Positions 1 to 50,304 of a stretch of 50,304 nt of DNA are shown here, piece by piece (positions within the stretch are counted from its first letter, which is position 1; every line of letters starts with the position of its first letter). The stretch comes from a virus (lineage: Duplodnaviria; Heunggongvirae; Uroviricota; Caudoviricetes). The translations under genes and the position numbers were made by a program. The notes beneath the pieces are model-generated. The model was given only the letters and a program-made list of their open reading frames with translations. It was not told the DNA's origin and ran no database searches. Location: positions 128,001 through 178,304 of the IMG/VR virus record IMGVR_UViG_3300024999_000035. One strand, written 5' to 3'.

Positions 1-36
1 GATACAGAGAATAATTAAACTGTTATTTATGAATTG

Positions 37-1305
37 TTATGCAGAATATTTATATAGATACCATAAGTCATGATTTACTACTGCTTTACCTTGTCTGTCT
101 GTTTTGACTGATTTTCTTTCCTGCTTTTCACTGATAAAATTATTCGGCACAGGTTCACGGTCTTTAACTTCTATGCGTTGAATGGTGACAGTTTTATCAG
201 TTAATTTTACTACTTGAAAAGCTCTAATTAATATATCGCTTCCTACTTGATAAGCTCCTACAATGTCACCAATTTTAAAAGGATTTTCTGCTTTTATTTC
301 TTTTTCATCCTTCCAATCTTCTGGTATTTTTACTTCCTTAATTTCTGCATATGGGCAAGAAGCGTCATGTCCGGTTAGTGGGTGTTCTATGAACGTGGCT
401 GTTATGGTCTTAGGGTTAACTCGGATAACCTTTGCCCAACAATTGTAACGATAATTTTGGAACAAATAACCTGGTTTGATGTCTGATTTTGTATAAAGTT
501 TTCTGCCATCTTCTTCGAGTTTATTTTTAGTTTCTTCCATGCAATTCTGAAAATACCCCAACTTGTCAATTTGATACTCTAATTTGTCCATCATTTCATC
601 CAAATAACCTTGAATCTGTTCTGTTGTTTTTGCTTCATAAAAAGAAGATACTGCCTCATTGTTATTCTTTTTATGAATAATATCATTGTAATACGTTGCG
701 TTCTTTTCCAATTTTTTGATATGCTTCAAACATTCTTCAATACGGTTATTTAAGTAGATAGGATTTTTTAATTGAGTAGCATCAGCAGTTTGTCTTGCGG
801 TTTCCGCTTTTTCAGCAAAGTATTCTGACTTTTTATACTCTTCAAATCCTTTGTGGTATCTGTCATAAATCCTTTGTCTACGATTACCAAACGCTTGACT
901 TCCTGCATGTCCGGAAATAATTGGTTGAGTGAAAAAGGAATTATCTCCATGGTGAGACTCTAGTTCAGATTGCAGAGCTTTACCTCTGTTATTTGCATTT
1001 ACAGCATATTGGTCATAACGCTCTGCTCTATACTCTGCTTTTTCTTGTTTGCGTTCAAGTTGTTCGGCAAAGGTTAAGCGTTCACCAGCTTTCTCTTCCT
1101 CTGTAAATCCTAGTTTAATGGCAGTCTGAATTGCTCTATATTGGTTATGGATTCCGCGAGATACCCAAGCATTTGCTGATTTGCTAAAAAGGTATGAGCT
1201 TTTGATTTCCTTTTTAAGTTCATCGGATAATGCAAGATAATCAGATTTTTCAAAGTGTAACTCGATTTTGCCAGTTTCTAGATTCTTAATGTAATTTTTA
1301 CTCAT
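37..1305 (-). CDS. DUF3560-domain protein (mobile-element early/leading-region type)
   Basis: 422 aa ORF with SD AGGAGG; 'RAERY...QPIISGHAGSQAF..RRQRI' matches the DUF3560 pattern from memory. Confidence 0.75.
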   Translation of the reverse strand: MSKNYIKNLETGKIELHFEKSDYLALSDELKKEIKSSYLFSKSANAWVSRGIHNQYRAIQTAIKLGFTEEEKAGERLTFAEQLERKQEKAEYRAERYDQYAVNANNRGKALQSELESHHGDNSFFTQPIISGHAGSQAFGNRRQRIYDRYHKGFEEYKKSEYFAEKAETARQTADATQLKNPIYLNNRIEECLKHIKKLEKNATYYNDIIHKKNNNEAVSSFYEAKTTEQIQGYLDEMMDKLEYQIDKLGYFQNCMEETKNKLEEDGRKLYTKSDIKPGYLFQNYRYNCWAKVIRVNPKTITATFIEHPLTGHDASCPYAEIKEVKIPEDWKDEKEIKAENPFKIGDIVGAYQVGSDILIRAFQVVKLTDKTVTIQRIEVKDREPVPNNFISEKQERKSVKTDRQGKAVVNHDLWYLYKYSA

Positions 1306-1335
1306 GTTATGTACCTCCTAAATTTTAGCATCTTA

Positions 1336-1400
1336 GCAGGACTTGTGACCTGCTTTGTGCATTAATTAGAGCGTTTTGTTATACGCTCTAACCACTCTGC
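1336..1400 (-). ncRNA. Twister self-cleaving ribozyme (circularly permuted, type-P5-like)
   Basis: Minus strand reads GCAGAGUG-G-UUAGAGCGU(AUAACAAA)ACGCUCUAA-U-UAAUGCA-CAAA-GCAGG-UCACAAGU-CCUGC. It has the UAAUGC / GCAGAGUG core, a P4 stem with UCACAAG loop and a CAC:GUG pseudoknot. Confidence 0.85.
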
Positions 1401-1405
1401 AAGGG

Positions 1406-1531
1406 TTATTTCTGTGATTGCAATATAGAAATAGCTAAACGCAATTGTTCAATTTTAACCAAATGTTTAGATTTTTCTCCATTTTCTAATTGTTCCAATT
1501 TTTCTTTTAAAACATAAATTGCATAATCCAT
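1406..1531 (-). CDS. Small hypothetical protein (41 aa, MDYAIYVLKEK...)
   Basis: Read by hand; GGGAGGTG SD; stop codon lies 5 nt before the twister core. Confidence 0.7.
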   Translation of the reverse strand: MDYAIYVLKEKLEQLENGEKSKHLVKIEQLRLAISILQSQK

Positions 1532-1559
1532 AATTAACACCTCCCTTAAAAGTTTGGTT

Positions 1560-1835
1560 TTATTTGTTAATCAAATAGCAATGCTCAACTATCCATTTTC
1601 CTTCTTCTGCATGTATATAATGATCAAGTCTTACTCCGTTGTCTGCTCCATCAAGGCAATCTCCAAAAAGTGAATTACCTATTTTTGAACCATCAAAATA
1701 TTTTGCATTACTAGATACCTTATAACTTCTTTCTAACTCGGAAAAAGGTTTTGTGAAGCTATTTTCAGTGAAAACTATTACGGCTTCTTTCCAGTCCTTA
1801 GAATCCTTTAATTGTCTAAATGTTAATTTATCCAT
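1560..1835 (-). CDS. Hypothetical phage protein (91 aa)
   Basis: ORF track; AAGGAG SD; in operon orientation. Confidence 0.8.
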   Translation of the reverse strand: MDKLTFRQLKDSKDWKEAVIVFTENSFTKPFSELERSYKVSSNAKYFDGSKIGNSLFGDCLDGADNGVRLDHYIHAEEGKWIVEHCYLINK

Positions 1836-1844
1836 TCTAATCCA

Positions 1845-1935
1845 CTCTCCTTAAATTTTAATAGTCTCGAATCAAGGCGAAGTCCTGTTATTGTTATGTC
1901 ACTTCGCCCTATTTCCATACAATCAAAATTAGATT
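1845..1935 (-). ncRNA. Intergenic long hairpin with AUAACAAUAACA loop
   Basis: GGCGAAGU...ACUUCGCC stem with an outer imperfect stem running into the downstream SD. Confidence 0.7.
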
Positions 1936-2421
1936 TTATTCACTTATCAATTCAATAAAACAACCTTTAAAGAAATTACCTTGCCTTATATCATAGAATG
2001 AACTAAAAGGAATTTGAAGCTCTCCAATACCTTTTACCTGTTCCAATATTTTATCAAAATCAATATAACCTTGAGCAATTCCATACATTCCATATTTTAA
2101 CCTTTGATGACCGTATCTATCATTTTCAAGGTCAAAATAATTGTCTTCATTGTTATGGTATTCGTCCCATGTTGCACTTAAATTCTCGTTTTTGTCACTA
2201 AATGCATTTCCGGCAATAAAAGCAAGTTTGTTCTTTAGGTCTAAATCAGTTTCACAGATAAATGCTTTTCCATTGATAGCAATTGCAAAATCATTCATTA
2301 ATTGATGCTCCCAGTCTTTACACTTTTTATCTTGGAATTTTTCAGTGTTGAAAGTAATTTTATACATGTTGATACACGCTCCTTCAAATATTCTAGGCCA
2401 ATTGTTATAGATATTTTCCAC
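1936..2421 (-). CDS. Hypothetical protein (161 aa)
   Basis: ORF track; TGGTATAAT extended -10 upstream (~2455-2463); exact start uncertain. Confidence 0.7.
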   Translation of the reverse strand: MENIYNNWPRIFEGACINMYKITFNTEKFQDKKCKDWEHQLMNDFAIAINGKAFICETDLDLKNKLAFIAGNAFSDKNENLSATWDEYHNNEDNYFDLENDRYGHQRLKYGMYGIAQGYIDFDKILEQVKGIGELQIPFSSFYDIRQGNFFKGCFIELISE

Positions 2422-2517
2422 AATTGCCTTTTCTACTCCGTAATTGATATATTCATTATACCACTATTTTACGAAGTACAAAAGAGAATTAAGGCTAATT
2501 CTCTAAATATTTATTTC

Positions 2518-2658
2518 TTAGTTTAGATAATTTCTGATGCTCTGATATTGCGCCATAAATATTTCAGCATCTTCCTTAGTTTGTGGTACTCCAAATAGTT
2601 TAAAGTTTGCTTGTAAAAATCCGTCTGCATGTAGCTTTTGAATAAATTCCAGTGCCAT
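2518..2658 (-). CDS. Small hypothetical protein (46 aa, MALEFIQKLH...)
   Basis: Read by hand; AAAGGAGGT SD. Confidence 0.7.
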   Translation of the reverse strand: MALEFIQKLHADGFLQANFKLFGVPQTKEDAEIFMAQYQSIRNYLN

Positions 2659-2666
2659 TATTTTTA

Positions 2667-2745
2667 CCTCCTTTAGTTTATATTCCCTCGACAACGTTTC
2701 AACCTGTTTTGTTATGGCTGAAACGCTCTGAGAACATACACACTA
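2667..2745 (-). ncRNA. Intergenic long hairpin with AUAACAAAACA loop
   Basis: GCGUUUCAGCC/GGUUGAAACGU stem; 3' arm has GUCGAG then the SD; begins at the upstream stop codon. Confidence 0.7.
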
Positions 2746-2898
2746 AGATTCTAGCATTTCTTTCAAATTGTCTAATAATTTCTTTTCTTCTGCTCCTGCT
2801 TTATCTAATGGGTTTAATTGTCTGTTTGCCCAATTTACCAACTTCAAAAGTATTTCTTTTTCTTGCTCAGTAACATAAATAGCTTTATATGTTGCCAT
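2743..2898 (-). CDS. Small hypothetical protein (51 aa, MATYKAIYVTEQEKE...)
   Basis: Read by hand; GAAAGGAG SD. Confidence 0.7.
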   Translation of the reverse strand: MATYKAIYVTEQEKEILLKLVNWANRQLNPLDKAGAEEKKLLDNLKEMLES

Positions 2899-2939
2899 TA
2901 TTTTGCTCCTTTCTTTCAGTTTATGTGCTCTATATGTAT

Positions 2940-3494
2940 TTAACTTTTACCTGCAAACTCACCATATAATTCTTTTCTCATTTTCTCAGCATATTTTCCT
3001 GCCTCTTCTAGTTGATCTTTCGGGAATCTTTTTAATGTGGTATTCACTCCCTCAATTTGAAGTTGAACAGACCAAGTGTTACCATTCCAACTAACATTTC
3101 TATATCCTGATTTATTATTTATGTTCTTACTCTTTTTATTCTTGGTATTTTCGCTATTTGTTGTTACTCTTAAATTTGATCTTCTATTATCTAATGTATT
3201 TTCTGCTTCTTTGTGATCGACATATTCATCTTCCTTTGCATTCATAATCCATCTATGAAGATAATGAATTTTATATTTAACTTTTCCATCAAGAGAACCC
3301 AAATATTCACACCAACAAACATAATATGCCCATCCTGCCCACTTAATATGCCAAGGTTGATTATGTTTTATAAGTCTTTTTAGTATATCCTCATCTACTA
3401 AAATAGTGAACTTTTCCTTCTTTTTATTTACTATGTAAAATTGACATTCTCCATCTATTATTTTATATTCGTTGAATGGTTTAAATCGTGCCAT
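2940..3494 (-). CDS. HNH endonuclease with C-terminal AP2 domain (free-standing homing endonuclease)
   Basis: YLHRWIM..VDH....LDNRRSNLR HNH motif plus N.SGYRNVSW..W.VQ AP2 motif. Confidence 0.9.
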   Translation of the reverse strand: MARFKPFNEYKIIDGECQFYIVNKKKEKFTILVDEDILKRLIKHNQPWHIKWAGWAYYVCWCEYLGSLDGKVKYKIHYLHRWIMNAKEDEYVDHKEAENTLDNRRSNLRVTTNSENTKNKKSKNINNKSGYRNVSWNGNTWSVQLQIEGVNTTLKRFPKDQLEEAGKYAEKMRKELYGEFAGKS

Positions 3495-3677
3495 ATTATT
3501 TAAATTCCTTTCTATTTTTATTTACTTTATTTAGTTTTCTTCTTCCTACCCTCCTTAAATTAATATAGAATTTGTACTCTATGCCATTATAGCACTTCAT
3601 ACTATAAAAACCAAATAAATTTATTTTGGCATTTAGTATACGAATATAACTAAATGCCATTCCCGTTTAATTCCAAC

Positions 3678-3757
3678 TCCTTTTAAATTTGACTCGACAC
3701 AAAATAGCGAATCTGTTATAAGTTCCGCTACCTTATGACCAACAAACTTTAAGGATT
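3678..3757 (-). ncRNA. Intergenic long hairpin with UAUAACAG loop
   Basis: CCUUAAAGUUUGUUGG...UAGCGGA/UUCGCUA...GUGUCGAGUCAAAUUUAAAAGGAG; outer arms nearly identical to the element at 5398-5486. Confidence 0.7.
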
Positions 3758-3946
3758 TAATATGCTTTTTACTTCCATCATATGAATAGTATTCTCTAAT
3801 TCGTGTTCGGCTCCTGTCCAATGGTCAATATTACCTTCAGGAAAATTAAAGCCGTTTTCCCATGTAATATCACCATTTTTCATATCAATAGATTTTCGAT
3901 ACCAGGTTTTACGATTTTCTAAACAAACCAATAAATCATTTTTCAT
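3749..3946 (-). CDS. Hypothetical protein (65 aa)
   Basis: ORF track; AAGGAGTG SD. Confidence 0.7.
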   Translation of the reverse strand: MKNDLLVCLENRKTWYRKSIDMKNGDITWENGFNFPEGNIDHWTGAEHELENTIHMMEVKSILNP

Positions 3947-3954
3947 TTAATTCA

Positions 3955-4040
3955 CTCCTTAATTTTAATAGACTCAAACCGAAACATCAAATCGTTATTG
4001 TTATTTGATGTTTCAGGTTTCAACCTACTTTTAAGGATTA
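3955..4040 (-). ncRNA. Intergenic long hairpin with AUAACAAUAAC at the apex
   Basis: 12-bp GAAACAUCAAAU/AUUUGAUGUUUC stem; 5' CCUUAA pairs with the UUAAGG SD region. Confidence 0.7.
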
Positions 4041-5390
4041 AGCAACATTAACATTGTTTACAATATTTAGAATTGCTTGAGCGTCTTCTTGATTTTCTTC
4101 TGCATCGTCCAACTCTTCTGCGGTCACTGTTATAGCAGGTTCAAGGTTTTCAGGCTGTAAAGGTTGCTCCCATTGCTCTTCAATGATTTCCTTTTGTTCA
4201 ACTTCAGGCTCAACCTCTTCAACCTGTTCAAAAGAATTTAGTTTGCTCAACTCTGAATTAATAGCATTCAATCGCATTTCCACACGTTTTAGGTCAATAA
4301 CCTTATCCTGCAAGCCTTCCTTATAATCCTTAGAAGGAGCCTGAAAGAATTTATAAGCCCATGCTGAAAACTCTTCAACGTCAACATTATTTCTTAATGC
4401 AGAATGCGCCGAATACATCAACATAACCGTATTAGTCTTATTCAACCATGTATACCGATAAGTTGAATAATTCTTAACCCTTTTACTCCCTTCTTTTTCA
4501 TCTTCTTTCTTTTTGTTGCTAATCCAAATTTCTGTTGCTTGACTGAGGTAATTAGAGACATTTATCATATCGTCTTCAATTTCTTCCGGCAGTCCCAATT
4601 CTCTAAAGCTATAAATTGACTTGTCAATATTGTCTTTTGATAGCTCAATTGGGCCATTGTTATGTAATAGCGTGATGACTTGAGATAAAATCTCGTCTCC
4701 GGCATTCCCTTTTGTCGCTAGTGGGGTTAGAGCATGTAAAATCCAGTCACTATCCAAAATTGATCTAAAGAATTTACGTGTATCGCTCCCCATAGCTGCT
4801 TTGCGAATCTCAGAAGGTTTTAAACCTTTAGCTCCGCTATTCATTTGAACGAATGCTTTTTCTGCATCTTCCTCAGAACAATTATTCATAGTTGTTATTC
4901 TGAGTTGATAACCTTTAATAATATCCTGCCATAGTTCAGGAAGTTCTGAAAATGTTTTGCCCTGGAGTGTTTCGTTAGCGTTAAATTGTTCGCCTTCAAT
5001 AGTAAACTTAGGAAACATGGTTTTTGATACATCAAGTTTGAACCCATTGTTAATGAAAAGGTAAATTGAAGTTAATCTCTGCTGCCCATCCACTGTTTTA
5101 CGAAATTGGCTTTTATCATCGGCTCTGTAAACTGTTATTTCGGGAATAGGATTTTTTAGAAGAACAGTTTGGATTAAGTTTGAAGCTCTCCAAGTCTCCC
5201 AGACGTATGCTCTTTGAGATTCCATGTACTCTCGAAGAGTTTTAAGTTCCTTACCTTCGGCTTCCTTTTTATCGGCAAGAAAATTTTGCAAATGTTTGCC
5301 GACTGTGTAATATTGCTTTTCAATATGTTCAACTAGAGTTCCAATGTCTCGTTTTTCCGTGGTATAAGTGATTTCTTTTTCTTCAGACAT
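4038..5390 (-). CDS. DUF262 (ParB/Srx-like, GmrS-type) domain protein with acidic C-terminal tail
   Basis: QRAYVW, DGQQRLTSI and FVQMNSG..L motifs; start re-called to ATG 5390 (MSEEK) after GAAGGAG SD. Confidence 0.85.
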   Translation of the reverse strand: MSEEKEITYTTEKRDIGTLVEHIEKQYYTVGKHLQNFLADKKEAEGKELKTLREYMESQRAYVWETWRASNLIQTVLLKNPIPEITVYRADDKSQFRKTVDGQQRLTSIYLFINNGFKLDVSKTMFPKFTIEGEQFNANETLQGKTFSELPELWQDIIKGYQLRITTMNNCSEEDAEKAFVQMNSGAKGLKPSEIRKAAMGSDTRKFFRSILDSDWILHALTPLATKGNAGDEILSQVITLLHNNGPIELSKDNIDKSIYSFRELGLPEEIEDDMINVSNYLSQATEIWISNKKKEDEKEGSKRVKNYSTYRYTWLNKTNTVMLMYSAHSALRNNVDVEEFSAWAYKFFQAPSKDYKEGLQDKVIDLKRVEMRLNAINSELSKLNSFEQVEEVEPEVEQKEIIEEQWEQPLQPENLEPAITVTAEELDDAEENQEDAQAILNIVNNVNVA

Positions 5391-5397
5391 TTTTACC

Positions 5398-5486
5398 ACT
5401 CCTTCTAATTTACTCGACACTAGCAACAAATTGTTATGTCTGTTATTTTTATCTTGTTGCTAATAACGAACAAACTTTAAGGGTTA
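5398..5486 (-). ncRNA. Intergenic long hairpin with two AUAACA copies in the loop
   Basis: UAGCAACAA/UUGUUGCUA stem; CCUUAAAGUUUGUU 5' arm and GUGUCGAGUAAAUUAGAAGGAG 3' arm. Confidence 0.7.
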
Positions 5487-5744
5487 GTTAATTGAGGTAA
5501 TATCCCACGAATAAACCTGAATTCTTTTTCCTTCTGCTGTTACAAGATTGTAAACAATTGCGTCTGATTGATGACTAAAAAATACATTCAGACATTTACC
5601 CTCAACTCGTGTACGCTCACAAGTCCTTAAATTCAGTTTATTGGCCTTGACATATTTTCCAATGTCTGCCTTGTCTTGTTCTGCTCCTTCCATCATTGCT
5701 CTGTCAATTGATGCGTTTTTGCTTGCCATTGATGTAAAACTCAT
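5484..5744 (-). CDS. Hypothetical protein (86 aa)
   Basis: ORF track; AAAGGAGTGG SD directly downstream of the hammerhead. Confidence 0.8.
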   Translation of the reverse strand: MSFTSMASKNASIDRAMMEGAEQDKADIGKYVKANKLNLRTCERTRVEGKCLNVFFSHQSDAIVYNLVTAEGKRIQVYSWDITSIN

Positions 5745-5764
5745 TTAATACCACTCCTTTTCTA

Positions 5765-5839
5765 ATTAACCTGCCATCTTCAGTATGTAGCGGTTAACCT
5801 ACATAGACAAGGGACTTAATGTTATTCCCTTGTTTCGGC
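5765..5839 (-). ncRNA. Hammerhead ribozyme, type II
   Basis: GCC-GAAA-CAAGGGA(AUAACAUUAAG)UCCCUUG-UC-UAUGUAG(GUUAACCG)CUACAUA-CUGAAGA-U-GGC-AGGUUAA. Full core, GUC cleavage triplet, and loop I UUAACC can pair with the 3' GGUUAA. Confidence 0.92.
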
Positions 5840-5962
5840 TTATTCCTCCCATTTATAGGAAATTACTTCTAAATCCTCTTTCTCTAGGTTATAAACTTCT
5901 TCTAGGTCGTTGCACTCAAGAAATTGAGTGGTGCCACCATTTTTAACCTTTACAATATACAT
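5840..5962 (-). CDS. Small acidic hypothetical protein (40 aa, MYIVKVKNGG...)
   Basis: Read by hand; GAAAGGAG SD; stop codon abuts the hammerhead. Confidence 0.7.
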   Translation of the reverse strand: MYIVKVKNGGTTQFLECNDLEEVYNLEKEDLEVISYKWEE

Positions 5963-6005
5963 TGTTTACTCCTTTCCAATCCCAACAAATGTCTTTTTGA
6001 TTGGG

Positions 6006-6428
6006 TTAAGATTTCACTCGATATGCTTTTGACACTAAAGCCTCTAAACACTGTTTAAACACCTTTTTTAGTTGTGACTTAGTCATACCATAGTCAAAGG
6101 GAATTTTAATTCCAAATGAACCATTGCAGGAATTTACCCCATAACCAATGTGAAAACAAGGGATATCAGAATAAGGAGCAAAAACAATGTTATATGTACT
6201 ATCATAGAAACCTTTAGTAATGTGTGGGTAGTTGCTAACGTGTACAATTTCATTACCAACTATTTCTCCATATTGTACACCTATTTGAATAGCAGGGAAT
6301 AATGTTGCATCTAAATTGCTTGCAACGTAATCGCGGAAAGTTAAAACAATTTGATCACGTTTCGCATGGATTTCCTTTTGTGTTTTTACCTTTGCAGTTT
6401 TACGCTCAACAACTTTTAATAATGACAT
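6006..6428 (-). CDS. Hypothetical protein
   Basis: ORF track 6006..6464; start re-called to ATG 6428 after GAAAGAGGT SD. Confidence 0.75.
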   Translation of the reverse strand: MSLLKVVERKTAKVKTQKEIHAKRDQIVLTFRDYVASNLDATLFPAIQIGVQYGEIVGNEIVHVSNYPHITKGFYDSTYNIVFAPYSDIPCFHIGYGVNSCNGSFGIKIPFDYGMTKSQLKKVFKQCLEALVSKAYRVKS

Positions 6429-6448
6429 AATTATTACCTCTTTCATTC

Positions 6449-6636
6449 TTAAATTTTTGCACAAGGTCTAAACTCAATTGTTATAAAAGTTCACACCTTG
6501 CGGAAAATTTAATCCCTTCAGCCTTAAGTATAATCAATTTAACATTAAATTACAACAACCTGCATTTTAATTTTGTTATGCAAGTTTAGTGTAATTGTTA
6601 TGATTAAATTGTAATAATGAATAAACTGAAGGGATT
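6449..6636 (-). ncRNA. Two adjacent long hairpins carrying AUAACAA
   Basis: 6449-6512 (UUAAAUUUU..GCAAGGU / ACCUUGU..AAAAUUUAA) and 6511-6636 (AAUCCCUUCAG/CUGAAGGGAUU closing stem). Confidence 0.65.
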
Positions 6637-6674
6637 TTATAGAATGTTTTTGGTTAATTCTCTCTTTTTGCTTC

Positions 6675-7035
6675 AGGGATATGCTTTTGTTAATGCCTAC
6701 AATTTAATTTTTAGTTAAGAATGTCTTTTAACTTGCAAAGATAATTTTTTAAGCTGTACAAATCAGAAAATTGTATTTTCTTTTCTGGAGCATATTTCGA
6801 AATTTTCATAGAAGTGTAGGCTGATATTTCGAAATCACAGAAACAAATTTGATCGAATTGGTTATAATTTTCTTCATTCCTAATTATTTCATCGTTAGTA
6901 TTAAAAACCTTTAATTGAGGAAAATTATTCACAATTTCCTCGAAATGATTTTTAACGATATAATCAGAAGAAATTAAAGCTATCATAATTTTATCATACT
7001 CCTTTTTGAGTAGGCACTAACAGGAGCATATCCCT
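6675..7035. repeat. 26-bp inverted repeat enclosing gene 6711-6986
   Basis: AGGGATATGCTTTTGTTAATGCCTAC (6675-6700) vs GTAGGCACTAACAGGAGCATATCCCT (7010-7035); 23/26 complementary. Confidence 0.9.
6711..6986 (-). CDS. Hypothetical protein (91 aa)
   Basis: ORF track; AAAGGAG SD; lies inside an IR loop. Confidence 0.7.
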   Translation of the reverse strand: MIALISSDYIVKNHFEEIVNNFPQLKVFNTNDEIIRNEENYNQFDQICFCDFEISAYTSMKISKYAPEKKIQFSDLYSLKNYLCKLKDILN

Positions 7036-7041
7036 AGAGAT

Positions 7042-7220
7042 TTTTATCTTTTCCTCTATCCCTTCTAAAATATTCCTATTTGTTTCGTTATCTTGTACTT
7101 TCATTTCTTCTTGGCTGCTTTCTGCATCATTCGCAAAATTAAGCTTTTGAATGAAATATACTAACACAGAGGACTTCTCTACGTTCGGAATATTTTAGGA
7201 AAGGATAAGGGAAGATAAAA
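7042..7220. repeat. ~35-bp imperfect inverted repeat enclosing ~110 nt
   Basis: TTTTATCTTTTCCTCTATCCCTTCTAAAATATTCC (7042-7076) vs GGAATATTTTAGGAAAGGATAAGGGAAGATAAAA (7187-7220). Confidence 0.85.
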
Positions 7221-7230
7221 GAGAGTTTTT

Positions 7231-7511
7231 AAGGCTTTTCAATCTAGCTTAGAACATAGCATGTTATTGTTATTTAAAAATTCTTTTGATATTCTGCTCT
7301 CCATTTTCCGTCAAAAACTTCGTAAGAATCTTTTAAAAGATATCCGGTTTTTGATAACCATTCCGATCTTGATAATGCCATAATTTCCTTATTCATTTCT
7401 TCTTGACTGTCATATTCGTAAATTTGAATCTCAATAACTTGTTTCGACATTTTCAACAACTCCTTAAATATTAAGTATGTTGCTATGCTCTAAGCTAGAC
7501 TAAAAAGTCTT
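7231..7511. repeat. 30-bp inverted repeat enclosing gene 7274-7450
   Basis: AAGGCTTTTCAATCTAGCTTAGAACATAGC (7231-7260) vs 7482-7511; 4 differences, 3 of which are G-U pairs in the minus-strand RNA. Confidence 0.9.
7274..7450 (-). CDS. Small hypothetical protein (58 aa)
   Basis: Start re-called to ATG 7450 after AAGGAG SD; stop is followed by ATAACAATAAC. Confidence 0.75.
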   Translation of the reverse strand: MSKQVIEIQIYEYDSQEEMNKEIMALSRSEWLSKTGYLLKDSYEVFDGKWRAEYQKNF

Positions 7512-7931
7512 TTATCCCTTACAATTATACCTACATCCTGTCTTAATTTCCACTCTCTTTTTCGAGGAACAAACAAATTATTTTTGACTTTAAATTGATA
7601 AACTGTATGTAGATCCCCATTGGCCTCCCATTGGGCCAGACTTGATTGTTATGGAATATCCAGCTTTTTCGATTCGGAGAAGCAAAGCAAAGAATGATGC
7701 TTGATATTTTGAAGAGTAGTATCGAGCTTTGCCTTTTAGAGATTTTAAGGGATTTGTTATAGTGGAATAGGATAATAGGTCTTTTAGGATTTGATACTGC
7801 CATGAACCCTTTGCAAGTTTTAAAAATGAATCTTTTTGAGTTTGTGACATTTTTATTTCCCACTTTCTTAATTTTATTTTTTATTAAGAGAGCAGAAATT
7901 AAGACAAGAATTAAGTTTTTGTAAGAGATAA
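7512..7931. repeat. ~47-bp imperfect inverted repeat enclosing gene 7590-7850
   Basis: 7512-7559 vs 7886-7931; mismatches in the paired segments are G-U wobbles on the minus strand, around a central internal loop. Confidence 0.85.
7590..7850 (-). CDS. Hypothetical basic protein (86 aa), first gene of the leftward operon
   Basis: ORF track; 'LKGKARYYSSKYQASF..L' looks conserved; inside an IR loop. Confidence 0.75.
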   Translation of the reverse strand: MSQTQKDSFLKLAKGSWQYQILKDLLSYSTITNPLKSLKGKARYYSSKYQASFFALLLRIEKAGYSITIKSGPMGGQWGSTYSLSI

Positions 7932-7933
7932 TT

Positions 7934-8085
7934 TGCTGTCTAGCATACAGACTGATGAGCTGCCTTTAGCTGAGTTAAGCTAGATCACGCATATTAAGTT
8001 GAGAAAGAACGTCCTTACAAGTCGGACAAGACTTGTGCTACTGGCTGTAAAACCACTTTGTAGCTGGTGTACTCGCTACCCTCCT
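7934..8085 (-). ncRNA. Candidate structured 5' leader RNA
   Basis: GC-richer than its flanks; hairpins ACAAGUC/GACUUGU (loop UUGUCC, can pair with downstream GGAC), UAGC/GCUA and GUCU/AGAC; follows a consensus promoter. Confidence 0.5.
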
Positions 8086-8117
8086 TTGTTTTATTTATGT
8101 ATTGTTTAACTGTCTTT

Positions 8118-8146
8118 ATTTTAATGGTTTGCAAGGGATATGTCAA
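8118..8146 (-). promoter_or_regulatory. SigA-type promoter for the leftward operon
   Basis: TTGACA-N17-TAAAAT. Confidence 0.8.
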
Positions 8147-8481
8147 CAATTATTTTTGCATTATTAGACGTTTTGTAGTCCTATTTTATTGTAGTGGATA
8201 TAGACACAATTCAAATGATTTTATTGATCTTGTGGTCTTATTTACCACATTTCGCTTCTGAGACGTTTAAAATGTATGCTAGGTAAGAATATAAAGGCCA
8301 GTATGTTTAAATCGCTTAGAGTGGCCTTTTTGTGGCTGTGATTTTGGTGTGATTTTGGTGTGATAGGGTTAAAAGTTGTGGAATTGATTTTTTGTGAGTG
8401 ATCCCGGCAAAACCTAAAGCATATAAAAATGGATTTTTAATGGGTTGGAGAGAAAAGAAAAAGAGCTATTTTATTCAGCTC

Positions 8482-9075
8482 TTACTCATAAAACATTTTG
8501 GAATTTTTAAACTCATTGACTTTGTTTTTAATAAATTGGTCTATATCGAATTTTACCATTTCGGTATTAATATATTGATTTGAGAAAGTACAAACTGTGT
8601 AATAATTGATATAACTTGTCGAGGGTATTTTTAATTGTTCGTTAATGTCTATAATTAGTTCAACGGTTTCCTTCCTGCGGTTTACTTTAGCAAGGAGGAC
8701 ATATTTTTTATATTCAACGTTACTATATGATGTCCTGTACCTTTCCCCTGCTTCTGATAGTTCATAAACCTTTTTAATGTTTTCTGGTAATAATGCAAGA
8801 AAATTTTCTTGACTGAGCATGTCTCGTTCCTTCTCTGCATTGTCTAATGTTGCAATGTAGCGGTTAAAACTGCTTTTGTTTTTAGTCTGGTATATTGTAT
8901 CATCTCCCAAAAATTCTTCAACTTCGATATTGAGTTTTTCGGCTAATTGCTTCAGATTGCATTTGTAACCATATTCACGGCTAGAGTTTGGATAAGTCAC
9001 ATAATATTTACTAGCCTTTTTTACAATTGATCCTGCAAACTTGGATTGCAATTGCTCAAGTTTTAACTCCTTCAT
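8482..9075 (-). CDS. Hypothetical protein
   Basis: Start re-called to ATG 9075 (MKELK) after AAAGGAG; TGCTATAAT upstream. Confidence 0.75.
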   Translation of the reverse strand: MKELKLEQLQSKFAGSIVKKASKYYVTYPNSSREYGYKCNLKQLAEKLNIEVEEFLGDDTIYQTKNKSSFNRYIATLDNAEKERDMLSQENFLALLPENIKKVYELSEAGERYRTSYSNVEYKKYVLLAKVNRRKETVELIIDINEQLKIPSTSYINYYTVCTFSNQYINTEMVKFDIDQFIKNKVNEFKNSKMFYE

Positions 9076-9320
9076 TGCGCCAACTCCTTTAATATATCTG
9101 ATATTAACATTATAGCACAGAAACAATAAAAATAGTCATGTTGAATAAAATTATTTTTACATTTGATAAGGTTTAAAGGGTTATATTTTGCCAGTGGTGT
9201 ATGTATATAGGGTATAGAGTATAAACCACTTAGAGTGCCATTTATGACGTTCTAAGGGTTATTTGATGCCTATAAGATATAGGTTTCGAATACAAAAAGA
9301 AAAAACCCTATAAATAGGGT

Positions 9321-9476
9321 TTAATATCTTTGATTTTCATAAGCATTTTCTACCATGCACTCTATTTCAAACTCTTCTTGGCCTTGTGCTTCTTGATCTT
9401 TTAAGCAATCTTTATAATCTTTACATTTATTACACTTATCAGAATATGTTTTAGGATTCCCAAAATCATCACACAT
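9321..9476 (-). CDS. Small Cys-rich protein (51 aa)
   Basis: Read by hand; AAAGGAG SD; followed by hairpin AAACCCTAT/ATAGGGTTT and a T-run. Confidence 0.65.
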   Translation of the reverse strand: MCDDFGNPKTYSDKCNKCKDYKDCLKDQEAQGQEEFEIECMVENAYENQRY

Positions 9477-9734
9477 ATTAAATTACTCCTTTTTATTTTG
9501 TTTGATTATAATATATCAAAATTTATGAATATTGTCTAGTGGTTTGTAAAAATTATTTTATTCCCCATTAAATTGGGCATTTGGATTGCTTTGGAATATT
9601 AATAACTGGCCTAAACTATGTTCTGCTACAACACAATAAAAATAAGTAAAATGTTGCTTGCTGCACGCACAAAAACACATATGTATTTGTAGGAAGGACA
9701 TTGGAAATAAAGAAAAAGGACTTATTACTAAGTC

Positions 9735-9911
9735 CTAAAATAACATACTATAATTATTAGCTTGTTCTATATCATCAAACCAAATTTTATTATGACATTG
9801 TGGGCATATTTTTGTATTGTCCCAATCAACGCCTTTTTGTATTTTGTTTCCGCAAGCTTCACATTCCCAGTGGTCTTCTAGTTCTATGTATATTACATCT
9901 TTATCCTGCAT
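9735..9911 (-). CDS. Small zinc-ribbon protein (58 aa)
   Basis: Read by hand; AAGGAGGTG SD; CEAC...CPQC. Confidence 0.75.
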   Translation of the reverse strand: MQDKDVIYIELEDHWECEACGNKIQKGVDWDNTKICPQCHNKIWFDDIEQANNYSMLF

Positions 9912-9989
9912 TTTTTCACCTCCTTCAATAATTAATTTATATTATCATTAATGATGGTATATGTCTATACAAAAAGAAAAGAAGTATTT

Positions 9990-10742
9990 CTACTTCTTAA
10001 TCTCTTTTACTAATACTCTAAAGTGCCAACACTGTATATTATAACCTCCTGCTGATATTGTCTCAACTTTTGCCTTTCCTAGTTCGCCTATGATATAACC
10101 GTTAATTTCTCCATTTAGGCCAATGTATAAGTTTTGAGCATCTAAAATCTTTCCAGTGATCTTTTTTACTCTTGTTACTAAAAATTGCCTTTTTATGTTT
10201 TTATCTTTTTCAATTTCCCTTTCTAATTCTTTTTCCCAACTATTTCTATAAAGTTGGTATAGTTTTAGTGTGAGAGAATGAAAAGAAGAGTTTAGTTTTT
10301 TAGCTTGCGTTTCGTGATCTATACCTAGTTCTTTTTGCTTTTCTTTATACTCCTTTCCATAGTGGTATATATGGGTTTCTTCCTGCCATAATCTGAATTC
10401 TTTTTCCTTTTTGCTTAACTCCTTGTGGTATTCTTTTAGGTTTTGATATTCCACTTTAAACCACTCAATAACTTTTATTTTCCATTCTTCTAAAAATTCT
10501 TCAATGACTGGAATTCGCTCAACTTCGTTTTTCTTCTGCTCTTTCTCCTGTTGTTTGGAAAGATTTTCTAATTGGATCTCTAAGTCTTTGAGTTTAGACT
10601 GACTTGTTTTTAAGTCATCTTTTGCCCATTTAAGATCCCATTCGTCGGTAATAGTTTCAATTTTCTTCTCTTGCTTAGTGATTAAGTTTTTTCTTTTCTG
10701 GATGTCTAATTGTTTTTTATCGATCCGCTCTAATAGTGTCAT
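9990..10742 (-). CDS. Coiled-coil phage protein (250 aa)
   Basis: AAGGAGG SD; C-terminal GEINGYIIG...VETISAGGYNIQCWHFRVLVK resembles a widespread phage hypothetical family. Confidence 0.8.
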   Translation of the reverse strand: MTLLERIDKKQLDIQKRKNLITKQEKKIETITDEWDLKWAKDDLKTSQSKLKDLEIQLENLSKQQEKEQKKNEVERIPVIEEFLEEWKIKVIEWFKVEYQNLKEYHKELSKKEKEFRLWQEETHIYHYGKEYKEKQKELGIDHETQAKKLNSSFHSLTLKLYQLYRNSWEKELEREIEKDKNIKRQFLVTRVKKITGKILDAQNLYIGLNGEINGYIIGELGKAKVETISAGGYNIQCWHFRVLVKEIKK

Positions 10743-10959
10743 ATGTATCCTCCTTAAAATTGATCATGATTAATAATACCATACAAATTAATAAAGTACA
10801 ATATAATTATTTCTATATTCAATAATAATTTTAAAAATTGCGTTCGTTCCATTTTATCATGAAAATTATAGATTTGTATATAGGTTTTAGAAAATTATTT
10901 TATAGTTCTGCTACCGATAAAACAAGAGATTTAAGGCATTGAGACAAAGAAAAAGAGAC

Positions 10960-11376
10960 TTATTCAGCCTCTTTAGCACCAACTAACAAATATTCGCCAT
11001 CACTACCAAATTTATAAGGATTTAGATACCCTTCAATTTTTACAACTGGCCTATTTTTTGTAGCAATAAACATTAGAGATACTTTATCAACATCATTATT
11101 TTCAATACCATAAATCTCCATTGTGGATACTCCATGCTCCGGTAACTGATCCCTAAAATTATAACTTTGTCCTGATTCTGGAATATCTCCATATCTCCAA
11201 CCTTTGACATATTCAGGAAAATCATAACCTTTATAACCACACTCAAAAAAGAAATTTAGAGTAAAATCAAAAAAGTAAATATCTGGTGCAAGATTGCTGT
11301 ATATAATGGTGCTTATGTCAGTTCCTTGGAGGGATTTTCCTTTGTTGTATGCATTAATAAAAGATTGGTTTGTCAT
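10960..11376 (-). CDS. Hypothetical protein, possible ADP-ribosyltransferase-like fold
   Basis: AAGGAGG SD; GWRYG...EHGVS...GSDGE pattern; function is inference. Confidence 0.6.
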   Translation of the reverse strand: MTNQSFINAYNKGKSLQGTDISTIIYSNLAPDIYFFDFTLNFFFECGYKGYDFPEYVKGWRYGDIPESGQSYNFRDQLPEHGVSTMEIYGIENNDVDKVSLMFIATKNRPVVKIEGYLNPYKFGSDGEYLLVGAKEAE

Positions 11377-11429
11377 TGGGTGTGACCTCCTTTATTGATA
11401 TTGAATTAGTAGATAATAAGATAATAAAA

Positions 11430-11458
11430 AAACCTATGATTTATTTTATCATAGGTTT
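11430..11458 (-). terminator. Intrinsic terminator-like hairpin
   Basis: AAACCTATGAT/ATCATAGGTTT followed by a T-run on the minus strand. Confidence 0.6.
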
Positions 11459-11485
11459 ATGGATAGTGCAATATTATTTTTATAT

Positions 11486-11803
11486 TTAATCCTGAAGCAA
11501 TCCAAGGTCAATTATTTTATCATCAGCAATATTTTCCGGTGTATTGTTGCTATCCACTGAGCATTCAAACCATTTGTCTTTTACATTTGATGCAGTAAGG
11601 ATTATAAAGGCTTCGCCATTTTCATTTTGTAGGATTGTATGATAAGCTGAATCTAATGGACTGTAGGTAGATTGTGTGGCTAGTGCTATCATTGTGTAGG
11701 AGTGATCGGAGTTTGGTTGTATTGAGGGTGAAGCTGAAGTTGTTAGGATTGAAGATGTTAGGAGAGTGAGGGAAAGGGTTAAGATAGATATTAATTTTTT
11801 CAT
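11486..11803 (-). CDS. Secreted/exported small protein
   Basis: Signal peptide MKKLISILTLSLTLLTSSILTTSAS. Confidence 0.75.
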   Translation of the reverse strand: MKKLISILTLSLTLLTSSILTTSASPSIQPNSDHSYTMIALATQSTYSPLDSAYHTILQNENGEAFIILTASNVKDKWFECSVDSNNTPENIADDKIIDLGLLQD

Positions 11804-11826
11804 TTTGTGGCCTTCTTTCTTTTATT

Positions 11827-12081
11827 TTATCTAAATACCAATTCTAGGTTTAAGTCTTTACCGTGACCCAATTTGATAGCATCGTGTAAGAGATTATACA
11901 CGGTTAATTCGTTGAAGGTATCAGCAGAAGTATTTTCAAATGCTACATGTTTAAATGCTTTTCTTCCTTCTCCAGTATAATTTTCCTCTAAATAGTTGAA
12001 AGCTTCTTGAATAGTTCTTTTACCGTTTAGGACTTTAGAAAGGATTTGATTGACTCCATTAGGCCAGTATGCTTTTTGCAT
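11827..12081 (-). CDS. Hypothetical protein (84 aa)
   Basis: AAGGAGG SD; TTTACA-N18-TATAAT promoter at 12124-12153. Confidence 0.75.
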   Translation of the reverse strand: MQKAYWPNGVNQILSKVLNGKRTIQEAFNYLEENYTGEGRKAFKHVAFENTSADTFNELTVYNLLHDAIKLGHGKDLNLELVFR

Positions 12082-12439
12082 TTATGTATTTCCTCCTTTT
12101 GATATTTATTTAGTAATATTGATATTATAGCATTGATTTATATTTATTGTAAAGTATTTATTTTAGAATTTATAAACATATCAAAGGAATAAGAAGAAAG
12201 AAAAGATTATTAGAAGTATAAATTCAGTCATTGAGCGAATAGCGAAATGCTGACATACGGTCTCGGATCACTGTATTTATTGAGAATTATAATATTAGGA
12301 TTTAAATAAATCTAATCAAAATTAATAAAGTTGATAAATGCTATTTTGAGCTTGTCTCAAAATTGAAAAGACGCTGTCAGCTAATGTTAGTTTTGATTTG
12401 ATTATTTGGATTAGTCAATTATACTATATTAAGGGTTCG

Positions 12440-12491
12440 TAATTCGTCACCAATATCTATATTAATATATATAGTTATTCATGACGAATTA
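12440..12491. repeat. 10-bp inverted repeat around an AT-rich core (ori-like)
   Basis: TAATTCGTCA-N32-TGACGAATTA immediately downstream of the helicase-like gene. Confidence 0.6.
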
Positions 12492-12494
12492 GAA

Positions 12495-14234
12495 TTATTT
12501 CTTAATTATATGATTAACTCGATTAATCTTTATTAATTCTATATTTAACTCATTAACTATTTTTTGGACAATATCATCTTTCCATAGTCTACTAAAATTA
12601 GTTGGTTTATATTCTATTTGTTCTAATAAATCATTAACTGGATATTGCTTATTAACATCTAACAATTTAAGTAATTCAATAAATTTATTACAATAACTAT
12701 TTTCTTTTCTCTCCTTGCTATCATATTTCTTTACTTTTTCCTCATGCAATTTAAAATTAACAACATTAATATCTTTTAGTTGTTGAATAATAACATTTAC
12801 AATCTCAATATCACCATTAATTAAATAAACGTCTGCTTTATCTTCTATATGCCCTGTTCCCCTATTAATTCTTTTAATCCCTTGATATATACTAGATATA
12901 ATATCAGTTTTCCTTAAACTCTCCAATGTTTCATTATATTTAAATCCCATGTTTTTATTGATTTTCTGGAATTTAAATTCCTCTTCGGTTGGCACTTCTC
13001 CTGTATAAAGCATATACATGAATATGTAATAGGGTGCTGGCATTACTGGCGTGTGAATAATAAAGCATTTATTAAAATCTTTCCAATCGTTCTTTCCTCT
13101 CATATTTTGGAAATTACTATATTTGATATTCTCTAGATGTATAAGTTTCTCACTGTAATTATTATTTATGTGTGCAATATCCTCTTCTAGTCCTAACACT
13201 AAAATATTATCCTTTTCAGCGCATTCCTTGATAATTAATGCCACAATATCTTTATAAAAATTATCATCATTATGTTTTGCTGTTTTGGTGCTATTAGTGT
13301 TAGATATATGGATAGTCCAATTATTATGCGGAAAAATGCGCTCTGCTTCATTAAGTTTGAATTGATTTCCTAGTTTGTATAGTTCGTGGAATTTTGCTGA
13401 TGCATCAAGAAGTATATTATTGTCAAGGAAGAAATACTTTAAATCATCATCAAAAGTATATAATGTTTTATTACTGACTAATACTTTAGGATTATTAAAG
13501 TATTTCTTTAGTATTTCAAGTTTATCTAATAGTTTAAGTTTATTTGTAAATATATTCTGACTATAACCTAAATGGAATTCATAATTATTTGTAAAAGGTG
13601 TTTCATTAACCATTAATTTTAACATATCAATTGCTTTTTCTATCTTTGTGCTAGTAAATTCAAAATATCTTAATGTTTTGTCGTGACATTGATCCTTCTT
13701 TTCAACTAATTCAGATATGATTCTATTGAATGCTACTTCTAAATCGATATACATATTTTCTTCAGCATCAATATATTTTAAACCTCTTAGGGTTCGTCTT
13801 AATATGTCTATGTCTGTATCTCCCAGAGAATCCATTTCAACCATATTTAATTCTTCATCAATTATTAAATTTGTACGCTCTGCTATGTAATATTTGCGTT
13901 TATGATAAGGGTCTTTACAGAGTTTTTTATACATTGCATGAGTAATAATGAGCACTTCATACTTTTTAAGGTCTTTCTCATATCTTTCCTTATTTTCTGA
14001 ATTCTCATCTTTAGCCATGTTTGGTTTAAATTTATTAAGTTCACTTGCAATTAGTTTTCCCTCATCAATAAATTTTGTTACAATTAAAGTTTTGATTGGT
14101 TTATTGTTTAATGAGTTCGTGGTGGCTGATAGTTCCTTTAGTGTTTCAATAATTGTATGAGTTTTTCCGATTGCTGCCTCACACATAAAGACATTAAATA
14201 ATTCTTCAATTTTAGTAAATATACTATTATTCAT
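12495..14234 (-). CDS. SF2 helicase-like / Rep-associated P-loop protein
   Basis: Walker A EAAIGKT, IITH, Walker B LIIDEE, LDASA, RGKND, YQGIKRINR; start re-called to ATG 14234 after AAGGAG, coupled to the upstream stop. Confidence 0.75.
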   Translation of the reverse strand: MNNSIFTKIEELFNVFMCEAAIGKTHTIIETLKELSATTNSLNNKPIKTLIVTKFIDEGKLIASELNKFKPNMAKDENSENKERYEKDLKKYEVLIITHAMYKKLCKDPYHKRKYYIAERTNLIIDEELNMVEMDSLGDTDIDILRRTLRGLKYIDAEENMYIDLEVAFNRIISELVEKKDQCHDKTLRYFEFTSTKIEKAIDMLKLMVNETPFTNNYEFHLGYSQNIFTNKLKLLDKLEILKKYFNNPKVLVSNKTLYTFDDDLKYFFLDNNILLDASAKFHELYKLGNQFKLNEAERIFPHNNWTIHISNTNSTKTAKHNDDNFYKDIVALIIKECAEKDNILVLGLEEDIAHINNNYSEKLIHLENIKYSNFQNMRGKNDWKDFNKCFIIHTPVMPAPYYIFMYMLYTGEVPTEEEFKFQKINKNMGFKYNETLESLRKTDIISSIYQGIKRINRGTGHIEDKADVYLINGDIEIVNVIIQQLKDINVVNFKLHEEKVKKYDSKERKENSYCNKFIELLKLLDVNKQYPVNDLLEQIEYKPTNFSRLWKDDIVQKIVNELNIELIKINRVNHIIKK

Positions 14235-14238
14235 AATT

Positions 14239-14523
14239 TTACTCCTTAAAGGTATTAGTTGTTCGTGTGCTTGTTGGTTTAGTGTTTGCAATATTGATTT
14301 TGTAGACATCATTAAAAGTATTATTCCTCCAATCGTGAAATTCTTTTATAGTTTTTTGTAATTCAGGACTATTAGAAAATATGAATACATTTAAATTTGG
14401 ATTATCCCTTGATTGCTCCATATTATGTAGTTTAAACCCTTTGAGCATAAAGAACCCACATAATTGTTGTGATTTGCAAACAAAAACAGGTGAATATGAT
14501 TTTGAATAATTAGCGTTATTCAT
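14239..14523 (-). CDS. DUF5659-like small protein
   Basis: SQQLCGFFMLKGF...NVFIF.NS.EL pattern; AAGGAG SD. Confidence 0.7.
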   Translation of the reverse strand: MNNANYSKSYSPVFVCKSQQLCGFFMLKGFKLHNMEQSRDNPNLNVFIFSNSPELQKTIKEFHDWRNNTFNDVYKINIANTKPTSTRTTNTFKE

Positions 14524-14671
14524 TGATAATTAACTCTCCTTTTAATTATATTTGATTTTTTGTTACTTGTATTGGGATTAGATTATAATAAGACTGATGT
14601 ATATTTTTACTCCTTTCAATTTATTTTGTAAATATTGTCTAGGAAATAAATTTGAATATCCCTAGAAGTTC

Positions 14672-14700
14672 ATTATAGCATTTATAGAAATGGTTGTCAA
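14672..14700 (-). promoter_or_regulatory. SigA promoter
   Basis: TTGACA-N17-TATAAT with TG extension. Confidence 0.85.
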
Positions 14701-14909
14701 ACATTATTTTATGGTTTGTTTTTTGTAGTGATCGGGAAGATTAGAGTTGATAATTATTAGTATTATAGGATTTGAGATTATAGCGGAATGTAGTTTATAT
14801 TGCTTTGATATGCGCTAGGATTGGTTGTGAGAGGGTTTATGTGATTAGATGAAGGATTAAGAAAAGAGACTCGTTAGAGCCTCTTAGTGATTTTATTTTA
14901 TTTTTGATG

Positions 14910-15293
14910 TCAACGTGCTGCTTCTGCAATTGCCGGAATGCTTTCTAGTTTAATTTGTTCTGCAAGTTCTATTAATCGCTTCATGCTGAATCTGTTAGAT
15001 TCTTCAAGTTCAGTTTCTTTTAAACTATTTGCAATGCTCCAGGAGTTACTAGGATTAATTTTGTGTGAGTAGGTTTCTGTTGAATAATAACCAGTGCCAT
15101 TATGGCGTTTAAAATATTTAATAGTGGTATAGAATCTTTCTGTTGTGGTTTTGTGGGTTAATTTCAGGAGGTTTGGGTATTCGTGATCGTATGATGGATT
15201 ATACATGTAGTTTGCTAGGTCGATGCGGAAACCGTTTGTGGTTTTGATTTGGGATAATTTTTTCAGGTTTGCAGGTTTTAGGTTTCTTGCCAT
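14910..15293 (-). CDS. Hypothetical protein (127 aa)
   Basis: ORF track; own promoter TTGACA-N18-TAAAAT (15350-15379); terminator-like hairpin near 14864-14886. Confidence 0.8.
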   Translation of the reverse strand: MARNLKPANLKKLSQIKTTNGFRIDLANYMYNPSYDHEYPNLLKLTHKTTTERFYTTIKYFKRHNGTGYYSTETYSHKINPSNSWSIANSLKETELEESNRFSMKRLIELAEQIKLESIPAIAEAAR

Positions 15294-15570
15294 TTGGATA
15301 CACTTCCTTTTTATTTATTTTTGGTTTGAATGATTTATGTAATTGATTTATTTTAGCATAGTATTTTAGGTTATGTCAATGGTGTATTTTATATTTATGT
15401 TGTAGGCGGATTGATTTGTAATAGTATAAAGGATTTATAAAGGTTGATAGATTTAGTATTAGAGGTCACAGGATGATGTTTAAGAGGTTTAGATAGGATT
15501 GGAGTATAATTCCAGGTGAAAGAAAAATGAGAGCGTTTAAGTCCTCATTTGATGGATTTTATTATTCATT

Positions 15571-15708
15571 TTAATCTTCTTCCTCTGTCGCTTCTAGTTC
15601 TATACCATCTGGTAAATTAAATTGATTAAAAATTTGATCTTCTGCGTCTTGTTCATTTTCTGCATTAATCATGATATAACCATTAAATTTTACTTTAAAT
15701 TTTTTCAT
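15571..15708 (-). CDS. Small acidic protein (45 aa)
   Basis: Read by hand; GAAGGAG SD. Confidence 0.65.
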   Translation of the reverse strand: MKKFKVKFNGYIMINAENEQDAEDQIFNQFNLPDGIELEATEEED

Positions 15709-15774
15709 TTTGTTCTTACTCCTTCCCTTACCATTTTATCTCTACTTTAAAAGTTGGTTTATCTTTCCTTATTG

Positions 15775-15999
15775 TTAATCTCCTTTCTTCATTGATTCTT
15801 CAAAATACTTATATGCGTTTTCATATTCTTTAGATAAACCATAAACGATAATATCATCATTTTGAATTTCTACCAAAATATTTCTAATGTATTCGAATAC
15901 CGTTTCTTTTAATATTACTCTGTGTATATATTTATGATCTTTCTTAAGATTTAATTCTACTATATTGTAGATCGATTGTATTTCTTGATCTAATTTCAT
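15775..15999 (-). CDS. Hypothetical protein (74 aa)
   Basis: ORF track; AAGGGGTG SD. Confidence 0.7.
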   Translation of the reverse strand: MKLDQEIQSIYNIVELNLKKDHKYIHRVILKETVFEYIRNILVEIQNDDIIVYGLSKEYENAYKYFEESMKKGD

Positions 16000-16176
16000 A
16001 TTGGTTCACCCCTTTCTATAGATTTGTATAATTAATTCTATATTATCAAATATTATAGCATATGTCAAACAATTATAATTATTTTAATATTGTAGGTTGT
16101 TATAAGTAAATTGTTATGGTGTTATAATGATTCTGTTATATGCAAAATAGACAAAGAAAAGGTAAGATTTTACATC

Positions 16177-16650
16177 TTACTTTAACTTCTTCCATTCTTT
16201 GTATAAATCTTTCAGTTCCTCATATTCTGATTTGTCAAATATTGCTATACTGTCTGAGTAACTAAATTTTCCATTTAGTTCTTCCTCTTTTGCAGGACAT
16301 CCTATCCAACTAATTTTAAACCCTGCATTTTCTTCTAAGTAATTGTAGCAATCGTCCCATAATTTTTCTGCTAATTCTTCGGTTTGTGCTGTTATGGTTA
16401 GGTCAAGATATCTTTGTTGCACTTGCTCTGTATTTGTATCTTCATTAAGTTCTTTATAAACCGTGTAAGATACTTTAGATGTAAATTTTTGTTTAGGAAT
16501 TGTCAATGTTTCGTTTTGGGAGTTCTTGGAAATGAATGTTCTTTTTCCTTTTAGGTTTCCTTGGAGTAGTTCGATTTCGTAACCTGTGGTAGTTTCTTCC
16601 AGGATATTTACTTTGCCAGCGTATCCTAAGAGGTTAGCTGTAGCAGTCAT
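16177..16650 (-). CDS. Hypothetical protein (157 aa)
   Basis: ORF track; AAAGGAG SD. Confidence 0.8.
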   Translation of the reverse strand: MTATANLLGYAGKVNILEETTTGYEIELLQGNLKGKRTFISKNSQNETLTIPKQKFTSKVSYTVYKELNEDTNTEQVQQRYLDLTITAQTEELAEKLWDDCYNYLEENAGFKISWIGCPAKEEELNGKFSYSDSIAIFDKSEYEELKDLYKEWKKLK

Positions 16651-16699
16651 ATGTAAGCAACTCCTTTATTAATTCAACTTGTTTATTTATTTTAACATT

Positions 16700-18700
16700 T
16701 ATAGAGGGTTATGTCTAGTAGGGTTTTAAGGTATTTGGAGGTTTATTTTAGATTTTCTGAATTATTGTTTCCTATTATAAAGGGTTGAATTTAGTACATT
16801 CAGAATGAAGGTTAATAAGGTTATTATGTTGTGTTTATAGGCCCTAGAAGGGTGTTTTAAGACGTTTGGAGTTAATAGAGATATAATGTTAAGGATAAAA
16901 ATAGGATGGTGAAATAGAAGCAATAGATCGAATGGAATGGAAATAGTGAGATAAGAGCAAAGGATAAATAGAATGGATAGTAATAGCAGATATAAGCAGA
17001 GTTAACCGGATTGCAGTATATTATGCTTATTATGCTGTATTTGCTAGAGTTGGTTGTATTACTGTATGCTATGCAATATGTATGCCAATGTAAAATATGA
17101 GTTGATAAGAGACATAGAAGCAAGAAATAAAATATTGTACGAGAGCGACAGAAAGGGGATTTTAAGCGGTTTGATGATTTGAGGGTTATATTAGTATGTA
17201 GAATTTTATTTTGTGCTTTAGACTAAAATTTTTATACACGGTATCGGGTGTATCGTGATTTTAGGGTATTTGGCATTGGAATTGATTGGAATTATTTTAA
17301 GATGATTTGGTATTTGGGTTTAGTCAAGTAATTTTACTTTACAGATAAGTGTATTAGTACAGGTTAAAATATTGTTAGACTGTATTAGTATAGTATGAAT
17401 TGTAGTATAACAGGTTAGATTTATTTGTTTCTGTACTAATCTGTATGTGTATTAATACAGATTGTATATTTATAAGTGTGTGCTATTATTGTTTTGTTGT
17501 ACTAGTACAGTTGGTGTTTGTTGATGATGTATATTATAACACTTCAACGATTTAGCCTATGTTATAACCCTCGATTTTTATACGTATAAACGTATATACT
17601 CATAAACGTATATAATAAGCATCATTGGCGCATTACGATTATCCCATTTTCTCCCGATCAAATCTATTCGACAAATCATTACCGAGTGCAACCGATGTAA
17701 GACCAGGATATTATCTGTTTTCTATTCTCTTCTTTCCATTATCATTCCCTTTCAATTTACTGCTCTAAAATGACCCTTCTAACCTCTCCAAACATCCCGA
17801 CCCATACAATTCTACCCTCATTTTATCCCCAATGTTACACAAGCATCTTTAGTAACATTCAGAAAATAGTAAAAACCCTTGATTCATGCGGGTTGTAGGG
17901 TTCGCATCATATTCGGCCCATACTATTTTCAGTTTGTCATAGGTAAAGCTGATAGCAAAAACCTGTGCTAATATTCACTTTCAAAAACAATGCCAACTTT
18001 AGCATAGGTGGGGGGCATAGATTACAAATTATTATTCGACATGGTTCGACATTATGTGCAGAGTACTTGTAATTCCATCGAAATTTTAAAAATCGATTTC
18101 GAGACAAAATTTGTAAACTAATTCCAATTTCCCCCTTCGTTCTCACATCGCAAAAACATAATCAACACAACAATTTCCAACCCAATAAATCCATTTTCCA
18201 AATCACAAAACTTCCCAAAAGTCAAATAATTTTACAAATTAATCTCATAAAATCATATAAAATTCTCACATAATTTAATACAATTCAACAATGCAAAATA
18301 CCATATAATCCTACTCTCACAACATTTCTCTAGCATAAATATAAACCAAATCCCTATCTTATGATCTATAAATTTATATCCAATTCTAAAATCATAAATC
18401 AATTTCTCATGAATCCTATCGAACAAAATTATCACACCCAAATTCACAATTATACATCCAAAATTAATCACAAATTACTAACCAATCTAATCCAATAAAT
18501 AACCTTCAGGCCCTTAATTATAACCAATTATATTACATTCTAATTATCCCTTCTACTATAGAGGGCGTATACTTTACAACTAACACCGAATCAATTATAT
18601 CATACATACGACCATCTAAAAATTAGTAAGAATATTTTTCTATGTAATCTTAGAGTTCAAAATAAAATACTAAAATAATATTTGTAATTCATTTATAAAT
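16700..18700. other. 2-kb non-coding divergence region with strand-composition switch and palindromic boxes
   Basis: G/T-rich left of ~17.58 kb and C/A-rich right of it; TTTATACGTATAAA palindrome at 17577-17590; TGTAnTAnTACA-like boxes at 17350-17541. Confidence 0.7.
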
Positions 18701-18755
18701 ATGCTACAATTATCACAGGTATAAATCTGTACAAAAATATTTACCTAGAAAGGAG

Positions 18756-19016
18756 ATGAAAATCATAATAGTAAAAAACCACACAGCAAAGTTTAATGAT
18801 AATAATTGCAAAAATGTTATTCATAATCTCAATCAAGGAATAGCCATCACAGATGCATTTACACAAGAAATAAAAAATAATAAACACAATCCAAGTAAAA
18901 TAAATTCAATAGAATATCGTAATGATAAATATTATTGGATATTTAAACTATTGGAAATTGAACAAACATCCACCCATAAATACAATACATACGATCCAGT
19001 TACAACTGGTTGTTGA
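18756..19016 (+). CDS. Hypothetical protein (86 aa)
   Basis: First rightward ORF; TGCTACAAT -10 upstream; the SD abuts the ATG, so the start is uncertain. Confidence 0.5.
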   Translation: MKIIIVKNHTAKFNDNNCKNVIHNLNQGIAITDAFTQEIKNNKHNPSKINSIEYRNDKYYWIFKLLEIEQTSTHKYNTYDPVTTGC

Positions 19017-19209
19017 ATCGGCATTGAGAATAGAGCAATCAATAATCTTACAAATCCGATGCGTAAGGATGCCGTATAAAGTCGTGTGAGAGACATAAAA
19101 ACATATACCATTTGCATTGTGGTGTATTGCGTATGCAGTACATGTAAAAGCCACAGTTTGGGTAATTAGTTATGTTTTCCTTATTATTTGCTTAATGTAA
19201 ATAAATAAG

Positions 19210-20478
19210 GTGTATGTATTGAATTTAGTATTTAATGAGTATTTGGGATTTTTAAAAGATAAAAGTGTAGATATTGAGAAGTATAATTTAGTTGAAGGAT
19301 TTTATTGGTTAGATAGATCAATTATTAAATGTTATGATGTTGAAGGTAAAATCCATAAAGTGTTAAGAATTCACATTGATAATGAATTAAATATTACTGT
19401 AACAGATTATAAGAATGAAACTTATGAAATTGAATCTTGGGAAGGAACAATAGAGAGAAACAAGGATAGACTGGAGGAATTAGAAAGCGAGAGTATTAAT
19501 TTGATTAGAAGTAGTATTGAAAAGTATGAGGACTATAGTCCAATTACACTAACATCTACAGGAAAGGATAGTCAAGTAACCTCTTATTTGGTTGATAAAG
19601 TTACAAACTCTAGAAAAATATTTAATAATACTTCATTGGACTCTGCTGATACATATAAATTTGTTAAGACAATGAATGATGTAGAAATAATCAATCCAAA
19701 GGAAGGATTTTATCAATGGAGGAAAAGAATTCAATTTATCCCAACAAGGTTGAGTAGAGCATGTTGTACATTGCTGAAAGAAAAATCCACTATGGATTAT
19801 CTAGAAAAAGATATAAAGTATTTATTCTTCTTGGGAATGAGAAATGAAGAATCAACTAGTCGTTCTGGATATACAGATGAATGGAAAAATGAAAAATGGG
19901 GTAATCGTAAATGGGAAGGTATACTTCCTATCCGCAAATGGAATGAAGAACAAATATGGTTATATACATTATGGAAACAAATTGATATTAATGCTAAATA
20001 TAAAAAAGGTTATTCTAGGGTTGGATGTGCTATAGCTTGCCCTAATTATACTAAAACAACTTGGATACTAGATAAATATTGGTATCCTAACATGTATAAG
20101 AGATGGCATGATATATTAAACAATGACTTCATTGACAATCAAAAATGAAATAAATTAAATTGTACAATAAAAGAATATCACCTATGTTGGAATGGAGGGT
20201 TATTAAGACCAGAACCAACTTTGGAAGTTATTAATGAGTTTGCAGAACATAAGGGAGTTAATATTGATATAGTAGAAAAATACTTCAATCATAAATGCAA
20301 AATATGTGATAAAAAGGTAAACAAAAATGACGATATAGCAATGAATTTAAAATTGCTAGGTAGAAATATTGAAGAGTATTTCTGCAAAAAACATCTTATG
20401 GAATTTTTAGAAATTGATAAAAATCAGTGGAATAAATACATGAAAGATTTTAAGATGGATGGATGTAGTTTATTCTAA
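19210..20478 (+). pseudogene. PAPS-reductase-family (DndC/CysH-like) protein interrupted by an in-frame TGA at 20146-20148
   Basis: STGKDS, RACCTLLKE, GMRNEES..R and YSRVGC..CP motifs; the frame stays open after the TGA and runs into ORF 20221..20478 (C-terminal Cys-rich part). Confidence 0.8.
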
Positions 20479-20575
20479 TCAAATAAATAAATATTATACA
20501 CTTATTGCATTAATAAAGTAATAAGTGTATAATATAATCAAGAATCAATACTTAACAGAAAGAGGTTATACATAA

Positions 20576-20800
20576 ATGGAAGAATATATTGATGGAATTA
20601 TGGTTCGTACAATTAACAATGAAAAGTATTCTGATTTTAGTGTTTGGTTAAAAGTTAATGGTTATAAGACCAAAGAAGATATATATGAAGATTCTATTAT
20701 TAATGGAATGTCTGAGGAAGATGTAGAGGACAGTATAACTAAATTAGAAGATGAATTTTTAGATTGGTGTACGGAAAATGATATTAATGGAGAAATTTAA
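20576..20800 (+). CDS. Small acidic protein (74 aa)
   Basis: AGAGGT SD; promoter TTGCAT-N17-TATAAT (20505-20533). Confidence 0.75.
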   Translation: MEEYIDGIMVRTINNEKYSDFSVWLKVNGYKTKEDIYEDSIINGMSEEDVEDSITKLEDEFLDWCTENDINGEI

Positions 20801-20818
20801 TTAGTGTATCATTATGCT

Positions 20819-20914
20819 ATGATTGTTTATCTATCTAAAGCATTTGAGATAACAAGAAAAGATTTAAAACAAATGGTTAAAGATTTTAAAATGCAGGGAT
20901 GTGATTTATTTTGA
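20819..20914 (+). pseudogene. Remnant second copy of the PAPS-reductase-family 3' end
   Basis: Translates to ...MVKDFKMQGCDLF*, versus ...YMKDFKMDGCSLF* ending at 20478. Confidence 0.7.
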
Positions 20915-21059
20915 TAAAATTAAAAGAAGAGTTCCATAATTATTGTGCAAATAAATGCCCTTTAAATAAAAATAATAAATGCGAAATAATTGATTTACCT
21001 TGCCCAGTAATTTCATATATAAAATATCTTAAAAATATCTCATAAGAACAAATACTTTA

Positions 21060-21101
21060 TTACAAGAAGACAATTTGGCATTTGTAATTGTCTTCTTGTA
21101 A
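21060..21101. terminator. Long hairpin, terminator-like
   Basis: TTACAAGAAGACAATT / AATTGTCTTCTTGTAA. Confidence 0.55.
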
Positions 21102-21160
21102 TAATAATTAATAATTTTAAGATGTCAATAAATAATCAGTATCTAGAAAGGAGTAACCAA

Positions 21161-21292
21161 ATGAATAATGAAATATACTACACTACAGGTTATATACTAA
21201 TAATAATCTTTGCAATAATTATGCTTATAACAATTCCAATTAGTGAATTCTTACTTAGAAAATTAAATGAAAATAAGAAACGTAAAGATTAG
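21161..21292 (+). CDS. Small single-TM membrane peptide (43 aa)
   Basis: Read by hand; GAAAGGAG SD; hydrophobic helix followed by a basic tail. Confidence 0.7.
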   Translation: MNNEIYYTTGYILIIIFAIIMLITIPISEFLLRKLNENKKRKD

Positions 21293-21331
21293 TATAAATT
21301 AATTTTTACAAATATATAAATAAAAAATATG

Positions 21332-21360
21332 TTGACATGATTTATACAGTATGGTATAAT
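21332..21360 (+). promoter_or_regulatory. SigA promoter
   Basis: TTGACA-N17-TATAAT with TG extension. Confidence 0.85.
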
Positions 21361-21600
21361 TATTAAGTGGGGATAAATATGAAATTAATCAAGAAGGGAG
21401 GAATTTTATTGATAATTCTATTACATATACAAATTAATATTATTGCTACTGGTTTTACATAAGTAAGTATAAAAATAAAATTATTATTCTGCATAGCATA
21501 AAATATTAATTGAGATGAACTTGTGAAGAACAATTAATATTTTCGTTCCTTTATCCAATAAATCAAATTATAAATATCAAATAAATTGGAGGACTTAAAA

Positions 21601-21828
21601 ATGAATTTGAATGTGAATACTCCAAATAATAATTCAAATAATAATCCAAATAATAATCCAAATAATAATCCATATTACTTTTGCTACAGTATTAATCTTT
21701 TACGTTTCATTAGAGATAATAATATAGAAAACATAGCAAAAGGAATAAATCCAAAAACAAATAGAACTTATTGGATGTTTCTAAGAAATAATAAACTAGA
21801 TACAATACTAAATCAATGGAGTAAATAA
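21601..21828 (+). CDS. DUF5659-like small protein with NNNP repeats
   Basis: GGAGG SD; YYFCYS..L..F......G.NP.T...YW.F pattern; 12-bp tandem AATAATAATCCA. Confidence 0.7.
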   Translation: MNLNVNTPNNNSNNNPNNNPNNNPYYFCYSINLLRFIRDNNIENIAKGINPKTNRTYWMFLRNNKLDTILNQWSK

Positions 21829-21862
21829 ATGACTACATAATAAGGAAGGAATTAAGTAAAAT

Positions 21863-22908
21863 ATGAATAAAGTAGAATCTCTAAAGGACTTGTCTCAATT
21901 CTATAACTCAACTGATTCCAGATACATATATTTTGATAAAACATTTGATATAAGGGGGGTATAGACTATACTAGATTTATTAAGTTACAATATCAATCTA
22001 TAAATGAGTCTCATATCAAAGATAAATATACTATAGATGGATGGTACATTCTATGGTATCTAATGTCTATAGCAATAAAGAGTGAATATGTTTCTACTAC
22101 AGTAAATTCAATTGCAGAGGAAACAAATTTAAAACCTAATAAAATTAAAGATGCTATCGGCAAACTAATATTTCATAAGGTAATTATTATTGATAAAGAT
22201 ATTATTACACTAAATAACAATGAGTTAATTAAATTCTATATAGGATATAATAATAAATTAATTGATCATATTGACAAAAATGGATATTCTCCTATTCCTA
22301 GTGAATTTGTGCATAAAATAATAACAACATTGTCACCTACAGAATGGGCTATCTATTGTGTAATATTAACTAAATACAATTATTATCTTGCATGGGAGAA
22401 AGTAAATTATTCAACTGGCGAAGTTATTCCTCTATATTATAGAACTCATTATGCATTTCCAGATAGAGAAGAAATATCTAAATACATAGGATTATATGAT
22501 GATACAATAAGTAAATTTGCTAAGAAATTATCCAATGGAAAATACAATCTAATTAAAATGTATAAGTCAAAACCAATAACTTATATTGATGAAGATGACC
22601 ATCAAAGAAAATTTAAAGGAGGAAACAATAGATATGAAATAAAATTATATGAAAGACCAGAATATATTTATTATTATCTAAATCCTATTTTTACAAAAGA
22701 TGAGCAAAAAGATTTTGATTATATAAAATCTAAAGGATTTGAAAAATTAGCTTTTTCAAATGAAAGTGACAAAATAGAAGGAAAGAAAATGTTCTATATA
22801 AAGTATTATTATGAGGACACAATAAAACAATATGAAAAATGTTTAAAGGAGGAAGACCTAAAACTATATGAATACATAAGAGAAAATAATATGATAAAAA
22901 TAAATTAA
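21863..22908 (+). CDS. Rep-initiator-like HTH protein split by a frameshift at a G6 tract (21954-21959)
   Basis: ATG 21863 with SD stops at 21964; the -1 frame is open from 21949 into ORF 22063..22908; has LSPTEWAIYC and AFPDREEISKYIG wHTH motifs. Confidence 0.7.
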
Positions 22909-22947
22909 AATATGAATTTCGCAAAACATATTTTTAACCCTAAAAAT

Positions 22948-23205
22948 TGTAGAATTTAATCTTTAATGATTTTGTAGAATTATATCTCTAATAACAATGT
23001 AGAATTAACTATCTAATTAGATGCCTATAAAAATGACAAAAAGGCTCAAAATTTAGGCATACGTAATGCCACCCTAATGATCACTTTTGTTCATTTCTTA
23101 GGCATACATGAAAACCTATATATGAGATTATGGGGGTATATTATAACATTTTAAACCCTGTAACACTAGTGGATACTATAATCTATCGTATGCCTATAAA
23201 AACGT
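22948..23205. repeat. Iteron-like repeats
   Basis: TGTAGAATT x3 at ~25-bp spacing (22948-23006); (GT)ATGCCTA/TAGGCATAC x4 in both orientations (23021-23196). Confidence 0.65.
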
Positions 23206-23337
23206 CCAAAGTGGTCATTAGGGTCTGGGTGTTAGAAATCTATATGTTTGTAAAATGGCTGAAACGCATATAGATATAAAAGGGAGTTAATAAATAAAAC
23301 AAAATTTAGAATAAGAAAGAGAAGGAGTTAAGTAAAT

Positions 23338-24654
23338 ATGATTAAATTAAATAAATTGGTTGGAGTATATAAAATAACTAATAAAGAAAATTATAGTGTT
23401 TATATTGGTGAAAGTTTAGACATAGATAATCGTTGGAAAGAACATATTAGGTCATTGAATTCCAATTCTCATCATTGTTATAAATTGCAAGAAGATTGGA
23501 ATGAGTTTGGTGAAGAGTATTTTGTATTTGAAATATTAGAAGAAATTAAACCTCTAGATACTAAAGAAAAAACAATTATGGAATTGCTTTGTATAGAAGG
23601 TAAATATATAGATGAATATGATTCTATAAATAATGGATATAATGTTGAAAATACTATAGAAGAAGTGATTAGTGGTAGGAAAACAGTAATAAAACAAGAT
23701 AAAAAACTAATAATAAGTGAAAGTTTTGTTAAATTACAAAATAATATATATGACAATCCAAATATTTCGAATGAAGAAATCACAGTATTAGTTTTATTAT
23801 TGAGAAATTATATAATAAGTAAATCTTCTACAATATGCTCCATAGATATGATTGCACAATTTATGAAAATAGAAACATCAAGAAATAGAAAAATAATTGG
23901 AACAATAAAAGAAGCAATAACTGGACTAGTTGAGAAAGGATATATCACAAAATTATATGATATACATTGTAATGAAATTAACGTAAGTAAATTGAATAAA
24001 GATTATATATTTTATGCAGAGTTTCCTGACATTCCAGATAGTGGTTATTTTATTGTTCATGACAAAGACATAAATAAAATATTTAGTCATTTAGAATCAT
24101 TGAACGTTGGTAAATTTAATTTGATTAGATATTTTATAGCGTGTAGAAGAGTATCTAGTAATAAATATAATTTTGGATATTTATCACAAACTAAACTAAA
24201 GGGGTTAGTCACCGATTCAAGATCAATTAGGAAATATAATAATATTCTCCAAGATGAATTAGAATTAATCAGATACAATAATAACTACTTAACAAAAAAT
24301 AATAAATATTGTGTTACATACATAGGTAAATTTGACGATAAAGCAAATTTTAATAGATTAGTAAAAGAAGAAGTTGCTACAAAAGGATTAATATACACAA
24401 ATAAGATCAAATCAAACGAGAGAAGGAGTGTCCAAGCAAAAATAAATAGTATTGAAAAATCAATTGATGATTTTAGCATAGAGGAACTTGAAGCATTATT
24501 GTTGAAAAAGAAAGAATTAGAATATCAACCACAAATTACAATTGAAGAACAAAAAGCATTACAAGAGATAGAAGATTTAAATAGATCACAGATACCTTTA
24601 GATGTTTTGCAAATGATTGAGAATGAATTGAATGAAAGAAATGAGGATGAATAA
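23338..24654 (+). CDS. GIY-YIG endonuclease fused to a Rep-like/wHTH domain
   Basis: GVYKITN....YIGES..I..RW.EH and E..YI..Y......GYN motifs; long C-terminal region. Confidence 0.8.
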   Translation: MIKLNKLVGVYKITNKENYSVYIGESLDIDNRWKEHIRSLNSNSHHCYKLQEDWNEFGEEYFVFEILEEIKPLDTKEKTIMELLCIEGKYIDEYDSINNGYNVENTIEEVISGRKTVIKQDKKLIISESFVKLQNNIYDNPNISNEEITVLVLLLRNYIISKSSTICSIDMIAQFMKIETSRNRKIIGTIKEAITGLVEKGYITKLYDIHCNEINVSKLNKDYIFYAEFPDIPDSGYFIVHDKDINKIFSHLESLNVGKFNLIRYFIACRRVSSNKYNFGYLSQTKLKGLVTDSRSIRKYNNILQDELELIRYNNNYLTKNNKYCVTYIGKFDDKANFNRLVKEEVATKGLIYTNKIKSNERRSVQAKINSIEKSIDDFSIEELEALLLKKKELEYQPQITIEEQKALQEIEDLNRSQIPLDVLQMIENELNERNEDE

Positions 24655-25057
24655 TATGCTATATTATACTAAATTTAATGAAGTAAAAAAGGTATCAGAG
24701 TTTGTTAAAATTATGAAATCTGACGAAGATATTACTTTGGCTGTAGAAACAAAAGATGGAATGTTTGCAATGATACTTAAACCTAAGTCTTGGAGATTTG
24801 ATGATTGCTATAGTGTATCAATGGTTGCTAAAGATAAGAGTAATGCAAATAAAGGACTTACTATGATACATAAGAGTGTTCTTACTACTGATGAGATTAC
24901 AGAGTTACATTGTGAAAAGAGTGGTGCGGATTTTAAAAATATGTTTAATAAAAACATTAAGGAATTGTTTAAGTGTAATGTATATGAGATTGATAAACCA
25001 ATGAATATAATTATGATAAATAATATGGAAAATGAATTTGAAGGAGAAATAAAATAA
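24632..25057 (+). CDS. Hypothetical protein
   Basis: ORF track; operonic; exact start uncertain. Confidence 0.7.
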   Translation: MKEMRMNNMLYYTKFNEVKKVSEFVKIMKSDEDITLAVETKDGMFAMILKPKSWRFDDCYSVSMVAKDKSNANKGLTMIHKSVLTTDEITELHCEKSGADFKNMFNKNIKELFKCNVYEIDKPMNIIMINNMENEFEGEIK

Positions 25058-26893
25058 ATGAAAAAAGCGTATGACCAAAATAATAAACTTGTAGATATCA
25101 TAGAGTCAACATCTAATAATATTTATACATGTCCTGTTTGCCATGAAATTTTAATTAGAAACTTTGGTGCGCAAAAACAATTTTACTCTCATGCTAAAGA
25201 TACTGAATCCAATGTAAGTAATTGCGAAGCAAAAATGAAACTCATAATAAAAGAAGATAAAACAATATTCCAACAATCAGAATCAAATGTATTATCTACA
25301 GAATTTTATAATAAACAATTTGATGATGTAGAAGTAGAAATGTCTGATTATATGTCAGAAGATGGATATTGGTTGACGAAGGAACAGAAGGATATTATCT
25401 TTAGTACAGAGGATAGGGTTAAGGTTAGTGCGTTAACGGGTTCAAGTAAATCAACGACTTTGTATTACTATGCCAAAAGTAGACCATTTAAAAAGATATT
25501 ATATTTAGTGTATAATAAATCTATGCAAATAGAGAGTCAAGAATTATTTAAATCACAGAAAGGAACAGAAATTCGTACAATACATTCACTAGCTTATTTT
25601 TACTGTGGAAAATTCTATAAAGATAAATTAACCTTTAATTATGGAGTAGTTGATATTATAAAAGATTTAAATCTAAATTGGGATAGGGAAATGGAATTAG
25701 CAGTTAAAATTAATGCTATGATGACTGCCTATGTTTTATCGTCTGCTCAAGAATTTGAAGAATTAGAGATATTTAAAGAAGATAAGATGAGAGATAGGAT
25801 ATTATCTTGTTGTACTAGATTATGGGAATTAAAAAAGAAATATAAAAACAGTATCAAAATTTCACACGATGATTATTTGAAGATGTTCCATCTTAGTAAA
25901 ACTGATTTATCGAGTAAATACGACATTATTCTTCTTGATGAGTGTCAAGATTCGTCAATTATGATGTTTGATATACTTAAAAATTCTAATGTAAAGGGCA
26001 TCTGTGTGGTTGGAGACCCTTATCAAAAAATTTATGGTTGGAAAAATGCTGTGAATATCATGCCTATGTTTGATGCAAAAGAATACAAACTCACAACATC
26101 ATTTAGAGTATCTAACAACATTGCTCATATAGAAAATCTTATCATCTCAGACTTCATTGGTGATGATATTAAGATGAAAGGATTTAATACTAAACAAACA
26201 ATTGTGGATCATATAGATAAATCTAAACCATATGCTTGTTTGTGTAGAACCAATGCATACATATTTGCAGAAATAGCTGATGCTTTATATGAAGATAAAA
26301 ATAAGAAACTTTTCTTTGTTGGAGGTTTTTCATCTTATTCCTTCGAGTCATTGAAACAATGTTACTATTTTAGTCAAGGGCATCCTACCAAAAATAAATT
26401 ATTTGCTAAATTTGATAATTTTGAGGCCATGAAAAAATATTCAGAGGAAATTGAGGATATCGAGATATTATCTTTAATAAGAATGGTAGATAAATATGGA
26501 AGTAGAATTATTGATATTGTAGATGGAATAAAAAATAATACTGTAACAGATAAGAGTAAAGCGGATATTATATTTTCGACATGTCACAAGGCGAAAGGTC
26601 TTACTATAGACATTCCTGTTTATATTAGTAATGATCATCTAGATTTAGAAGTTACTTATAGAAATAAATATCTTAAAAAAGAAGAGGATTTTAATGATAA
26701 TGATAAAAAGAAAGCTAAAAAAGATATATCAGAGGAAATTTTTATCATATATGTTGCAATAAGTCGTTGTAAGGACCAAATAGAACTCAGCGATAGTATT
26801 AAAAGATATTTGCTAATGAGATATAAAGACATAGGACACGAATTACATAATGTAATAAATGATATTGATTTAAATAATAAAGAGGAGGAATAG
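25058..26893 (+). CDS. UvrD/Rep-family SF1 helicase with N-terminal zinc finger
   Basis: CPVC..H..C; ALTGSSKST, YLVYNK, TIHSLAY, ILLDECQD, VGDPYQKIYGW, LTTSFR, STCHKAKG, YVAISR. Confidence 0.9.
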   Translation: MKKAYDQNNKLVDIIESTSNNIYTCPVCHEILIRNFGAQKQFYSHAKDTESNVSNCEAKMKLIIKEDKTIFQQSESNVLSTEFYNKQFDDVEVEMSDYMSEDGYWLTKEQKDIIFSTEDRVKVSALTGSSKSTTLYYYAKSRPFKKILYLVYNKSMQIESQELFKSQKGTEIRTIHSLAYFYCGKFYKDKLTFNYGVVDIIKDLNLNWDREMELAVKINAMMTAYVLSSAQEFEELEIFKEDKMRDRILSCCTRLWELKKKYKNSIKISHDDYLKMFHLSKTDLSSKYDIILLDECQDSSIMMFDILKNSNVKGICVVGDPYQKIYGWKNAVNIMPMFDAKEYKLTTSFRVSNNIAHIENLIISDFIGDDIKMKGFNTKQTIVDHIDKSKPYACLCRTNAYIFAEIADALYEDKNKKLFFVGGFSSYSFESLKQCYYFSQGHPTKNKLFAKFDNFEAMKKYSEEIEDIEILSLIRMVDKYGSRIIDIVDGIKNNTVTDKSKADIIFSTCHKAKGLTIDIPVYISNDHLDLEVTYRNKYLKKEEDFNDNDKKKAKKDISEEIFIIYVAISRCKDQIELSDSIKRYLLMRYKDIGHELHNVINDIDLNNKEEE

Positions 26894-26898
26894 AATTA

Positions 26899-28284
26899 AT
26901 GAAAAAAGTATTTTTAGAAGAATTGCCAAAGAAAATGGGTTTTGGTGCTAACATAAATAAAGAATGTATAGATTGGAATAAAAGTATTGGATATAGTGTT
27001 AAGTTTATATATGATGATATTGAGGGAGAGGCAGAAATAATTAATCAATATAAAAAATCAGGTCAGAATTATTTAGAGGTTAAATACAATGATAGAATTG
27101 TACATATAAATGCATATGCGTTTTCAACATGTGCAATAGGAAATTTGCTAAGTAAGGTTGTAACAGATTATAGACATAATATTGGTGATATAATTAATCT
27201 AAAATTTAGTGATATACAGATATTAGAACATATTAAAATATCTAATACGACAAATAATGTAAAAGGTTATACATATAAATGTTTAAAATGTGGAAACGAA
27301 GACAAACTACGTGAAAATGATTTAAATAATGGTAAGGGTTGTAATGTATGCTGTGTTCCTTCAAAAAAGATTTTAATTGGATATAACGACTTATGGGCAA
27401 CCCATCCCAATATAGCAAAACTACTTAAAAATCCACAAGAAGGTTATGAAATGACTCAAGGAAGTGATAAGTATAAAATATATGTTTGCCCAGATTGTGG
27501 ATATGAAAAGTCTTATGTTCCTCATAATTTAATTGTTTTTGGATTTAGTTGTCCAAGATGCGGAGATAAGATATCTTTTGGCAACAAGGTTGGATTTAGT
27601 TTATTAGAGCAGTTAGGGGTTGATTTTATACCTGAATACAATTTTCATGATTATAGATTTGATTTTTATTTTGAATTTAACAATGTAAAATATGATTTAG
27701 AAATGGATGGTCGTCTTGGACATGGGAATTATAATACATTGAATAATATGTCAGCAGAAGAAACAAAAGAAAAAGATGAAATAAGAGATTGTTTTTCTAA
27801 TGAACATGGGATAGAAGTAATAAGAATTGATTGTTTGAAAAGTAATTTAAATTACATAAAAGAAAATATTATGAATAGTAAATTAAATGATTTGTTTGAT
27901 TTATCTATTATAGATTGGGGTAAATGCGAGGAATATATTGATAAAGTTTCAATTAAAACTGCTTGTGATCATTGGAATAGTGGCATAAAAAGCAGTCCAA
28001 AGATTGCTAAAGTAATGGGGTTATCTAATACTACAGTTGTTTCGTATCTTAATAGAGGTGTAGAGTTAGAACTTTGTGATTATAATAAAAACAAAAGAAA
28101 GATAATCCAACTATCCAAAGATAATGAATTCATAAAAGAATGGAATGGTATTGCTGAAACAGAAAGAGAATTGAATATTAATAATATTAGTTATTGTTGT
28201 TGGAAACATAATAATGATAAAACGGCAGGAGGATTCAAATGGATGTATAAGGAAGATTATGAAGCAACATTATTAACTACATAA
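26899..28284 (+). CDS. Putative homing endonuclease (zinc-ribbon + DUF559/PD-(D/E)xK-like + NUMOD1-like)
   Basis: CxxC pairs, NDLWATHP, YRFDFY....LEMDG, and C-terminal QLSKDNEFIKEW..TAGGFKW. Confidence 0.75.
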   Translation: MKKVFLEELPKKMGFGANINKECIDWNKSIGYSVKFIYDDIEGEAEIINQYKKSGQNYLEVKYNDRIVHINAYAFSTCAIGNLLSKVVTDYRHNIGDIINLKFSDIQILEHIKISNTTNNVKGYTYKCLKCGNEDKLRENDLNNGKGCNVCCVPSKKILIGYNDLWATHPNIAKLLKNPQEGYEMTQGSDKYKIYVCPDCGYEKSYVPHNLIVFGFSCPRCGDKISFGNKVGFSLLEQLGVDFIPEYNFHDYRFDFYFEFNNVKYDLEMDGRLGHGNYNTLNNMSAEETKEKDEIRDCFSNEHGIEVIRIDCLKSNLNYIKENIMNSKLNDLFDLSIIDWGKCEEYIDKVSIKTACDHWNSGIKSSPKIAKVMGLSNTTVVSYLNRGVELELCDYNKNKRKIIQLSKDNEFIKEWNGIAETERELNINNISYCCWKHNNDKTAGGFKWMYKEDYEATLLTT

Positions 28285-28312
28285 TACTTAAACACAAAAA
28301 TAAAATTAATAC

Positions 28313-28341
28313 TTGACACAGAAATCAATCCATGCTATAAT
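28313..28341 (+). promoter_or_regulatory. SigA promoter
   Basis: TTGACA-N17-TATAAT with TG extension. Confidence 0.85.
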
Positions 28342-28450
28342 TATCACATAGGCAAGTGGCGGTATATTTTACATATTCAACCAACATAAAAACCACCAAC
28401 CTACCCCTTGCCCAAAAATCCAATAAATAAAATATAATAATAGAAAGGAG

Positions 28451-28705
28451 GTGAAACAAGTGAGCATACTAACCGTTAATCAACTAACAAAACTCAAACA
28501 ACTAATATTATCCCAAGACCTAGAAGATGAAGAAAACCCTAATAAATGCATGGAATGTAAAGAAAATGATCCAACATACTGTGAATTCTCTGATATATGT
28601 GATAAATATGGTTATATTTCGGTTAATACAGAGAAGGGAAATATATTAGAGGATTTATTTGATACTATTGAGTATTTGGATAAGTTACTTAGAGAAGGAA
28701 GGTAA
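28451..28705 (+). CDS. Small Cys-containing hypothetical protein
   Basis: ORF track; AAGGAGGTG SD suggests the start is GTG 28460. Confidence 0.7.
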   Translation: MKQVSILTVNQLTKLKQLILSQDLEDEENPNKCMECKENDPTYCEFSDICDKYGYISVNTEKGNILEDLFDTIEYLDKLLREGR

Positions 28706-28748
28706 ATTAATAACATAAAATTAATAATGTAAAGTAATAAATAATTAT

Positions 28749-28777
28749 TTGACATGTTGTGAAAATAATGTTATAAT
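28749..28777 (+). promoter_or_regulatory. SigA promoter
   Basis: TTGACA-N17-TATAAT with TG extension. Confidence 0.85.
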
Positions 28778-28804
28778 AATTAAGTGGAAAAGGAGGTGAG
28801 ATTA

Positions 28805-28978
28805 ATGGATGTAGGTTTTCATATTGAGTGTAAAAATTGTCATAGTAATAATACTTCTATAAATCATACCGAGAAATTTAATATGTGGTATGATGATAGT
28901 TACACAGAACATTGGGTTCATTTAGTTTGTGAAGAATGTGATAATAAGAAGTTAATGTATAGTTATAATACATATTGA
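28805..28978 (+). CDS. Small zinc-ribbon protein
   Basis: AAGGAGGTG SD; CKNC...CEEC. Confidence 0.75.
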   Translation: MDVGFHIECKNCHSNNTSINHTEKFNMWYDDSYTEHWVHLVCEECDNKKLMYSYNTY

Positions 28979-29018
28979 GTTTTATAAATATTAAAATAAT
29001 ATAAAGAGGTAAATAAAA

Positions 29019-29348
29019 ATGTTTTATAAAAATTACAAAAATCTAGAAACTCTTCCAGAAGTAAAAGAACTAATAAAAGTGTTTAAAAGTAAAGGATATG
29101 AATTATGGGATTGTAGTAGCAATGGTCTGAGAATGCAAAAATATTTTACAGAAATTCATTTAATTCCAGAGGATAATCGATTAAGATTTCTTATTCATGA
29201 CGATGGAATGGGAGAAGAGAGTACAAATATCGCATGGAATATAGGTAAAGATATTATATTGAAATATGGATATAAGCAGGGAGTTAATATTTTGGATAGT
29301 AATAATGGATTTATTGAGCATGAAAGTGAGTTTTATAAAAATTTATAA
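29019..29348 (+). CDS. Hypothetical protein (109 aa)
   Basis: ORF track; AGAGGT SD. Confidence 0.75.
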   Translation: MFYKNYKNLETLPEVKELIKVFKSKGYELWDCSSNGLRMQKYFTEIHLIPEDNRLRFLIHDDGMGEESTNIAWNIGKDIILKYGYKQGVNILDSNNGFIEHESEFYKNL

Positions 29349-29383
29349 TAGTTATATATTGATACAAAGGAGGTGAAAAAGAA

Positions 29384-29773
29384 ATTTATAAATACACAGG
29401 CACATATTTCATTTATCATACCTTAAATACAGACAATACAAAATCTAAAAACAAAGATGACAATTATCTGAAAGGCCACTACAATACAGAAATTTATCGC
29501 CACGATTCATCCACTCTCTCAATATATTTTCCAACTGGATCAAGTTCCAAATCTTTTATGTCAAAGTGTGAAGAAGAAAATATTAAAGTATGGGAATATA
29601 TTAGTAGCGACACTTGTACTGAGGCGGTACTAAGGTTTAATGAAATTGATATTCATAAAGTACATAAAATCCTGCGCTTTCAGATTAAAGGGAAAAATGA
29701 ACAACTTAAGGAATTGAAACTTCGACAAAAGAAAGAAAAAGAGAAACAAAAGTTAAAAGAAGAATCTTTATAA
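29384..29773 (+). CDS. Hypothetical protein with probable ATT start (129 aa)
   Basis: The frame of ORF 29558..29773 is open back to 29363; a perfect AAGGAGGTG SD lies 8 nt before ATT 29384. Confidence 0.65.
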   Translation: MYKYTGTYFIYHTLNTDNTKSKNKDDNYLKGHYNTEIYRHDSSTLSIYFPTGSSSKSFMSKCEEENIKVWEYISSDTCTEAVLRFNEIDIHKVHKILRFQIKGKNEQLKELKLRQKKEKEKQKLKEESL

Positions 29774-30069
29774 TCAAAAAATAATATATAATGTAATTAT
29801 AAAATTAAAGATTATTGCCTTCTAAGCGTCTAAAAAATCTATTTGACACAATCTTACCTATGTCAATTTTGCGAGGCGAATAGACCTGATTTTAAGTCAC
29901 ATAATTGAGGTAAGATAATCCCTGTATCCCTTGTGACAGTAGGGTTTAGAGACTTTATTGTAATTATTACAAATAACACCTAAAATCAGTATATTGACTA
30001 CAAGTTAAAAATATAAAAACTACATATGGTACAAATAAAAATATAATGAAATAGAAAGAGGTAAATAAA

Positions 30070-30462
30070 ATGAGAAAATATCATTTCCAAGGTAAACTTA
30101 CTATCTCAGACATTCCATCAATAAATAATAGAATTAATTATATTATCACATCTTCTTCTGATAATTCTGGAACATCCTTAACCAATATTTTAGATAATAT
30201 TTTCAACGGAAGAAATATTAATAATAAATTAGTAAGAGTTTTAGGTAGAGCAAATAATGTTGAATTCAATGGTATGGGTAATTTACATATGTGTAGAGAT
30301 AAATCACATAAAGTTGAAGGATATTGTATCGGCTCTATGCAATTAGAGAATTGGTTATTTAAGAATGTAGATAATTTTTGTGAATTAGTGATTGAAGATT
30401 ATACTAGCTTTGAAATTGCGGAGGAATTAATGAGTAATGACAAAGCAAAAAGTATTTCATAA
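30070..30462 (+). CDS. Hypothetical protein (130 aa)
   Basis: ORF track; AGAGGT SD. Confidence 0.75.
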   Translation: MRKYHFQGKLTISDIPSINNRINYIITSSSDNSGTSLTNILDNIFNGRNINNKLVRVLGRANNVEFNGMGNLHMCRDKSHKVEGYCIGSMQLENWLFKNVDNFCELVIEDYTSFEIAEELMSNDKAKSIS

Positions 30463-30631
30463 GGAGGTAGAGGATGATTTAGATTATATTTCTGAAAATT
30501 GCACGATATGTAAAGAAGAATTGATTAGAGTTGAAGATATTTTTATTGGAAAAAAAGATGATCTAATTTATTGTTCAGATTGTAAGGATTATCATAGGAT
30601 TGATGTTGTAGAGTGTAGGGATATTACATAA
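30437..30631 (+). CDS. Small zinc-binding protein
   Basis: CTIC...CSDC; GAGG SD. Confidence 0.7.
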   Translation: MTKQKVFHKEVEDDLDYISENCTICKEELIRVEDIFIGKKDDLIYCSDCKDYHRIDVVECRDIT

Positions 30632-30738
30632 ACAATTACAATAGAAGGTGAGTTTTAACGTGTTTTAGAAAACCAACCAACGTTGCTAAATGGCGATATA
30701 ATACGTTGGTTGGAAATAATAAATAGGAGGAATAATTA

Positions 30739-31167
30739 ATGCTTTTATGTTTGAATTGCTATAAGATTTACAATCAGAAAACAATAAAGAACAATATGTG
30801 TAAGGTTAAAGAGTGCTATGGAGATGTAGTAGAAGTTGATGAATTATTTGTACCTGTAATTGCAGAGTTGAATAGAAAAGGATATAGGACAAGGTACTGC
30901 TGTAGTTCTCACTATACCAAGGATTCAATACAAAGTTACATTATGTTTGAAGATTTTATAGAGTTACCTTCTTTGCCAAAAGGATATAATTATGATGTTG
31001 GTTGGACAGAAAGAAATGGCAATACACATATCGAAAGTTATCTTGATAAAAATAAAAGTTTTAATGAATTGAGTAAAGATATATTTAATAATGCGGTTAG
31101 TGCATTGGAATGGGTAGAGGGTTTGGAAGAGTTTAAAGAAGTAGGAGGAGTAAATAATATTGGCTAG
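30739..31167 (+). CDS. Hypothetical Cys-rich protein (142 aa)
   Basis: AGGAGG SD; VDE...P.I..LN.KGY.T.YCCS.H motif. Confidence 0.8.
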   Translation: MLLCLNCYKIYNQKTIKNNMCKVKECYGDVVEVDELFVPVIAELNRKGYRTRYCCSSHYTKDSIQSYIMFEDFIELPSLPKGYNYDVGWTERNGNTHIESYLDKNKSFNELSKDIFNNAVSALEWVEGLEEFKEVGGVNNIG

Positions 31168-32851
31168 AATAAATATAATATATAAAAAAGTATTTTTAGA
31201 TAATTTACCTAAATGTGAAAATAAAAGTAATTGTATAGACTGGAAGAATAGCGTAGGATATAAAGTTAAGTTTATTTATAATACAAATGATGATTCTATT
31301 GAAGATGAAATTGAAATTATAGGATATAAAGATAGTGAAAACGAAAAAAGTAGAAATAAACGATTAACAATAAAATATAAAGACAATATTAAGGAAATGG
31401 CTCCAGGTCAGTTTACTAGATGCGAAATAGGTGTATTGCTAAATAAAGTTAGTCACGATAATCTATATCCTATAGGTACAATAATAAAAGATGTTAATTC
31501 CGGTGTATTAGAAATAAAAGAACATCTAAAAATAGGCAAAAAGAAATGTAAGGCTTATAAATATATTTGTAAAATTTGCGGAAATGAAGATATTGTTTCT
31601 GAAAGTAATTTAATTAATAATAAAGTAGGTTGTAATTTTTGTGCAGGCAAAAAAGTTTTAAAAGGAAGGAATGATATATGGACTACACATCCATATATTG
31701 CAAAGTTTTTAAAAAATCCTGACGAAGGTTATGAAATAAGTCATGGGTGTAATAAGAAAAAATATTTTAAATGTCCACACTGTGGAAGTGAAAGAAAGGC
31801 AACAATAAATGATATTACAAGTGATGGGTTTTCTTGTATAGTTTGTGGTGATGGAGTATCTTTTCCAGAAAAGTTTGTGAGCGAATTATTAAAACAAATA
31901 CAAATATTATTCGAAAGAGAAAAAATATTTGAATGGGCAAAAGATAAAAGATATGATTTTTATATACCATTCTCGAATTACATTATAGAAACACACGGTA
32001 AACAACATTATGACAATGGTTTTAATAACATAAGAAGTAAATTACATGGTTCAAGAGATGAATCAGAAAATGATAAAGAAAAAGAAACTTTAGCCATGAA
32101 TAACGGAATTATATATTACATAGGTCTTGATTGTAGGGAATCAAATTTAGAATTTATTAAAAATAGTATTATAAATAGTGAATTGATTAATCTATTTGAT
32201 TTATCAAGTATTGATTGGAATAAATGTGCAGAATTTGCATCAAGTAATTATGTAAAAGAAGTATGTAATTTATGGAATAATACATCAAATACATTGATAG
32301 ATATTGCAAATATTTATAAAATTCACAAAGCATCCGTGAGATCATATTTAAAACAAGGTGCTAAATTAGGATGGTGTGACTATGACCCAAAAACAAATAA
32401 TAGAGATATTAGGTCTATAAAAGTGATTTGTTTAAATGATAAAAACATATACCATTCTATGTGTGAAGCATCCAGAAATTATAAAACTAGTGAATCTACT
32501 ATTAGTTTATTTTGTAGTGGTAAGGTTATATGTAATGACGAAATATTAAACAATACATATTTACAATGGCAATTTTATGAGGATTATTTAATTAATCCAA
32601 AGGAGCTATTGTCTATGGAAGAAATTGATATAATTAAAGATAATAATATTTATACAAGAAAAATGGTTTGTTTAAATAATCAACAGATATTTAATTCATT
32701 AAAAGAGGCTACTAAATGGGCTAACTTGAAAAATAGTTCTGGAATTATTGGATGTATAAATGGTAAAACAAAATATTCAGGTAAACACCCTGTCACAAAT
32801 GAACCACTTAAATGGATGTATCATGATGAATATGTTAAAAATAATAAATAA
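31160..32851 (+). CDS. Putative homing endonuclease, paralog of 26899-28284
   Basis: Shared KKVFL..LPK, IDW..S.GY, NDIWTTHP and RYDFY...IETHG.QHY; two NUMOD1-like repeats. Confidence 0.75.
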   Translation: MARINIIYKKVFLDNLPKCENKSNCIDWKNSVGYKVKFIYNTNDDSIEDEIEIIGYKDSENEKSRNKRLTIKYKDNIKEMAPGQFTRCEIGVLLNKVSHDNLYPIGTIIKDVNSGVLEIKEHLKIGKKKCKAYKYICKICGNEDIVSESNLINNKVGCNFCAGKKVLKGRNDIWTTHPYIAKFLKNPDEGYEISHGCNKKKYFKCPHCGSERKATINDITSDGFSCIVCGDGVSFPEKFVSELLKQIQILFEREKIFEWAKDKRYDFYIPFSNYIIETHGKQHYDNGFNNIRSKLHGSRDESENDKEKETLAMNNGIIYYIGLDCRESNLEFIKNSIINSELINLFDLSSIDWNKCAEFASSNYVKEVCNLWNNTSNTLIDIANIYKIHKASVRSYLKQGAKLGWCDYDPKTNNRDIRSIKVICLNDKNIYHSMCEASRNYKTSESTISLFCSGKVICNDEILNNTYLQWQFYEDYLINPKELLSMEEIDIIKDNNIYTRKMVCLNNQQIFNSLKEATKWANLKNSSGIIGCINGKTKYSGKHPVTNEPLKWMYHDEYVKNNK

Positions 32852-32873
32852 ATGATAGAGGAGGAATAAATAC

Positions 32874-35648
32874 TTGAAAAAAGAATCAAGCTATATCATG
32901 AATCTAGAAGCTTGTTACATATACAAAGATACATTAGATAATAAGAAAATTACATGTAAAGGCAGAGATTTAGCAAAACTATTCTCTGCCACTAACCCCT
33001 ATAGTTTAGAAACAATTAGAATGGACAAAATGTTTAAAGATACTTTTTATATTGTGAATAGAAAACAATATACTAAAAAAATAATTAATGTAACATTTGA
33101 TAAAAATTATACATTTTGGGATACTGAAAAAGAGTGGCAAGATAAGGAAGGAGAAATTAAAAAAGGAAAGAGAATAACCATTGCTAATAGGAAAAAAATT
33201 AGAAAATATTTATATACCAATGGATTTGTTGTTGATGGAGTAAAATATATTTTTTATAAAAGAGGTTCTGGAAAAGCTAAAAATGGGTACGCTTTATTTA
33301 TTCAAGATAAAATGAAAGATAAATTATTAAAAAGAAGTAGATTAGGATTAAAATTTGAACTAGATGAGGAACTGGATTTAACATCTTTATTAGCTTATGA
33401 ATCATTAATTTCTTCAGGACTGGAATCTATTATTGAATTAGATCCAAAGACAGAAATATTATTAATCAATGACATTTATGGATTGGAATTTGAAAGTTTG
33501 GCAAGTGTAACAAGAGAAGAAAATAAGAATATAACCACTAAAAACGAAGTAATCAAACTTAAAAATTGCTTAACTGATGGTCAGGGGTTATTAGATGAGT
33601 CTGTGTTTAAAACTTATGAAAAAGAAGATAAAGGTTTTATGTTACTAAGAAGTGATATGTTTAAATGTTGTGCTTTCAATACAAAACTTCAAGAATGGTT
33701 TAAAGATAGGGAAATTATAACTTTGAAAGATATGTTCGGGAATATATATCAAGCAGATAAAATAAAATTAGTAACCACCCCCAATTCATTAAAATTTCTT
33801 AAGTTCTCTTACAAATTCACTAAATCAGAATCATTAGATGAATTTAATAAATTAAATAAAGAAGAAAAATTTAAATATAACAAAAAGTGTTATAAACACT
33901 GGCAAGATAATATTGATAACATATTTGGTGTAGTAAAATACGATAAAATAGGAAATTATGGTAATTACAATAGAACAACGTATCAACTTTTAAATAGTAT
34001 TCCTAATTTAAATTATGAAGAATTAATGGAAATAACTAAGTTAGAAAGAGAATATGTTATGCTTTTGAAAAATGATGATGCTGTATTTAGAAATTATTTA
34101 TGTTCTGATGCAGAATTAGATTTAAAGTTTAAAAAATCATTAGATAGTGAAGAAGATATGGCTTCTTATGAAAACATAGATTTAATAAATGCTTTATTGA
34201 TGGTTAATTCAGATATACAATACACTACAAAATTTAAAATGATGAAGACTAAATTAATTATTAATTATATAGAACATTTAAAACAAGGTAAGATAAGAAT
34301 TAAAGATACAAAATATGTAACTTTAATATCTAACCCTTATGAGATGCTATTGGCTACAATTGGTGAATACAAAAACAAATCTATAATGAAAGGAAGAGAA
34401 GTTTATTGTAAATATTATGATGATGGACAAGAATTTTGTGCAACACGTAATCCGCACATCAATGCCGGAAATGTCATGTATACAAAAAATAAATATCATA
34501 ATAAATATGACGAATGGTTTAATTTCACTGATAATATATGTGCAATAAATTTCTTTGATAATGATGCTCCAGATAGACTACAGGGTTGTGACACTGATTC
34601 CGACACATTATTACTTATTTCGACAAATATTTTATCAGATAAAGCAAAATATTGTGAAGAAAATTTTGCTACTCCTATAAATAGAATTGAAGGGAGTTCG
34701 AAACCAAGAAAAAATAATATGATAGAAATACAAAAATTAGATGTTATTCTAAGTGAAAATTACATAGGTAAAATTGTAAATATGAGTCAAATAGATAATT
34801 CTTATCTTAATGATGCAATTTCAAAAGGAGAATCAAAAGAAACTATTGATGAACTTTATCAAGCCAGTAGTAGATTATCTAGTATGAGTCAAATTGAAAT
34901 TGATAAAAGCAAAAAAGTTTTTGATAATATAAGTATGAGTAAGGAATTAAATAAAATAAGACAAATACCATATATAAGGTATGCAGAAGGAGATAATAAA
35001 TTTGGTAATTCTGTTAAGAAAATGGTAGTTCCTAGTTTTTTTAGTATGATTTCTGATTTTAATGAGTATAGAATATTCGAAAAATTTAATACTCCTTTAG
35101 ATATATTACAAGACATTTTAATATTTGAAGGAGGGAAAAGATTAAAAGGAGATAAAAATATAGAATTCATAGATTTATTAATCCAACCAAAAGAATTAGA
35201 TGGTAAGTTCTCAGTTAATAGCGTTGATGCTATTTACAATGTAATATCAAAATGTGGTAAAAAGATAAATGGATTAAAATTAAAAACATGTACATTGAAT
35301 GAAAAAGCAAAAAAAACAGTTGAAAGGAAAACTAAACAAGATGCAATAAAAAAATTAAAAAAACTTGAACCAAATATTTCTACAATATTATTTGTTTTAA
35401 GGCAATGTTTTGGAACGTCAGATAATGATAGTTTAGGATTTAAAAAATATAGTATCTTAACCTTAAATTTATTATTTGTCACAAAAAAAATTGAAGTATT
35501 AAAGTGTTTTCAAAATAAAAATGAATGTAACGATGATGAATTTTTAATTAAAATTAAAGAAAATTATGATTATAATATTTTTGGAAACAAATATCAGAAG
35601 GTTACAAATAAGGAGTTATATCAAGGTTTTGGTGGAAATATAAAATAA
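32874..35648 (+). CDS. yonO: YonO-like single-subunit (two-barrel) DNA-dependent RNA polymerase
   Basis: 924 aa; TDGQG, RNPH and catalytic LQGCDTDSD loop, QIEIDKSKK; SPbeta-like gene order downstream. Confidence 0.85.
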   Translation: MKKESSYIMNLEACYIYKDTLDNKKITCKGRDLAKLFSATNPYSLETIRMDKMFKDTFYIVNRKQYTKKIINVTFDKNYTFWDTEKEWQDKEGEIKKGKRITIANRKKIRKYLYTNGFVVDGVKYIFYKRGSGKAKNGYALFIQDKMKDKLLKRSRLGLKFELDEELDLTSLLAYESLISSGLESIIELDPKTEILLINDIYGLEFESLASVTREENKNITTKNEVIKLKNCLTDGQGLLDESVFKTYEKEDKGFMLLRSDMFKCCAFNTKLQEWFKDREIITLKDMFGNIYQADKIKLVTTPNSLKFLKFSYKFTKSESLDEFNKLNKEEKFKYNKKCYKHWQDNIDNIFGVVKYDKIGNYGNYNRTTYQLLNSIPNLNYEELMEITKLEREYVMLLKNDDAVFRNYLCSDAELDLKFKKSLDSEEDMASYENIDLINALLMVNSDIQYTTKFKMMKTKLIINYIEHLKQGKIRIKDTKYVTLISNPYEMLLATIGEYKNKSIMKGREVYCKYYDDGQEFCATRNPHINAGNVMYTKNKYHNKYDEWFNFTDNICAINFFDNDAPDRLQGCDTDSDTLLLISTNILSDKAKYCEENFATPINRIEGSSKPRKNNMIEIQKLDVILSENYIGKIVNMSQIDNSYLNDAISKGESKETIDELYQASSRLSSMSQIEIDKSKKVFDNISMSKELNKIRQIPYIRYAEGDNKFGNSVKKMVVPSFFSMISDFNEYRIFEKFNTPLDILQDILIFEGGKRLKGDKNIEFIDLLIQPKELDGKFSVNSVDAIYNVISKCGKKINGLKLKTCTLNEKAKKTVERKTKQDAIKKLKKLEPNISTILFVLRQCFGTSDNDSLGFKKYSILTLNLLFVTKKIEVLKCFQNKNECNDDEFLIKIKENYDYNIFGNKYQKVTNKELYQGFGGNIK

Positions 35649-35729
35649 GACACTCTTGAAACCCTACTGTAGCAAGGGTTTCAGAAAACAGTTAAATTGC
35701 TGTATATGGTATATAAACAAATATACTAC

Positions 35730-36222
35730 ATAAGCGTTTGGTCGATGACGCTAAAACAAAAAGAAAAATCAAATAGCATTAAGTTATTAAAAAAATAACC
35801 AAAAAAACAATTCCCTCCTTTCCTTATTAACGAATCATACACAATTGGTTATGTTAGTAGAAAACTTTGCTTAAAATTATCTATCGAGTTTTGCCAATAG
35901 GATTTGAAGATAATTTGGCATGTATTATCGAAGTTTCGCTGAAAGATGCACTAAAGGGTTATAGATAATGCAAATCTCAACTAGATCAACGTCGAATATG
36001 AGTAGTCTTTGGTCGGACGAAAGTAATGAGACAAATATGCTGTTAGTATAATGAATTAAATTCCTCTAAACGAGGCTTATACTAGACCACAGCGTATTCT
36101 GAACTAAATAGAGGGAAAGAGTAGATAGGCAGATGCCGACAATTTAAGTCTACTCTCCCTACTAAAATTGCTATTAAACTGTATTGGTCGATTGCAGTTT
36201 ATATATAAAATGTCTCATTAAC
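35730..36222 (+). ncRNA. Candidate structured RNA downstream of the RNAP gene
   Basis: TAATGAGACA/TGTCTCATTA closes three sub-hairpins (36025-36220); TTGGTCG occurs three times. Confidence 0.5.
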
Positions 36223-36263
36223 AACAAAAACTCCAAACTAAAAGGAGCATCAAACAACAAACA

Positions 36264-36545
36264 TTGGAAAGAATCTCAAAAAATGATATGACATACTTAA
36301 TAATTCGCAACATCTTGCGACAAGTACATGGAAACTATGGAGACAATCTAGTAGTAATAGGAAAATTTAGTAGTGGTAGACGTAAACAACGCTACATTAC
36401 TGATCCATACTATAATTATCTACTCAGATTAAAGCAAAATGATAAAAATAAACAGACTATTGATGATATAAAAGAAAATCAGAGATATTTGTTTATAGGT
36501 AGTATGGATAGTGGTAGCACTAGTAATAGTGAACGTGTCTTATGA
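36264..36545 (+). CDS. Hypothetical protein (93 aa)
   Basis: ORF track; AAAGGAG upstream. Confidence 0.7.
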   Translation: MERISKNDMTYLIIRNILRQVHGNYGDNLVVIGKFSSGRRKQRYITDPYYNYLLRLKQNDKNKQTIDDIKENQRYLFIGSMDSGSTSNSERVL

Positions 36546-36586
36546 TACTAAGTAATAAAATAAATAATGAATGGTGGTAATTAATA

Positions 36587-37816
36587 TTGCAGAAAAAGTG
36601 TTCTAGTGACACCAATTGCCTGATGCAATATTCAAAAGAAATATTCGAACAATTTGATAAGGTTTATATAGTTGGTTATGTTCTCCGTGAATTAGAGCGA
36701 AATAAACATAGTCAAAATGAAGAAAAGAAATATCTTTCAAGACGAGCATGTAGAGATATCGAAGCAAACAGAGATAAAATAGTTTATTTTGTTAGTGAAA
36801 ATAAATATGATATGCCTGAATGTTTTGATAAGGATATTATTGATAATCGGATAATCTCAAATATTAGAGAATTGCATAGTAAAGATAGTGAAATAATTGC
36901 GTTGAGTAATGATATTCTGTTTAGATTTACTTGTGAGTCTATTGGGATAGTTTGTGAGAAGTTTGAATCCACTTATTCTAGTGATGAAAAATATACTGGA
37001 TATAAAATATTAGAAATGTCAGAATATGAATTAGCTAACTGGTATGAATCAGAAACCAAAGCAAATCTATGGAATCTAAATATCAATGAATATTTACTTC
37101 TTAAAGTTAATGATTCAATTGTAGACAAGCAAAGATGGACACAACAAGGATTTAAAGGAATTGTAAAAAAAGATTTCAAGAGCATGATGTTTGGAAATCT
37201 AAAACCAAAAGATATATATCAAGAACTATGTATTGATAGTTTGCATAATAATCAATTTACTGCTATTACAGGAAAACCAGGAAGTGGAAAAAGTCTTTGT
37301 AGTTTAATGTATATTATGTGGGCATTACAATATCAAAAATATGACACTTGTGTAGTAATGTATAACCCAACAAAAGTACGTGGCGCAGTTGATATGGGAT
37401 TTTATAGTGGCAATTCCATCGAGAAGGGACTTCAAAATTTCATAGGTAATATGCTCATTACTAAATTTGGTGATAAAAGCATTGTAGATAATCTAATTAC
37501 ACAAGATAAAATTAGATTAATACCTATGGCAGATAGTCGTGGAATGGAAATTACTGATAATCAAATTCTATATATAACTGAAGCACAGAATACTACACCT
37601 GATTTAATGAAACTTGCTTTATCAAGATGTAGTAAGGATGCGAAAATCATAATTGAGGGAGATCCTTATCAGCAAGTAGATAAAGTTGAATACGTAGGTA
37701 AAAATAATGGCTTACTTAGAGCAATAGATGTTTTTAAAAATGAGGATATGTTTGGTTGTGTTCATCTTCCAAATGTTTGGAGAAGTAGAATGGCAGACAT
37801 ATCTGATAAGATGTAA
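36587..37816 (+). CDS. phoH: PIN-PhoH protein
   Basis: N-terminal PIN (DTN, V..ELE, D.RI, LSND); GKPGSGKS, RGMEI, EAQN, GDPYQ.D, RS..A. Confidence 0.9.
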   Translation: MQKKCSSDTNCLMQYSKEIFEQFDKVYIVGYVLRELERNKHSQNEEKKYLSRRACRDIEANRDKIVYFVSENKYDMPECFDKDIIDNRIISNIRELHSKDSEIIALSNDILFRFTCESIGIVCEKFESTYSSDEKYTGYKILEMSEYELANWYESETKANLWNLNINEYLLLKVNDSIVDKQRWTQQGFKGIVKKDFKSMMFGNLKPKDIYQELCIDSLHNNQFTAITGKPGSGKSLCSLMYIMWALQYQKYDTCVVMYNPTKVRGAVDMGFYSGNSIEKGLQNFIGNMLITKFGDKSIVDNLITQDKIRLIPMADSRGMEITDNQILYITEAQNTTPDLMKLALSRCSKDAKIIIEGDPYQQVDKVEYVGKNNGLLRAIDVFKNEDMFGCVHLPNVWRSRMADISDKM

Positions 37817-37836
37817 TAAATAATACTTATGTTATT

Positions 37837-37924
37837 TTCCGTACTACCTAATTTGAGTAGATACGCTAGTGGATAAAAGTTTTTCTCCTTGTAGTTAGAG
37901 AGGAAATTAACCTCCTCTCTATTT
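37837..37924 (+). ncRNA. Repeated two-hairpin RNA/DNA element, copy 1
   Basis: 35-nt core 33/35 identical to the copy at 39282, with compensatory changes. Confidence 0.65.
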
Positions 37925-37943
37925 ATAAAATGAAGGAGGATAG

Positions 37944-38921
37944 ATGAGTAAAAATAAAAAAACTTATGAGGATATTAAACGCAATATTGAGAGTATAAAA
38001 ATACATACTTTAATAACAAACAAAGAGGAATTTGAAGAGCAAATTAAACACACAAAACTACAAAAAATAAAATTGACTTTAAAATGTATACATGGTTATT
38101 ATTATAGTATGACATATTATAGTTACTTGAAATCTAAAGAAAATATATCAATATTTCATATTATAAATTCTTTTACAGTATATAACATTAAGTTATGGTG
38201 TACATTAAATGACAAACCATTTGAATTAGTTGGTGATATTTACGAAGGAGCTTTTAAAAAACTTCAATGGCAATGTTTAAAAGAAGAGTGTAGAGAAATA
38301 TTTGAATCAAGTTGGTCAGATATTTCCCAAGGTCATGGTTGTGGAATGTGTCATGGTAAACAAGTTGGGTTATCTAATTGTTTAGCAACAAACAATCCTC
38401 AATTAGCTTCTGAGTGGCATACTGTTTTAAATGGTGATTTAACTCCGCATAATGTGACAAAGTGTAGTAGTCAAGATGCGTGGTGGGAATGCAGTGAAAA
38501 TTCTAAACATATATGGCAAGCAAAAATATCAAATAGACAAAATGGTAAAGGTTGTCCTGTTTGTAGTGAATCTAAAGGAGAAAAAGAATGTAAAAAAGTA
38601 TTTGATAATAAATACATAATTTATGAGAGACAAAAGGAGTTTGATGGATTAGTTGGATTAGGTGGAGGATTATTATCTTATGATTTTTATGTACCAAATA
38701 AATATAACTTGTTAATCGAATATCAAGGTTTGCAACATGAGAGTTTTTGTAAAGGATTCCATAAAACAATAGAGGATTTCGAAAAACAAGTTGAACATGA
38801 TAAACGCAAAAAAGAATATGCGTTATCCAATGGATATAATTTTTTAGAGATATGGTATTGGGATTTTGATAATATTGAGGAAATTCTTGAAAAAGAATTA
38901 ATAAGTATAATAAATAAATAA
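37944..38921 (+). CDS. Putative homing endonuclease (zinc-ribbon + Vsr/DUF559-like)
   Basis: P.LASEW, WWEC...H.W, GCPVC.ESKGE, LSYDFY, IEYQG.QH, D..K..YA...LEIWY. Confidence 0.8.
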   Translation: MSKNKKTYEDIKRNIESIKIHTLITNKEEFEEQIKHTKLQKIKLTLKCIHGYYYSMTYYSYLKSKENISIFHIINSFTVYNIKLWCTLNDKPFELVGDIYEGAFKKLQWQCLKEECREIFESSWSDISQGHGCGMCHGKQVGLSNCLATNNPQLASEWHTVLNGDLTPHNVTKCSSQDAWWECSENSKHIWQAKISNRQNGKGCPVCSESKGEKECKKVFDNKYIIYERQKEFDGLVGLGGGLLSYDFYVPNKYNLLIEYQGLQHESFCKGFHKTIEDFEKQVEHDKRKKEYALSNGYNFLEIWYWDFDNIEEILEKELISIINK

Positions 38922-38984
38922 AAACACGGGTCTGGTACTAAAAGTACGCAGATACTATTAAAGAATAAAAGGGGATTAAAATAA

Positions 38985-39266
38985 ATGAACAAGCAACAAC
39001 TGGTAGCAGAATTAAGTATTAAATCGGAGATCACAAAAAAGGAAGCTGAGAAACATGTTACGAATCTATTTGATATTATCATGGAAACTGTAGCCATTGG
39101 AGAAACTGTAAAAGTAGTTGGTTTTGGAAAATTTGAGAAGAAAGAAACAAAAGGTCGTGAAGGGGTATCTAAACTTCAAGGCGTAGAAAAACCATGGAAG
39201 ACAGAAGACTCCTTTAAACCATATTTCGATCCATCTAAGGCTTTTGAAGATAAAGTTAAAGCGTAA
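38985..39266 (+). CDS. hup: HU-family DNA-binding protein (YonN-like)
   Basis: MNKQQLV...GETVKVVGFGKFE...F.PSK.F.D.V. Confidence 0.92.
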   Translation: MNKQQLVAELSIKSEITKKEAEKHVTNLFDIIMETVAIGETVKVVGFGKFEKKETKGREGVSKLQGVEKPWKTEDSFKPYFDPSKAFEDKVKA

Positions 39267-39281
39267 TAAACAACAATATTA

Positions 39282-39366
39282 TTCCGTACTGCCTAATTTG
39301 AGCAGATACGCTAGTGTCAATAATTATGACTTTTTGTTTAGATAGGGAGTGAAAAATCTCCCTATT
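39282..39366 (+). ncRNA. Repeated two-hairpin element, copy 2
   Basis: See copy 1 at 37837. Confidence 0.65.
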
Positions 39367-39394
39367 ATTTAAATAATATAAAATAAATAAAAAG

Positions 39395-39652
39395 GTGGCA
39401 AACAAAACAATGGCAAAATCAAAACTGACTGAAACAAAAAAGATTACACATAAACTTGCATCTGAAGGCGAATTAACAATTGTAGATTCTGTAGCAGTAA
39501 TAGCGATCCCAGATGAAGGTGTTAAAAATCTAATTGAGTTACTTAAAAATTTCTCAGGAAAATATGTTAAATTTTCTTTTACAGAAGAGGAAGTCGAAGA
39601 TGTAATTGAAGAGGATGCTGAAGAAGATATAGAAGATTCTGATGGAGAATAA
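39395..39652 (+). CDS. YonK-like small protein
   Basis: L.ELLKNFSGKYVKFSFTEE pattern with acidic tail; syntenic position after HU; ATG 39410 is a likely start. Confidence 0.6.
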   Translation: MANKTMAKSKLTETKKITHKLASEGELTIVDSVAVIAIPDEGVKNLIELLKNFSGKYVKFSFTEEEVEDVIEEDAEEDIEDSDGE

Positions 39653-39677
39653 ACCTGCCAAATAAAGGTATTATTTT

Positions 39678-40442
39678 AAACCACAATAAGGTGAGAACGG
39701 GCATCTCACGTCTTATTATATGTTTTATATGATAGGTTAAAGATGTAGGAACTATATCAATAAGGATATAGAGTTTAGAAATAAACTGAGTGTCGCCCTA
39801 CTATTGTGGTTTAGTTTATATTTATGTACCTAGTAGCACCTTAAATTTTATAAGAAAAAACATAATAAGCAGAGTTTTTGCTAGGCGAAATTTTAATATT
39901 AATTTTTAATATAATTATAATTAATATTACTAAGACGCTAAAGATTTTTATATGCTTATAATTAGATAAACTACCGCTGGAAGGCGTGGGTAGTGCCTGA
40001 ATCCAAATATTCCATTAGCGGAGGAGAATACATAAAAATATTCTTCTTATAATTAGATGAGGCGGTTTGCCAAACACTTCCCTCTATAAATTGTTGTGGT
40101 GATGATTTTTTGGAAATTGCATAAGCCAAACAGCAACAATAAAAACTTATTTTAGGGTTTAATAAAATTAGGTCAACGTGAGTGCAATTACGAACCTTCC
40201 CTAAAATCATGTGCATAAGTTAGTAAGACCTTGGAAGACAGGCATTGCTCTGAAAGAGTATGAGGTTTTTAGATGCACAAATTATTAGATTCCCCTCATC
40301 ACTCATTGTTTGTTCTCTATGGCGTTAATCACAGTTTATTTAAACTTAGTGATAGAGACAAATGGCATACTGCAATGAGACTGATGAAATTAGAGTATGC
40401 CAAATTACAAATAAGGTGAGTTTATAGGGGTAGATTCACCTT
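39678..40442 (+). ncRNA. Cluster of consecutive stem-loop elements (candidate ncRNAs)
   Basis: AAACCACAATA/TATTGTGGTTT, TTTTAGGG/CCCTAAAA, TGTGCAT/ATGCACA, TGGCATAC/GTATGCCA and AAGGTGAGT/ATTCACCTT stems; no credible ORF. Confidence 0.55.
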
Positions 40443-40456
40443 CATATTTTAACTAT

Positions 40457-40498
40457 TAGAGGTGATTTAATAAATGGTAGAGGTGATTTAATAAATGG
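40457..40498 (+). repeat. Exact 21-bp tandem duplication of SD plus start
   Basis: TAGAGGTGATTTAATAAATGG x2. Confidence 0.95.
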
Positions 40499-40620
40499 AT
40501 GTAATACTAACCGAAATTCTAAATGAACTCAAACAAATAAAGGAATTACTAGCCCCACATGACTGTAGTGCTAGTAACGATTCTAAGACATACAAATTGA
40601 TTCCCTATGAAAAGGAATAA
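40495..40620 (+). CDS. Small hypothetical protein (41 aa)
   Basis: Read by hand; GAGGTG SD. Confidence 0.65.
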   Translation: MDVILTEILNELKQIKELLAPHDCSASNDSKTYKLIPYEKE

Positions 40621-40658
40621 CAAAGAAGAAAACACAAATTGAAAGAAGGAAATATTAA

Positions 40659-41339
40659 ATGTCTAATTCACAAAACACTAATTCAATAATCTCACTAAAA
40701 GAATCATTTAGAATTTTAAACATAATTGATCAACATACAACATCACTCTTATCCTATATTTCCAATAAATCAAATTCCTTAAAAGTAGAAGAAATCCATT
40801 TAAAGTCAAAAGTAACAGAAACCCAAGACGAAATAATTGATCAAACTACAGAACGTCAATATCAATGTTCTGTAACAGATATTTCGTTTCTAATTTCTCA
40901 GTTAATTAATGAGAAACTAACTTTGTCTCTAGCAATAGAGAATGCTAAGAAAAATCTATTTCTTGAATGGCAAGAAAATGGAGAAAACTTAACACTAGAC
41001 ACTGGTATATTGTTTGCTAAAAAGAGTAGAGAATTAGTCAATAATCTTAAACATTTACTTGATTTAAAACCATCTGAAGCAAAGTCACAAGGGAAAGATT
41101 ATATTTTCAATATCGAGGGTAATCAAGTAGAGTACAAATTTCCAATAGAGAAAAAGATATCATTAGATTTTGATAGAAATGAGATTAATACTTTGTATAA
41201 GCAAATGATGAATCGTGCTAATACTTTATCTACTCAGATAGAGGGAGCAATGTTGAAAGAGATTGTAGAGTTTGTTCCAACATATGATATTTTATCATCA
41301 ACATCAGAAATTGTTGAAGAATATTTAAGCAATTTATAA
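40659..41339 (+). CDS. Helical/coiled-coil protein (possibly DIP1984-like)
   Basis: 226 aa; LKESFR, EK..LS.AI..AK, FNIEGNQ..Y, DFDRN motifs; family recalled from memory. Confidence 0.7.
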   Translation: MSNSQNTNSIISLKESFRILNIIDQHTTSLLSYISNKSNSLKVEEIHLKSKVTETQDEIIDQTTERQYQCSVTDISFLISQLINEKLTLSLAIENAKKNLFLEWQENGENLTLDTGILFAKKSRELVNNLKHLLDLKPSEAKSQGKDYIFNIEGNQVEYKFPIEKKISLDFDRNEINTLYKQMMNRANTLSTQIEGAMLKEIVEFVPTYDILSSTSEIVEEYLSNL

Positions 41340-41426
41340 TAATCAAAAATAATCTAATTTAACCATGACAATTAATAAGAGGATATATATAACCACACAT
41401 CACACATATTCTCTTATTAAAAACAA

Positions 41427-41843
41427 CTAACCAGAAGCAAAGCAAGATATAGACTTATTTATTTGGACATCTGAAATTAGATGTTAAATCTTATTTCAAA
41501 AACAAAATTGCAAGATTGTGTAGATTTACTTTACATAACTTATACATTTGAAACATGAATTATAAACAAGCAGGTTTTACTTAATAGTAAAAGAAGAATC
41601 GCTAATCATTTCGCAAAACACAAAATCATCATTCGCAAATTCGATATGTCTCTAATTTCATTATAAAGCAAATACGATAATCGCTTTCGCTAATCACTGT
41701 ATTCTTTAGAAGAAATTCTAAAACAAGAGAACAACTGATTTAAATATAAAATTGGTAATATCTCATTAGAGGTATTGATAAATATAATGGACAATTAATA
41801 AAAATCAATTAGTAAATAGTCTTATTTTGCTTGCTCTGGTTAG
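41427..41843 (+). ncRNA. Candidate ~420-nt ncRNA with terminal stem and repeat-rich loop
   Basis: CTAACCAGAAGCAAAGCAAGATATAGACTTATTTA pairs with TAAATAGTCTTATTTTGCTTGCTCTGGTTAG; internal hairpins; TCGCTAA/TCGCAAA-like repeats at 41599-41699. Confidence 0.7.
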
Positions 41844-42246
41844 ATATAAAATAATTCAAAGAGTGGGAAGTACGAGTGACTCCCCCATCATACTAAATGG
41901 GTTTGATATTATATCCCAGATAAAAACTATCACCTAATAATCAAAGAAAAACTGTATTTGATAGGATATTAAATCAGAAATATCATTAGTCCTTAAATGG
42001 ATGAATATAATTACCCTTGCTGAAAGGCATGAGGATTGCAAATGTATTTTTTACATTTGCCATGATAATTTTTGCTCAGATGAGTACGAGAGAATTGTTA
42101 GAAAAACTAAGTAGGATGAAGTTTTGTATATGACGCGATTAAATGGATTAGTTTCCAGACTGTTTGATAGCGTACTATTTTTAGAGTCCTACACTATAAT
42201 TTAATATTTATTATAAGTATATTCTCTATAAGGAGGATTAAAAACA

Positions 42247-42387
42247 ATGGAAGAAACAAATATTTATGATTCAATTAATGAAGATACATTATGCCCTATA
42301 TGTTTCAAAAATAGGTTCTGGTTAAAGTTTTATTGTGGCAAGACTATATTGTGGTGTGCTGATTGTGGATATTTTTTGGAAATTTGA
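42247..42387 (+). CDS. Small zinc-ribbon protein (46 aa)
   Basis: Read by hand; AAGGAGG SD; CPIC...CADC. Confidence 0.7.
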   Translation: MEETNIYDSINEDTLCPICFKNRFWLKFYCGKTILWCADCGYFLEI

Positions 42388-42573
42388 GGAATTTAATTTA
42401 AGTTATTTACAGCAGATTAAAGCACCTTTTAAAAGTGAAGGTGTTTCTTTGTGTTGTAATGGCACAAATGAGCAGACTAGACTGATCATCGAAGAGTGCA
42501 ATCCTTAGCACCTGTTTGCTTATTATTTTAATTAAGGAAAAACCAAATAAATATTAAAGGAGATGTTTAAGAA

Positions 42574-44715
42574 ATGAAAATCAAATTAATTATTGACAAG
42601 GTAAATTATCAAAACAAACCCAGTACAGACATTGGAGCAATTATCAATAGAATGAAAATTGATAATGTGAAAGAGTATTCAATCGAAGAAATTAAGAAAA
42701 GCATATTAGATGGAAAAACTATTAGACCATCTTATTGTGGAGGTCAAGAAACAGATTGGATATCACAGCAAGTGTTTATGATCGATATTGATAATAAACC
42801 TGTAAAACCTAAGAAAATGTCTGATAATGACTATGAGATATTAACAGAACAATATTTAAAAGTAAATCATAAAACATATGATGAAATAATTAATCATTGT
42901 AAAGAAATAAATATAATACCAAATTTTGTTTATACTTCTTTTAATCACAAAGAAAATCATCATAAAATGAGATTAGTATTTGTACTTGACAAAGTAATAA
43001 CTGATGAAAATACAGCAAAAAGAATATTGTTATATTTAATGGAATCTATAGGGGAGGTAGATGAAACATGTAAGAATCTTAATAGAATATTCTTTGCAGG
43101 TAAAAATATAGTATTTGATTCTGGTAATATATTGGATAGTGATTACATTATAGATTTATCTAATAGTATTATATTAGAGGATTCTAAAGAAAATAAAGTA
43201 AAAGTTAAAAAGAATAAAATAAATAATAATAAAGAAAATAAGGTTAAAGATTTAATGGTAAAGTATCCTAAACTCTATAATAAAGATTATAAGATTAAGG
43301 ATATTATGAGAGGGTTAAGGGTGACTAATATATATACTTATAACTATAACTCCTTTAATTTAATAGTCACCCTTTCTCAACGGTTCGGAAACCCCTCTCG
43401 CGCCAAGGTTTTAGGTAATCCCAAACCTTCTCCCTCTATAAAAGAGAGATATAATATTAAAGCATTGATAAATAGAGAAGCAGAATATTTACAAAATAGT
43501 TTGAATTGTGACCCTATAGTTTTTGATAATAAGGAAGATTTTTGGTATCACATTTATTATAACATTAACATGGCAGAATTATTAGAATTTAAATATCCTT
43601 CATCGGTTAAATGTCTATTTCATAAAGATAGTAATCCAAGTGCAAGTATATTTCAAACCAATGAAGGGAAATGGCTTTATAAATGTCATAGTGGTAAATG
43701 TGGCGCATCAATGAATACTAAACAATTGATTGAAAAACTTGGTGGATTTAAAAGTGAATACAGGGCTATAGAATTTATAAAAACCATATTCAATTTATCT
43801 ATTAAAGAAACTCAATGGAGTATTGAACAAAAAACAAATCTTGATTTAATAATTAATACTATGAACTTAAATAAGTTTATGGATTTATGTCCTCAAACAG
43901 ATAAAAATATAAGATATGTTAAAGAGTTATTCTTGGTAATGGCAGGAATAGCACAGAATAATATTTATGGTGAAAATTATATGAATTCAGATGGAGATGC
44001 TGTATTCTTTGTTTCATTGGGAGAATTAGCCAGAATTACTAAAACAGCAGCTAATAATTTACAAAGAATAGGTCAAAGACTTGCTGTTTTGACTTATCAT
44101 GATTTAATAAGAAAATTAGATGATGATAAAATTCCTCCTAAAATGCTTGCTAAAGCTCAAGCAATTGCTATAGCAAATAAAACAACACAGAGAGTAAGTT
44201 TCTATTCTATTCCTTCATGGGTATTTGATCAACTTAATAATATTGAATCCCAAGGAGTTAAATGGAAACAAAATGGATATACGGTTAAAGGAACTTCGTA
44301 TGAGATGTTTTATAGAACTGAAGGCTTAGAAGTTGCACAAAATATTTATCCTCAATATAAAAAGGTTGCTTCTAAGGATATTGATTATGAAACAGGAGAA
44401 ATAATAGAATCGGTTAAGGATAGAACCACAACTAAGAAAAGCGATGAAAGAGTTGAAAATATCGTTTCAGTTGTTGAGAAGTTAGTAAGTGAAAATAATT
44501 ATACAACTGAAAAAGAAATTGTATTATATTTGTCTAAAGAATATAGATGGGAAGTAACTGAAATTCAGTTGCGTAAAATGAGAGGTGAACTAGAAAAGTT
44601 AGGGTACATAAGAATAAGAGCGAATAAAGAGTTAAAAGAAAGATATTCAGTTCAAAGTAATGGGTATCCAGTGATTATTTGCAAGAGTATTGAAAGTGAC
44701 GTAATAATAAAATAA
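42574..44715 (+). CDS. AEP primase-like / Rep protein with CHC2 zinc finger
   Basis: FMIDID, YTSFNH...KMRLVF, DETCKN..RIFF; CLFHKD..PS...YKCHSGKC. Confidence 0.8.
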   Translation: MKIKLIIDKVNYQNKPSTDIGAIINRMKIDNVKEYSIEEIKKSILDGKTIRPSYCGGQETDWISQQVFMIDIDNKPVKPKKMSDNDYEILTEQYLKVNHKTYDEIINHCKEINIIPNFVYTSFNHKENHHKMRLVFVLDKVITDENTAKRILLYLMESIGEVDETCKNLNRIFFAGKNIVFDSGNILDSDYIIDLSNSIILEDSKENKVKVKKNKINNNKENKVKDLMVKYPKLYNKDYKIKDIMRGLRVTNIYTYNYNSFNLIVTLSQRFGNPSRAKVLGNPKPSPSIKERYNIKALINREAEYLQNSLNCDPIVFDNKEDFWYHIYYNINMAELLEFKYPSSVKCLFHKDSNPSASIFQTNEGKWLYKCHSGKCGASMNTKQLIEKLGGFKSEYRAIEFIKTIFNLSIKETQWSIEQKTNLDLIINTMNLNKFMDLCPQTDKNIRYVKELFLVMAGIAQNNIYGENYMNSDGDAVFFVSLGELARITKTAANNLQRIGQRLAVLTYHDLIRKLDDDKIPPKMLAKAQAIAIANKTTQRVSFYSIPSWVFDQLNNIESQGVKWKQNGYTVKGTSYEMFYRTEGLEVAQNIYPQYKKVASKDIDYETGEIIESVKDRTTTKKSDERVENIVSVVEKLVSENNYTTEKEIVLYLSKEYRWEVTEIQLRKMRGELEKLGYIRIRANKELKERYSVQSNGYPVIICKSIESDVIIK

Positions 44716-44740
44716 ATATATAGGGTGGTATTAATAAATA

Positions 44741-46120
44741 TTGTCAAAATCAAAAGATGAACTTTATATTATTGGTGTAGATTTTAAGAACAATAGAGAT
44801 AAATACAATAAAATACTTAATACTAAAAATCCTTCATGGAATGATTTAAATGAGCATCAAGGATTTCCGTTTAAAACTGGAGAACATTATCGTCAGTTTA
44901 TTAAAAAAAGACAGGACAGAGATGGGACTTTAAAGAAGTTAGATGTTGTTAAAAGTATTGTTGCTGATGAAAATAATATTGTAAGAAATGAAAAAATAGA
45001 AACTGAATCTTTTCCTAATTACAAAGAATCTGTAGAAATAAAAAATGATAATTCTCAAGTATCTGATAAGTTGATTTCTATGAGTTTAGAAGAATCTAAA
45101 GATCCTGAATTTGTTTTGAAATCGCATGGGTATTCGCATGATGAGTTTATTTTGCTTAGTGCTAAGAATAGTATGTGGCATATGAACACTAAGGAAGATG
45201 GGATTAAGACTCTTTATGCCAGTAAAATAAGTGTAAAACCAAGGACAGAATATCAATGGAATGAAGAAAATGCAAAGAAAATATTCTCTAGTTTAGAAAC
45301 ATGCACAAAAACAATAAATAAATCAAATATTAAAACATCTCAATATAAGAAAAATGGTAAATTGCTTATTATCCCTATTTCTGACTTCCATCTTAATTTA
45401 TTATCAGATAAATTATCAACAGGAAATGAATATAATATGCAAATTGCAGAAGATATATTCTTTCAGGTAATTAATGATGTAATAGATAGAGTTGAAGGTA
45501 AAGTTTTTGAGAAGATTTTATTTGTGACGGGAAATGACTTTATCACATCAGATAACACCAATGGAACTACAACTCGTGGGACTCCTCAAGATAATGCAGA
45601 ATCATGGTTTAAAGCAGTACATAAGGCCACAGAATTAATTGTTAGAGCAATTGATATGCTTACTGAAATTGCACCCGTAGACGTTATCCTAGTGCCTTCT
45701 AATCACGATCTTCATACTATGTTTGGTGTAATTCAAACAGTTAAAGCATGGTATAAGGATGATAATAATGTTTATGTAGATGATAGTCCTTTGCCTAGAA
45801 AATATTATGAATTTGGAAAGACACTGCTTACTTTTTCTCATGATATTAAAGTTAAAGATGCTTTGCAAATTATTACTACTGAAGCAAAAGATAAGTGGAG
45901 TAATTGTGAACATATAATTTTGATGTTGGCTCATTTGCATCAAGCTATGGTGTATGAGAAGCAAGGATATTTAGAGATTTTAAGATTGCCTTGCGTTAGT
46001 GGATGGTCAAGATGGAGTAATGAAAAAGGTTATATACAATCTGAAAAGAAAAATCAGAGTTTTATTATTGATAGTAAGTTAGGTATTACAGATGTAATGA
46101 ATACTGTGATTAAGGATTAA
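44741..46120 (+). CDS. Calcineurin-like metallophosphoesterase (YonJ-like position)
   Basis: SDFH, GND, SNHD, SHD, HLH motifs. Confidence 0.8.
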   Translation: MSKSKDELYIIGVDFKNNRDKYNKILNTKNPSWNDLNEHQGFPFKTGEHYRQFIKKRQDRDGTLKKLDVVKSIVADENNIVRNEKIETESFPNYKESVEIKNDNSQVSDKLISMSLEESKDPEFVLKSHGYSHDEFILLSAKNSMWHMNTKEDGIKTLYASKISVKPRTEYQWNEENAKKIFSSLETCTKTINKSNIKTSQYKKNGKLLIIPISDFHLNLLSDKLSTGNEYNMQIAEDIFFQVINDVIDRVEGKVFEKILFVTGNDFITSDNTNGTTTRGTPQDNAESWFKAVHKATELIVRAIDMLTEIAPVDVILVPSNHDLHTMFGVIQTVKAWYKDDNNVYVDDSPLPRKYYEFGKTLLTFSHDIKVKDALQIITTEAKDKWSNCEHIILMLAHLHQAMVYEKQGYLEILRLPCVSGWSRWSNEKGYIQSEKKNQSFIIDSKLGITDVMNTVIKD

Positions 46121-46150
46121 AATAAAATAAAAGAAAATGAGGAATATATT

Positions 46151-46735
46151 ATGAGTCTACTTAAAGATTTCAAAACTGGTTCAATTTATGAGGAAATATA
46201 TAAGAAACTATGGGAATCTAAACGAGTATTGTATTTAAACGCTGAGATAGATGATAACGTAACTGATATGATTGCTACTCCTATTCTTTTGCAGAATGAA
46301 TTAGAAATAGATATTCCTGAAAATAAACTTAAACCTATTACGATATGGATTTCTTCATATGGTGGATCTGCTGATGTTTGTGCATTTCTTGTGGATGTAA
46401 TAGAGCATTCTAGGATTCCAATTAATTGTAGGATATTATCTGTTGCTGCCAGTGCAGGTTTATATATTGCTATTGCTTGCAAACATAGAGTTGCAAACTC
46501 AAATTCAATCTTTTTGCTTCACAAAGGGAGTATAAGTTTAGGAAATACTAATTTTGCAGAAGCAGAGGATATAATTGCCTTCTATAAAGATGATGTTGGT
46601 AAAATTTTTGATGATTTAATTATTAGGAGAACAAAAATTACTCCAGAAGAGTTAAAGAAAATTAGAAGGAATGAAACTTATTGTTTAGCAGAAGTAGCTA
46701 GAGATACATATGGGTTTATTGATGAGATAATTTGA
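46151..46735 (+). CDS. clpP: ClpP-family protease
   Basis: RVLYL, ISSYGGS, AASAG (catalytic Ser), LLH (His), YGFIDEII. Confidence 0.85.
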   Translation: MSLLKDFKTGSIYEEIYKKLWESKRVLYLNAEIDDNVTDMIATPILLQNELEIDIPENKLKPITIWISSYGGSADVCAFLVDVIEHSRIPINCRILSVAASAGLYIAIACKHRVANSNSIFLLHKGSISLGNTNFAEAEDIIAFYKDDVGKIFDDLIIRRTKITPEELKKIRRNETYCLAEVARDTYGFIDEII

Positions 46736-46804
46736 TTCTATATAATAATCATAAATAATGCAATAACTATATAAAAATAAAATATAAAGGCAGGAATAAT
46801 AAAA

Positions 46805-47206
46805 ATGAGAGTATTTAATGCAGAATCAGGATGGGATAAAGAGGAACAAAGATGGATTCAAATTCTAACTATCGACGGACAGGAAGTTGACTTGGAAACT
46901 TATGCTATGGAATTAGATAAAGAATCTAATGATAATGAGGAAGGCGTAATTGCTTATCCTTGTGATGATTATCAAGATGAGGAAGATAACGATGAACACG
47001 GAGAAGACTGCATGTGTGAAGATTGTTTAGAAGATAGGAAGAATATTTATCTTGCCGAAGCTGTAAAATTTTTATTTGAAAATGAATTGTGTCCTAAACA
47101 TGTTTTTGAATTGCTTGGAGATATTTATAATAAAGCAAATTATGAAGGATATGAAGAGGGATATGCGGAAGCTAAAGAGGATATGAGAGAATTTTTGGAG
47201 GATTAA
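46805..47206 (+). CDS. Acidic Cys-containing hypothetical protein
   Basis: ORF track; CMCEDC, CPKH. Confidence 0.75.
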   Translation: MRVFNAESGWDKEEQRWIQILTIDGQEVDLETYAMELDKESNDNEEGVIAYPCDDYQDEEDNDEHGEDCMCEDCLEDRKNIYLAEAVKFLFENELCPKHVFELLGDIYNKANYEGYEEGYAEAKEDMREFLED

Positions 47207-47389
47207 TTAGAACAAATAAAATAAAATCTAAGTTTTAAATGGGTGATTATTAACTTAAATATTTTGCTATAGATAGTGCTCCTAGCTTTTGTTAGGAGTA
47301 TTCTTGTGTAACAAAATAAGTTATGCAAATAAGGTAGTGTCTTACCACTAATATCTTGGGTCATGTCCTACCATGAGAAGGAGAAATAT

Positions 47390-48496
47390 ATGATAACCAA
47401 GGAATTATTAAACAAGAACAGAGTATTAACAATGTCTAATAACCGCAAATGTGATTATCTTATTGTAGATGTATCTGCTGCCACAGGAAATAATAAAGAT
47501 TCAACAACTATGATGGCAATCAATACACAAGGAAATAGAAAAGATATTCTAATTATAAAAACATTCATAGGAAAATCATTTCCAGAACTTGTAGATGAGG
47601 CATATTGGTTATGCAATGAATTTGGAATACAAATTATTTTAGCAGATAAATCAGGTATGGGGTTAGGATTTATTGAACAATTTGAGATGAATATAAATCC
47701 AAATAATGTTTCTATAAGAGCACTAGATGGAAGAAAGATATATCAAAGCATAGACATCAATGAAATAAAGAAAGATTTGCAATATGGTAATTTGAGATTC
47801 TTACAAGCACCAGAATTAGCTATGGTTAGTTATGTGAAACCATTTTTAGGATTATCAAATATTATGAATTCACATAGAGAGACTAGTGAATTAATTAATG
47901 AGATTAGTAATATTGAGATTAAAATAAATTTAAATGGCACAGTGCAATTATCTCTTATTGATGAAACTATCGGAAAATCTAGAGTTAATTGTTTATTGGC
48001 ATTTTATTCTTATCCTATGAGTGGAGTAGTGGTTGAACTAAATAATTTACAGGATAGCAATGAGAAGAAATATGATGTTGCTAAAAGGAATAATAAATAT
48101 GAAATAATTCACGGTATTTTTTATAAGTATATGTTTAAGTGTATTGAGAATAAGCATATTAAGGTAATATTTTATCACAATGGTAATTATAAAATACAAA
48201 CATTTCAAGATATAGTTGAAGAAGAGCAATTTCGATCTTTATTCTTGAAAGATATAAAGAGTATAACTAAATCGAAAGATCGTTTTGAGATTATTTTTCA
48301 TAATGGAAGTATAATACAATTTATGTATGCTAGTGATAATGCAAGAGGATATAGAAGTCATTATGCTGTTGTAGATAATGAAATTGATAGAGAAACATTT
48401 GATAACGTAATTAGATTTAAGACTATGTTATTTAATGTAGAAAAAAATGATGGTAGAACAGAGAATATTTATAATATTGATTATATTGAGATGTAG
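47390..48496 (+). CDS. Terminase-large-subunit-like protein with permuted domain order
   Basis: N-terminal RNase H-like VDVSA...DST...ILADKSGMGLG; C-terminal IIFHNGSII...SDNARGYRS..AVVDNE (ATPase Walker B region); start re-called after AAGGAG. Confidence 0.6.
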   Translation: MITKELLNKNRVLTMSNNRKCDYLIVDVSAATGNNKDSTTMMAINTQGNRKDILIIKTFIGKSFPELVDEAYWLCNEFGIQIILADKSGMGLGFIEQFEMNINPNNVSIRALDGRKIYQSIDINEIKKDLQYGNLRFLQAPELAMVSYVKPFLGLSNIMNSHRETSELINEISNIEIKINLNGTVQLSLIDETIGKSRVNCLLAFYSYPMSGVVVELNNLQDSNEKKYDVAKRNNKYEIIHGIFYKYMFKCIENKHIKVIFYHNGNYKIQTFQDIVEEEQFRSLFLKDIKSITKSKDRFEIIFHNGSIIQFMYASDNARGYRSHYAVVDNEIDRETFDNVIRFKTMLFNVEKNDGRTENIYNIDYIEM

Positions 48497-48650
48497 ATTA
48501 TAATTAAGAATTTATAAAGTTTTGTGGATTATAGGCGTATTAGCAATAATACGTCTAATTGTCTATGAAAATAATAATTTGTGGGCATAGAAGATAGGTT
48601 TTTGGGATTAGCTATCCCGACTCTGCACCCTATCTTCTATTTACTTTTTA

Positions 48651-49883
48651 GTGGTTAGTGCAGAGGATTATATAATTTGCAGAAAGAAGGTTTTGGAAAT
48701 GGAAGATTTAGAGGTTAAAGCAAAAAAATGTAGTGGTTGTGAAAGGGAATTCCCTGCCACAAAAGATTATTTTAATAGTGATAAATATAACACAGACGGA
48801 TTAACTACTCAATGTAAAGAGTGCAGAAACAAAAAGAAGATGTTTAATTTACCAAAACCTAAAGATGGTTATAAATTTTGCAAGAAATGCAATCGTGAGT
48901 TAGAGGTTGATATTAAATATTTTCCACCTGATAAATTATGTAAAGATGGTTTACGCAATGTCTGTCGTGAGTGTGGTAAAGATGGGCATTTTATGAAAGA
49001 CGAATATATTCCCAAACAATGGTGGTCGGATGAAAAAGAAGAATTGTTTATAAAAGTTTATCCTTATTTTACAAATGAAGAATTAATTGAATTATATTTT
49101 CCAGAAGAAACTAGAAAAGGATTAACTGATAAAGCGTTCAAAATGGGAAAAATAAATAAAACTTACGAAACATCTAGAAGGGCAGATAAACAACAAGGAT
49201 TAAAATTAGCTGGCGATAAAAATTATAATTACGGCAAGCATTTACCTGAAGAAACTAGAAGAAAAATATCTATAGCAAGAAAAGGAAAATATGTAGGTGA
49301 AAATAATCCACTATATGGTGTAAAATGGGACAAAGATGATAAAAGACGAGAATTAATTTCTCTAAGAAAGAAAGGTGTATGGAAGGGAGATAAAAATCCT
49401 AGACATATTAATCCATTAAATGGAGAATTGAATGGTAGATGGGCAGGAGGTATAAAGGAATTATACTATGATTTGCGTGACCATTTACAAGATTGGAAAA
49501 AATCTTCTATGGAGGAATGTAATTATAAGTGTGTTTTAACTCACGGAGAATTTGATAATGTCCACCATCTATACAATTTTAAAAATATTGTATATGAATT
49601 ATTTGAGGAATTAAAATTACCTATGTTAAAGACTATAGGTGAATATTCAGAAGAAGAAAGAGACTTAATTTATAATTTATTACATAATAAGCATAAATAT
49701 TACGGTAATGGAGTTTGTTTATGTAAATCACTCCATAAACTTTATCACGATACATACAATTATTCAAATAATAATAAAGAACAATTTGAGGAATTTTGCA
49801 TTAGGTATAGAAATTTTGAGTTTGATGACTTATTAGAAGAAAAATATAAATATTGTAATATAAAATTAAAGGAAGTTGGTTAA
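48651..49883 (+). CDS. Putative HNH homing endonuclease with CxxC repeats and NUMOD3
   Basis: KKCSGC / CKEC repeats, GKHLPEETRRKIS, VHHL...NGVCLCKSLHKLYH; ATG 48699 is a likely start. Confidence 0.8.
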   Translation: MVSAEDYIICRKKVLEMEDLEVKAKKCSGCEREFPATKDYFNSDKYNTDGLTTQCKECRNKKKMFNLPKPKDGYKFCKKCNRELEVDIKYFPPDKLCKDGLRNVCRECGKDGHFMKDEYIPKQWWSDEKEELFIKVYPYFTNEELIELYFPEETRKGLTDKAFKMGKINKTYETSRRADKQQGLKLAGDKNYNYGKHLPEETRRKISIARKGKYVGENNPLYGVKWDKDDKRRELISLRKKGVWKGDKNPRHINPLNGELNGRWAGGIKELYYDLRDHLQDWKKSSMEECNYKCVLTHGEFDNVHHLYNFKNIVYELFEELKLPMLKTIGEYSEEERDLIYNLLHNKHKYYGNGVCLCKSLHKLYHDTYNYSNNNKEQFEEFCIRYRNFEFDDLLEEKYKYCNIKLKEVG

Positions 49884-49922
49884 ATATTGACTTCTTTTTT
49901 GTTAATTAAAGGAGAAGTGTTT

Positions 49923-50304
49923 ATGGCAGGTAGACCAAAAAGTTTAACAAAAACTCCACCAAAACCAAGAAAAATTCTAAAAGATTATTCTTGTCAGAAT
50001 TGTGGTAATTTAAAAAAAGAGACAGAGTATTATGCTAGTTATAATCCAATTCATAAAATGGGTAAGATATTATACTGCAAAGATTGTATTAAAGATATGA
50101 TTAGTGATGATCAAGGAAACGTTATTTTAGATAAGGTAAAAGAAACATTGCGGTTAATGGATAAACCATTTTTATACAATATTTGGAAAACCTCTCTTGA
50201 AGAAGGAGGAGAGGTGATGGGTGTTTTTATGAAAAACATACAAATGCCTCAATATCGTAAATTAGGTTGGGCAGACTCTAAAATATTACCAGAAATTGAA
50301 CAAC
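49923..50304 (+). CDS. YonG-like protein (possible terminase small subunit), truncated by window end
   Basis: Read by hand: MAGRPK...CQNCG...YYASY...CKDC...LRLMDKPF..W; AAAGGAG SD. Confidence 0.65.
   Translation, partial: MAGRPKSLTKTPPKPRKILKDYSCQNCGNLKKETEYYASYNPIHKMGKILYCKDCIKDMISDDQGNVILDKVKETLRLMDKPFLYNIWKTSLEEGGEVMGVFMKNIQMPQYRKLGWADSKILPEIEQ

What the first reader, a model, noticed from the sequence alone, without database searches (positions are those of the whole stretch)
1..8146. Early operon punctuated by ribozymes and hairpins sharing an AUAACA loop tag
Seen: most gene junctions downstream of the promoter at 8146 carry an RNA structure. AUAACA, often doubled as AUAACAAUAAC, sits in the loop or apex of the hairpins at 1845, 2667, 3678, 3955, 5398, 6449 and 6511. 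It is also in the variable loops of both the twister (P1) and the hammerhead (stem III), right after the stop at 7274, and at 21-40. Unrelated scaffolds displaying the same motif argues for selection on a shared ligand. Inference: a phage RNA-binding protein coordinates antitermination, processing or translation of the whole operon. I do not recognise this as a described system.
Basis: partly seen in the sequence, partly recalled or inferred. Interest (0 to 1): 0.9.

Follow-up and report, generated by a model that had tools for sequence, protein, structure and literature searches.

The report
One-strand hexamer code, phage early operon
A family of large temperate phages packs a six-letter word about every 300 bases into its first-expressed operon and avoids the same word on that DNA strand everywhere else, which points to an undescribed one-directional control signal, probably for switching early genes off, whose reader is still unknown.

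Summary
Observation confirmed: 29 ATAACA copies on the operon strand of 1-8200, none on the other strand. They sit in the named hairpin loops, an Rfam twister and a type II hammerhead. But it is not only a loop tag. Twelve of the 29 lie inside ORFs, and the zone runs about 9 kb beyond the window. The same zone marks related SPbeta-like phages, including cultured Perkons and Geobacillus E3, but not SPbeta, Tsamsa or four others. Outside the zone the word is avoided on the same physical strand (W), both in middle mRNAs and antisense to late genes (194 observed, 410 expected); the other strand is neutral (474/515). An operon-specific activating RNA-binding protein does not predict this, and the operon has no strong intrinsic terminators. 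Best reading (0.35): a negative, single-strand-read signal for a sequence-specific RNase or termination factor that shuts off early W transcripts. Rivals: polar DNA nick or motor site, activating RBP, replication-linked site. A phage MazF-like gene is a candidate but is missing from some motif-bearing genomes. First readers of two other genomes in this scan also noted AUAACA loops.

The parts
8118..8146 (-). sigmaA-type promoter heading the early operon; the motif-rich zone starts just downstream of it
   Evidence: 11/12 match; no minus-strand ATAACA between 8200 and 16100
1..8146 (-). 5' half of the early operon (continues about 9 kb left of the window to genome ~119 kb); 29 ATAACA copies, 12 inside ORFs (7760, 7652, 6193, 5138, 4898, 4663, 4133, 2408, 2156, 992, 665, 405)
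7231..7511 (-). long RNA helix enclosing ORF 7274-7459; doubled motif at 7273/7267 on the 3' side of the loop
   Evidence: -68.3 kcal/mol; relatives skip this cassette (joint 7267-7454)
6535..6611 (-). hairpin with motif in loop (6579) and in 5' arm (6601)
6449..6512 (-). hairpin with motif in loop (6484)
5773..5839 (-). type II hammerhead ribozyme; motif in loop III (5825), 5' of the predicted cut at 5806/5805
   Evidence: core read; no Rfam hit
5398..5488 (-). stop-to-SD long hairpin (RNase III-like), two motifs in loop (5446, 5437)
4038..5390 (-). stand-alone GmrSD_N/DUF262 (ParB-like) protein gene
3955..4041 (-). stop-to-SD long hairpin, motif in loop (4004); compensatory changes in relatives
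3678..3756 (-). stop-to-SD long hairpin, motif at apex (3719)
2667..2746 (-). stop-to-SD long hairpin, motif in loop (2715)
1845..1933 (-). stop-to-SD long hairpin, doubled motif in loop (1897, 1891)
1337..1401 (-). type P5 twister ribozyme; motif in the loop closing P1 (1382), 5' of the cut
   Evidence: RF02684, 53.5 bits
37..1305 (-). DUF3560 protein gene; motif in its SD-ATG spacer (1310) and over its stop codon (40, 26)
16098..16139 (-). cluster of four ATAACA (spacing 14, 8, 14) about 20 nt downstream of an intrinsic terminator near the divergence point; two such clusters in relative G001

Best explanation
HATAACAR (H = not G preferred, R = G or A) is a polar, single-strand-read shut-off signal carried by the W strand, the sense strand of the early and middle genes. 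SHOWN: the early transcript is loaded with it about every 300 nt, in ORFs, after stop codons, in loops and after terminators, and the rest of W avoids it. SHOWN or family knowledge: the transcript is punctuated by ribozymes and long helices; in the twister, hammerhead and pistol the tagged loop lies just 5' of the cut, so it would cap the 3' stem-loop of the upstream fragment. INFERRED: a sequence-specific factor (endoribonuclease or termination factor) recognises the word in W-direction RNA and destroys or terminates the early message, removing the protective 3' hairpins and cutting inside ORFs, after the early phase and/or in the lysogen. INFERRED: other W-direction transcription must escape it, namely the middle mRNAs and W-direction read-through antisense to the late arm (late-gene silencing or transcription-assisted genome entry). 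Late mRNAs are indifferent. The factor is not identified; phage PemK/MazF is one candidate (about 0.15 overall).
For: Coding enrichment in early genes 250/102.9 (ATAACAR 195/67.3) and depletion in middle mRNAs 147/262 under a synonymous-codon shuffle. The same test recovers the known Bacillota MazF site UACAUA as enriched in non-early genes (bioRxiv 10.64898/2026.08.06.743204 and 10.1101/2023.04.27.537455). The zone starts sharply at the promoter. Sites are more unpaired than permuted words and strongly loop-displayed in this clade. Pair spacing peaks at 14 nt with no 10-11 bp phasing. Clusters lie just downstream of intrinsic terminators, like fail-safe signals. W-direction terminators are scarce in the late arm of motif-bearing phages (28 W against 80 on the other strand; controls 22 against 25). 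PemK/MazF is the only regulatory family in 8 of 11 motif-bearing genomes and in none of the SPbeta, Tsamsa or KKP_3916 controls.
Against: It needs functional W-direction RNA over the whole 45-60 kb late arm, where avoidance is uniform (O/E mostly 0.25-0.43); no transcript data show this, and few W promoters are seen there. G019 and G024 have a strong zone, strong avoidance and an intact MrpR/YopQ region but no PemK even by profile search. Geobacillus E3 has only divergent PemK-like genes elsewhere. No protein family is common to all motif-bearing and absent from all motif-free genomes. The accessibility effect is small. The terminator count is a crude scan on few, related genomes.
Confidence: 0.35

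Rival explanations
1. DNA-level polar site: the word is read on duplex DNA by an enzyme that moves one way along the linear genome, for example a packaging-coupled nickase that leaves single-strand breaks in the first-entering early region (as in T5, phiKMV, tf), or a pause signal for the ejection or packaging motor. Loops, stop codons and spacers are simply the free slots in a structured operon.
For: Avoidance follows the physical strand in both arms, uniformly, with the other strand neutral. In Perkons, whose record is in virion orientation with 264-bp terminal repeats (PMC13245101), the zone is 5-25 kb from the left end. In tf all 14 nick sites are on one strand, 11 in the left half, and the T5 consensus also occurs unnicked on the other strand (PMC3517423).
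Against: The zone begins at a promoter, not at the genome end, and same-strand genes between the end and the promoter are motif-poor. Known nick sites are few and longer. Loops are 4-5 times richer than other unpaired intergenic DNA in this clade. Terminase and portal trees do not follow the motif: Perkons portal groups with SPbeta, E3 terminase with KKP_3916.
Confidence: 0.22
2. One reading: an activating RNA-binding protein binds AUAACA loops and promotes antitermination, stability or translation of the early operon; avoidance elsewhere prevents ectopic read-through.
For: Loop display, doubled sites, 14-nt spacing and conservation; tagged pistol loops in several related phages; tagged hairpins become the 3' ends of processed fragments.
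Against: About half the sites are in ORFs. No strong intrinsic terminator lies in the G000 or G019 early operon. Clusters lie after, not before, terminators. It does not explain why antisense to late genes is avoided (0.42) while antisense to middle genes is not (0.90). No candidate RBP was found.
Confidence: 0.2
3. Replication-linked single-stranded DNA site: W is the lagging-strand template of a fork that crosses the genome in one direction, and the word is a primase, loader, fork-barrier or recombination-hotspot signal concentrated in the structured, hypervariable early region.
For: Fourfold-site GC skew is lower in late than in middle genes in most genomes, consistent with one-way replication. 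The reverse complement contains TTA, a Firmicutes primase triplet (own knowledge). Relatives gain and lose cassettes at the hairpins.
Against: The same skew occurs in motif-free SPbeta. Primase and helicase trees do not follow the motif. Priming sites should be needed, not avoided, along a lagging template. The promoter-sharp boundary is unexplained.
Confidence: 0.15
4. Compositional or codon artefact of AT-rich small genes.
For: The word is A-rich and contains TAA, so it overlaps stop codons often.
Against: Codon-preserving shuffles, single-substitution neighbours near expectation, rank 1-2 among all hexamers in seven genomes and no signal in six control phages, site conservation.
Confidence: 0.02

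Closest known systems
T4 RegB endoribonuclease and GGAG sites in early mRNAs (own knowledge)
   Same: A short RNA word marks early transcripts for removal while later ones escape.
   Different: RegB sites are mostly Shine-Dalgarno sequences; here the word is in ORFs, loops and post-terminator DNA, and is also avoided antisense to late genes. No RegB-like gene was identified.
Host MazF (U^ACAUA) exploited by SPbeta and phi3T (10.1101/2023.04.27.537455; 10.64898/2026.08.06.743204)
   Same: Six-letter single-stranded RNA site enriched in transcripts of the same phage family; that site is also enriched in this genome's non-early genes.
   Different: Different word, confined to the early unit, avoided elsewhere in a strand-polar way, and absent from SPbeta.
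Localized single-strand interruptions of T5, phiKMV-like and tf/LUZ24-like phages (PMC3517423)
   Same: One-strand motif clustered in the left part of a genome with convergent arms and short terminal repeats.
   Different: Those have 4-14 longer sites with nicks shown experimentally; here 50-70 hexamers tied to one transcription unit and no nick data.
Ribozyme-punctuated prophage operons (Perreault et al. 2011, PMC3088659) and RNase III-processed early operons of T7 and SPO1 (own knowledge)
   Same: Self-cleaving ribozymes and long intergenic helices divide a polycistronic early message.
   Different: This explains the scaffolds but not the shared word, which has not been described for those operons.
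Polar DNA motifs: Chi, KOPS/SRS, one-orientation EcoP15 sites of T7 (own knowledge)
   Same: Orientation follows the physical strand, not the genes.
   Different: Those are enriched or avoided along the whole molecule; here one orientation is both enriched about tenfold in one operon and avoided everywhere else.

Membership tests
Twister ribozyme, type P5 (RF02684) | Covariance-model score above the gathering threshold, full length | tested here: met
   53.5 bits against 37.6, model positions 1-58
Twister ribozyme, type P5 (RF02684) | Self-cleavage | not testable with these tools
   needs in vitro transcription
Type II hammerhead ribozyme | Core CUGAnGA, GAAA, NUH and three helices in type II order | tested here: met
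   read at 5773-5839
Type II hammerhead ribozyme | Rfam model match | tested here: not met
   no hammerhead hit at E<=10 in 1-20000; the short open stem II may account for this
Known Rfam motif (RAGATH and others) for the tagged hairpins | Covariance-model match | tested here: not met
RNase III substrates (stop-to-SD hairpins) | Long, nearly continuous helix kept with compensatory change | tested here: met
   folds of -25 to -30 kcal/mol; 4 of 19 pairs with two-sided changes in 4 sequences; conserved U(C/U)GA on the 3' arm
RNase III substrates (stop-to-SD hairpins) | Cleavage by RNase III | not testable with these tools
   no RNA holder listed
Target site of a phage PemK/MazF RNase | Enzyme gene present whenever the site pattern is present | tested here: not met
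   present in 8 of 11, absent from G019 and G024, divergent in E3
Target site of a phage PemK/MazF RNase | Catalytic Arg and Thr/Ser kept in this phage's PemK proteins | tested here: met
   alignments to B. subtilis EndoA; residue roles from own knowledge
nut/put-type antitermination site | Few sites upstream of terminators that are read through | tested here: not met
   50 or more sites, no strong intrinsic terminator in the operon, clusters downstream of terminators
Virion nick sites (T5/tf type) | One-strand motif concentrated in the left part of the virion genome | tested here: met
Virion nick sites (T5/tf type) | Physical nicks at the motif | not testable with these tools
   only assembled contigs were available
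SPBRE/MrpR operator | 15-bp intergenic element at promoters, present in SPbeta | tested here: not met
   6-7 nt word, half in ORFs, no zone in SPbeta

The most novel reading that the evidence does not exclude
The word is a genome-wide directional code read by a machine that travels the whole W strand once, such as an RNA polymerase pulling in the DNA or an ejection or packaging motor. Dense sites slow or stop it in the early operon so that host-takeover and anti-defence genes act first, and the rest of the strand is kept clear.
Probability: 0.22. Interest if true: 0.9.

Novelty: new variant of a known kind. Interest (0 to 1): 0.72.

Why it matters
How SPbeta-like phages without arbitrium time and silence their toxic early genes, and how large siphoviruses pace genome entry, are open questions. 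A conserved word shared by phages of Bacilli (Perkons, E3) and uncultured groundwater phages, with a sharp gain zone and strand-polar avoidance, gives a direct handle. The ribozymes and hairpins alone would be ordinary.

Tried and rejected
Rfam scans found only twister and pistol, no RAGATH motif. Literature searches for the word found nothing relevant. Phage PemK as the sole reader: attractive at first, weakened by G019 and G024. Search for a family unique to motif-bearing genomes gave only a mobile homing-endonuclease N-terminal domain and a 3D-domain cell-wall protein, both judged lineage effects. The YonO-like polymerase is rejected because SPbeta has it without the motif. WalR, PhoP and AgrA half-sites are rejected because neighbouring variants are not enriched and there is no 11-bp spacing. 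Integron attC is rejected because the word is in loops and ORFs, not the stem. Host Chi is rejected because known Bacillota Chi words are GC-rich (own knowledge) and SPbeta lacks the zone. No other control phage showed an equivalent word of different sequence. Limits: gene calls are my own simple ORF selection; early, middle and late boundaries were set partly from the motif density itself (one search used a fixed 28-kb zone instead); genomes are related, so pooled z-scores overstate independence; G006 shows enrichment without avoidance and phi116 only a weak TAACAG signal.
Full report
Context. The window is the last 50 kb of a 178,304-bp virus record held in groundwater metagenomes. It is SPbeta-like: it has an MrpR-family repressor, a protein clustering with SPbeta YonO, and the same divergent layout, with early and middle genes on one strand (here called W, the minus strand of the window) and late genes on the other. 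The structural module is missing from this record.

ATAACA occurs 29 times on the minus strand of 1-8200 and never on the plus strand. It is in the loops of all named hairpins, of an Rfam type P5 twister and of a type II hammerhead read from the sequence (no Rfam hit). The doubled form occurs only three times in the genome, all here. The promoter at 8146 is the best minus-strand consensus match. The zone continues to about genome 119 kb, where a pistol ribozyme also lies: 50 copies against 4.7 expected.

The scaffolds are of known kinds. Ribozyme-punctuated prophage operons were described in PMC3088659. The five stop-to-SD hairpins are long helices with a conserved U(C/U)GA on the 3' arm and compensatory changes, as expected of RNase III substrates (inference). 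In all three ribozyme classes the tagged loop lies just 5' of the cut, so it would cap the 3' hairpin of the upstream fragment.

The word is more than a loop tag. Twelve of the 29 copies are in ORFs. Under a synonymous-codon shuffle it is the most enriched hexamer of early coding sequence (24 against 6.8) and single-letter variants are near expectation. Across 11 genomes the consensus is HATAACAR, identical in coding and non-coding copies, with about half in ORFs. Loop display is strong in the G000/G001/G003/G017 clade and weak in Perkons, G004 and G006. Sites are kept in relatives more often than control words, 38/56 against 43/145.

It is a lineage trait. The zone is the top or near-top regional hexamer in G000, G001, G003-G006 and the cultured phages Perkons and Geobacillus E3, and is also present in G017, G019 and G024. 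It is absent from SPbeta, Tsamsa, KKP_3916, PJN02, vB_BcoS-136 and the Staphylococcus SPbeta-like phage. Two first readers noted similar loops in other genomes of this scan; I treat that as a lead, not as support.

The unexpected result is polarity. Pooled over ten genomes, observed/expected is 2.43 in early mRNA and 0.56 in middle mRNA. In late genes the sense word is neutral (0.96) but its complement is avoided (0.42). The avoidance therefore follows the physical W strand. In an unbiased scan ATAACA is the top non-palindromic, non-homopolymer hexamer avoided on W in both arms (194/410; other strand 474/515), and controls show nothing. Avoidance is uniform along the late arm. A combined score ranks the word first or second of all hexamers in seven genomes separately. 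The same null leaves TGTTAT near expectation in middle genes and in control late genes, so codon-pair bias does not explain it.

Mechanism. Enrichment in one transcription unit plus avoidance elsewhere suits a negative signal better than an activating one. The operon has no strong intrinsic terminator. Tight clusters lie just downstream of terminators near the divergence point. Sites are modestly more unpaired than permuted words and show 14-nt, not helical, spacing. I therefore favour a sequence-specific RNase or termination factor acting on W-direction RNA (0.35). This requires useful W-direction RNA across the late arm, for which I have only a weak hint: few W terminators there. A DNA-level polar site, as for the one-strand nicks of T5 and tf (PMC3517423), explains the polarity more directly but not the promoter-sharp start (0.22).

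This phage has two PemK/MazF genes in an agr-like cluster next to the lysogeny genes, and PemK is the only regulatory family in 8 of 11 motif-bearing genomes. But G019 and G024 lack it. The PemK proteins may instead relate to the host-type site UACAUA, which is enriched in non-early genes as reported for SPbeta and phi3T. No universal gene tree follows the motif, so a host factor or a small fast-evolving protein is possible.

Verdict. The feature is real, conserved and, as far as my searches reach, undescribed. Interest 0.72.

Noticed in passing
genome 70104-74777 (L020:4104-8777): agr-like cluster (AgrB, AgrD-like peptide, membrane proteins) with two PemK/MazF genes, one fused to an HTH-like domain, sitting where SPbeta has its arbitrium genes, just upstream of YopQ-like and MrpR genes; also in G001 and G003.
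   Followed up: partly
non-early genes of G000 and relatives: UACAUA, the host MazF site of Bacillota, is the top enriched hexamer in non-early coding sequence (117 against 65.5) and about 1.8-fold enriched in middle genes of relatives.
   Followed up: partly
L001:14259-14333 (genome ~122.4 kb): Pistol ribozyme in the same operon, a third ribozyme class; its P3 loop lacks the full word here but has it in relatives.
   Followed up: yes
window 2415-2494 and several places in L001 (e.g. 16110-16160, 16710-16790): A second hairpin class with an extended -10-like TGGTATAAT in the 5' arm, resembling promoter-operator or single-strand promoter elements.
   Followed up: no
window 2430-8177: Related phages in the same samples skip whole cassettes at or near the hairpins (joints 3648-5481, 2741-5390, 7267-7454, 6698-7012), so the hairpins may be exchange points of a modular array.
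   Followed up: no
window 17400-17600: Divergence point with flipped composition and an inverted ATAACA...TGTTAT pair at 17565-17536; likely the genome end region by analogy with Perkons.
   Followed up: partly
Alicyclobacillus phage KKP_3916 (L087-L092) and Staphylococcus SPbeta-like phage (L244-L250): GATTTG (0/14 and 1/14) and CAACAG (0/9 and 1/10) are almost absent in one physical orientation only, the pattern expected from evasion of type III or similar restriction systems.
   Followed up: no
early genes of G000, G001, G003, G017: Fourfold sites are C>G (skew -0.10 to -0.32) while middle genes are near zero or positive; resembles Rho-sensitive RNA but is not seen in Perkons or E3.
   Followed up: no
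genome 110076-110423 (L001:1976-2323): A third, degenerate PemK-fold ORF lacking the usual catalytic motif; a counterpart exists in G003.
   Followed up: no
G024 (349 kb record): Appears to be two phage genomes joined; its first ~155 kb mirrors G019.
   Followed up: partly
genome 106969-107190: Small ORF that looks HicA-like by eye; not tested.
   Followed up: no
window 22063-22908: Replication-initiator-like gene (HTH_36, DnaD_N, weak hits) about 5 kb on the late side of the divergence point.
   Followed up: no

Follow-up and report, generated by a model that had tools for sequence, protein, structure and literature searches.

The 50,304-nucleotide window analysed here (positions 128,001 to 178,304 of the IMG/VR virus record IMGVR_UViG_3300024999_000035, assigned to Caudoviricetes) contains a minus-strand operon headed by a consensus-like promoter, in which hairpins and ribozymes occupy the interval between the stop codon of one gene and the Shine-Dalgarno sequence (SD) of the next. 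Five such hairpins, E1 to E5, had been pointed out in a sequence-only reading, and all five were found at the stated places on the minus strand, the RNA sense (coding) strand for these elements (Table 1). The two recognisable ribozymes mentioned in the same reading fared differently: the twister-P5 ribozyme, in the stop-to-SD slot upstream of a DUF3560 gene (1305-37), is recognized by Rfam, whereas the hammerhead-like type II element, in a comparable slot, has a core that is plausible by eye but is matched by no Rfam hammerhead model at E<=10, whether 5.6 kb or 116 bases are searched. The latter is ordered as GAAAC, stem III (AUAACA in the loop), GUC, stem I, CUGAAGA, an extra U, and stem II; its loop I sequence UUAACC can pair with a downstream GGUUAA, and this pseudoknot layout agrees with that of Perreault et al. 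2011 (PMC3088659). A pistol ribozyme (Rfam, class RF02679, 59.5 bits) lies upstream of the window. Downstream of E3, a hairpin is followed by an inserted HNH endonuclease gene (3494-2940), the HNH_3 match of which is weak (E 0.0016).

Table 1. Intergenic RNA elements and the operon promoter in the window, with model core, conserved positions and scores.
Feature	Position	Strand	Model core	Loop	3′ arm	Invariant G, A	Fold z	R2 score	Remarks
E1, stop-to-SD rod hairpin	1836..1938	minus	1924-1860	AUAACAAUAACA	UUCGAG	1868, 1867	-4.42	52.2 bits	
E2, divergent family member	2659..2745	minus		AUAACAAAACA	GUCGAGG	2689, 2688	-5.63	16.9 bits (E 0.086, in 9.5 kb)	one C bulged
E3, rod hairpin	3665..3751	minus	3748-3687	UUAUAACAG	GUCGAGU	3695, 3694	-5.07	57.2 bits	
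E4, rod hairpin	3947..4040	minus	4029-3967	AAUAACAAUAACG	UUGAG	3975, 3974	-6.44	58.8 bits	core UUGAA/UUGAG with G.G mismatch
E5, rod hairpin	5391..5486	minus	5476-5407	two AUAACA	GUCGAGU	5415, 5414	-4.46	44.6 bits	C faces the invariant G
E7, intergenic rod hairpin	6449..6512	minus		AUAACA				16.1 bits (E 0.12)	without UYGAR core
Twister-P5 ribozyme	1337..1401	minus							RF02684, 53.5 bits (gathering score 37.6)
Hammerhead-like type II element	5765..5839	minus							
Promoter TTGACA-17-TAAAAT	8118..8146	minus							11/12 positions match

The hairpins E1 to E5 run from the upstream stop codon to AAGGAG, as had been proposed, although E3 is without a start codon at normal spacing after its SD. 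The pairing of a 5′ CCUU with the AAGG of the SD, noted earlier for three of them, was found in E3, E4, and E5: the stop codon of E3 is embedded within CCU-UAA-AG, the SD of E4 is masked by an outer UCCUUAA/UUAAGGA pairing (predicted probability of being paired, P, 0.99), and that of E5 by CCUU/AAGG (predicted P 0.77). The sequence motifs described, GUGUCGAGU, UUCGAGAC, and UUUGAGUC, all occur, and E3 and E5 have an identical CCUUAAAGUUUGUU together with different inner stems. For each element, none of 200 shuffles folded as well. The count of five, by contrast, was too low, since two further copies upstream of the window (genome positions 126427-126357 and 126106-126035) bring the number to seven in this genome, and all seven fold as rods (z from -4.4 to -6.4). 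E2 is classed as a divergent member owing to its low R2 score, and its invariant G is paired because C stands opposite; its orthologue at L002 (11850-11938) retains the structure through one-sided changes. Orthologues of E1 with compensatory changes were found at six loci (L002, L030, L032, L033, L041, and L050). The hairpin family is therefore real, and larger than first noted.

A covariance model (R2) of the kind that had been suggested was used to search 758 kb of related phage and metagenome DNA and yielded 76 matches, 63 of them unique, all 76 on the sense strand. The hairpins are approximately 60-87 nt long and fold into rods of 22 bp or more (22 modelled pairs and their extensions). Among the 63 unique members, 88.1% of the cells are paired (63.3% in shuffles), changes on both sides are seen in 19 of the 22 modelled pairs, and the covariation score of 0.709 was reached by none of 500 shuffles (0.244 when shuffled; 0.08-0.14 in slid controls). 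The shared (G/U)UCGAG 3′ arm that had been described does exist as a conserved arm, but it resolves to UYGAR, in which only the G and the A (G110 and A111 of the model) are invariant in 63/63. This UYGAR faces 5′ UU(G/C/U)RA. The pair U8-A111 is U-A in 62/63 and covaries in none, and the pair 11-109 alternates between G-C and A-U. The tetranucleotide of the 3′ arm is UCGA in 44/63 and UUGA in 15/63, with its second position facing a G.G mismatch in 47/63; the base facing the invariant G is G, C, or U and is able to pair with it in 16/63, and the core is entirely Watson-Crick (UCGA/UCGA) in 7/63. No Rfam family matches the hairpins. They form an undescribed family of RNA hairpins shared by a clade of uncultured phages.

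That these sequences serve as a module at the DNA level, with the arms acting as recombination joints that shuffle early genes or as the target of a mobile endonuclease, is highly improbable. Such a role would fit the exact 14-nt 5′ arm of E3 and E5 with similar 3′ arms and unrelated inner stems, the finding that identical element types adjoin different genes among the relatives, and the HNH endonuclease gene inserted beside E3. However, the matches are confined to the sense strand, and selection acts on the RNA fold, because G-U outnumbers A-C among the modelled pairs (71 vs 9) and the sense strand has an advantage of 7 kcal/mol (mean MFE -20.6, vs -13.2 kcal/mol for the antisense strand). 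The shared arms may give rise to recombination as a by-product. The promoter-early stem-loop (PeSL) cassettes of T4-type phages, repeated intergenic stem-loops between small early genes for which a role as recombination joints has been proposed, contain an early promoter. The present hairpins could mediate modular shuffling, as could these cassettes; unlike them, they lack a promoter-like site and show covariation at the RNA level. No minus-strand promoter-like site was found in E1, E3, or E5, and weak 9/12 matches without an extended -10 lie inside E4 (3990-3962) and E2 (2702-2675). The region has 35 promoter-like matches, fewer than the shuffles (mean 43.3), and clear TGnTATAAT promoters occur in other intergenic regions. 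A PeSL-like sigma-70 promoter cassette was therefore rejected, there being no properly promoter-like site in the elements. Behaviour as plain intrinsic terminators, which had been raised beforehand, was likewise rejected, since the terminator scan flags 0/5 elements and their 3′ flanks are A-rich.

The position of the hairpins is shared with self-cleaving RNAs. The slot before DUF3560 orthologues is occupied by twister-P5 in G000 and in no fewer than 12 relatives, by a pistol ribozyme at L007, by a near-perfect hairpin of approximately 28 bp at nine loci, and by a UYGAR-family hairpin at L058; this exchange suggests a cleavage module. Clustered phage ribozymes are thought to divide long transcripts into gene-length mRNAs (PMC3088659). 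The hairpins resemble the twister-P5, pistol, and type II hammerhead ribozymes (RF02684, RF02679, PMC3088659) in using the same stop-to-SD slot of the same operons and in being interchangeable with them before the same orthologous gene, and they differ from them in having no ribozyme core, junction, pseudoknot, or model match. A new class of self-cleaving ribozyme (or riboswitch), the more novel of the earlier proposals, is suggested by a slot that confirmed ribozyme classes also fill, both in this operon and in relatives, by approximately ten conserved nucleotides, and by the fact that new ribozyme classes have historically been found in such neighbourhoods (PMC4604425). Nevertheless, self-cleavage is very unlikely: the rods are almost unbroken helices, and some members have a fully paired core. 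The invariant G accepts three different partners, a conserved junction, bulge, and pseudoknot are all absent, and the conserved loop lies approximately 14 bp from the stem site on one rigid rod, making docking in cis impossible; for a switch, there is neither an aptamer-like pocket nor an alternative expression platform. The known Rfam ribozyme classes (twister, twister-sister, pistol, hatchet, hammerhead, hairpin, and HDV-like) were rejected as well, as cmscan with Rfam 15 over window positions 1200-6800 at E<=10 returned only the twister-P5 (1401-1337) and no ribozyme model touches E1 to E5.

On balance, the hairpins are best explained as processing sites for a host enzyme of the RNase III family, which would divide the early message into single-gene pieces. 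With approximately two turns of mostly continuous double-stranded RNA on the transcribed strand (22 modelled pairs), they have the form of canonical RNase III substrates. RNase III or Mini-III sites like those of T7 and SP82 had been among the initial proposals; this is now the best-supported reading, on the circumstantial grounds of helix length, a structure specific to the sense strand, fixed placement, slot exchange, the UCGA word, and the analogous hairpin set of SPO1. No match to PF14622, PF00636, or PF00035 was found in the 178-kb phage genome, and the phage thus appears, from its sequence, to encode neither canonical RNase III nor Mini-III. RNase III is near-universal among bacteria, and a host enzyme, either canonical RNase III or Mini-III, would be the cutting enzyme.

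The placement relative to the flanking genes bears on a further explanation, in which the hairpin is not cleaved and masks the SD, such that the downstream gene is translated only once a ribosome terminating upstream has opened the foot of the rod. The stop codon of the upstream ORF (59/63) lies within the stem or, in the median, 10 nt ahead of the 5′ end of the model, the SD and the start codon (54/63) lie at medians of 6.5 and 21.5 nt past its 3′ end, the SD core is predicted to be paired (P>0.5) in 34/57 with a mean P of 0.62, and the CCUU/AAGG pairing of E3, E4, and E5 is of the expected kind. As the sole function, masking is nonetheless improbable: the SD has a predicted P<=0.5 in 23/57 and is clearly free (P<0.2) in 5, the invariant UYGAR, the non-covarying U-A pair, and AUAACA are left without explanation, and so is the replacement of the hairpin in this slot by ribozymes, which are known only to cut. 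The same rod could mask the SD as an additional function.

Every copy in this genome, and 52 of the 63 unique relatives, has the hexamer AUAACA in the apical loop. On the sense strand of the early block, no hexamer is more strongly enriched than ATAACA (56 observed vs 7.7 expected; 9 on the antisense strand), and across the loci of the relatives it is counted 1539 times on the sense and 343 times on the antisense strand. It is borne by the optional stem loop of the twister-P5, where the orthologous twisters keep it in the loop while its stem covaries, and by the hammerhead-like element; it also occurs in loci without the hairpin family (L007, L009, L010, and L094) and upstream of a promoter. 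AUAACA is thus a tag separate from the UYGAR rod, carried too by ribozymes and other hairpins of these operons, and is not accounted for by processing by an RNase III-family enzyme. Canonical RNase III usually needs little sequence, and the invariant GA and the invariant loop motif therefore exceed the needs of a plain RNase III site. An uncut binding site for a phage or host RNA-binding protein (an operator-type regulator, a stabiliser, or an antitermination factor) would accommodate both, with the AUAACA loop and the UYGAR duplex as two contacts, and would agree with the retention of two sequence-specific modules on covarying stems, with the enrichment of ATAACA on the early sense strand, and with its presence in the ribozyme loops. 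This explanation is also unlikely, since the tag is common in loci that lack the family and is hence separable from the UYGAR rods, the early proteins scanned show no RNA-binding domain, and the genome is without a dsRBD. Processing fits better than regulation because each gene junction carries a single copy and ribozymes replace it in the same slot.

Known phage sites provide partial parallels for processing by an RNase III-family enzyme. RNase III sites in the early mRNA of SP82/SPO1 were reported by Panganiban and Whiteley 1983 and Mitra and Bechhofer 1994 (as cited in PMC4838370 and PMC1935012), and the SP82 targets of Bacillus subtilis RNase III have internal loops and receive a single cut in the downstream arm (PMC1935012). 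The downstream arm is also the more conserved one in the present hairpins, which likewise separate the small early genes of a large phage, probably of Firmicutes, and have an internally irregular stem. The early intergenic repeated hairpins of SPO1, GGUUGCUAG...AUGGAGCC, which would correspond to the mapped SP82-type sites, begin at the stop codon and have conserved lower-stem motifs and variable upper stems. In contrast to UYGAR, their conserved site is AUGGAGCC, they are without the AUAACA loop tag, and R2 had no match at E<=1 in SPO1 positions 1-14000; the resemblance is therefore one of analogy, not homology. As in T7 (R0.3, R0.5, R1, R1.1, and R1.3), each gene junction of the early mRNA has one hairpin, the upstream product would carry a protective 3′ hairpin, and stem irregularity would favour a cut in one strand. 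The UU/AG dinucleotides at the conserved site equal the E. coli distal-box consensus (PMC5141509). However, the T7 signals differ in having asymmetric internal loops and in lacking an invariant loop motif, the hairpins show no evident proximal-box consensus (CWUW/WAWG), and the host enzyme is probably Gram-positive, unlike that of T7.

A parallel in sequence preference is offered by the Mini-III enzymes of Gram-positive bacteria, which prefer a WSSW tetranucleotide spanning the cut, cleave ACC^U, the site of the B. subtilis enzyme, and leave 2-nt 3′ overhangs; FpMiniIII cuts UGCA best, and ACGU and UCGU at least as well as the original ACCU substrate (PMC5141509, PMC4357697). Similarly, the four-base duplex is the most conserved part of the hairpins, UCGA is a WSSW word, and the site has the two-fold symmetry suited to a homodimer. 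The UUGA of some hairpins departs from WSSW, and most hairpins have a G.G mismatch inside the tetranucleotide. To our knowledge, pre-23S rRNA is the sole natural substrate of Mini-III, and we know of no phage mRNA substrate.

The DUF3560 relatives within bacterial genomes are all from Firmicutes, and the phages with the hairpin family probably infect Firmicutes. In their early polycistronic mRNA, with one rod between each stop codon and the next SD, the host enzyme would read the helix together with the nearly invariant duplex 5′-UU(G/C/U)RA / 5′-UYGAR and cut within or near it. The predicted cut is UYG^AR in the 3′ arm, because the site is two-fold symmetric and Mini-III cleavage of ACC^U provides a precedent; alternatively, under the E. 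coli distal-box rule, with UU/AG 10-11 bp from the cut (PMC5141509), it may fall approximately 10 bp lower, at the foot of the rod. The upstream product would then end in the stable upper hairpin, and the downstream product would begin with a short leader, of approximately 29 nt to the start codon given a cut at UYG^AR, and the cleavage would release its SD from CCUU/AAGG-type pairing in the foot of the rod.

The five minus-strand hairpins of the window (E1 to E5) each begin at a stop codon, or a few bases from one, and end at the next AAGGAG, as had been described from the sequence alone. The finer points of that sequence-only reading were also recovered: a 5′ CCUU pairs with the AAGG of the Shine-Dalgarno sequence (SD) in three elements (E3, E4, and E5), E3 and E5 share the exact 14-mer CCUUAAAGUUUGUU, and the 3′ arms carry the words quoted for them. 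The conserved 3′ arm, originally written as (G/U)UCGAG, is real, although its consensus is better given as U-Y-G-A-R on the basis of 63 unique family members. Each of the five, and each of two further copies just outside the window, folds as one long rod-like hairpin (z from -4.4 to -6.4), and a fold of comparable quality is seen in 0 of 200 shuffles. R2, the refined covariance model of the UYGAR family, scores E4 at 58.8, E3 at 57.2, E1 at 52.2, and E5 at 44.6 bits; E2, at only 16.9 bits, is a divergent relative. E1 to E5 have no Rfam match, either at the gathering thresholds or at E<=10. E3 lacks a normally spaced start codon because it is directly followed by an inserted gene for an HNH endonuclease (184 aa; the HNH_3 match is weak), which has a hairpin of its own upstream (2940-3660 together, minus strand); this arrangement suggests a mobile insertion at the element boundary.

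Structured RNA elements and associated features. Positions are those of the window, of the whole record (genome), or of SPO1 (L014, FJ230960); the last four rows list the occupants of one slot, the stop-to-SD gap upstream of the DUF3560 gene.
Feature	Position or loci	Strand	Context or basis
E1	1938-1836	minus	intergenic, same operon
E2	2745-2659	minus	intergenic, same operon
E3	3751-3665	minus	intergenic, same operon
E4	4040-3947	minus	intergenic, same operon
E5	5486-5391	minus	intergenic, same operon
Two further family copies	genome 126429-126330, 126110-126014		outside window
Consensus-like promoter	8146-8118	minus	
Twister-P5	1401-1337		same operon; Rfam, 53.5 bits
Pistol	genome 122433-122359		same operon; Rfam, 59.5 bits
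Type II hammerhead-like element	5839-5765	minus	core by eye
SPO1 repeated hairpins	L014 7114-7211, 11777-11851, 12194-12272, 12381-12526, 12698-12793		
DUF3560 slot: twister-P5	this phage and at least 12 relatives		
DUF3560 slot: pistol	L007		
DUF3560 slot: near-perfect ~28-bp hairpin without AUAACA (UUUAAUUAUUCUCUAGGUCGUGAUAU...)	nine loci: L034, L035, L043, L048, L050, L051, L059, L080, L006		
DUF3560 slot: UYGAR family member	L058		

An initial covariance model (R1) was built from 13 hand-picked copies and refined on its 20 matches to give R2. Over the whole phage genome, R1 finds six copies, all on the minus strand, at genome 126-133.5 kb. The covariance-model search of phage DNA that had been proposed with the hairpins was extended with R2 to 758 kb of related DNA, i.e., IMG/VR contigs plus 69 metagenome loci retrieved via the neighboring DUF3560 protein, and returned 76 matches at E<=0.01, 63 of them unique and every one of the 76 on the gene-sense strand. 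The contigs Ga0209728, Ga0209000, Ga0209416, and Ga0209518 derive from anaerobic-digester and bioreactor samples. In the 63-member alignment, which was fitted to the model and thus favors the structure, paired cells amount to 88.1% as compared with 63.3% in shuffles, and the covariation score is 0.709 as compared with 0.244, a value reached by 0 of 500 shuffles and falling to 0.08-0.14 when the partner columns are slid; two-sided changes occur in 19 of the 22 pairs. The signal is not an artefact of the fit, since the upper stems are wholly different between copies. The fold is a property of the RNA strand: the mean minimum free energy is -20.6 kcal/mol in the sense and -13.2 kcal/mol in the antisense orientation, and the modeled pairs include 71 G-U versus 9 A-C. 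A purely DNA-level role of the rods is contradicted by this asymmetry and by the strict strand bias, although the shared arms may still promote gene shuffling. No R2 match was found in seven Firmicutes genome loci encoding DUF3560 relatives or in positions 1-14000 of SPO1. The hairpins are confined to a clade of uncultured phages, and constitute a real and apparently undescribed RNA motif family that is absent from Rfam 15.

Briefly, a family member of 59-87 nt consists of a lower stem of eight pairs, the conserved site, approximately 14 further pairs, and a loop region of 12-40 nt. G110 and A111 (alignment columns) are invariant in all 63 members, U108 is found in 60, and A116 in 62. The strand opposite UYGAR reads U7-U8, then G, C, or U, and then R-A; the pair U8-A111 shows no covariation, being U-A in 62 of 63, and the pair 11-109 alternates between G-C and A-U. 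Opposite the invariant G stands G in 47 members, C in 11, and U in 5, so that a G.G mismatch is usual and not required; in seven members the site is a fully paired UCGA/UCGA palindrome. The least regular stretch of the rod comprises the few pairs directly above the conserved site. A core register with tandem sheared G.A pairs, as in a k-turn, was rejected because fewer pairs form in it than in the G.G register and the UGGA/UCGA members are incompatible with it. The apical loop contains AUAACA in 52 of 63 members, often twice; the spacing between this motif and the invariant G ranges over 16-23 nt, which is not the strict loop-to-core ruler of yeast Rnt1p, and a pseudoknot between this loop and UGUU in the 5′ arm was likewise discarded, being possible in a subset only and competing with the covarying lower stem. 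That the rod is a new self-cleaving ribozyme, the more novel alternative initially raised, is highly improbable, since the helix is nearly continuous, its core can pair fully, there is neither a junction nor a pseudoknot, and the two conserved modules lie approximately 14 bp apart on one rod.

The placement of the family is equally regular, with the upstream stop codon preceding the model by a median of 10 nt (59 of 63 members), and the SD and start codon following it at medians of 6.5 and 21.5 nt (54 of 63). The SD core is predicted to be paired in 34 of 57 cases, and an additional role in SD masking and translational coupling is plausible, although it leaves the invariant bases and the exchange with ribozymes described below unexplained. 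A protein operator that binds without cleavage is also a possible reading of the rods.

The hairpins had been said to occupy the same slot as two recognizable ribozymes. This holds for twister-P5, which is identified by Rfam; the hammerhead-like element matches no Rfam hammerhead model, even in a 116-base search, and its assignment depends on a core recognized by eye. In this element, a single additional U separates CUGAAGA from stem II, and loop I and the tail can form a 6-bp pseudoknot (UUAACC/GGUUAA), of a kind described in Perreault et al. (PMC3088659). Upstream of the DUF3560 gene, four kinds of element exchange for one another among relatives (see the table). The near-perfect hairpin, which lies in the ~100 nt that precede the DUF3560 start, looks like a second hairpin class and an ideal RNase III substrate. 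Cleavage is the sole known activity of the ribozymes, and the UYGAR hairpins with which they exchange would thus also be cleavage modules; this is the strongest argument for such a role, albeit an indirect one. The DUF3560 homologue of one complete relative (G003; L005 10001-10771) is interrupted by a stop after 257 codons, whereas others have approximately 400-420.

The virus record is 178,304 bp long with 28% G+C, and is rated complete by CheckV; the window is its last 50 kb. The minus-strand block of small genes, with strong AAGGAG-type ribosome-binding sites, covers window 1-9100 together with 14 kb of sequence preceding the window. The helicase protein of the phage has less than 31% identity to any cultured phage, and annotated relatives are therefore lacking; blastn of window 1300-7000 against cultured phages gave zero matches, and related-locus searches with two other early proteins (140 and 143 aa) found none. 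Neither an RNase III catalytic domain nor a double-stranded RNA-binding domain is encoded by the phage according to a genome domain search, and among the early proteins that were scanned no Pfam match was informative, which makes an enzyme of the host the default assumption. Three weak lines of evidence point to a Firmicute as the probable host: the long AAGGAG ribosome-binding sites together with TGnTATAAT promoters, the bacterial DUF3560 relatives, which are all from Firmicutes, and the prevalence of pistol in Firmicutes (PMC4604425).

The rods are most likely protein-dependent mRNA processing sites of the RNase III kind. They share a rod of at least 22 bp and a local irregularity with the processing sites of T7 early mRNA, where RNase III cuts rods of locally irregular structure. 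In SP82, the Bacillus subtilis enzyme makes one cut, on the downstream arm (PMC1935012). The host-takeover intergenic regions of SPO1 contain at least five repeated hairpins, unannotated in the record, of the form GGUUGCUAG-[variable stem]-AUGGAGCC, often starting at a UAG stop, which are presumably RNase III sites of the SP82 type; the design is the same (stop-codon start, conserved lower stem, variable upper stems), although the sequence differs and R2 does not match. The invariant four-base duplex site of the rods goes beyond the specificity usually required by canonical RNase III, and resembles the WSSW preference of the Mini-III enzymes of Gram-positive bacteria, whose cleavage falls within the tetranucleotide (ACC^U) and produces 3′ overhangs of 2 nt (PMC5141509; PMC4357697). 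By this analogy, and from the two-fold symmetry of the site, the predicted cut would be UYG^AR, between the two invariant bases and approximately 29 nt upstream of the start codon. Alternatively, as the UU/AG of the conserved site equals the distal box of Escherichia coli RNase III, which lies 10-11 bp from the cut (PMC5141509), cleavage may occur at the foot of the rod, adjoining the SD.

The AUAACA tag is a separate and wider feature than the rods, because it is abundant in related loci without UYGAR hairpins (L007, L009, L010, and L094). In the early block (minus strand of window 1-8146; genome 114-136 kb), ATAACA is the most enriched sense-strand hexamer, with 56 copies observed versus 7.7 expected and 9 on the antisense strand; the loci of relatives contain 1539 sense and 343 antisense copies. 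It is found in the rod loops, in stem III of the hammerhead-like element, and in other hairpins, and in the optional stem of the twisters it is conserved while that stem covaries. The complement UGUUAU is absent from the tandem-motif RNA at 41427-41843. Four copies, 8-14 nt apart, lie outside any hairpin loop at 16139-16097 (minus strand), between a terminator-like hairpin and a TTGACA-N17-TAATAT promoter, where a DNA-level or leader-RNA role is possible. Two larger structured intergenic elements also carry AUAACA in loops (L001 13337-13460 and 9563-9692, minus; genome 125460-125337 and 121692-121563). The first comprises a GGGC...GCCC hairpin and nested CCUCUAAGCC/GGCGGUUUAGAGG helices and matches no Rfam family, with chance miRNA-like matches only; the second is twister-like in AAGCCC...GGGU, and an Rfam scan of L001 at E<=1 gave nothing there. 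A broader reading, which we consider rather unlikely and put forward tentatively, is that the rods, rather than being plain RNase III sites, are substrates of a dedicated, sequence-specific double-stranded RNA processing system in which a phage or host factor reads AUAACA, as the mark of each junction module in these operons (also of the ribozymes), and the cut falls at UYG^AR, protein-cut hairpins and ribozymes being interchangeable in the segmentation of tagged mRNA.

The value of the family lies in its slot exchange with ribozymes, its unusually specific duplex site, and its unexplained tag. What the twister, pistol, and hammerhead ribozymes that cluster in phage operons do biologically is still described as elusive (PMC6765202), and one orthologous gene preceded, depending on the relative, by a twister, a pistol, a near-perfect double-stranded hairpin, or a UYGAR hairpin renders this question testable. 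The rods offer a rare invariant four-base duplex site in a candidate substrate of a bacterial double-stranded RNA nuclease, useful for studies on the specificity of Firmicutes RNase III and Mini-III, and possibly the first natural mRNA substrate of Mini-III. Furthermore, the AUAACA tag may offer a route to the protein partners of ribozymes sought by reviewers of the field. If the hairpins are cut by an enzyme of the RNase III family, ribozymes and nuclease sites would be alternative answers to one need, namely, the division of an early message into mRNAs of one gene each whose ends are defined.

Follow-up and report, generated by a model that had tools for sequence, protein, structure and literature searches.

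Tandem long-range inverted repeats around small phage genes: candidate RNA processing frames with exchangeable cargo

Why should a phage enclose several of its small genes, one after another, in the loops of long inverted repeats? The question is raised by a groundwater member of the Caudoviricetes (IMG/VR record IMGVR_UViG_3300024999_000035, genome of 178,304 bp), of which positions 128,001 to 178,304 make up the window, that is, the whole 50,304-nt stretch of DNA analysed here. Four abutting long-range inverted repeats (U1-U4) span 6675-7931 of the window, with the genes on the minus strand. Positions below refer to the window unless marked as genome positions.

Inverted repeats, cargo genes and promoters in the window

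A sequence-only reading of the window had described the four units together with two strong hairpins (6450-6635), and all of these are present (Table 1). As that reading also held, three stems loop out a complete SD and ORF, of 86 aa in U1, 58 aa in U2 and 91 aa in U4. U3 was treated as empty: its loop contains no conserved ORF, and a 33-codon ORF running from the loop into the arms was rejected because it is not conserved in the relatives L006 or L029. The arms, said to be unrelated to one another, are so within the window, but among relatives many of them fall into families. Without exception the loop contains both SD and ATG, the SD 5-17 nt upstream of the ATG in the units examined. Between the 5' arm and the ATG there are 18-47 nt, and the 3' arm starts 8-50 nt (mostly 8-35 nt) past the stop codon.

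Table 1 Units, hairpins, cargo genes and promoter elements of the array (window positions)
Feature	Position	Strand	Description
Early promoter P1	8118-8146	minus	TTGACA-17-TAAAAT, sigma-70-type, heads the array; 11/12 consensus positions
Variable leader, P1 to U1	7932-8110	minus	not conserved in relatives
U1 arms	7886-7931 / 7512-7559	minus	23-bp inner and 13-bp outer helix around an internal loop
U1 5' arm	outer helix 7919-7931, inner helix 7886-7908	minus	pyrimidine-rich
U1 3' arm	inner helix 7537-7559, outer helix 7512-7524	minus	purine-rich
U1 cargo	7590-7850	minus	86-aa ORF; conserved first gene of the array; weakly winged-helix-like
Promoter-like P2	7524-7552	minus	TGGAAA-17-TATAAT in the U1 3' arm; -10 box in the internal loop
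U2 arms	5' 7481-7511 / 3' 7231-7261	minus	31 bp, 30 paired as RNA
U2 cargo	7274-7450	minus	58-aa ORFan; hypervariable slot
U3 arms	5' 7187-7220 / 3' 7042-7076	minus	5' arm pyrimidine-rich, 3' arm purine-rich; helix ~34 bp
U3 loop	7077-7186	minus	110 nt; small terminator-like hairpin at 7163-7185
U4 arms	5' 7010-7035 / 3' 6675-6700	minus	26 bp
U4 cargo	6711-6986	minus	91-aa ORFan
Hairpin A	6513-6635	minus	'empty' frame; basal stems conserved
Hairpin B	6450-6512	minus	directly precedes the SD of the next ORF (ATG at 6428)

The inverted repeats are real, and chance does not come near to explaining them. When all 178,304 bp of the genome were scanned for ungapped pairs, five on the minus strand scored at least 20, three of which are U1, U2 and U4; the same scan of five dinucleotide shuffles gave 0.4 per strand scan. 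When the 317 crude ORFs of the genome were ranked by the duplex energy between their 5' and 3' flanks, U2, U4 and U1 took ranks 1-3 (-59 to -68 kcal/mol versus a genome ORF median of -26, sd 7.8). All four long-range stems were recovered in MFE folds of the whole region, for which the coding strand reached -379.4 kcal/mol versus -354.3 kcal/mol for the other strand. Fold z-scores were -6.0 for U3 and -8.2 for hairpins A and B.

Three of the five best long-range inverted repeats of the 178-kb genome lie within 1.3 kb. The strongest of all (59-nt arms, genome 101886-102327) was set aside, being a pair of divergent paralogous coding sequences and not a looped-out gene. The motif ATAACAA is not enriched across the whole window (29 versus 26.9 expected).

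The block containing P1 (8089-8174) is conserved, with 83-100% identity in nine relatives. The leader that follows it folds no better than shuffles (z = -0.44). Joints from 7909 to 8089 were seen there in DNA contigs; most contig joints have short sides with an unassigned stretch between them, which makes them a pointer to, and not proof of, excision. Within U1, the P2 motif, T(G/A)GAAA followed after 17 nt by TA(T/A)AAT, is found in all 40 distinct U1 units, with the 17-nt spacer in 39 of them. The U1 3' arm alone carries a conserved promoter-like element; the other arms have none.

Frames are conserved and cargo is swapped among relatives

The architecture recurs in about 60 related groundwater metagenome contigs, which together contain 104 distinct units belonging to 17 arm families and enclosing 34 unrelated ORF families, in arrays of up to six units in tandem. 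In IMG/VR we found one other related phage only, in four samples, and the locus has no match in the annotated phage collection. Arm families follow a preferred order along the arrays (0, 1, ..., 3, 4), the order of slots being roughly fixed.

Comparison of these relatives shows that the frames are the units of mosaicism: the frame is conserved and the cargo is swapped. The U2-type frame encloses 16 unrelated ORF families and a py/pu frame nine. In U2-type units, homology ends at the ATG and resumes ~10 nt past the stop codon, with UTR and SD inside the homologous part. The outer limits of homology coincide with the outer edges of the arms. Close relatives exchange ORFan cargo, and the breakpoints fall in the conserved flanks, a pattern of the PeSL type (see below). 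Gain and loss of cassettes and swapping of loop content, which the sequence-only reading had suggested looking for, are abundant. Empty units vary as well: the U3 loop is 110 nt here versus 66 nt in L006, and the loop of hairpin A is 98 nt here versus ~267 nt in relatives. Summed contig depth over hairpin A reaches up to ~40x that of neighbouring ORFs.

Arms are more conserved than the coding sequence they enclose, and remain so across 72-94% protein identity. In the inner 5' arm of U1, 23 nt are invariant in 11 relatives, and an exact 25-mer of the arm recurs in 50 metagenome contigs. The U1 cargo ORF is present in 48 of 50 arrays, with 38/22/67 variable columns by codon position. The AlphaFold model of its product (pLDDT 79.7) has weak matches to MarR/PadR/TFE proteins (E at least 0.13). 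Searches of Pfam and PHROGs for the function of 11 cargo ORFs returned no match.

Compensatory and wobble changes preserve the helices themselves, with a bias to the coding strand. The inner helix of U1 is 99.6% paired across 11 sequences, and its six varying pairs change from U-A to U-G only; all six variable sites of the 3' arm are R to R opposite U. The U2-type stem is 91.4% paired over 18 sequences versus 30-48% in slid registers, with six pairs (14 cells) changed on both sides, and 0 of 500 shuffles reach 14 cells. Double-change pairs number ten in U4-type arms and 18 in the py/pu family, and changes on both sides between U3 and L006 can be read directly from the arms. Covariation of the arms in relatives, whose absence would have spoken against the sequence-only reading, is therefore present, and the stems are structures whose pairing is selected. 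Selection on the outer helix is loose, since some U2-type units have chimeric arms with two T-T mismatches in it.

As the sequence-only reading had proposed, pairing on the coding strand favours RNA. The duplex is more stable on that strand in 10 of 13 independent units (mean -6.5 kcal/mol, Wilcoxon p = 0.006), and G-U outnumbers A-C about fivefold over the 104 units (259:53), a bias retained when each arm family is represented once (24:10, p = 0.024). The accompanying remark on G-U mismatches holds for U1 (4 G-U, 0 A-C) and U2 (3 G-U, 1 A-C) but not for U4 (2 G-U, 3 A-C), which shows no coding-strand bias. Judged from this G-U excess, the stems most likely form in the sense mRNA.

Proposed processing frames and competing explanations

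We propose, with a probability of roughly 0.58, that the arms are sense-strand RNA stems, probably acting as RNase III processing and end-protection frames, which double as homology arms in the exchange of cassettes. Sense transcription of this early operon of the phage would start at P1 (8146-8118) and at the second promoter embedded in the U1 3' arm. Once a cistron is completed, its pyrimidine-rich 5' arm would pair with the purine-rich 3' arm starting about 10-35 nt past the stop codon, closing SD and ORF into the loop of a 23-35 bp helix. Host RNase III would then split the polycistronic transcript into single-cistron mRNAs, each with its 5'-P and 3'-OH ends still paired with each other, a release of mini-mRNAs comparable to that of 16S and 23S rRNA from their precursor. 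The paired ends may shield each product from exonucleases, and each RBS would be insulated from whatever gene adjoins. From these structures we infer RNase III cleavage, transcript stability and even co-transcription of the array. Because the frame (arm, UTR and SD, then post-stop sequence and arm) is conserved and the cargo is not, the arms may in addition provide homology for recombination between co-infecting relatives, by which any ORF could drop into a ready-made expression socket.

Several observations bear on such processing. An ideal RNase III substrate has ~22 bp, or two turns, and T7 early mRNA is a precedent for the use of host RNase III by a phage (PMC3867540). The inner helices of U1 (23 bp), U2 (31 bp), U3 (~34 bp) and U4 (26 bp) reach that length. 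Pfam searches found no RNase III in the phage genome, while the same searches matched eight bacterial control genomes. Further down the same leftward gene cluster, a bona fide twister-P5 ribozyme lies between genes (53.5 bits versus a cut-off of 37.6), so that RNA segmentation is in use here. No Rfam family matches the stems or the loci of the relatives, and a hammerhead that the sequence-only reading had placed at 5765-5839 was not recovered with Rfam at E <= 5. The same reading had gone on to suggest circularised mini-mRNAs, for which we find no support: the phage encodes no RNA_ligase (PF09414) or RtcB, and RNase III leaves ends at a helix terminus, not a ligatable nick. A search for Rnl1 gave no match in the phage and none in the controls either, and so carries no weight.

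The same sense-strand helices might form and stay uncut, the closed loop protecting the ends, standardising RBS accessibility regardless of cargo or joining stop and start for ribosome recycling on short ORFs. All structural evidence, covariation and strand bias included, fits this equally; P2 would start transcripts only a few nucleotides before the U2 5' arm, and for 24 of 26 units the SD window is predicted to open between the nascent RNA and the full unit (mean rising from 0.25 to 0.45). That opening is not specific, however, as 5' arms that have been shuffled hide the SD to a similar extent (0.35 versus 0.31). An anti-SD switch, with the SD masked by the inner end of the 5' arm until synthesis of the 3' arm, accordingly finds no support as a specific feature. 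In most bacteria, moreover, RNase III should cut near-perfect helices of 23-31 bp (PMC3867540), and we consider permanently uncut helices unlikely, while giving them a real chance. G-T wobble forms in sense-strand single-stranded DNA too, which keeps the strand bias from being strict evidence for RNA over such DNA, and the arms could in principle be DNA-level recombination structures, attC-like folded single strands (as the sequence-only reading offered) or cruciforms, through which a recombinase moves arm-gene-arm cassettes. The units are cassette-like, with breakpoints at arm edges, their cargo is very diverse and the phage has one tyrosine recombinase. Yet this sole enzyme is a generic 225-aa Xer-like protein 28 kb away that scores 42.7 bits against a TIGR02249 cut-off of 265, leaving the phage with no integron integrase, and there is no Y1 (IS200/IS605) transposase. 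The 17 arm families share no core or end motif, and the arms enclose the gene at 190-380 nt, with no local attC, instead of standing 3' of it. The preferred order of arm families fits homologous slots rather than insertion at a single attI-like site, and homology of the U2 frame through UTR and SD to the ATG is the pattern left by recombination by homology. We regard a DNA-level cassette system as improbable. MITE- or IS-like hallmarks are likewise lacking: arm pairs are single-copy in the genome, no direct repeats flank the abutting units, and the Y1 transposase is absent as above.

It is very improbable that the arms are paired DNA operators that loop out genes for a phage regulator such as the winged-helix-like U1 protein: two arms read as duplex DNA differ at every G-U position, compensatory changes keep complementarity and not sequence, and one regulator cannot read 17 unrelated arm families. 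In favour of operators, a conserved promoter overlaps the U1 3' arm and the U1 product weakly resembles MarR/PadR-type winged-helix proteins, the structural matches being weak. The invariance of the U1 5' arm, too, goes beyond what pairing as RNA would demand, which points to an extra constraint of another kind (a protein or DNA site). We give just as little credence to the arms having no present function, as scars of genes inserted into pre-existing hairpin loops whose complementarity is kept by template-switch gene conversion. Variation of loop content even in empty units (U3 and hairpin A) would fit scars, but conversion would neither yield a five-fold sense-strand excess of G-U over A-C nor hold arms more conserved than the ORFs, and pairing persists in 104 distinct units.

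With conserved, co-varying stems around freely exchanged genes, the locus looks like a natural plug-in expression socket of a kind not described before. More tentatively, it may be a natural plug-and-play array in which RNA 'sockets' (long-range arms plus a standard UTR and SD) release and insulate a mini-mRNA and also act as homology arms for the exchange of a large pool of unrelated ORFans, probably host-takeover or anti-defence genes; it would then be an RNA-structured, recombinase-free analogue of an integron. If true, it shows how a virus gives a newly acquired ORF a context-independent transcript and RBS, for which the counterpart used by synthetic biologists is the ribozyme or nuclease insulator. 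It would also offer a clean system for studying a mosaic phage region that conserves an RNA structure and not a protein sequence. The hypervariable slot, for which a few aquifer samples yielded 16 unrelated ORFs in a single frame, could be mined through its invariant arms for early-gene cargo such as candidate anti-defence proteins, the conserved arms being ready-made primers or probes.

Comparison with known systems

An integron gene cassette is an ORF plus attC. Integron arrays resemble the phage arrays in being composed of short, highly diverse ORFs in one orientation, most of them lacking a promoter, between imperfect inverted repeats that fold in a strand-specific way. They differ in that the phage has no IntI, no attI and no conserved core sites, its repeats enclose the ORF instead of following it, and slot order is conserved. 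Closer in genomic setting are the PeSL cassettes of T4-type phages, promoter-early stem-loops that flank ORFans (PMC2839356). In both systems the ORFans of a hyperplastic early region stand between conserved regulatory sequences that mediate modular shuffling by homologous recombination, and the U1 3' arm also carries a promoter. PeSLs, in contrast, are direct repeats of a local promoter and terminator hairpin, with no pairing across the gene and no arm-to-arm covariation.

Pairing across a gene is known from icaR of Staphylococcus aureus, in which 5'-UTR/3'-UTR pairing within one mRNA creates an RNase III substrate and translation is repressed through pairing of the 3'-UTR to the SD (PMC3868564). 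The phage units share the intramolecular pairing of two mRNA ends and the potential RNase III substrate; unlike icaR, they keep the SD in the loop, unpaired by the 3'-UTR, they have far longer helices, and they occur in series as modules. Another case of 5'-UTR/3'-UTR pairing is the hbs mRNA of B. subtilis.

In T7, the early polycistronic mRNA has five RNase III processing sites in ~7000 nt (PMC3867540). The array described here would likewise be a phage early operon from which host RNase III makes monocistronic, hairpin-ended mRNAs, but the T7 signals are local intercistronic hairpins, whereas here the two strands of each helix stand on opposite sides of a gene. That geometry is the one found in pre-rRNA stalks, in which 16S and 23S rRNA each lie within a long-range helix cut by RNase III. 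The likeness, already pointed out in the sequence-only reading, makes pre-rRNA processing the closest mechanistic model: in both, the flanks of a functional RNA pair over hundreds of nucleotides, units stand in tandem in one transcript and the helices are long enough for RNase III. Unlike the stalks, the phage units enclose small protein-coding cistrons with their own SD, up to six in a row, their arms belong to many families, their cargo is interchangeable and their cleavage is one that we infer. If true, pre-rRNA-style maturation extends to protein-coding phage genes, in tandem.

Architecture of the stem array

The window forms the final 50 kb of a 178,304-bp IMG/VR phage record (CheckV complete, ~28% G+C), and the array lies in a stretch of the window (1-17,000) where genes are on the minus strand. 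The sequence-only reading had described four nearly abutting inverted-repeat units, three of them looping out a gene, followed by two empty hairpins; sequence inspection bears this out, and so does a minimum-free-energy fold across the entire 1.5 kb, in which all these long-range helices are recovered. Folded alone, unit U3 gives z = -6.0; hairpins A and B fold with z = -8.2. A small ORF readable from the U3 loop into its arm shows no conservation in two relatives, leaving three gene-holding units and one empty unit. Because 5′ arms end 18-47 nt upstream of the ATG, the Shine-Dalgarno sequence (SD) is always in the loop; 3′ arms start 8-50 nt (mostly 8-35 nt) past the stop codon. No T-run follows the 3′ arms, which rules them out as intrinsic terminators. 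A further 24-nt inverted repeat (9138-9161/9545-9568; 87.5%, 383 nt between arms) is located just upstream of a 214-aa ORF.

Features of the array and its surroundings (window positions)
Feature	Position	Strand	Description
P1	8146-8118		Promoter upstream of array, near-consensus TTGACA-17-TAAAAT
U1	5′ arm 7931-7886, 3′ arm 7559-7512	-	13-bp outer and 23-bp inner helix, asymmetric internal loop between
U1 cargo	7850-7590	-	SD and 86-aa ORF inside stem
P2	7524-7552	-	Promoter-like element in U1 3′ arm
U2	arms 7511-7481/7261-7231	-	31-nt arms, 30 positions pair as RNA
U2 cargo	7450-7274	-	58-aa ORF
U3	arms 7220-7187/7076-7042	-	~34 bp with bulges, 110-nt loop
U4	arms 7035-7010/6700-6675	-	26-nt arms enclosing 91-aa ORF 6986-6711
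Hairpin A	6635-6513	-	Downstream of U4
Hairpin B	6512-6450	-	Downstream of U4
Twister-P5 ribozyme	1337-1401	-	Between two genes

The stem cluster is real and unique within this genome, as judged from the following comparisons and the nature of the sole stronger repeat. When the complete genome was scanned without gaps and with G-U pairs allowed (spacing 60-1400 nt, score ≥20), five long-range pairs came up on the minus strand, three of them being U1, U2 and U4, packed in 1.3 kb; dinucleotide-preserving genome shuffles (n = 5) yielded 0.4 such pairs per strand scan. In a test of how strongly the two flanks of each of 317 crude ORFs form a duplex with one another, U2 (-68.5 kcal/mol), U4 (-59.5) and U1 (-58.9) ranked highest over a background with a median of -25.9 kcal/mol (s.d. 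7.8). The one stronger inverted repeat (genome 101886-102327, L010:1087-1528; 59-nt arms) was rejected as a gene-in-stem, its arms being two divergently oriented paralogous coding sequences.

Relatives and selection for pairing

Nothing similar to the locus was found in the annotated phage collection. IMG/VR holds one other related phage (L006), seen in four samples and having only window 7133-6436 in common. It keeps U4 with identical arms and U3 with both arms diverged yet still pairing, and in place of U1 and U2 it carries a 351-aa HNH/AP2-like ORF with repeated IEINGE..T..EW motifs (L006:1242-2297). A 252-aa paralogue of that protein is encoded elsewhere in this phage (genome 120856-121614, L011:56-814), adjoining a hairpin with a 24-bp stem (genome 121583-121703). 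The product of 4038-5429 (minus strand), with a GmrSD_N (DUF262) domain only, is mosaic relative to its L006 counterpart, with identical N and C termini and a middle ~30% identical; in relatives, the flanks of this gene form a moderately strong duplex (-34 to -39 kcal/mol).

Further relatives came from metagenomes, with 22 homologues of the U1 protein (72-94% identity) and 50 further contigs recovered by exact search with the 25-nt U1 5′ arm; the samples holding the phage and its relatives are from groundwater and rock porewater. Flank duplex energies in these loci are bimodal, at -48 to -75 kcal/mol in a zone beginning at the U1 gene and about -10 to -30 kcal/mol for genes outside it. We counted 104 distinct units over 50 contigs, up to six in a row; in 92 of them, at least 60% of the loop is taken up by one ORF. 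Every relative has a long non-coding stretch 600-1000 nt upstream of U1 (for example, L021:2123-2914 and L023:1969-2917), with the promoter block alone in common with the window. The basal stems of hairpin A are kept in L023:3677-3982, L025:2913-3211 and L029:2041-2338, where the apical part is different, non-coding and ~170 nt longer (loop ~267 nt versus 98 nt here).

Comparison among these relatives shows a predicted long-range helix around each cistron that is conserved, co-varying and biased to the sense strand. The U1 inner helix (11 distinct sequences) is 99.6% paired with an invariant 5′ arm, and its six varying pairs change on the 3′ side only, always from A to G opposite U and never opposite C, A or G. 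In 18 distinct sequences of the U2-type frame (arms, untranslated flanks and SD), pairing extends to 91.4% of cells and falls to 30-48% if the partner is displaced by 1-3 columns; both sides have changed in six pairs (14 cells), a cell count reached in none of 500 shuffles, with the covariation score reached in two of 500. By column counts, six U4-type stems have 10 pairs changed on both sides and eight stems from a pyrimidine/purine (py/pu) arm family have 18, with 78-81% pairing in the correct register and 33-50% in neighbouring registers. The arms, on whose conservation and covariation the sequence-only reading depended, are thus conserved and covarying across these families. The U1 5′ arm (7886-7910) is invariant in 11 relatives, its exact 25-mer persisting in 50 contigs although the ORF diverges to 72% identity; as pairing alone needs no such invariance, an extra constraint, such as a protein or DNA site, may act on it.

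Strand bias favours formation of the helix as RNA in the mRNA. When G-T and A-C are scored equally, the stems of the 104 units contain 259 G-U, 53 A-C and 56 other non-standard positions alongside 2390 Watson-Crick pairs; if each arm family is represented by a single unit, G-U outnumbers A-C 24 to 10 (p = 0.024). Of 13 independent units, 10 have the more stable arm duplex on the coding strand (mean 6.5 kcal/mol, Wilcoxon p = 0.006), U4 showing no such bias. Since 5′ arms are mostly pyrimidine-rich and 3′ arms mostly purine-rich, U-G wobble is possible in the sense strand alone. Sense-strand single-stranded DNA may be compatible with the same evidence.

Helices as modules of cargo exchange

In relatives of U1, every column varies over the 29 nt that precede the 5′ arm and the 32 nt that follow the 3′ arm; the inner 5′ arm has 23 of 23 columns invariant, and the ORF 51%. 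Variation in the ORF falls mostly at third codon positions (38/22/67), which marks it as a real gene. In ten relatives, BLAST alignments to the window break off a few nt from the outer arm edges (7929-7941 and 7505-7515), and upstream of these the promoter block (8174-8089) is conserved and the leader (8088-7932) is not. The P2 element reads T(G/A)GAAA then TA(T/A)AAT in 40 of 40 distinct U1 units, with a 17-nt spacer in 39, its -35 box in the helix and its -10 box in the internal loop; it probably acts as a second promoter, from which the variable part of the array would be transcribed.

Homology in the U2-type frame extends over 5′ arm, spacer and SD as far as the ATG, is then absent, and returns shortly past the stop codon; the first three cargo proteins compared had no similarity whatever. 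Sixteen ORF families occupy 19 distinct U2-type units, nine occupy nine units of a py/pu frame and three the U4-type frame, the U1 frame always holding the same 86-aa gene; overall there are 17 arm families and 34 ORF families. Along arrays, arm families tend to follow one order (U1 type first, U2 type next and, further on, U4 type), which speaks for exchange of homologous slots by recombination in conserved flanks rather than insertion at one site. Some U2-type units combine the 5′ arm of one subtype with the 3′ arm of another, giving two T-T mismatches, and we read these as direct traces of crossovers in the flanks. Such comparisons show the helices to be the modules of mosaicism. In aquifer runs, the arms and hairpin A show summed contig depths 5-40 times those of the ORFs (for hairpin A, 6537-6627, up to ~40 times neighbouring ORFs) with joints at arm edges; the joints are mostly of unknown content, and the agreement with cargo swapping is taken as a pointer only.

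The modelled U1 protein is a small helix/strand domain (pLDDT 79.7) whose best structural matches are weak (E ≥ 0.13) and nearly all winged-helix DNA-binding proteins (MarR, PadR, PagR, TFE-alpha). The motif ATAACAA is not enriched in the window (29 occurrences versus 26.9 expected); 17 of the 29 are on the minus strand of window 1-8200, several within hairpin loops or immediately ahead of 3′ arms, including a conserved one preceding the U2-type 3′ arm. A 225-aa tyrosine recombinase with the catalytic domain only (genome 105.5-108 kb; L037:1453-2130, minus strand) is nearest to Xer families, under all curated cut-offs.

Proposed processing and comparison with known systems

RNase III frees 16S and 23S rRNA from their precursor by cutting the stems that enclose them. 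In the same manner, the helices would form in the early polycistronic RNA and be cut by host RNase III, releasing stem-closed monocistronic mRNAs. Both mRNA ends would be protected, every ribosome-binding site would be insulated from its neighbours whichever gene was plugged in, and easy cargo exchange would follow from frame conservation. The helices have the length of an ideal RNase III substrate, which is 22 bp or two helical turns; RNase III products carry a 5′-phosphate, a 3′-OH and a 2-nt overhang, and five RNase III signals divide the T7 early mRNAs from one another (PMC3867540). No RNase III was found in the phage genome, so the host would have to supply the enzyme. The twister-P5 ribozyme, in the same leftward cluster ~5 kb further down from the array, scores well above the Rfam threshold (53.5 bits versus gathering 37.6, E = 3.5e-9), making transcript segmentation part of the phage repertoire. 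A hammerhead suggested earlier at 5765-5839 was not recovered by Rfam at E ≤ 5.

Of the interpretations in the sequence-only reading, RNA processing or closure stems are likely on the comparative evidence, and cassette behaviour is seen in the cargo exchange. Circularised mini-mRNAs find no support, neither an RNA ligase (PF09414) nor RtcB being found in the phage. The attC-like cassettes are likewise unsupported: the units lack defining features of attC cassettes, as they do of PeSLs, MITEs and icaR-type SD occlusion. The two structural features expected of RNase III processing stems, flank pairing and helix length, are both present. A more specific proposal considered in the follow-up, in which a 5′ arm masks the SD until the 3′ arm displaces it, failed its control.

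Our literature search did not turn up any account of protein-coding genes in tandem, each inside a long-range stem of its own and with exchangeable cargo. The array's nearest mechanistic relatives are pre-rRNA processing stalks, T7 RNase III sites and single-gene 5′/3′-UTR pairings like that of icaR (PMC3868564), and its nearest evolutionary analogue the PeSL cassette system of T4-type phages (PMC2839356), with the integron a looser one.
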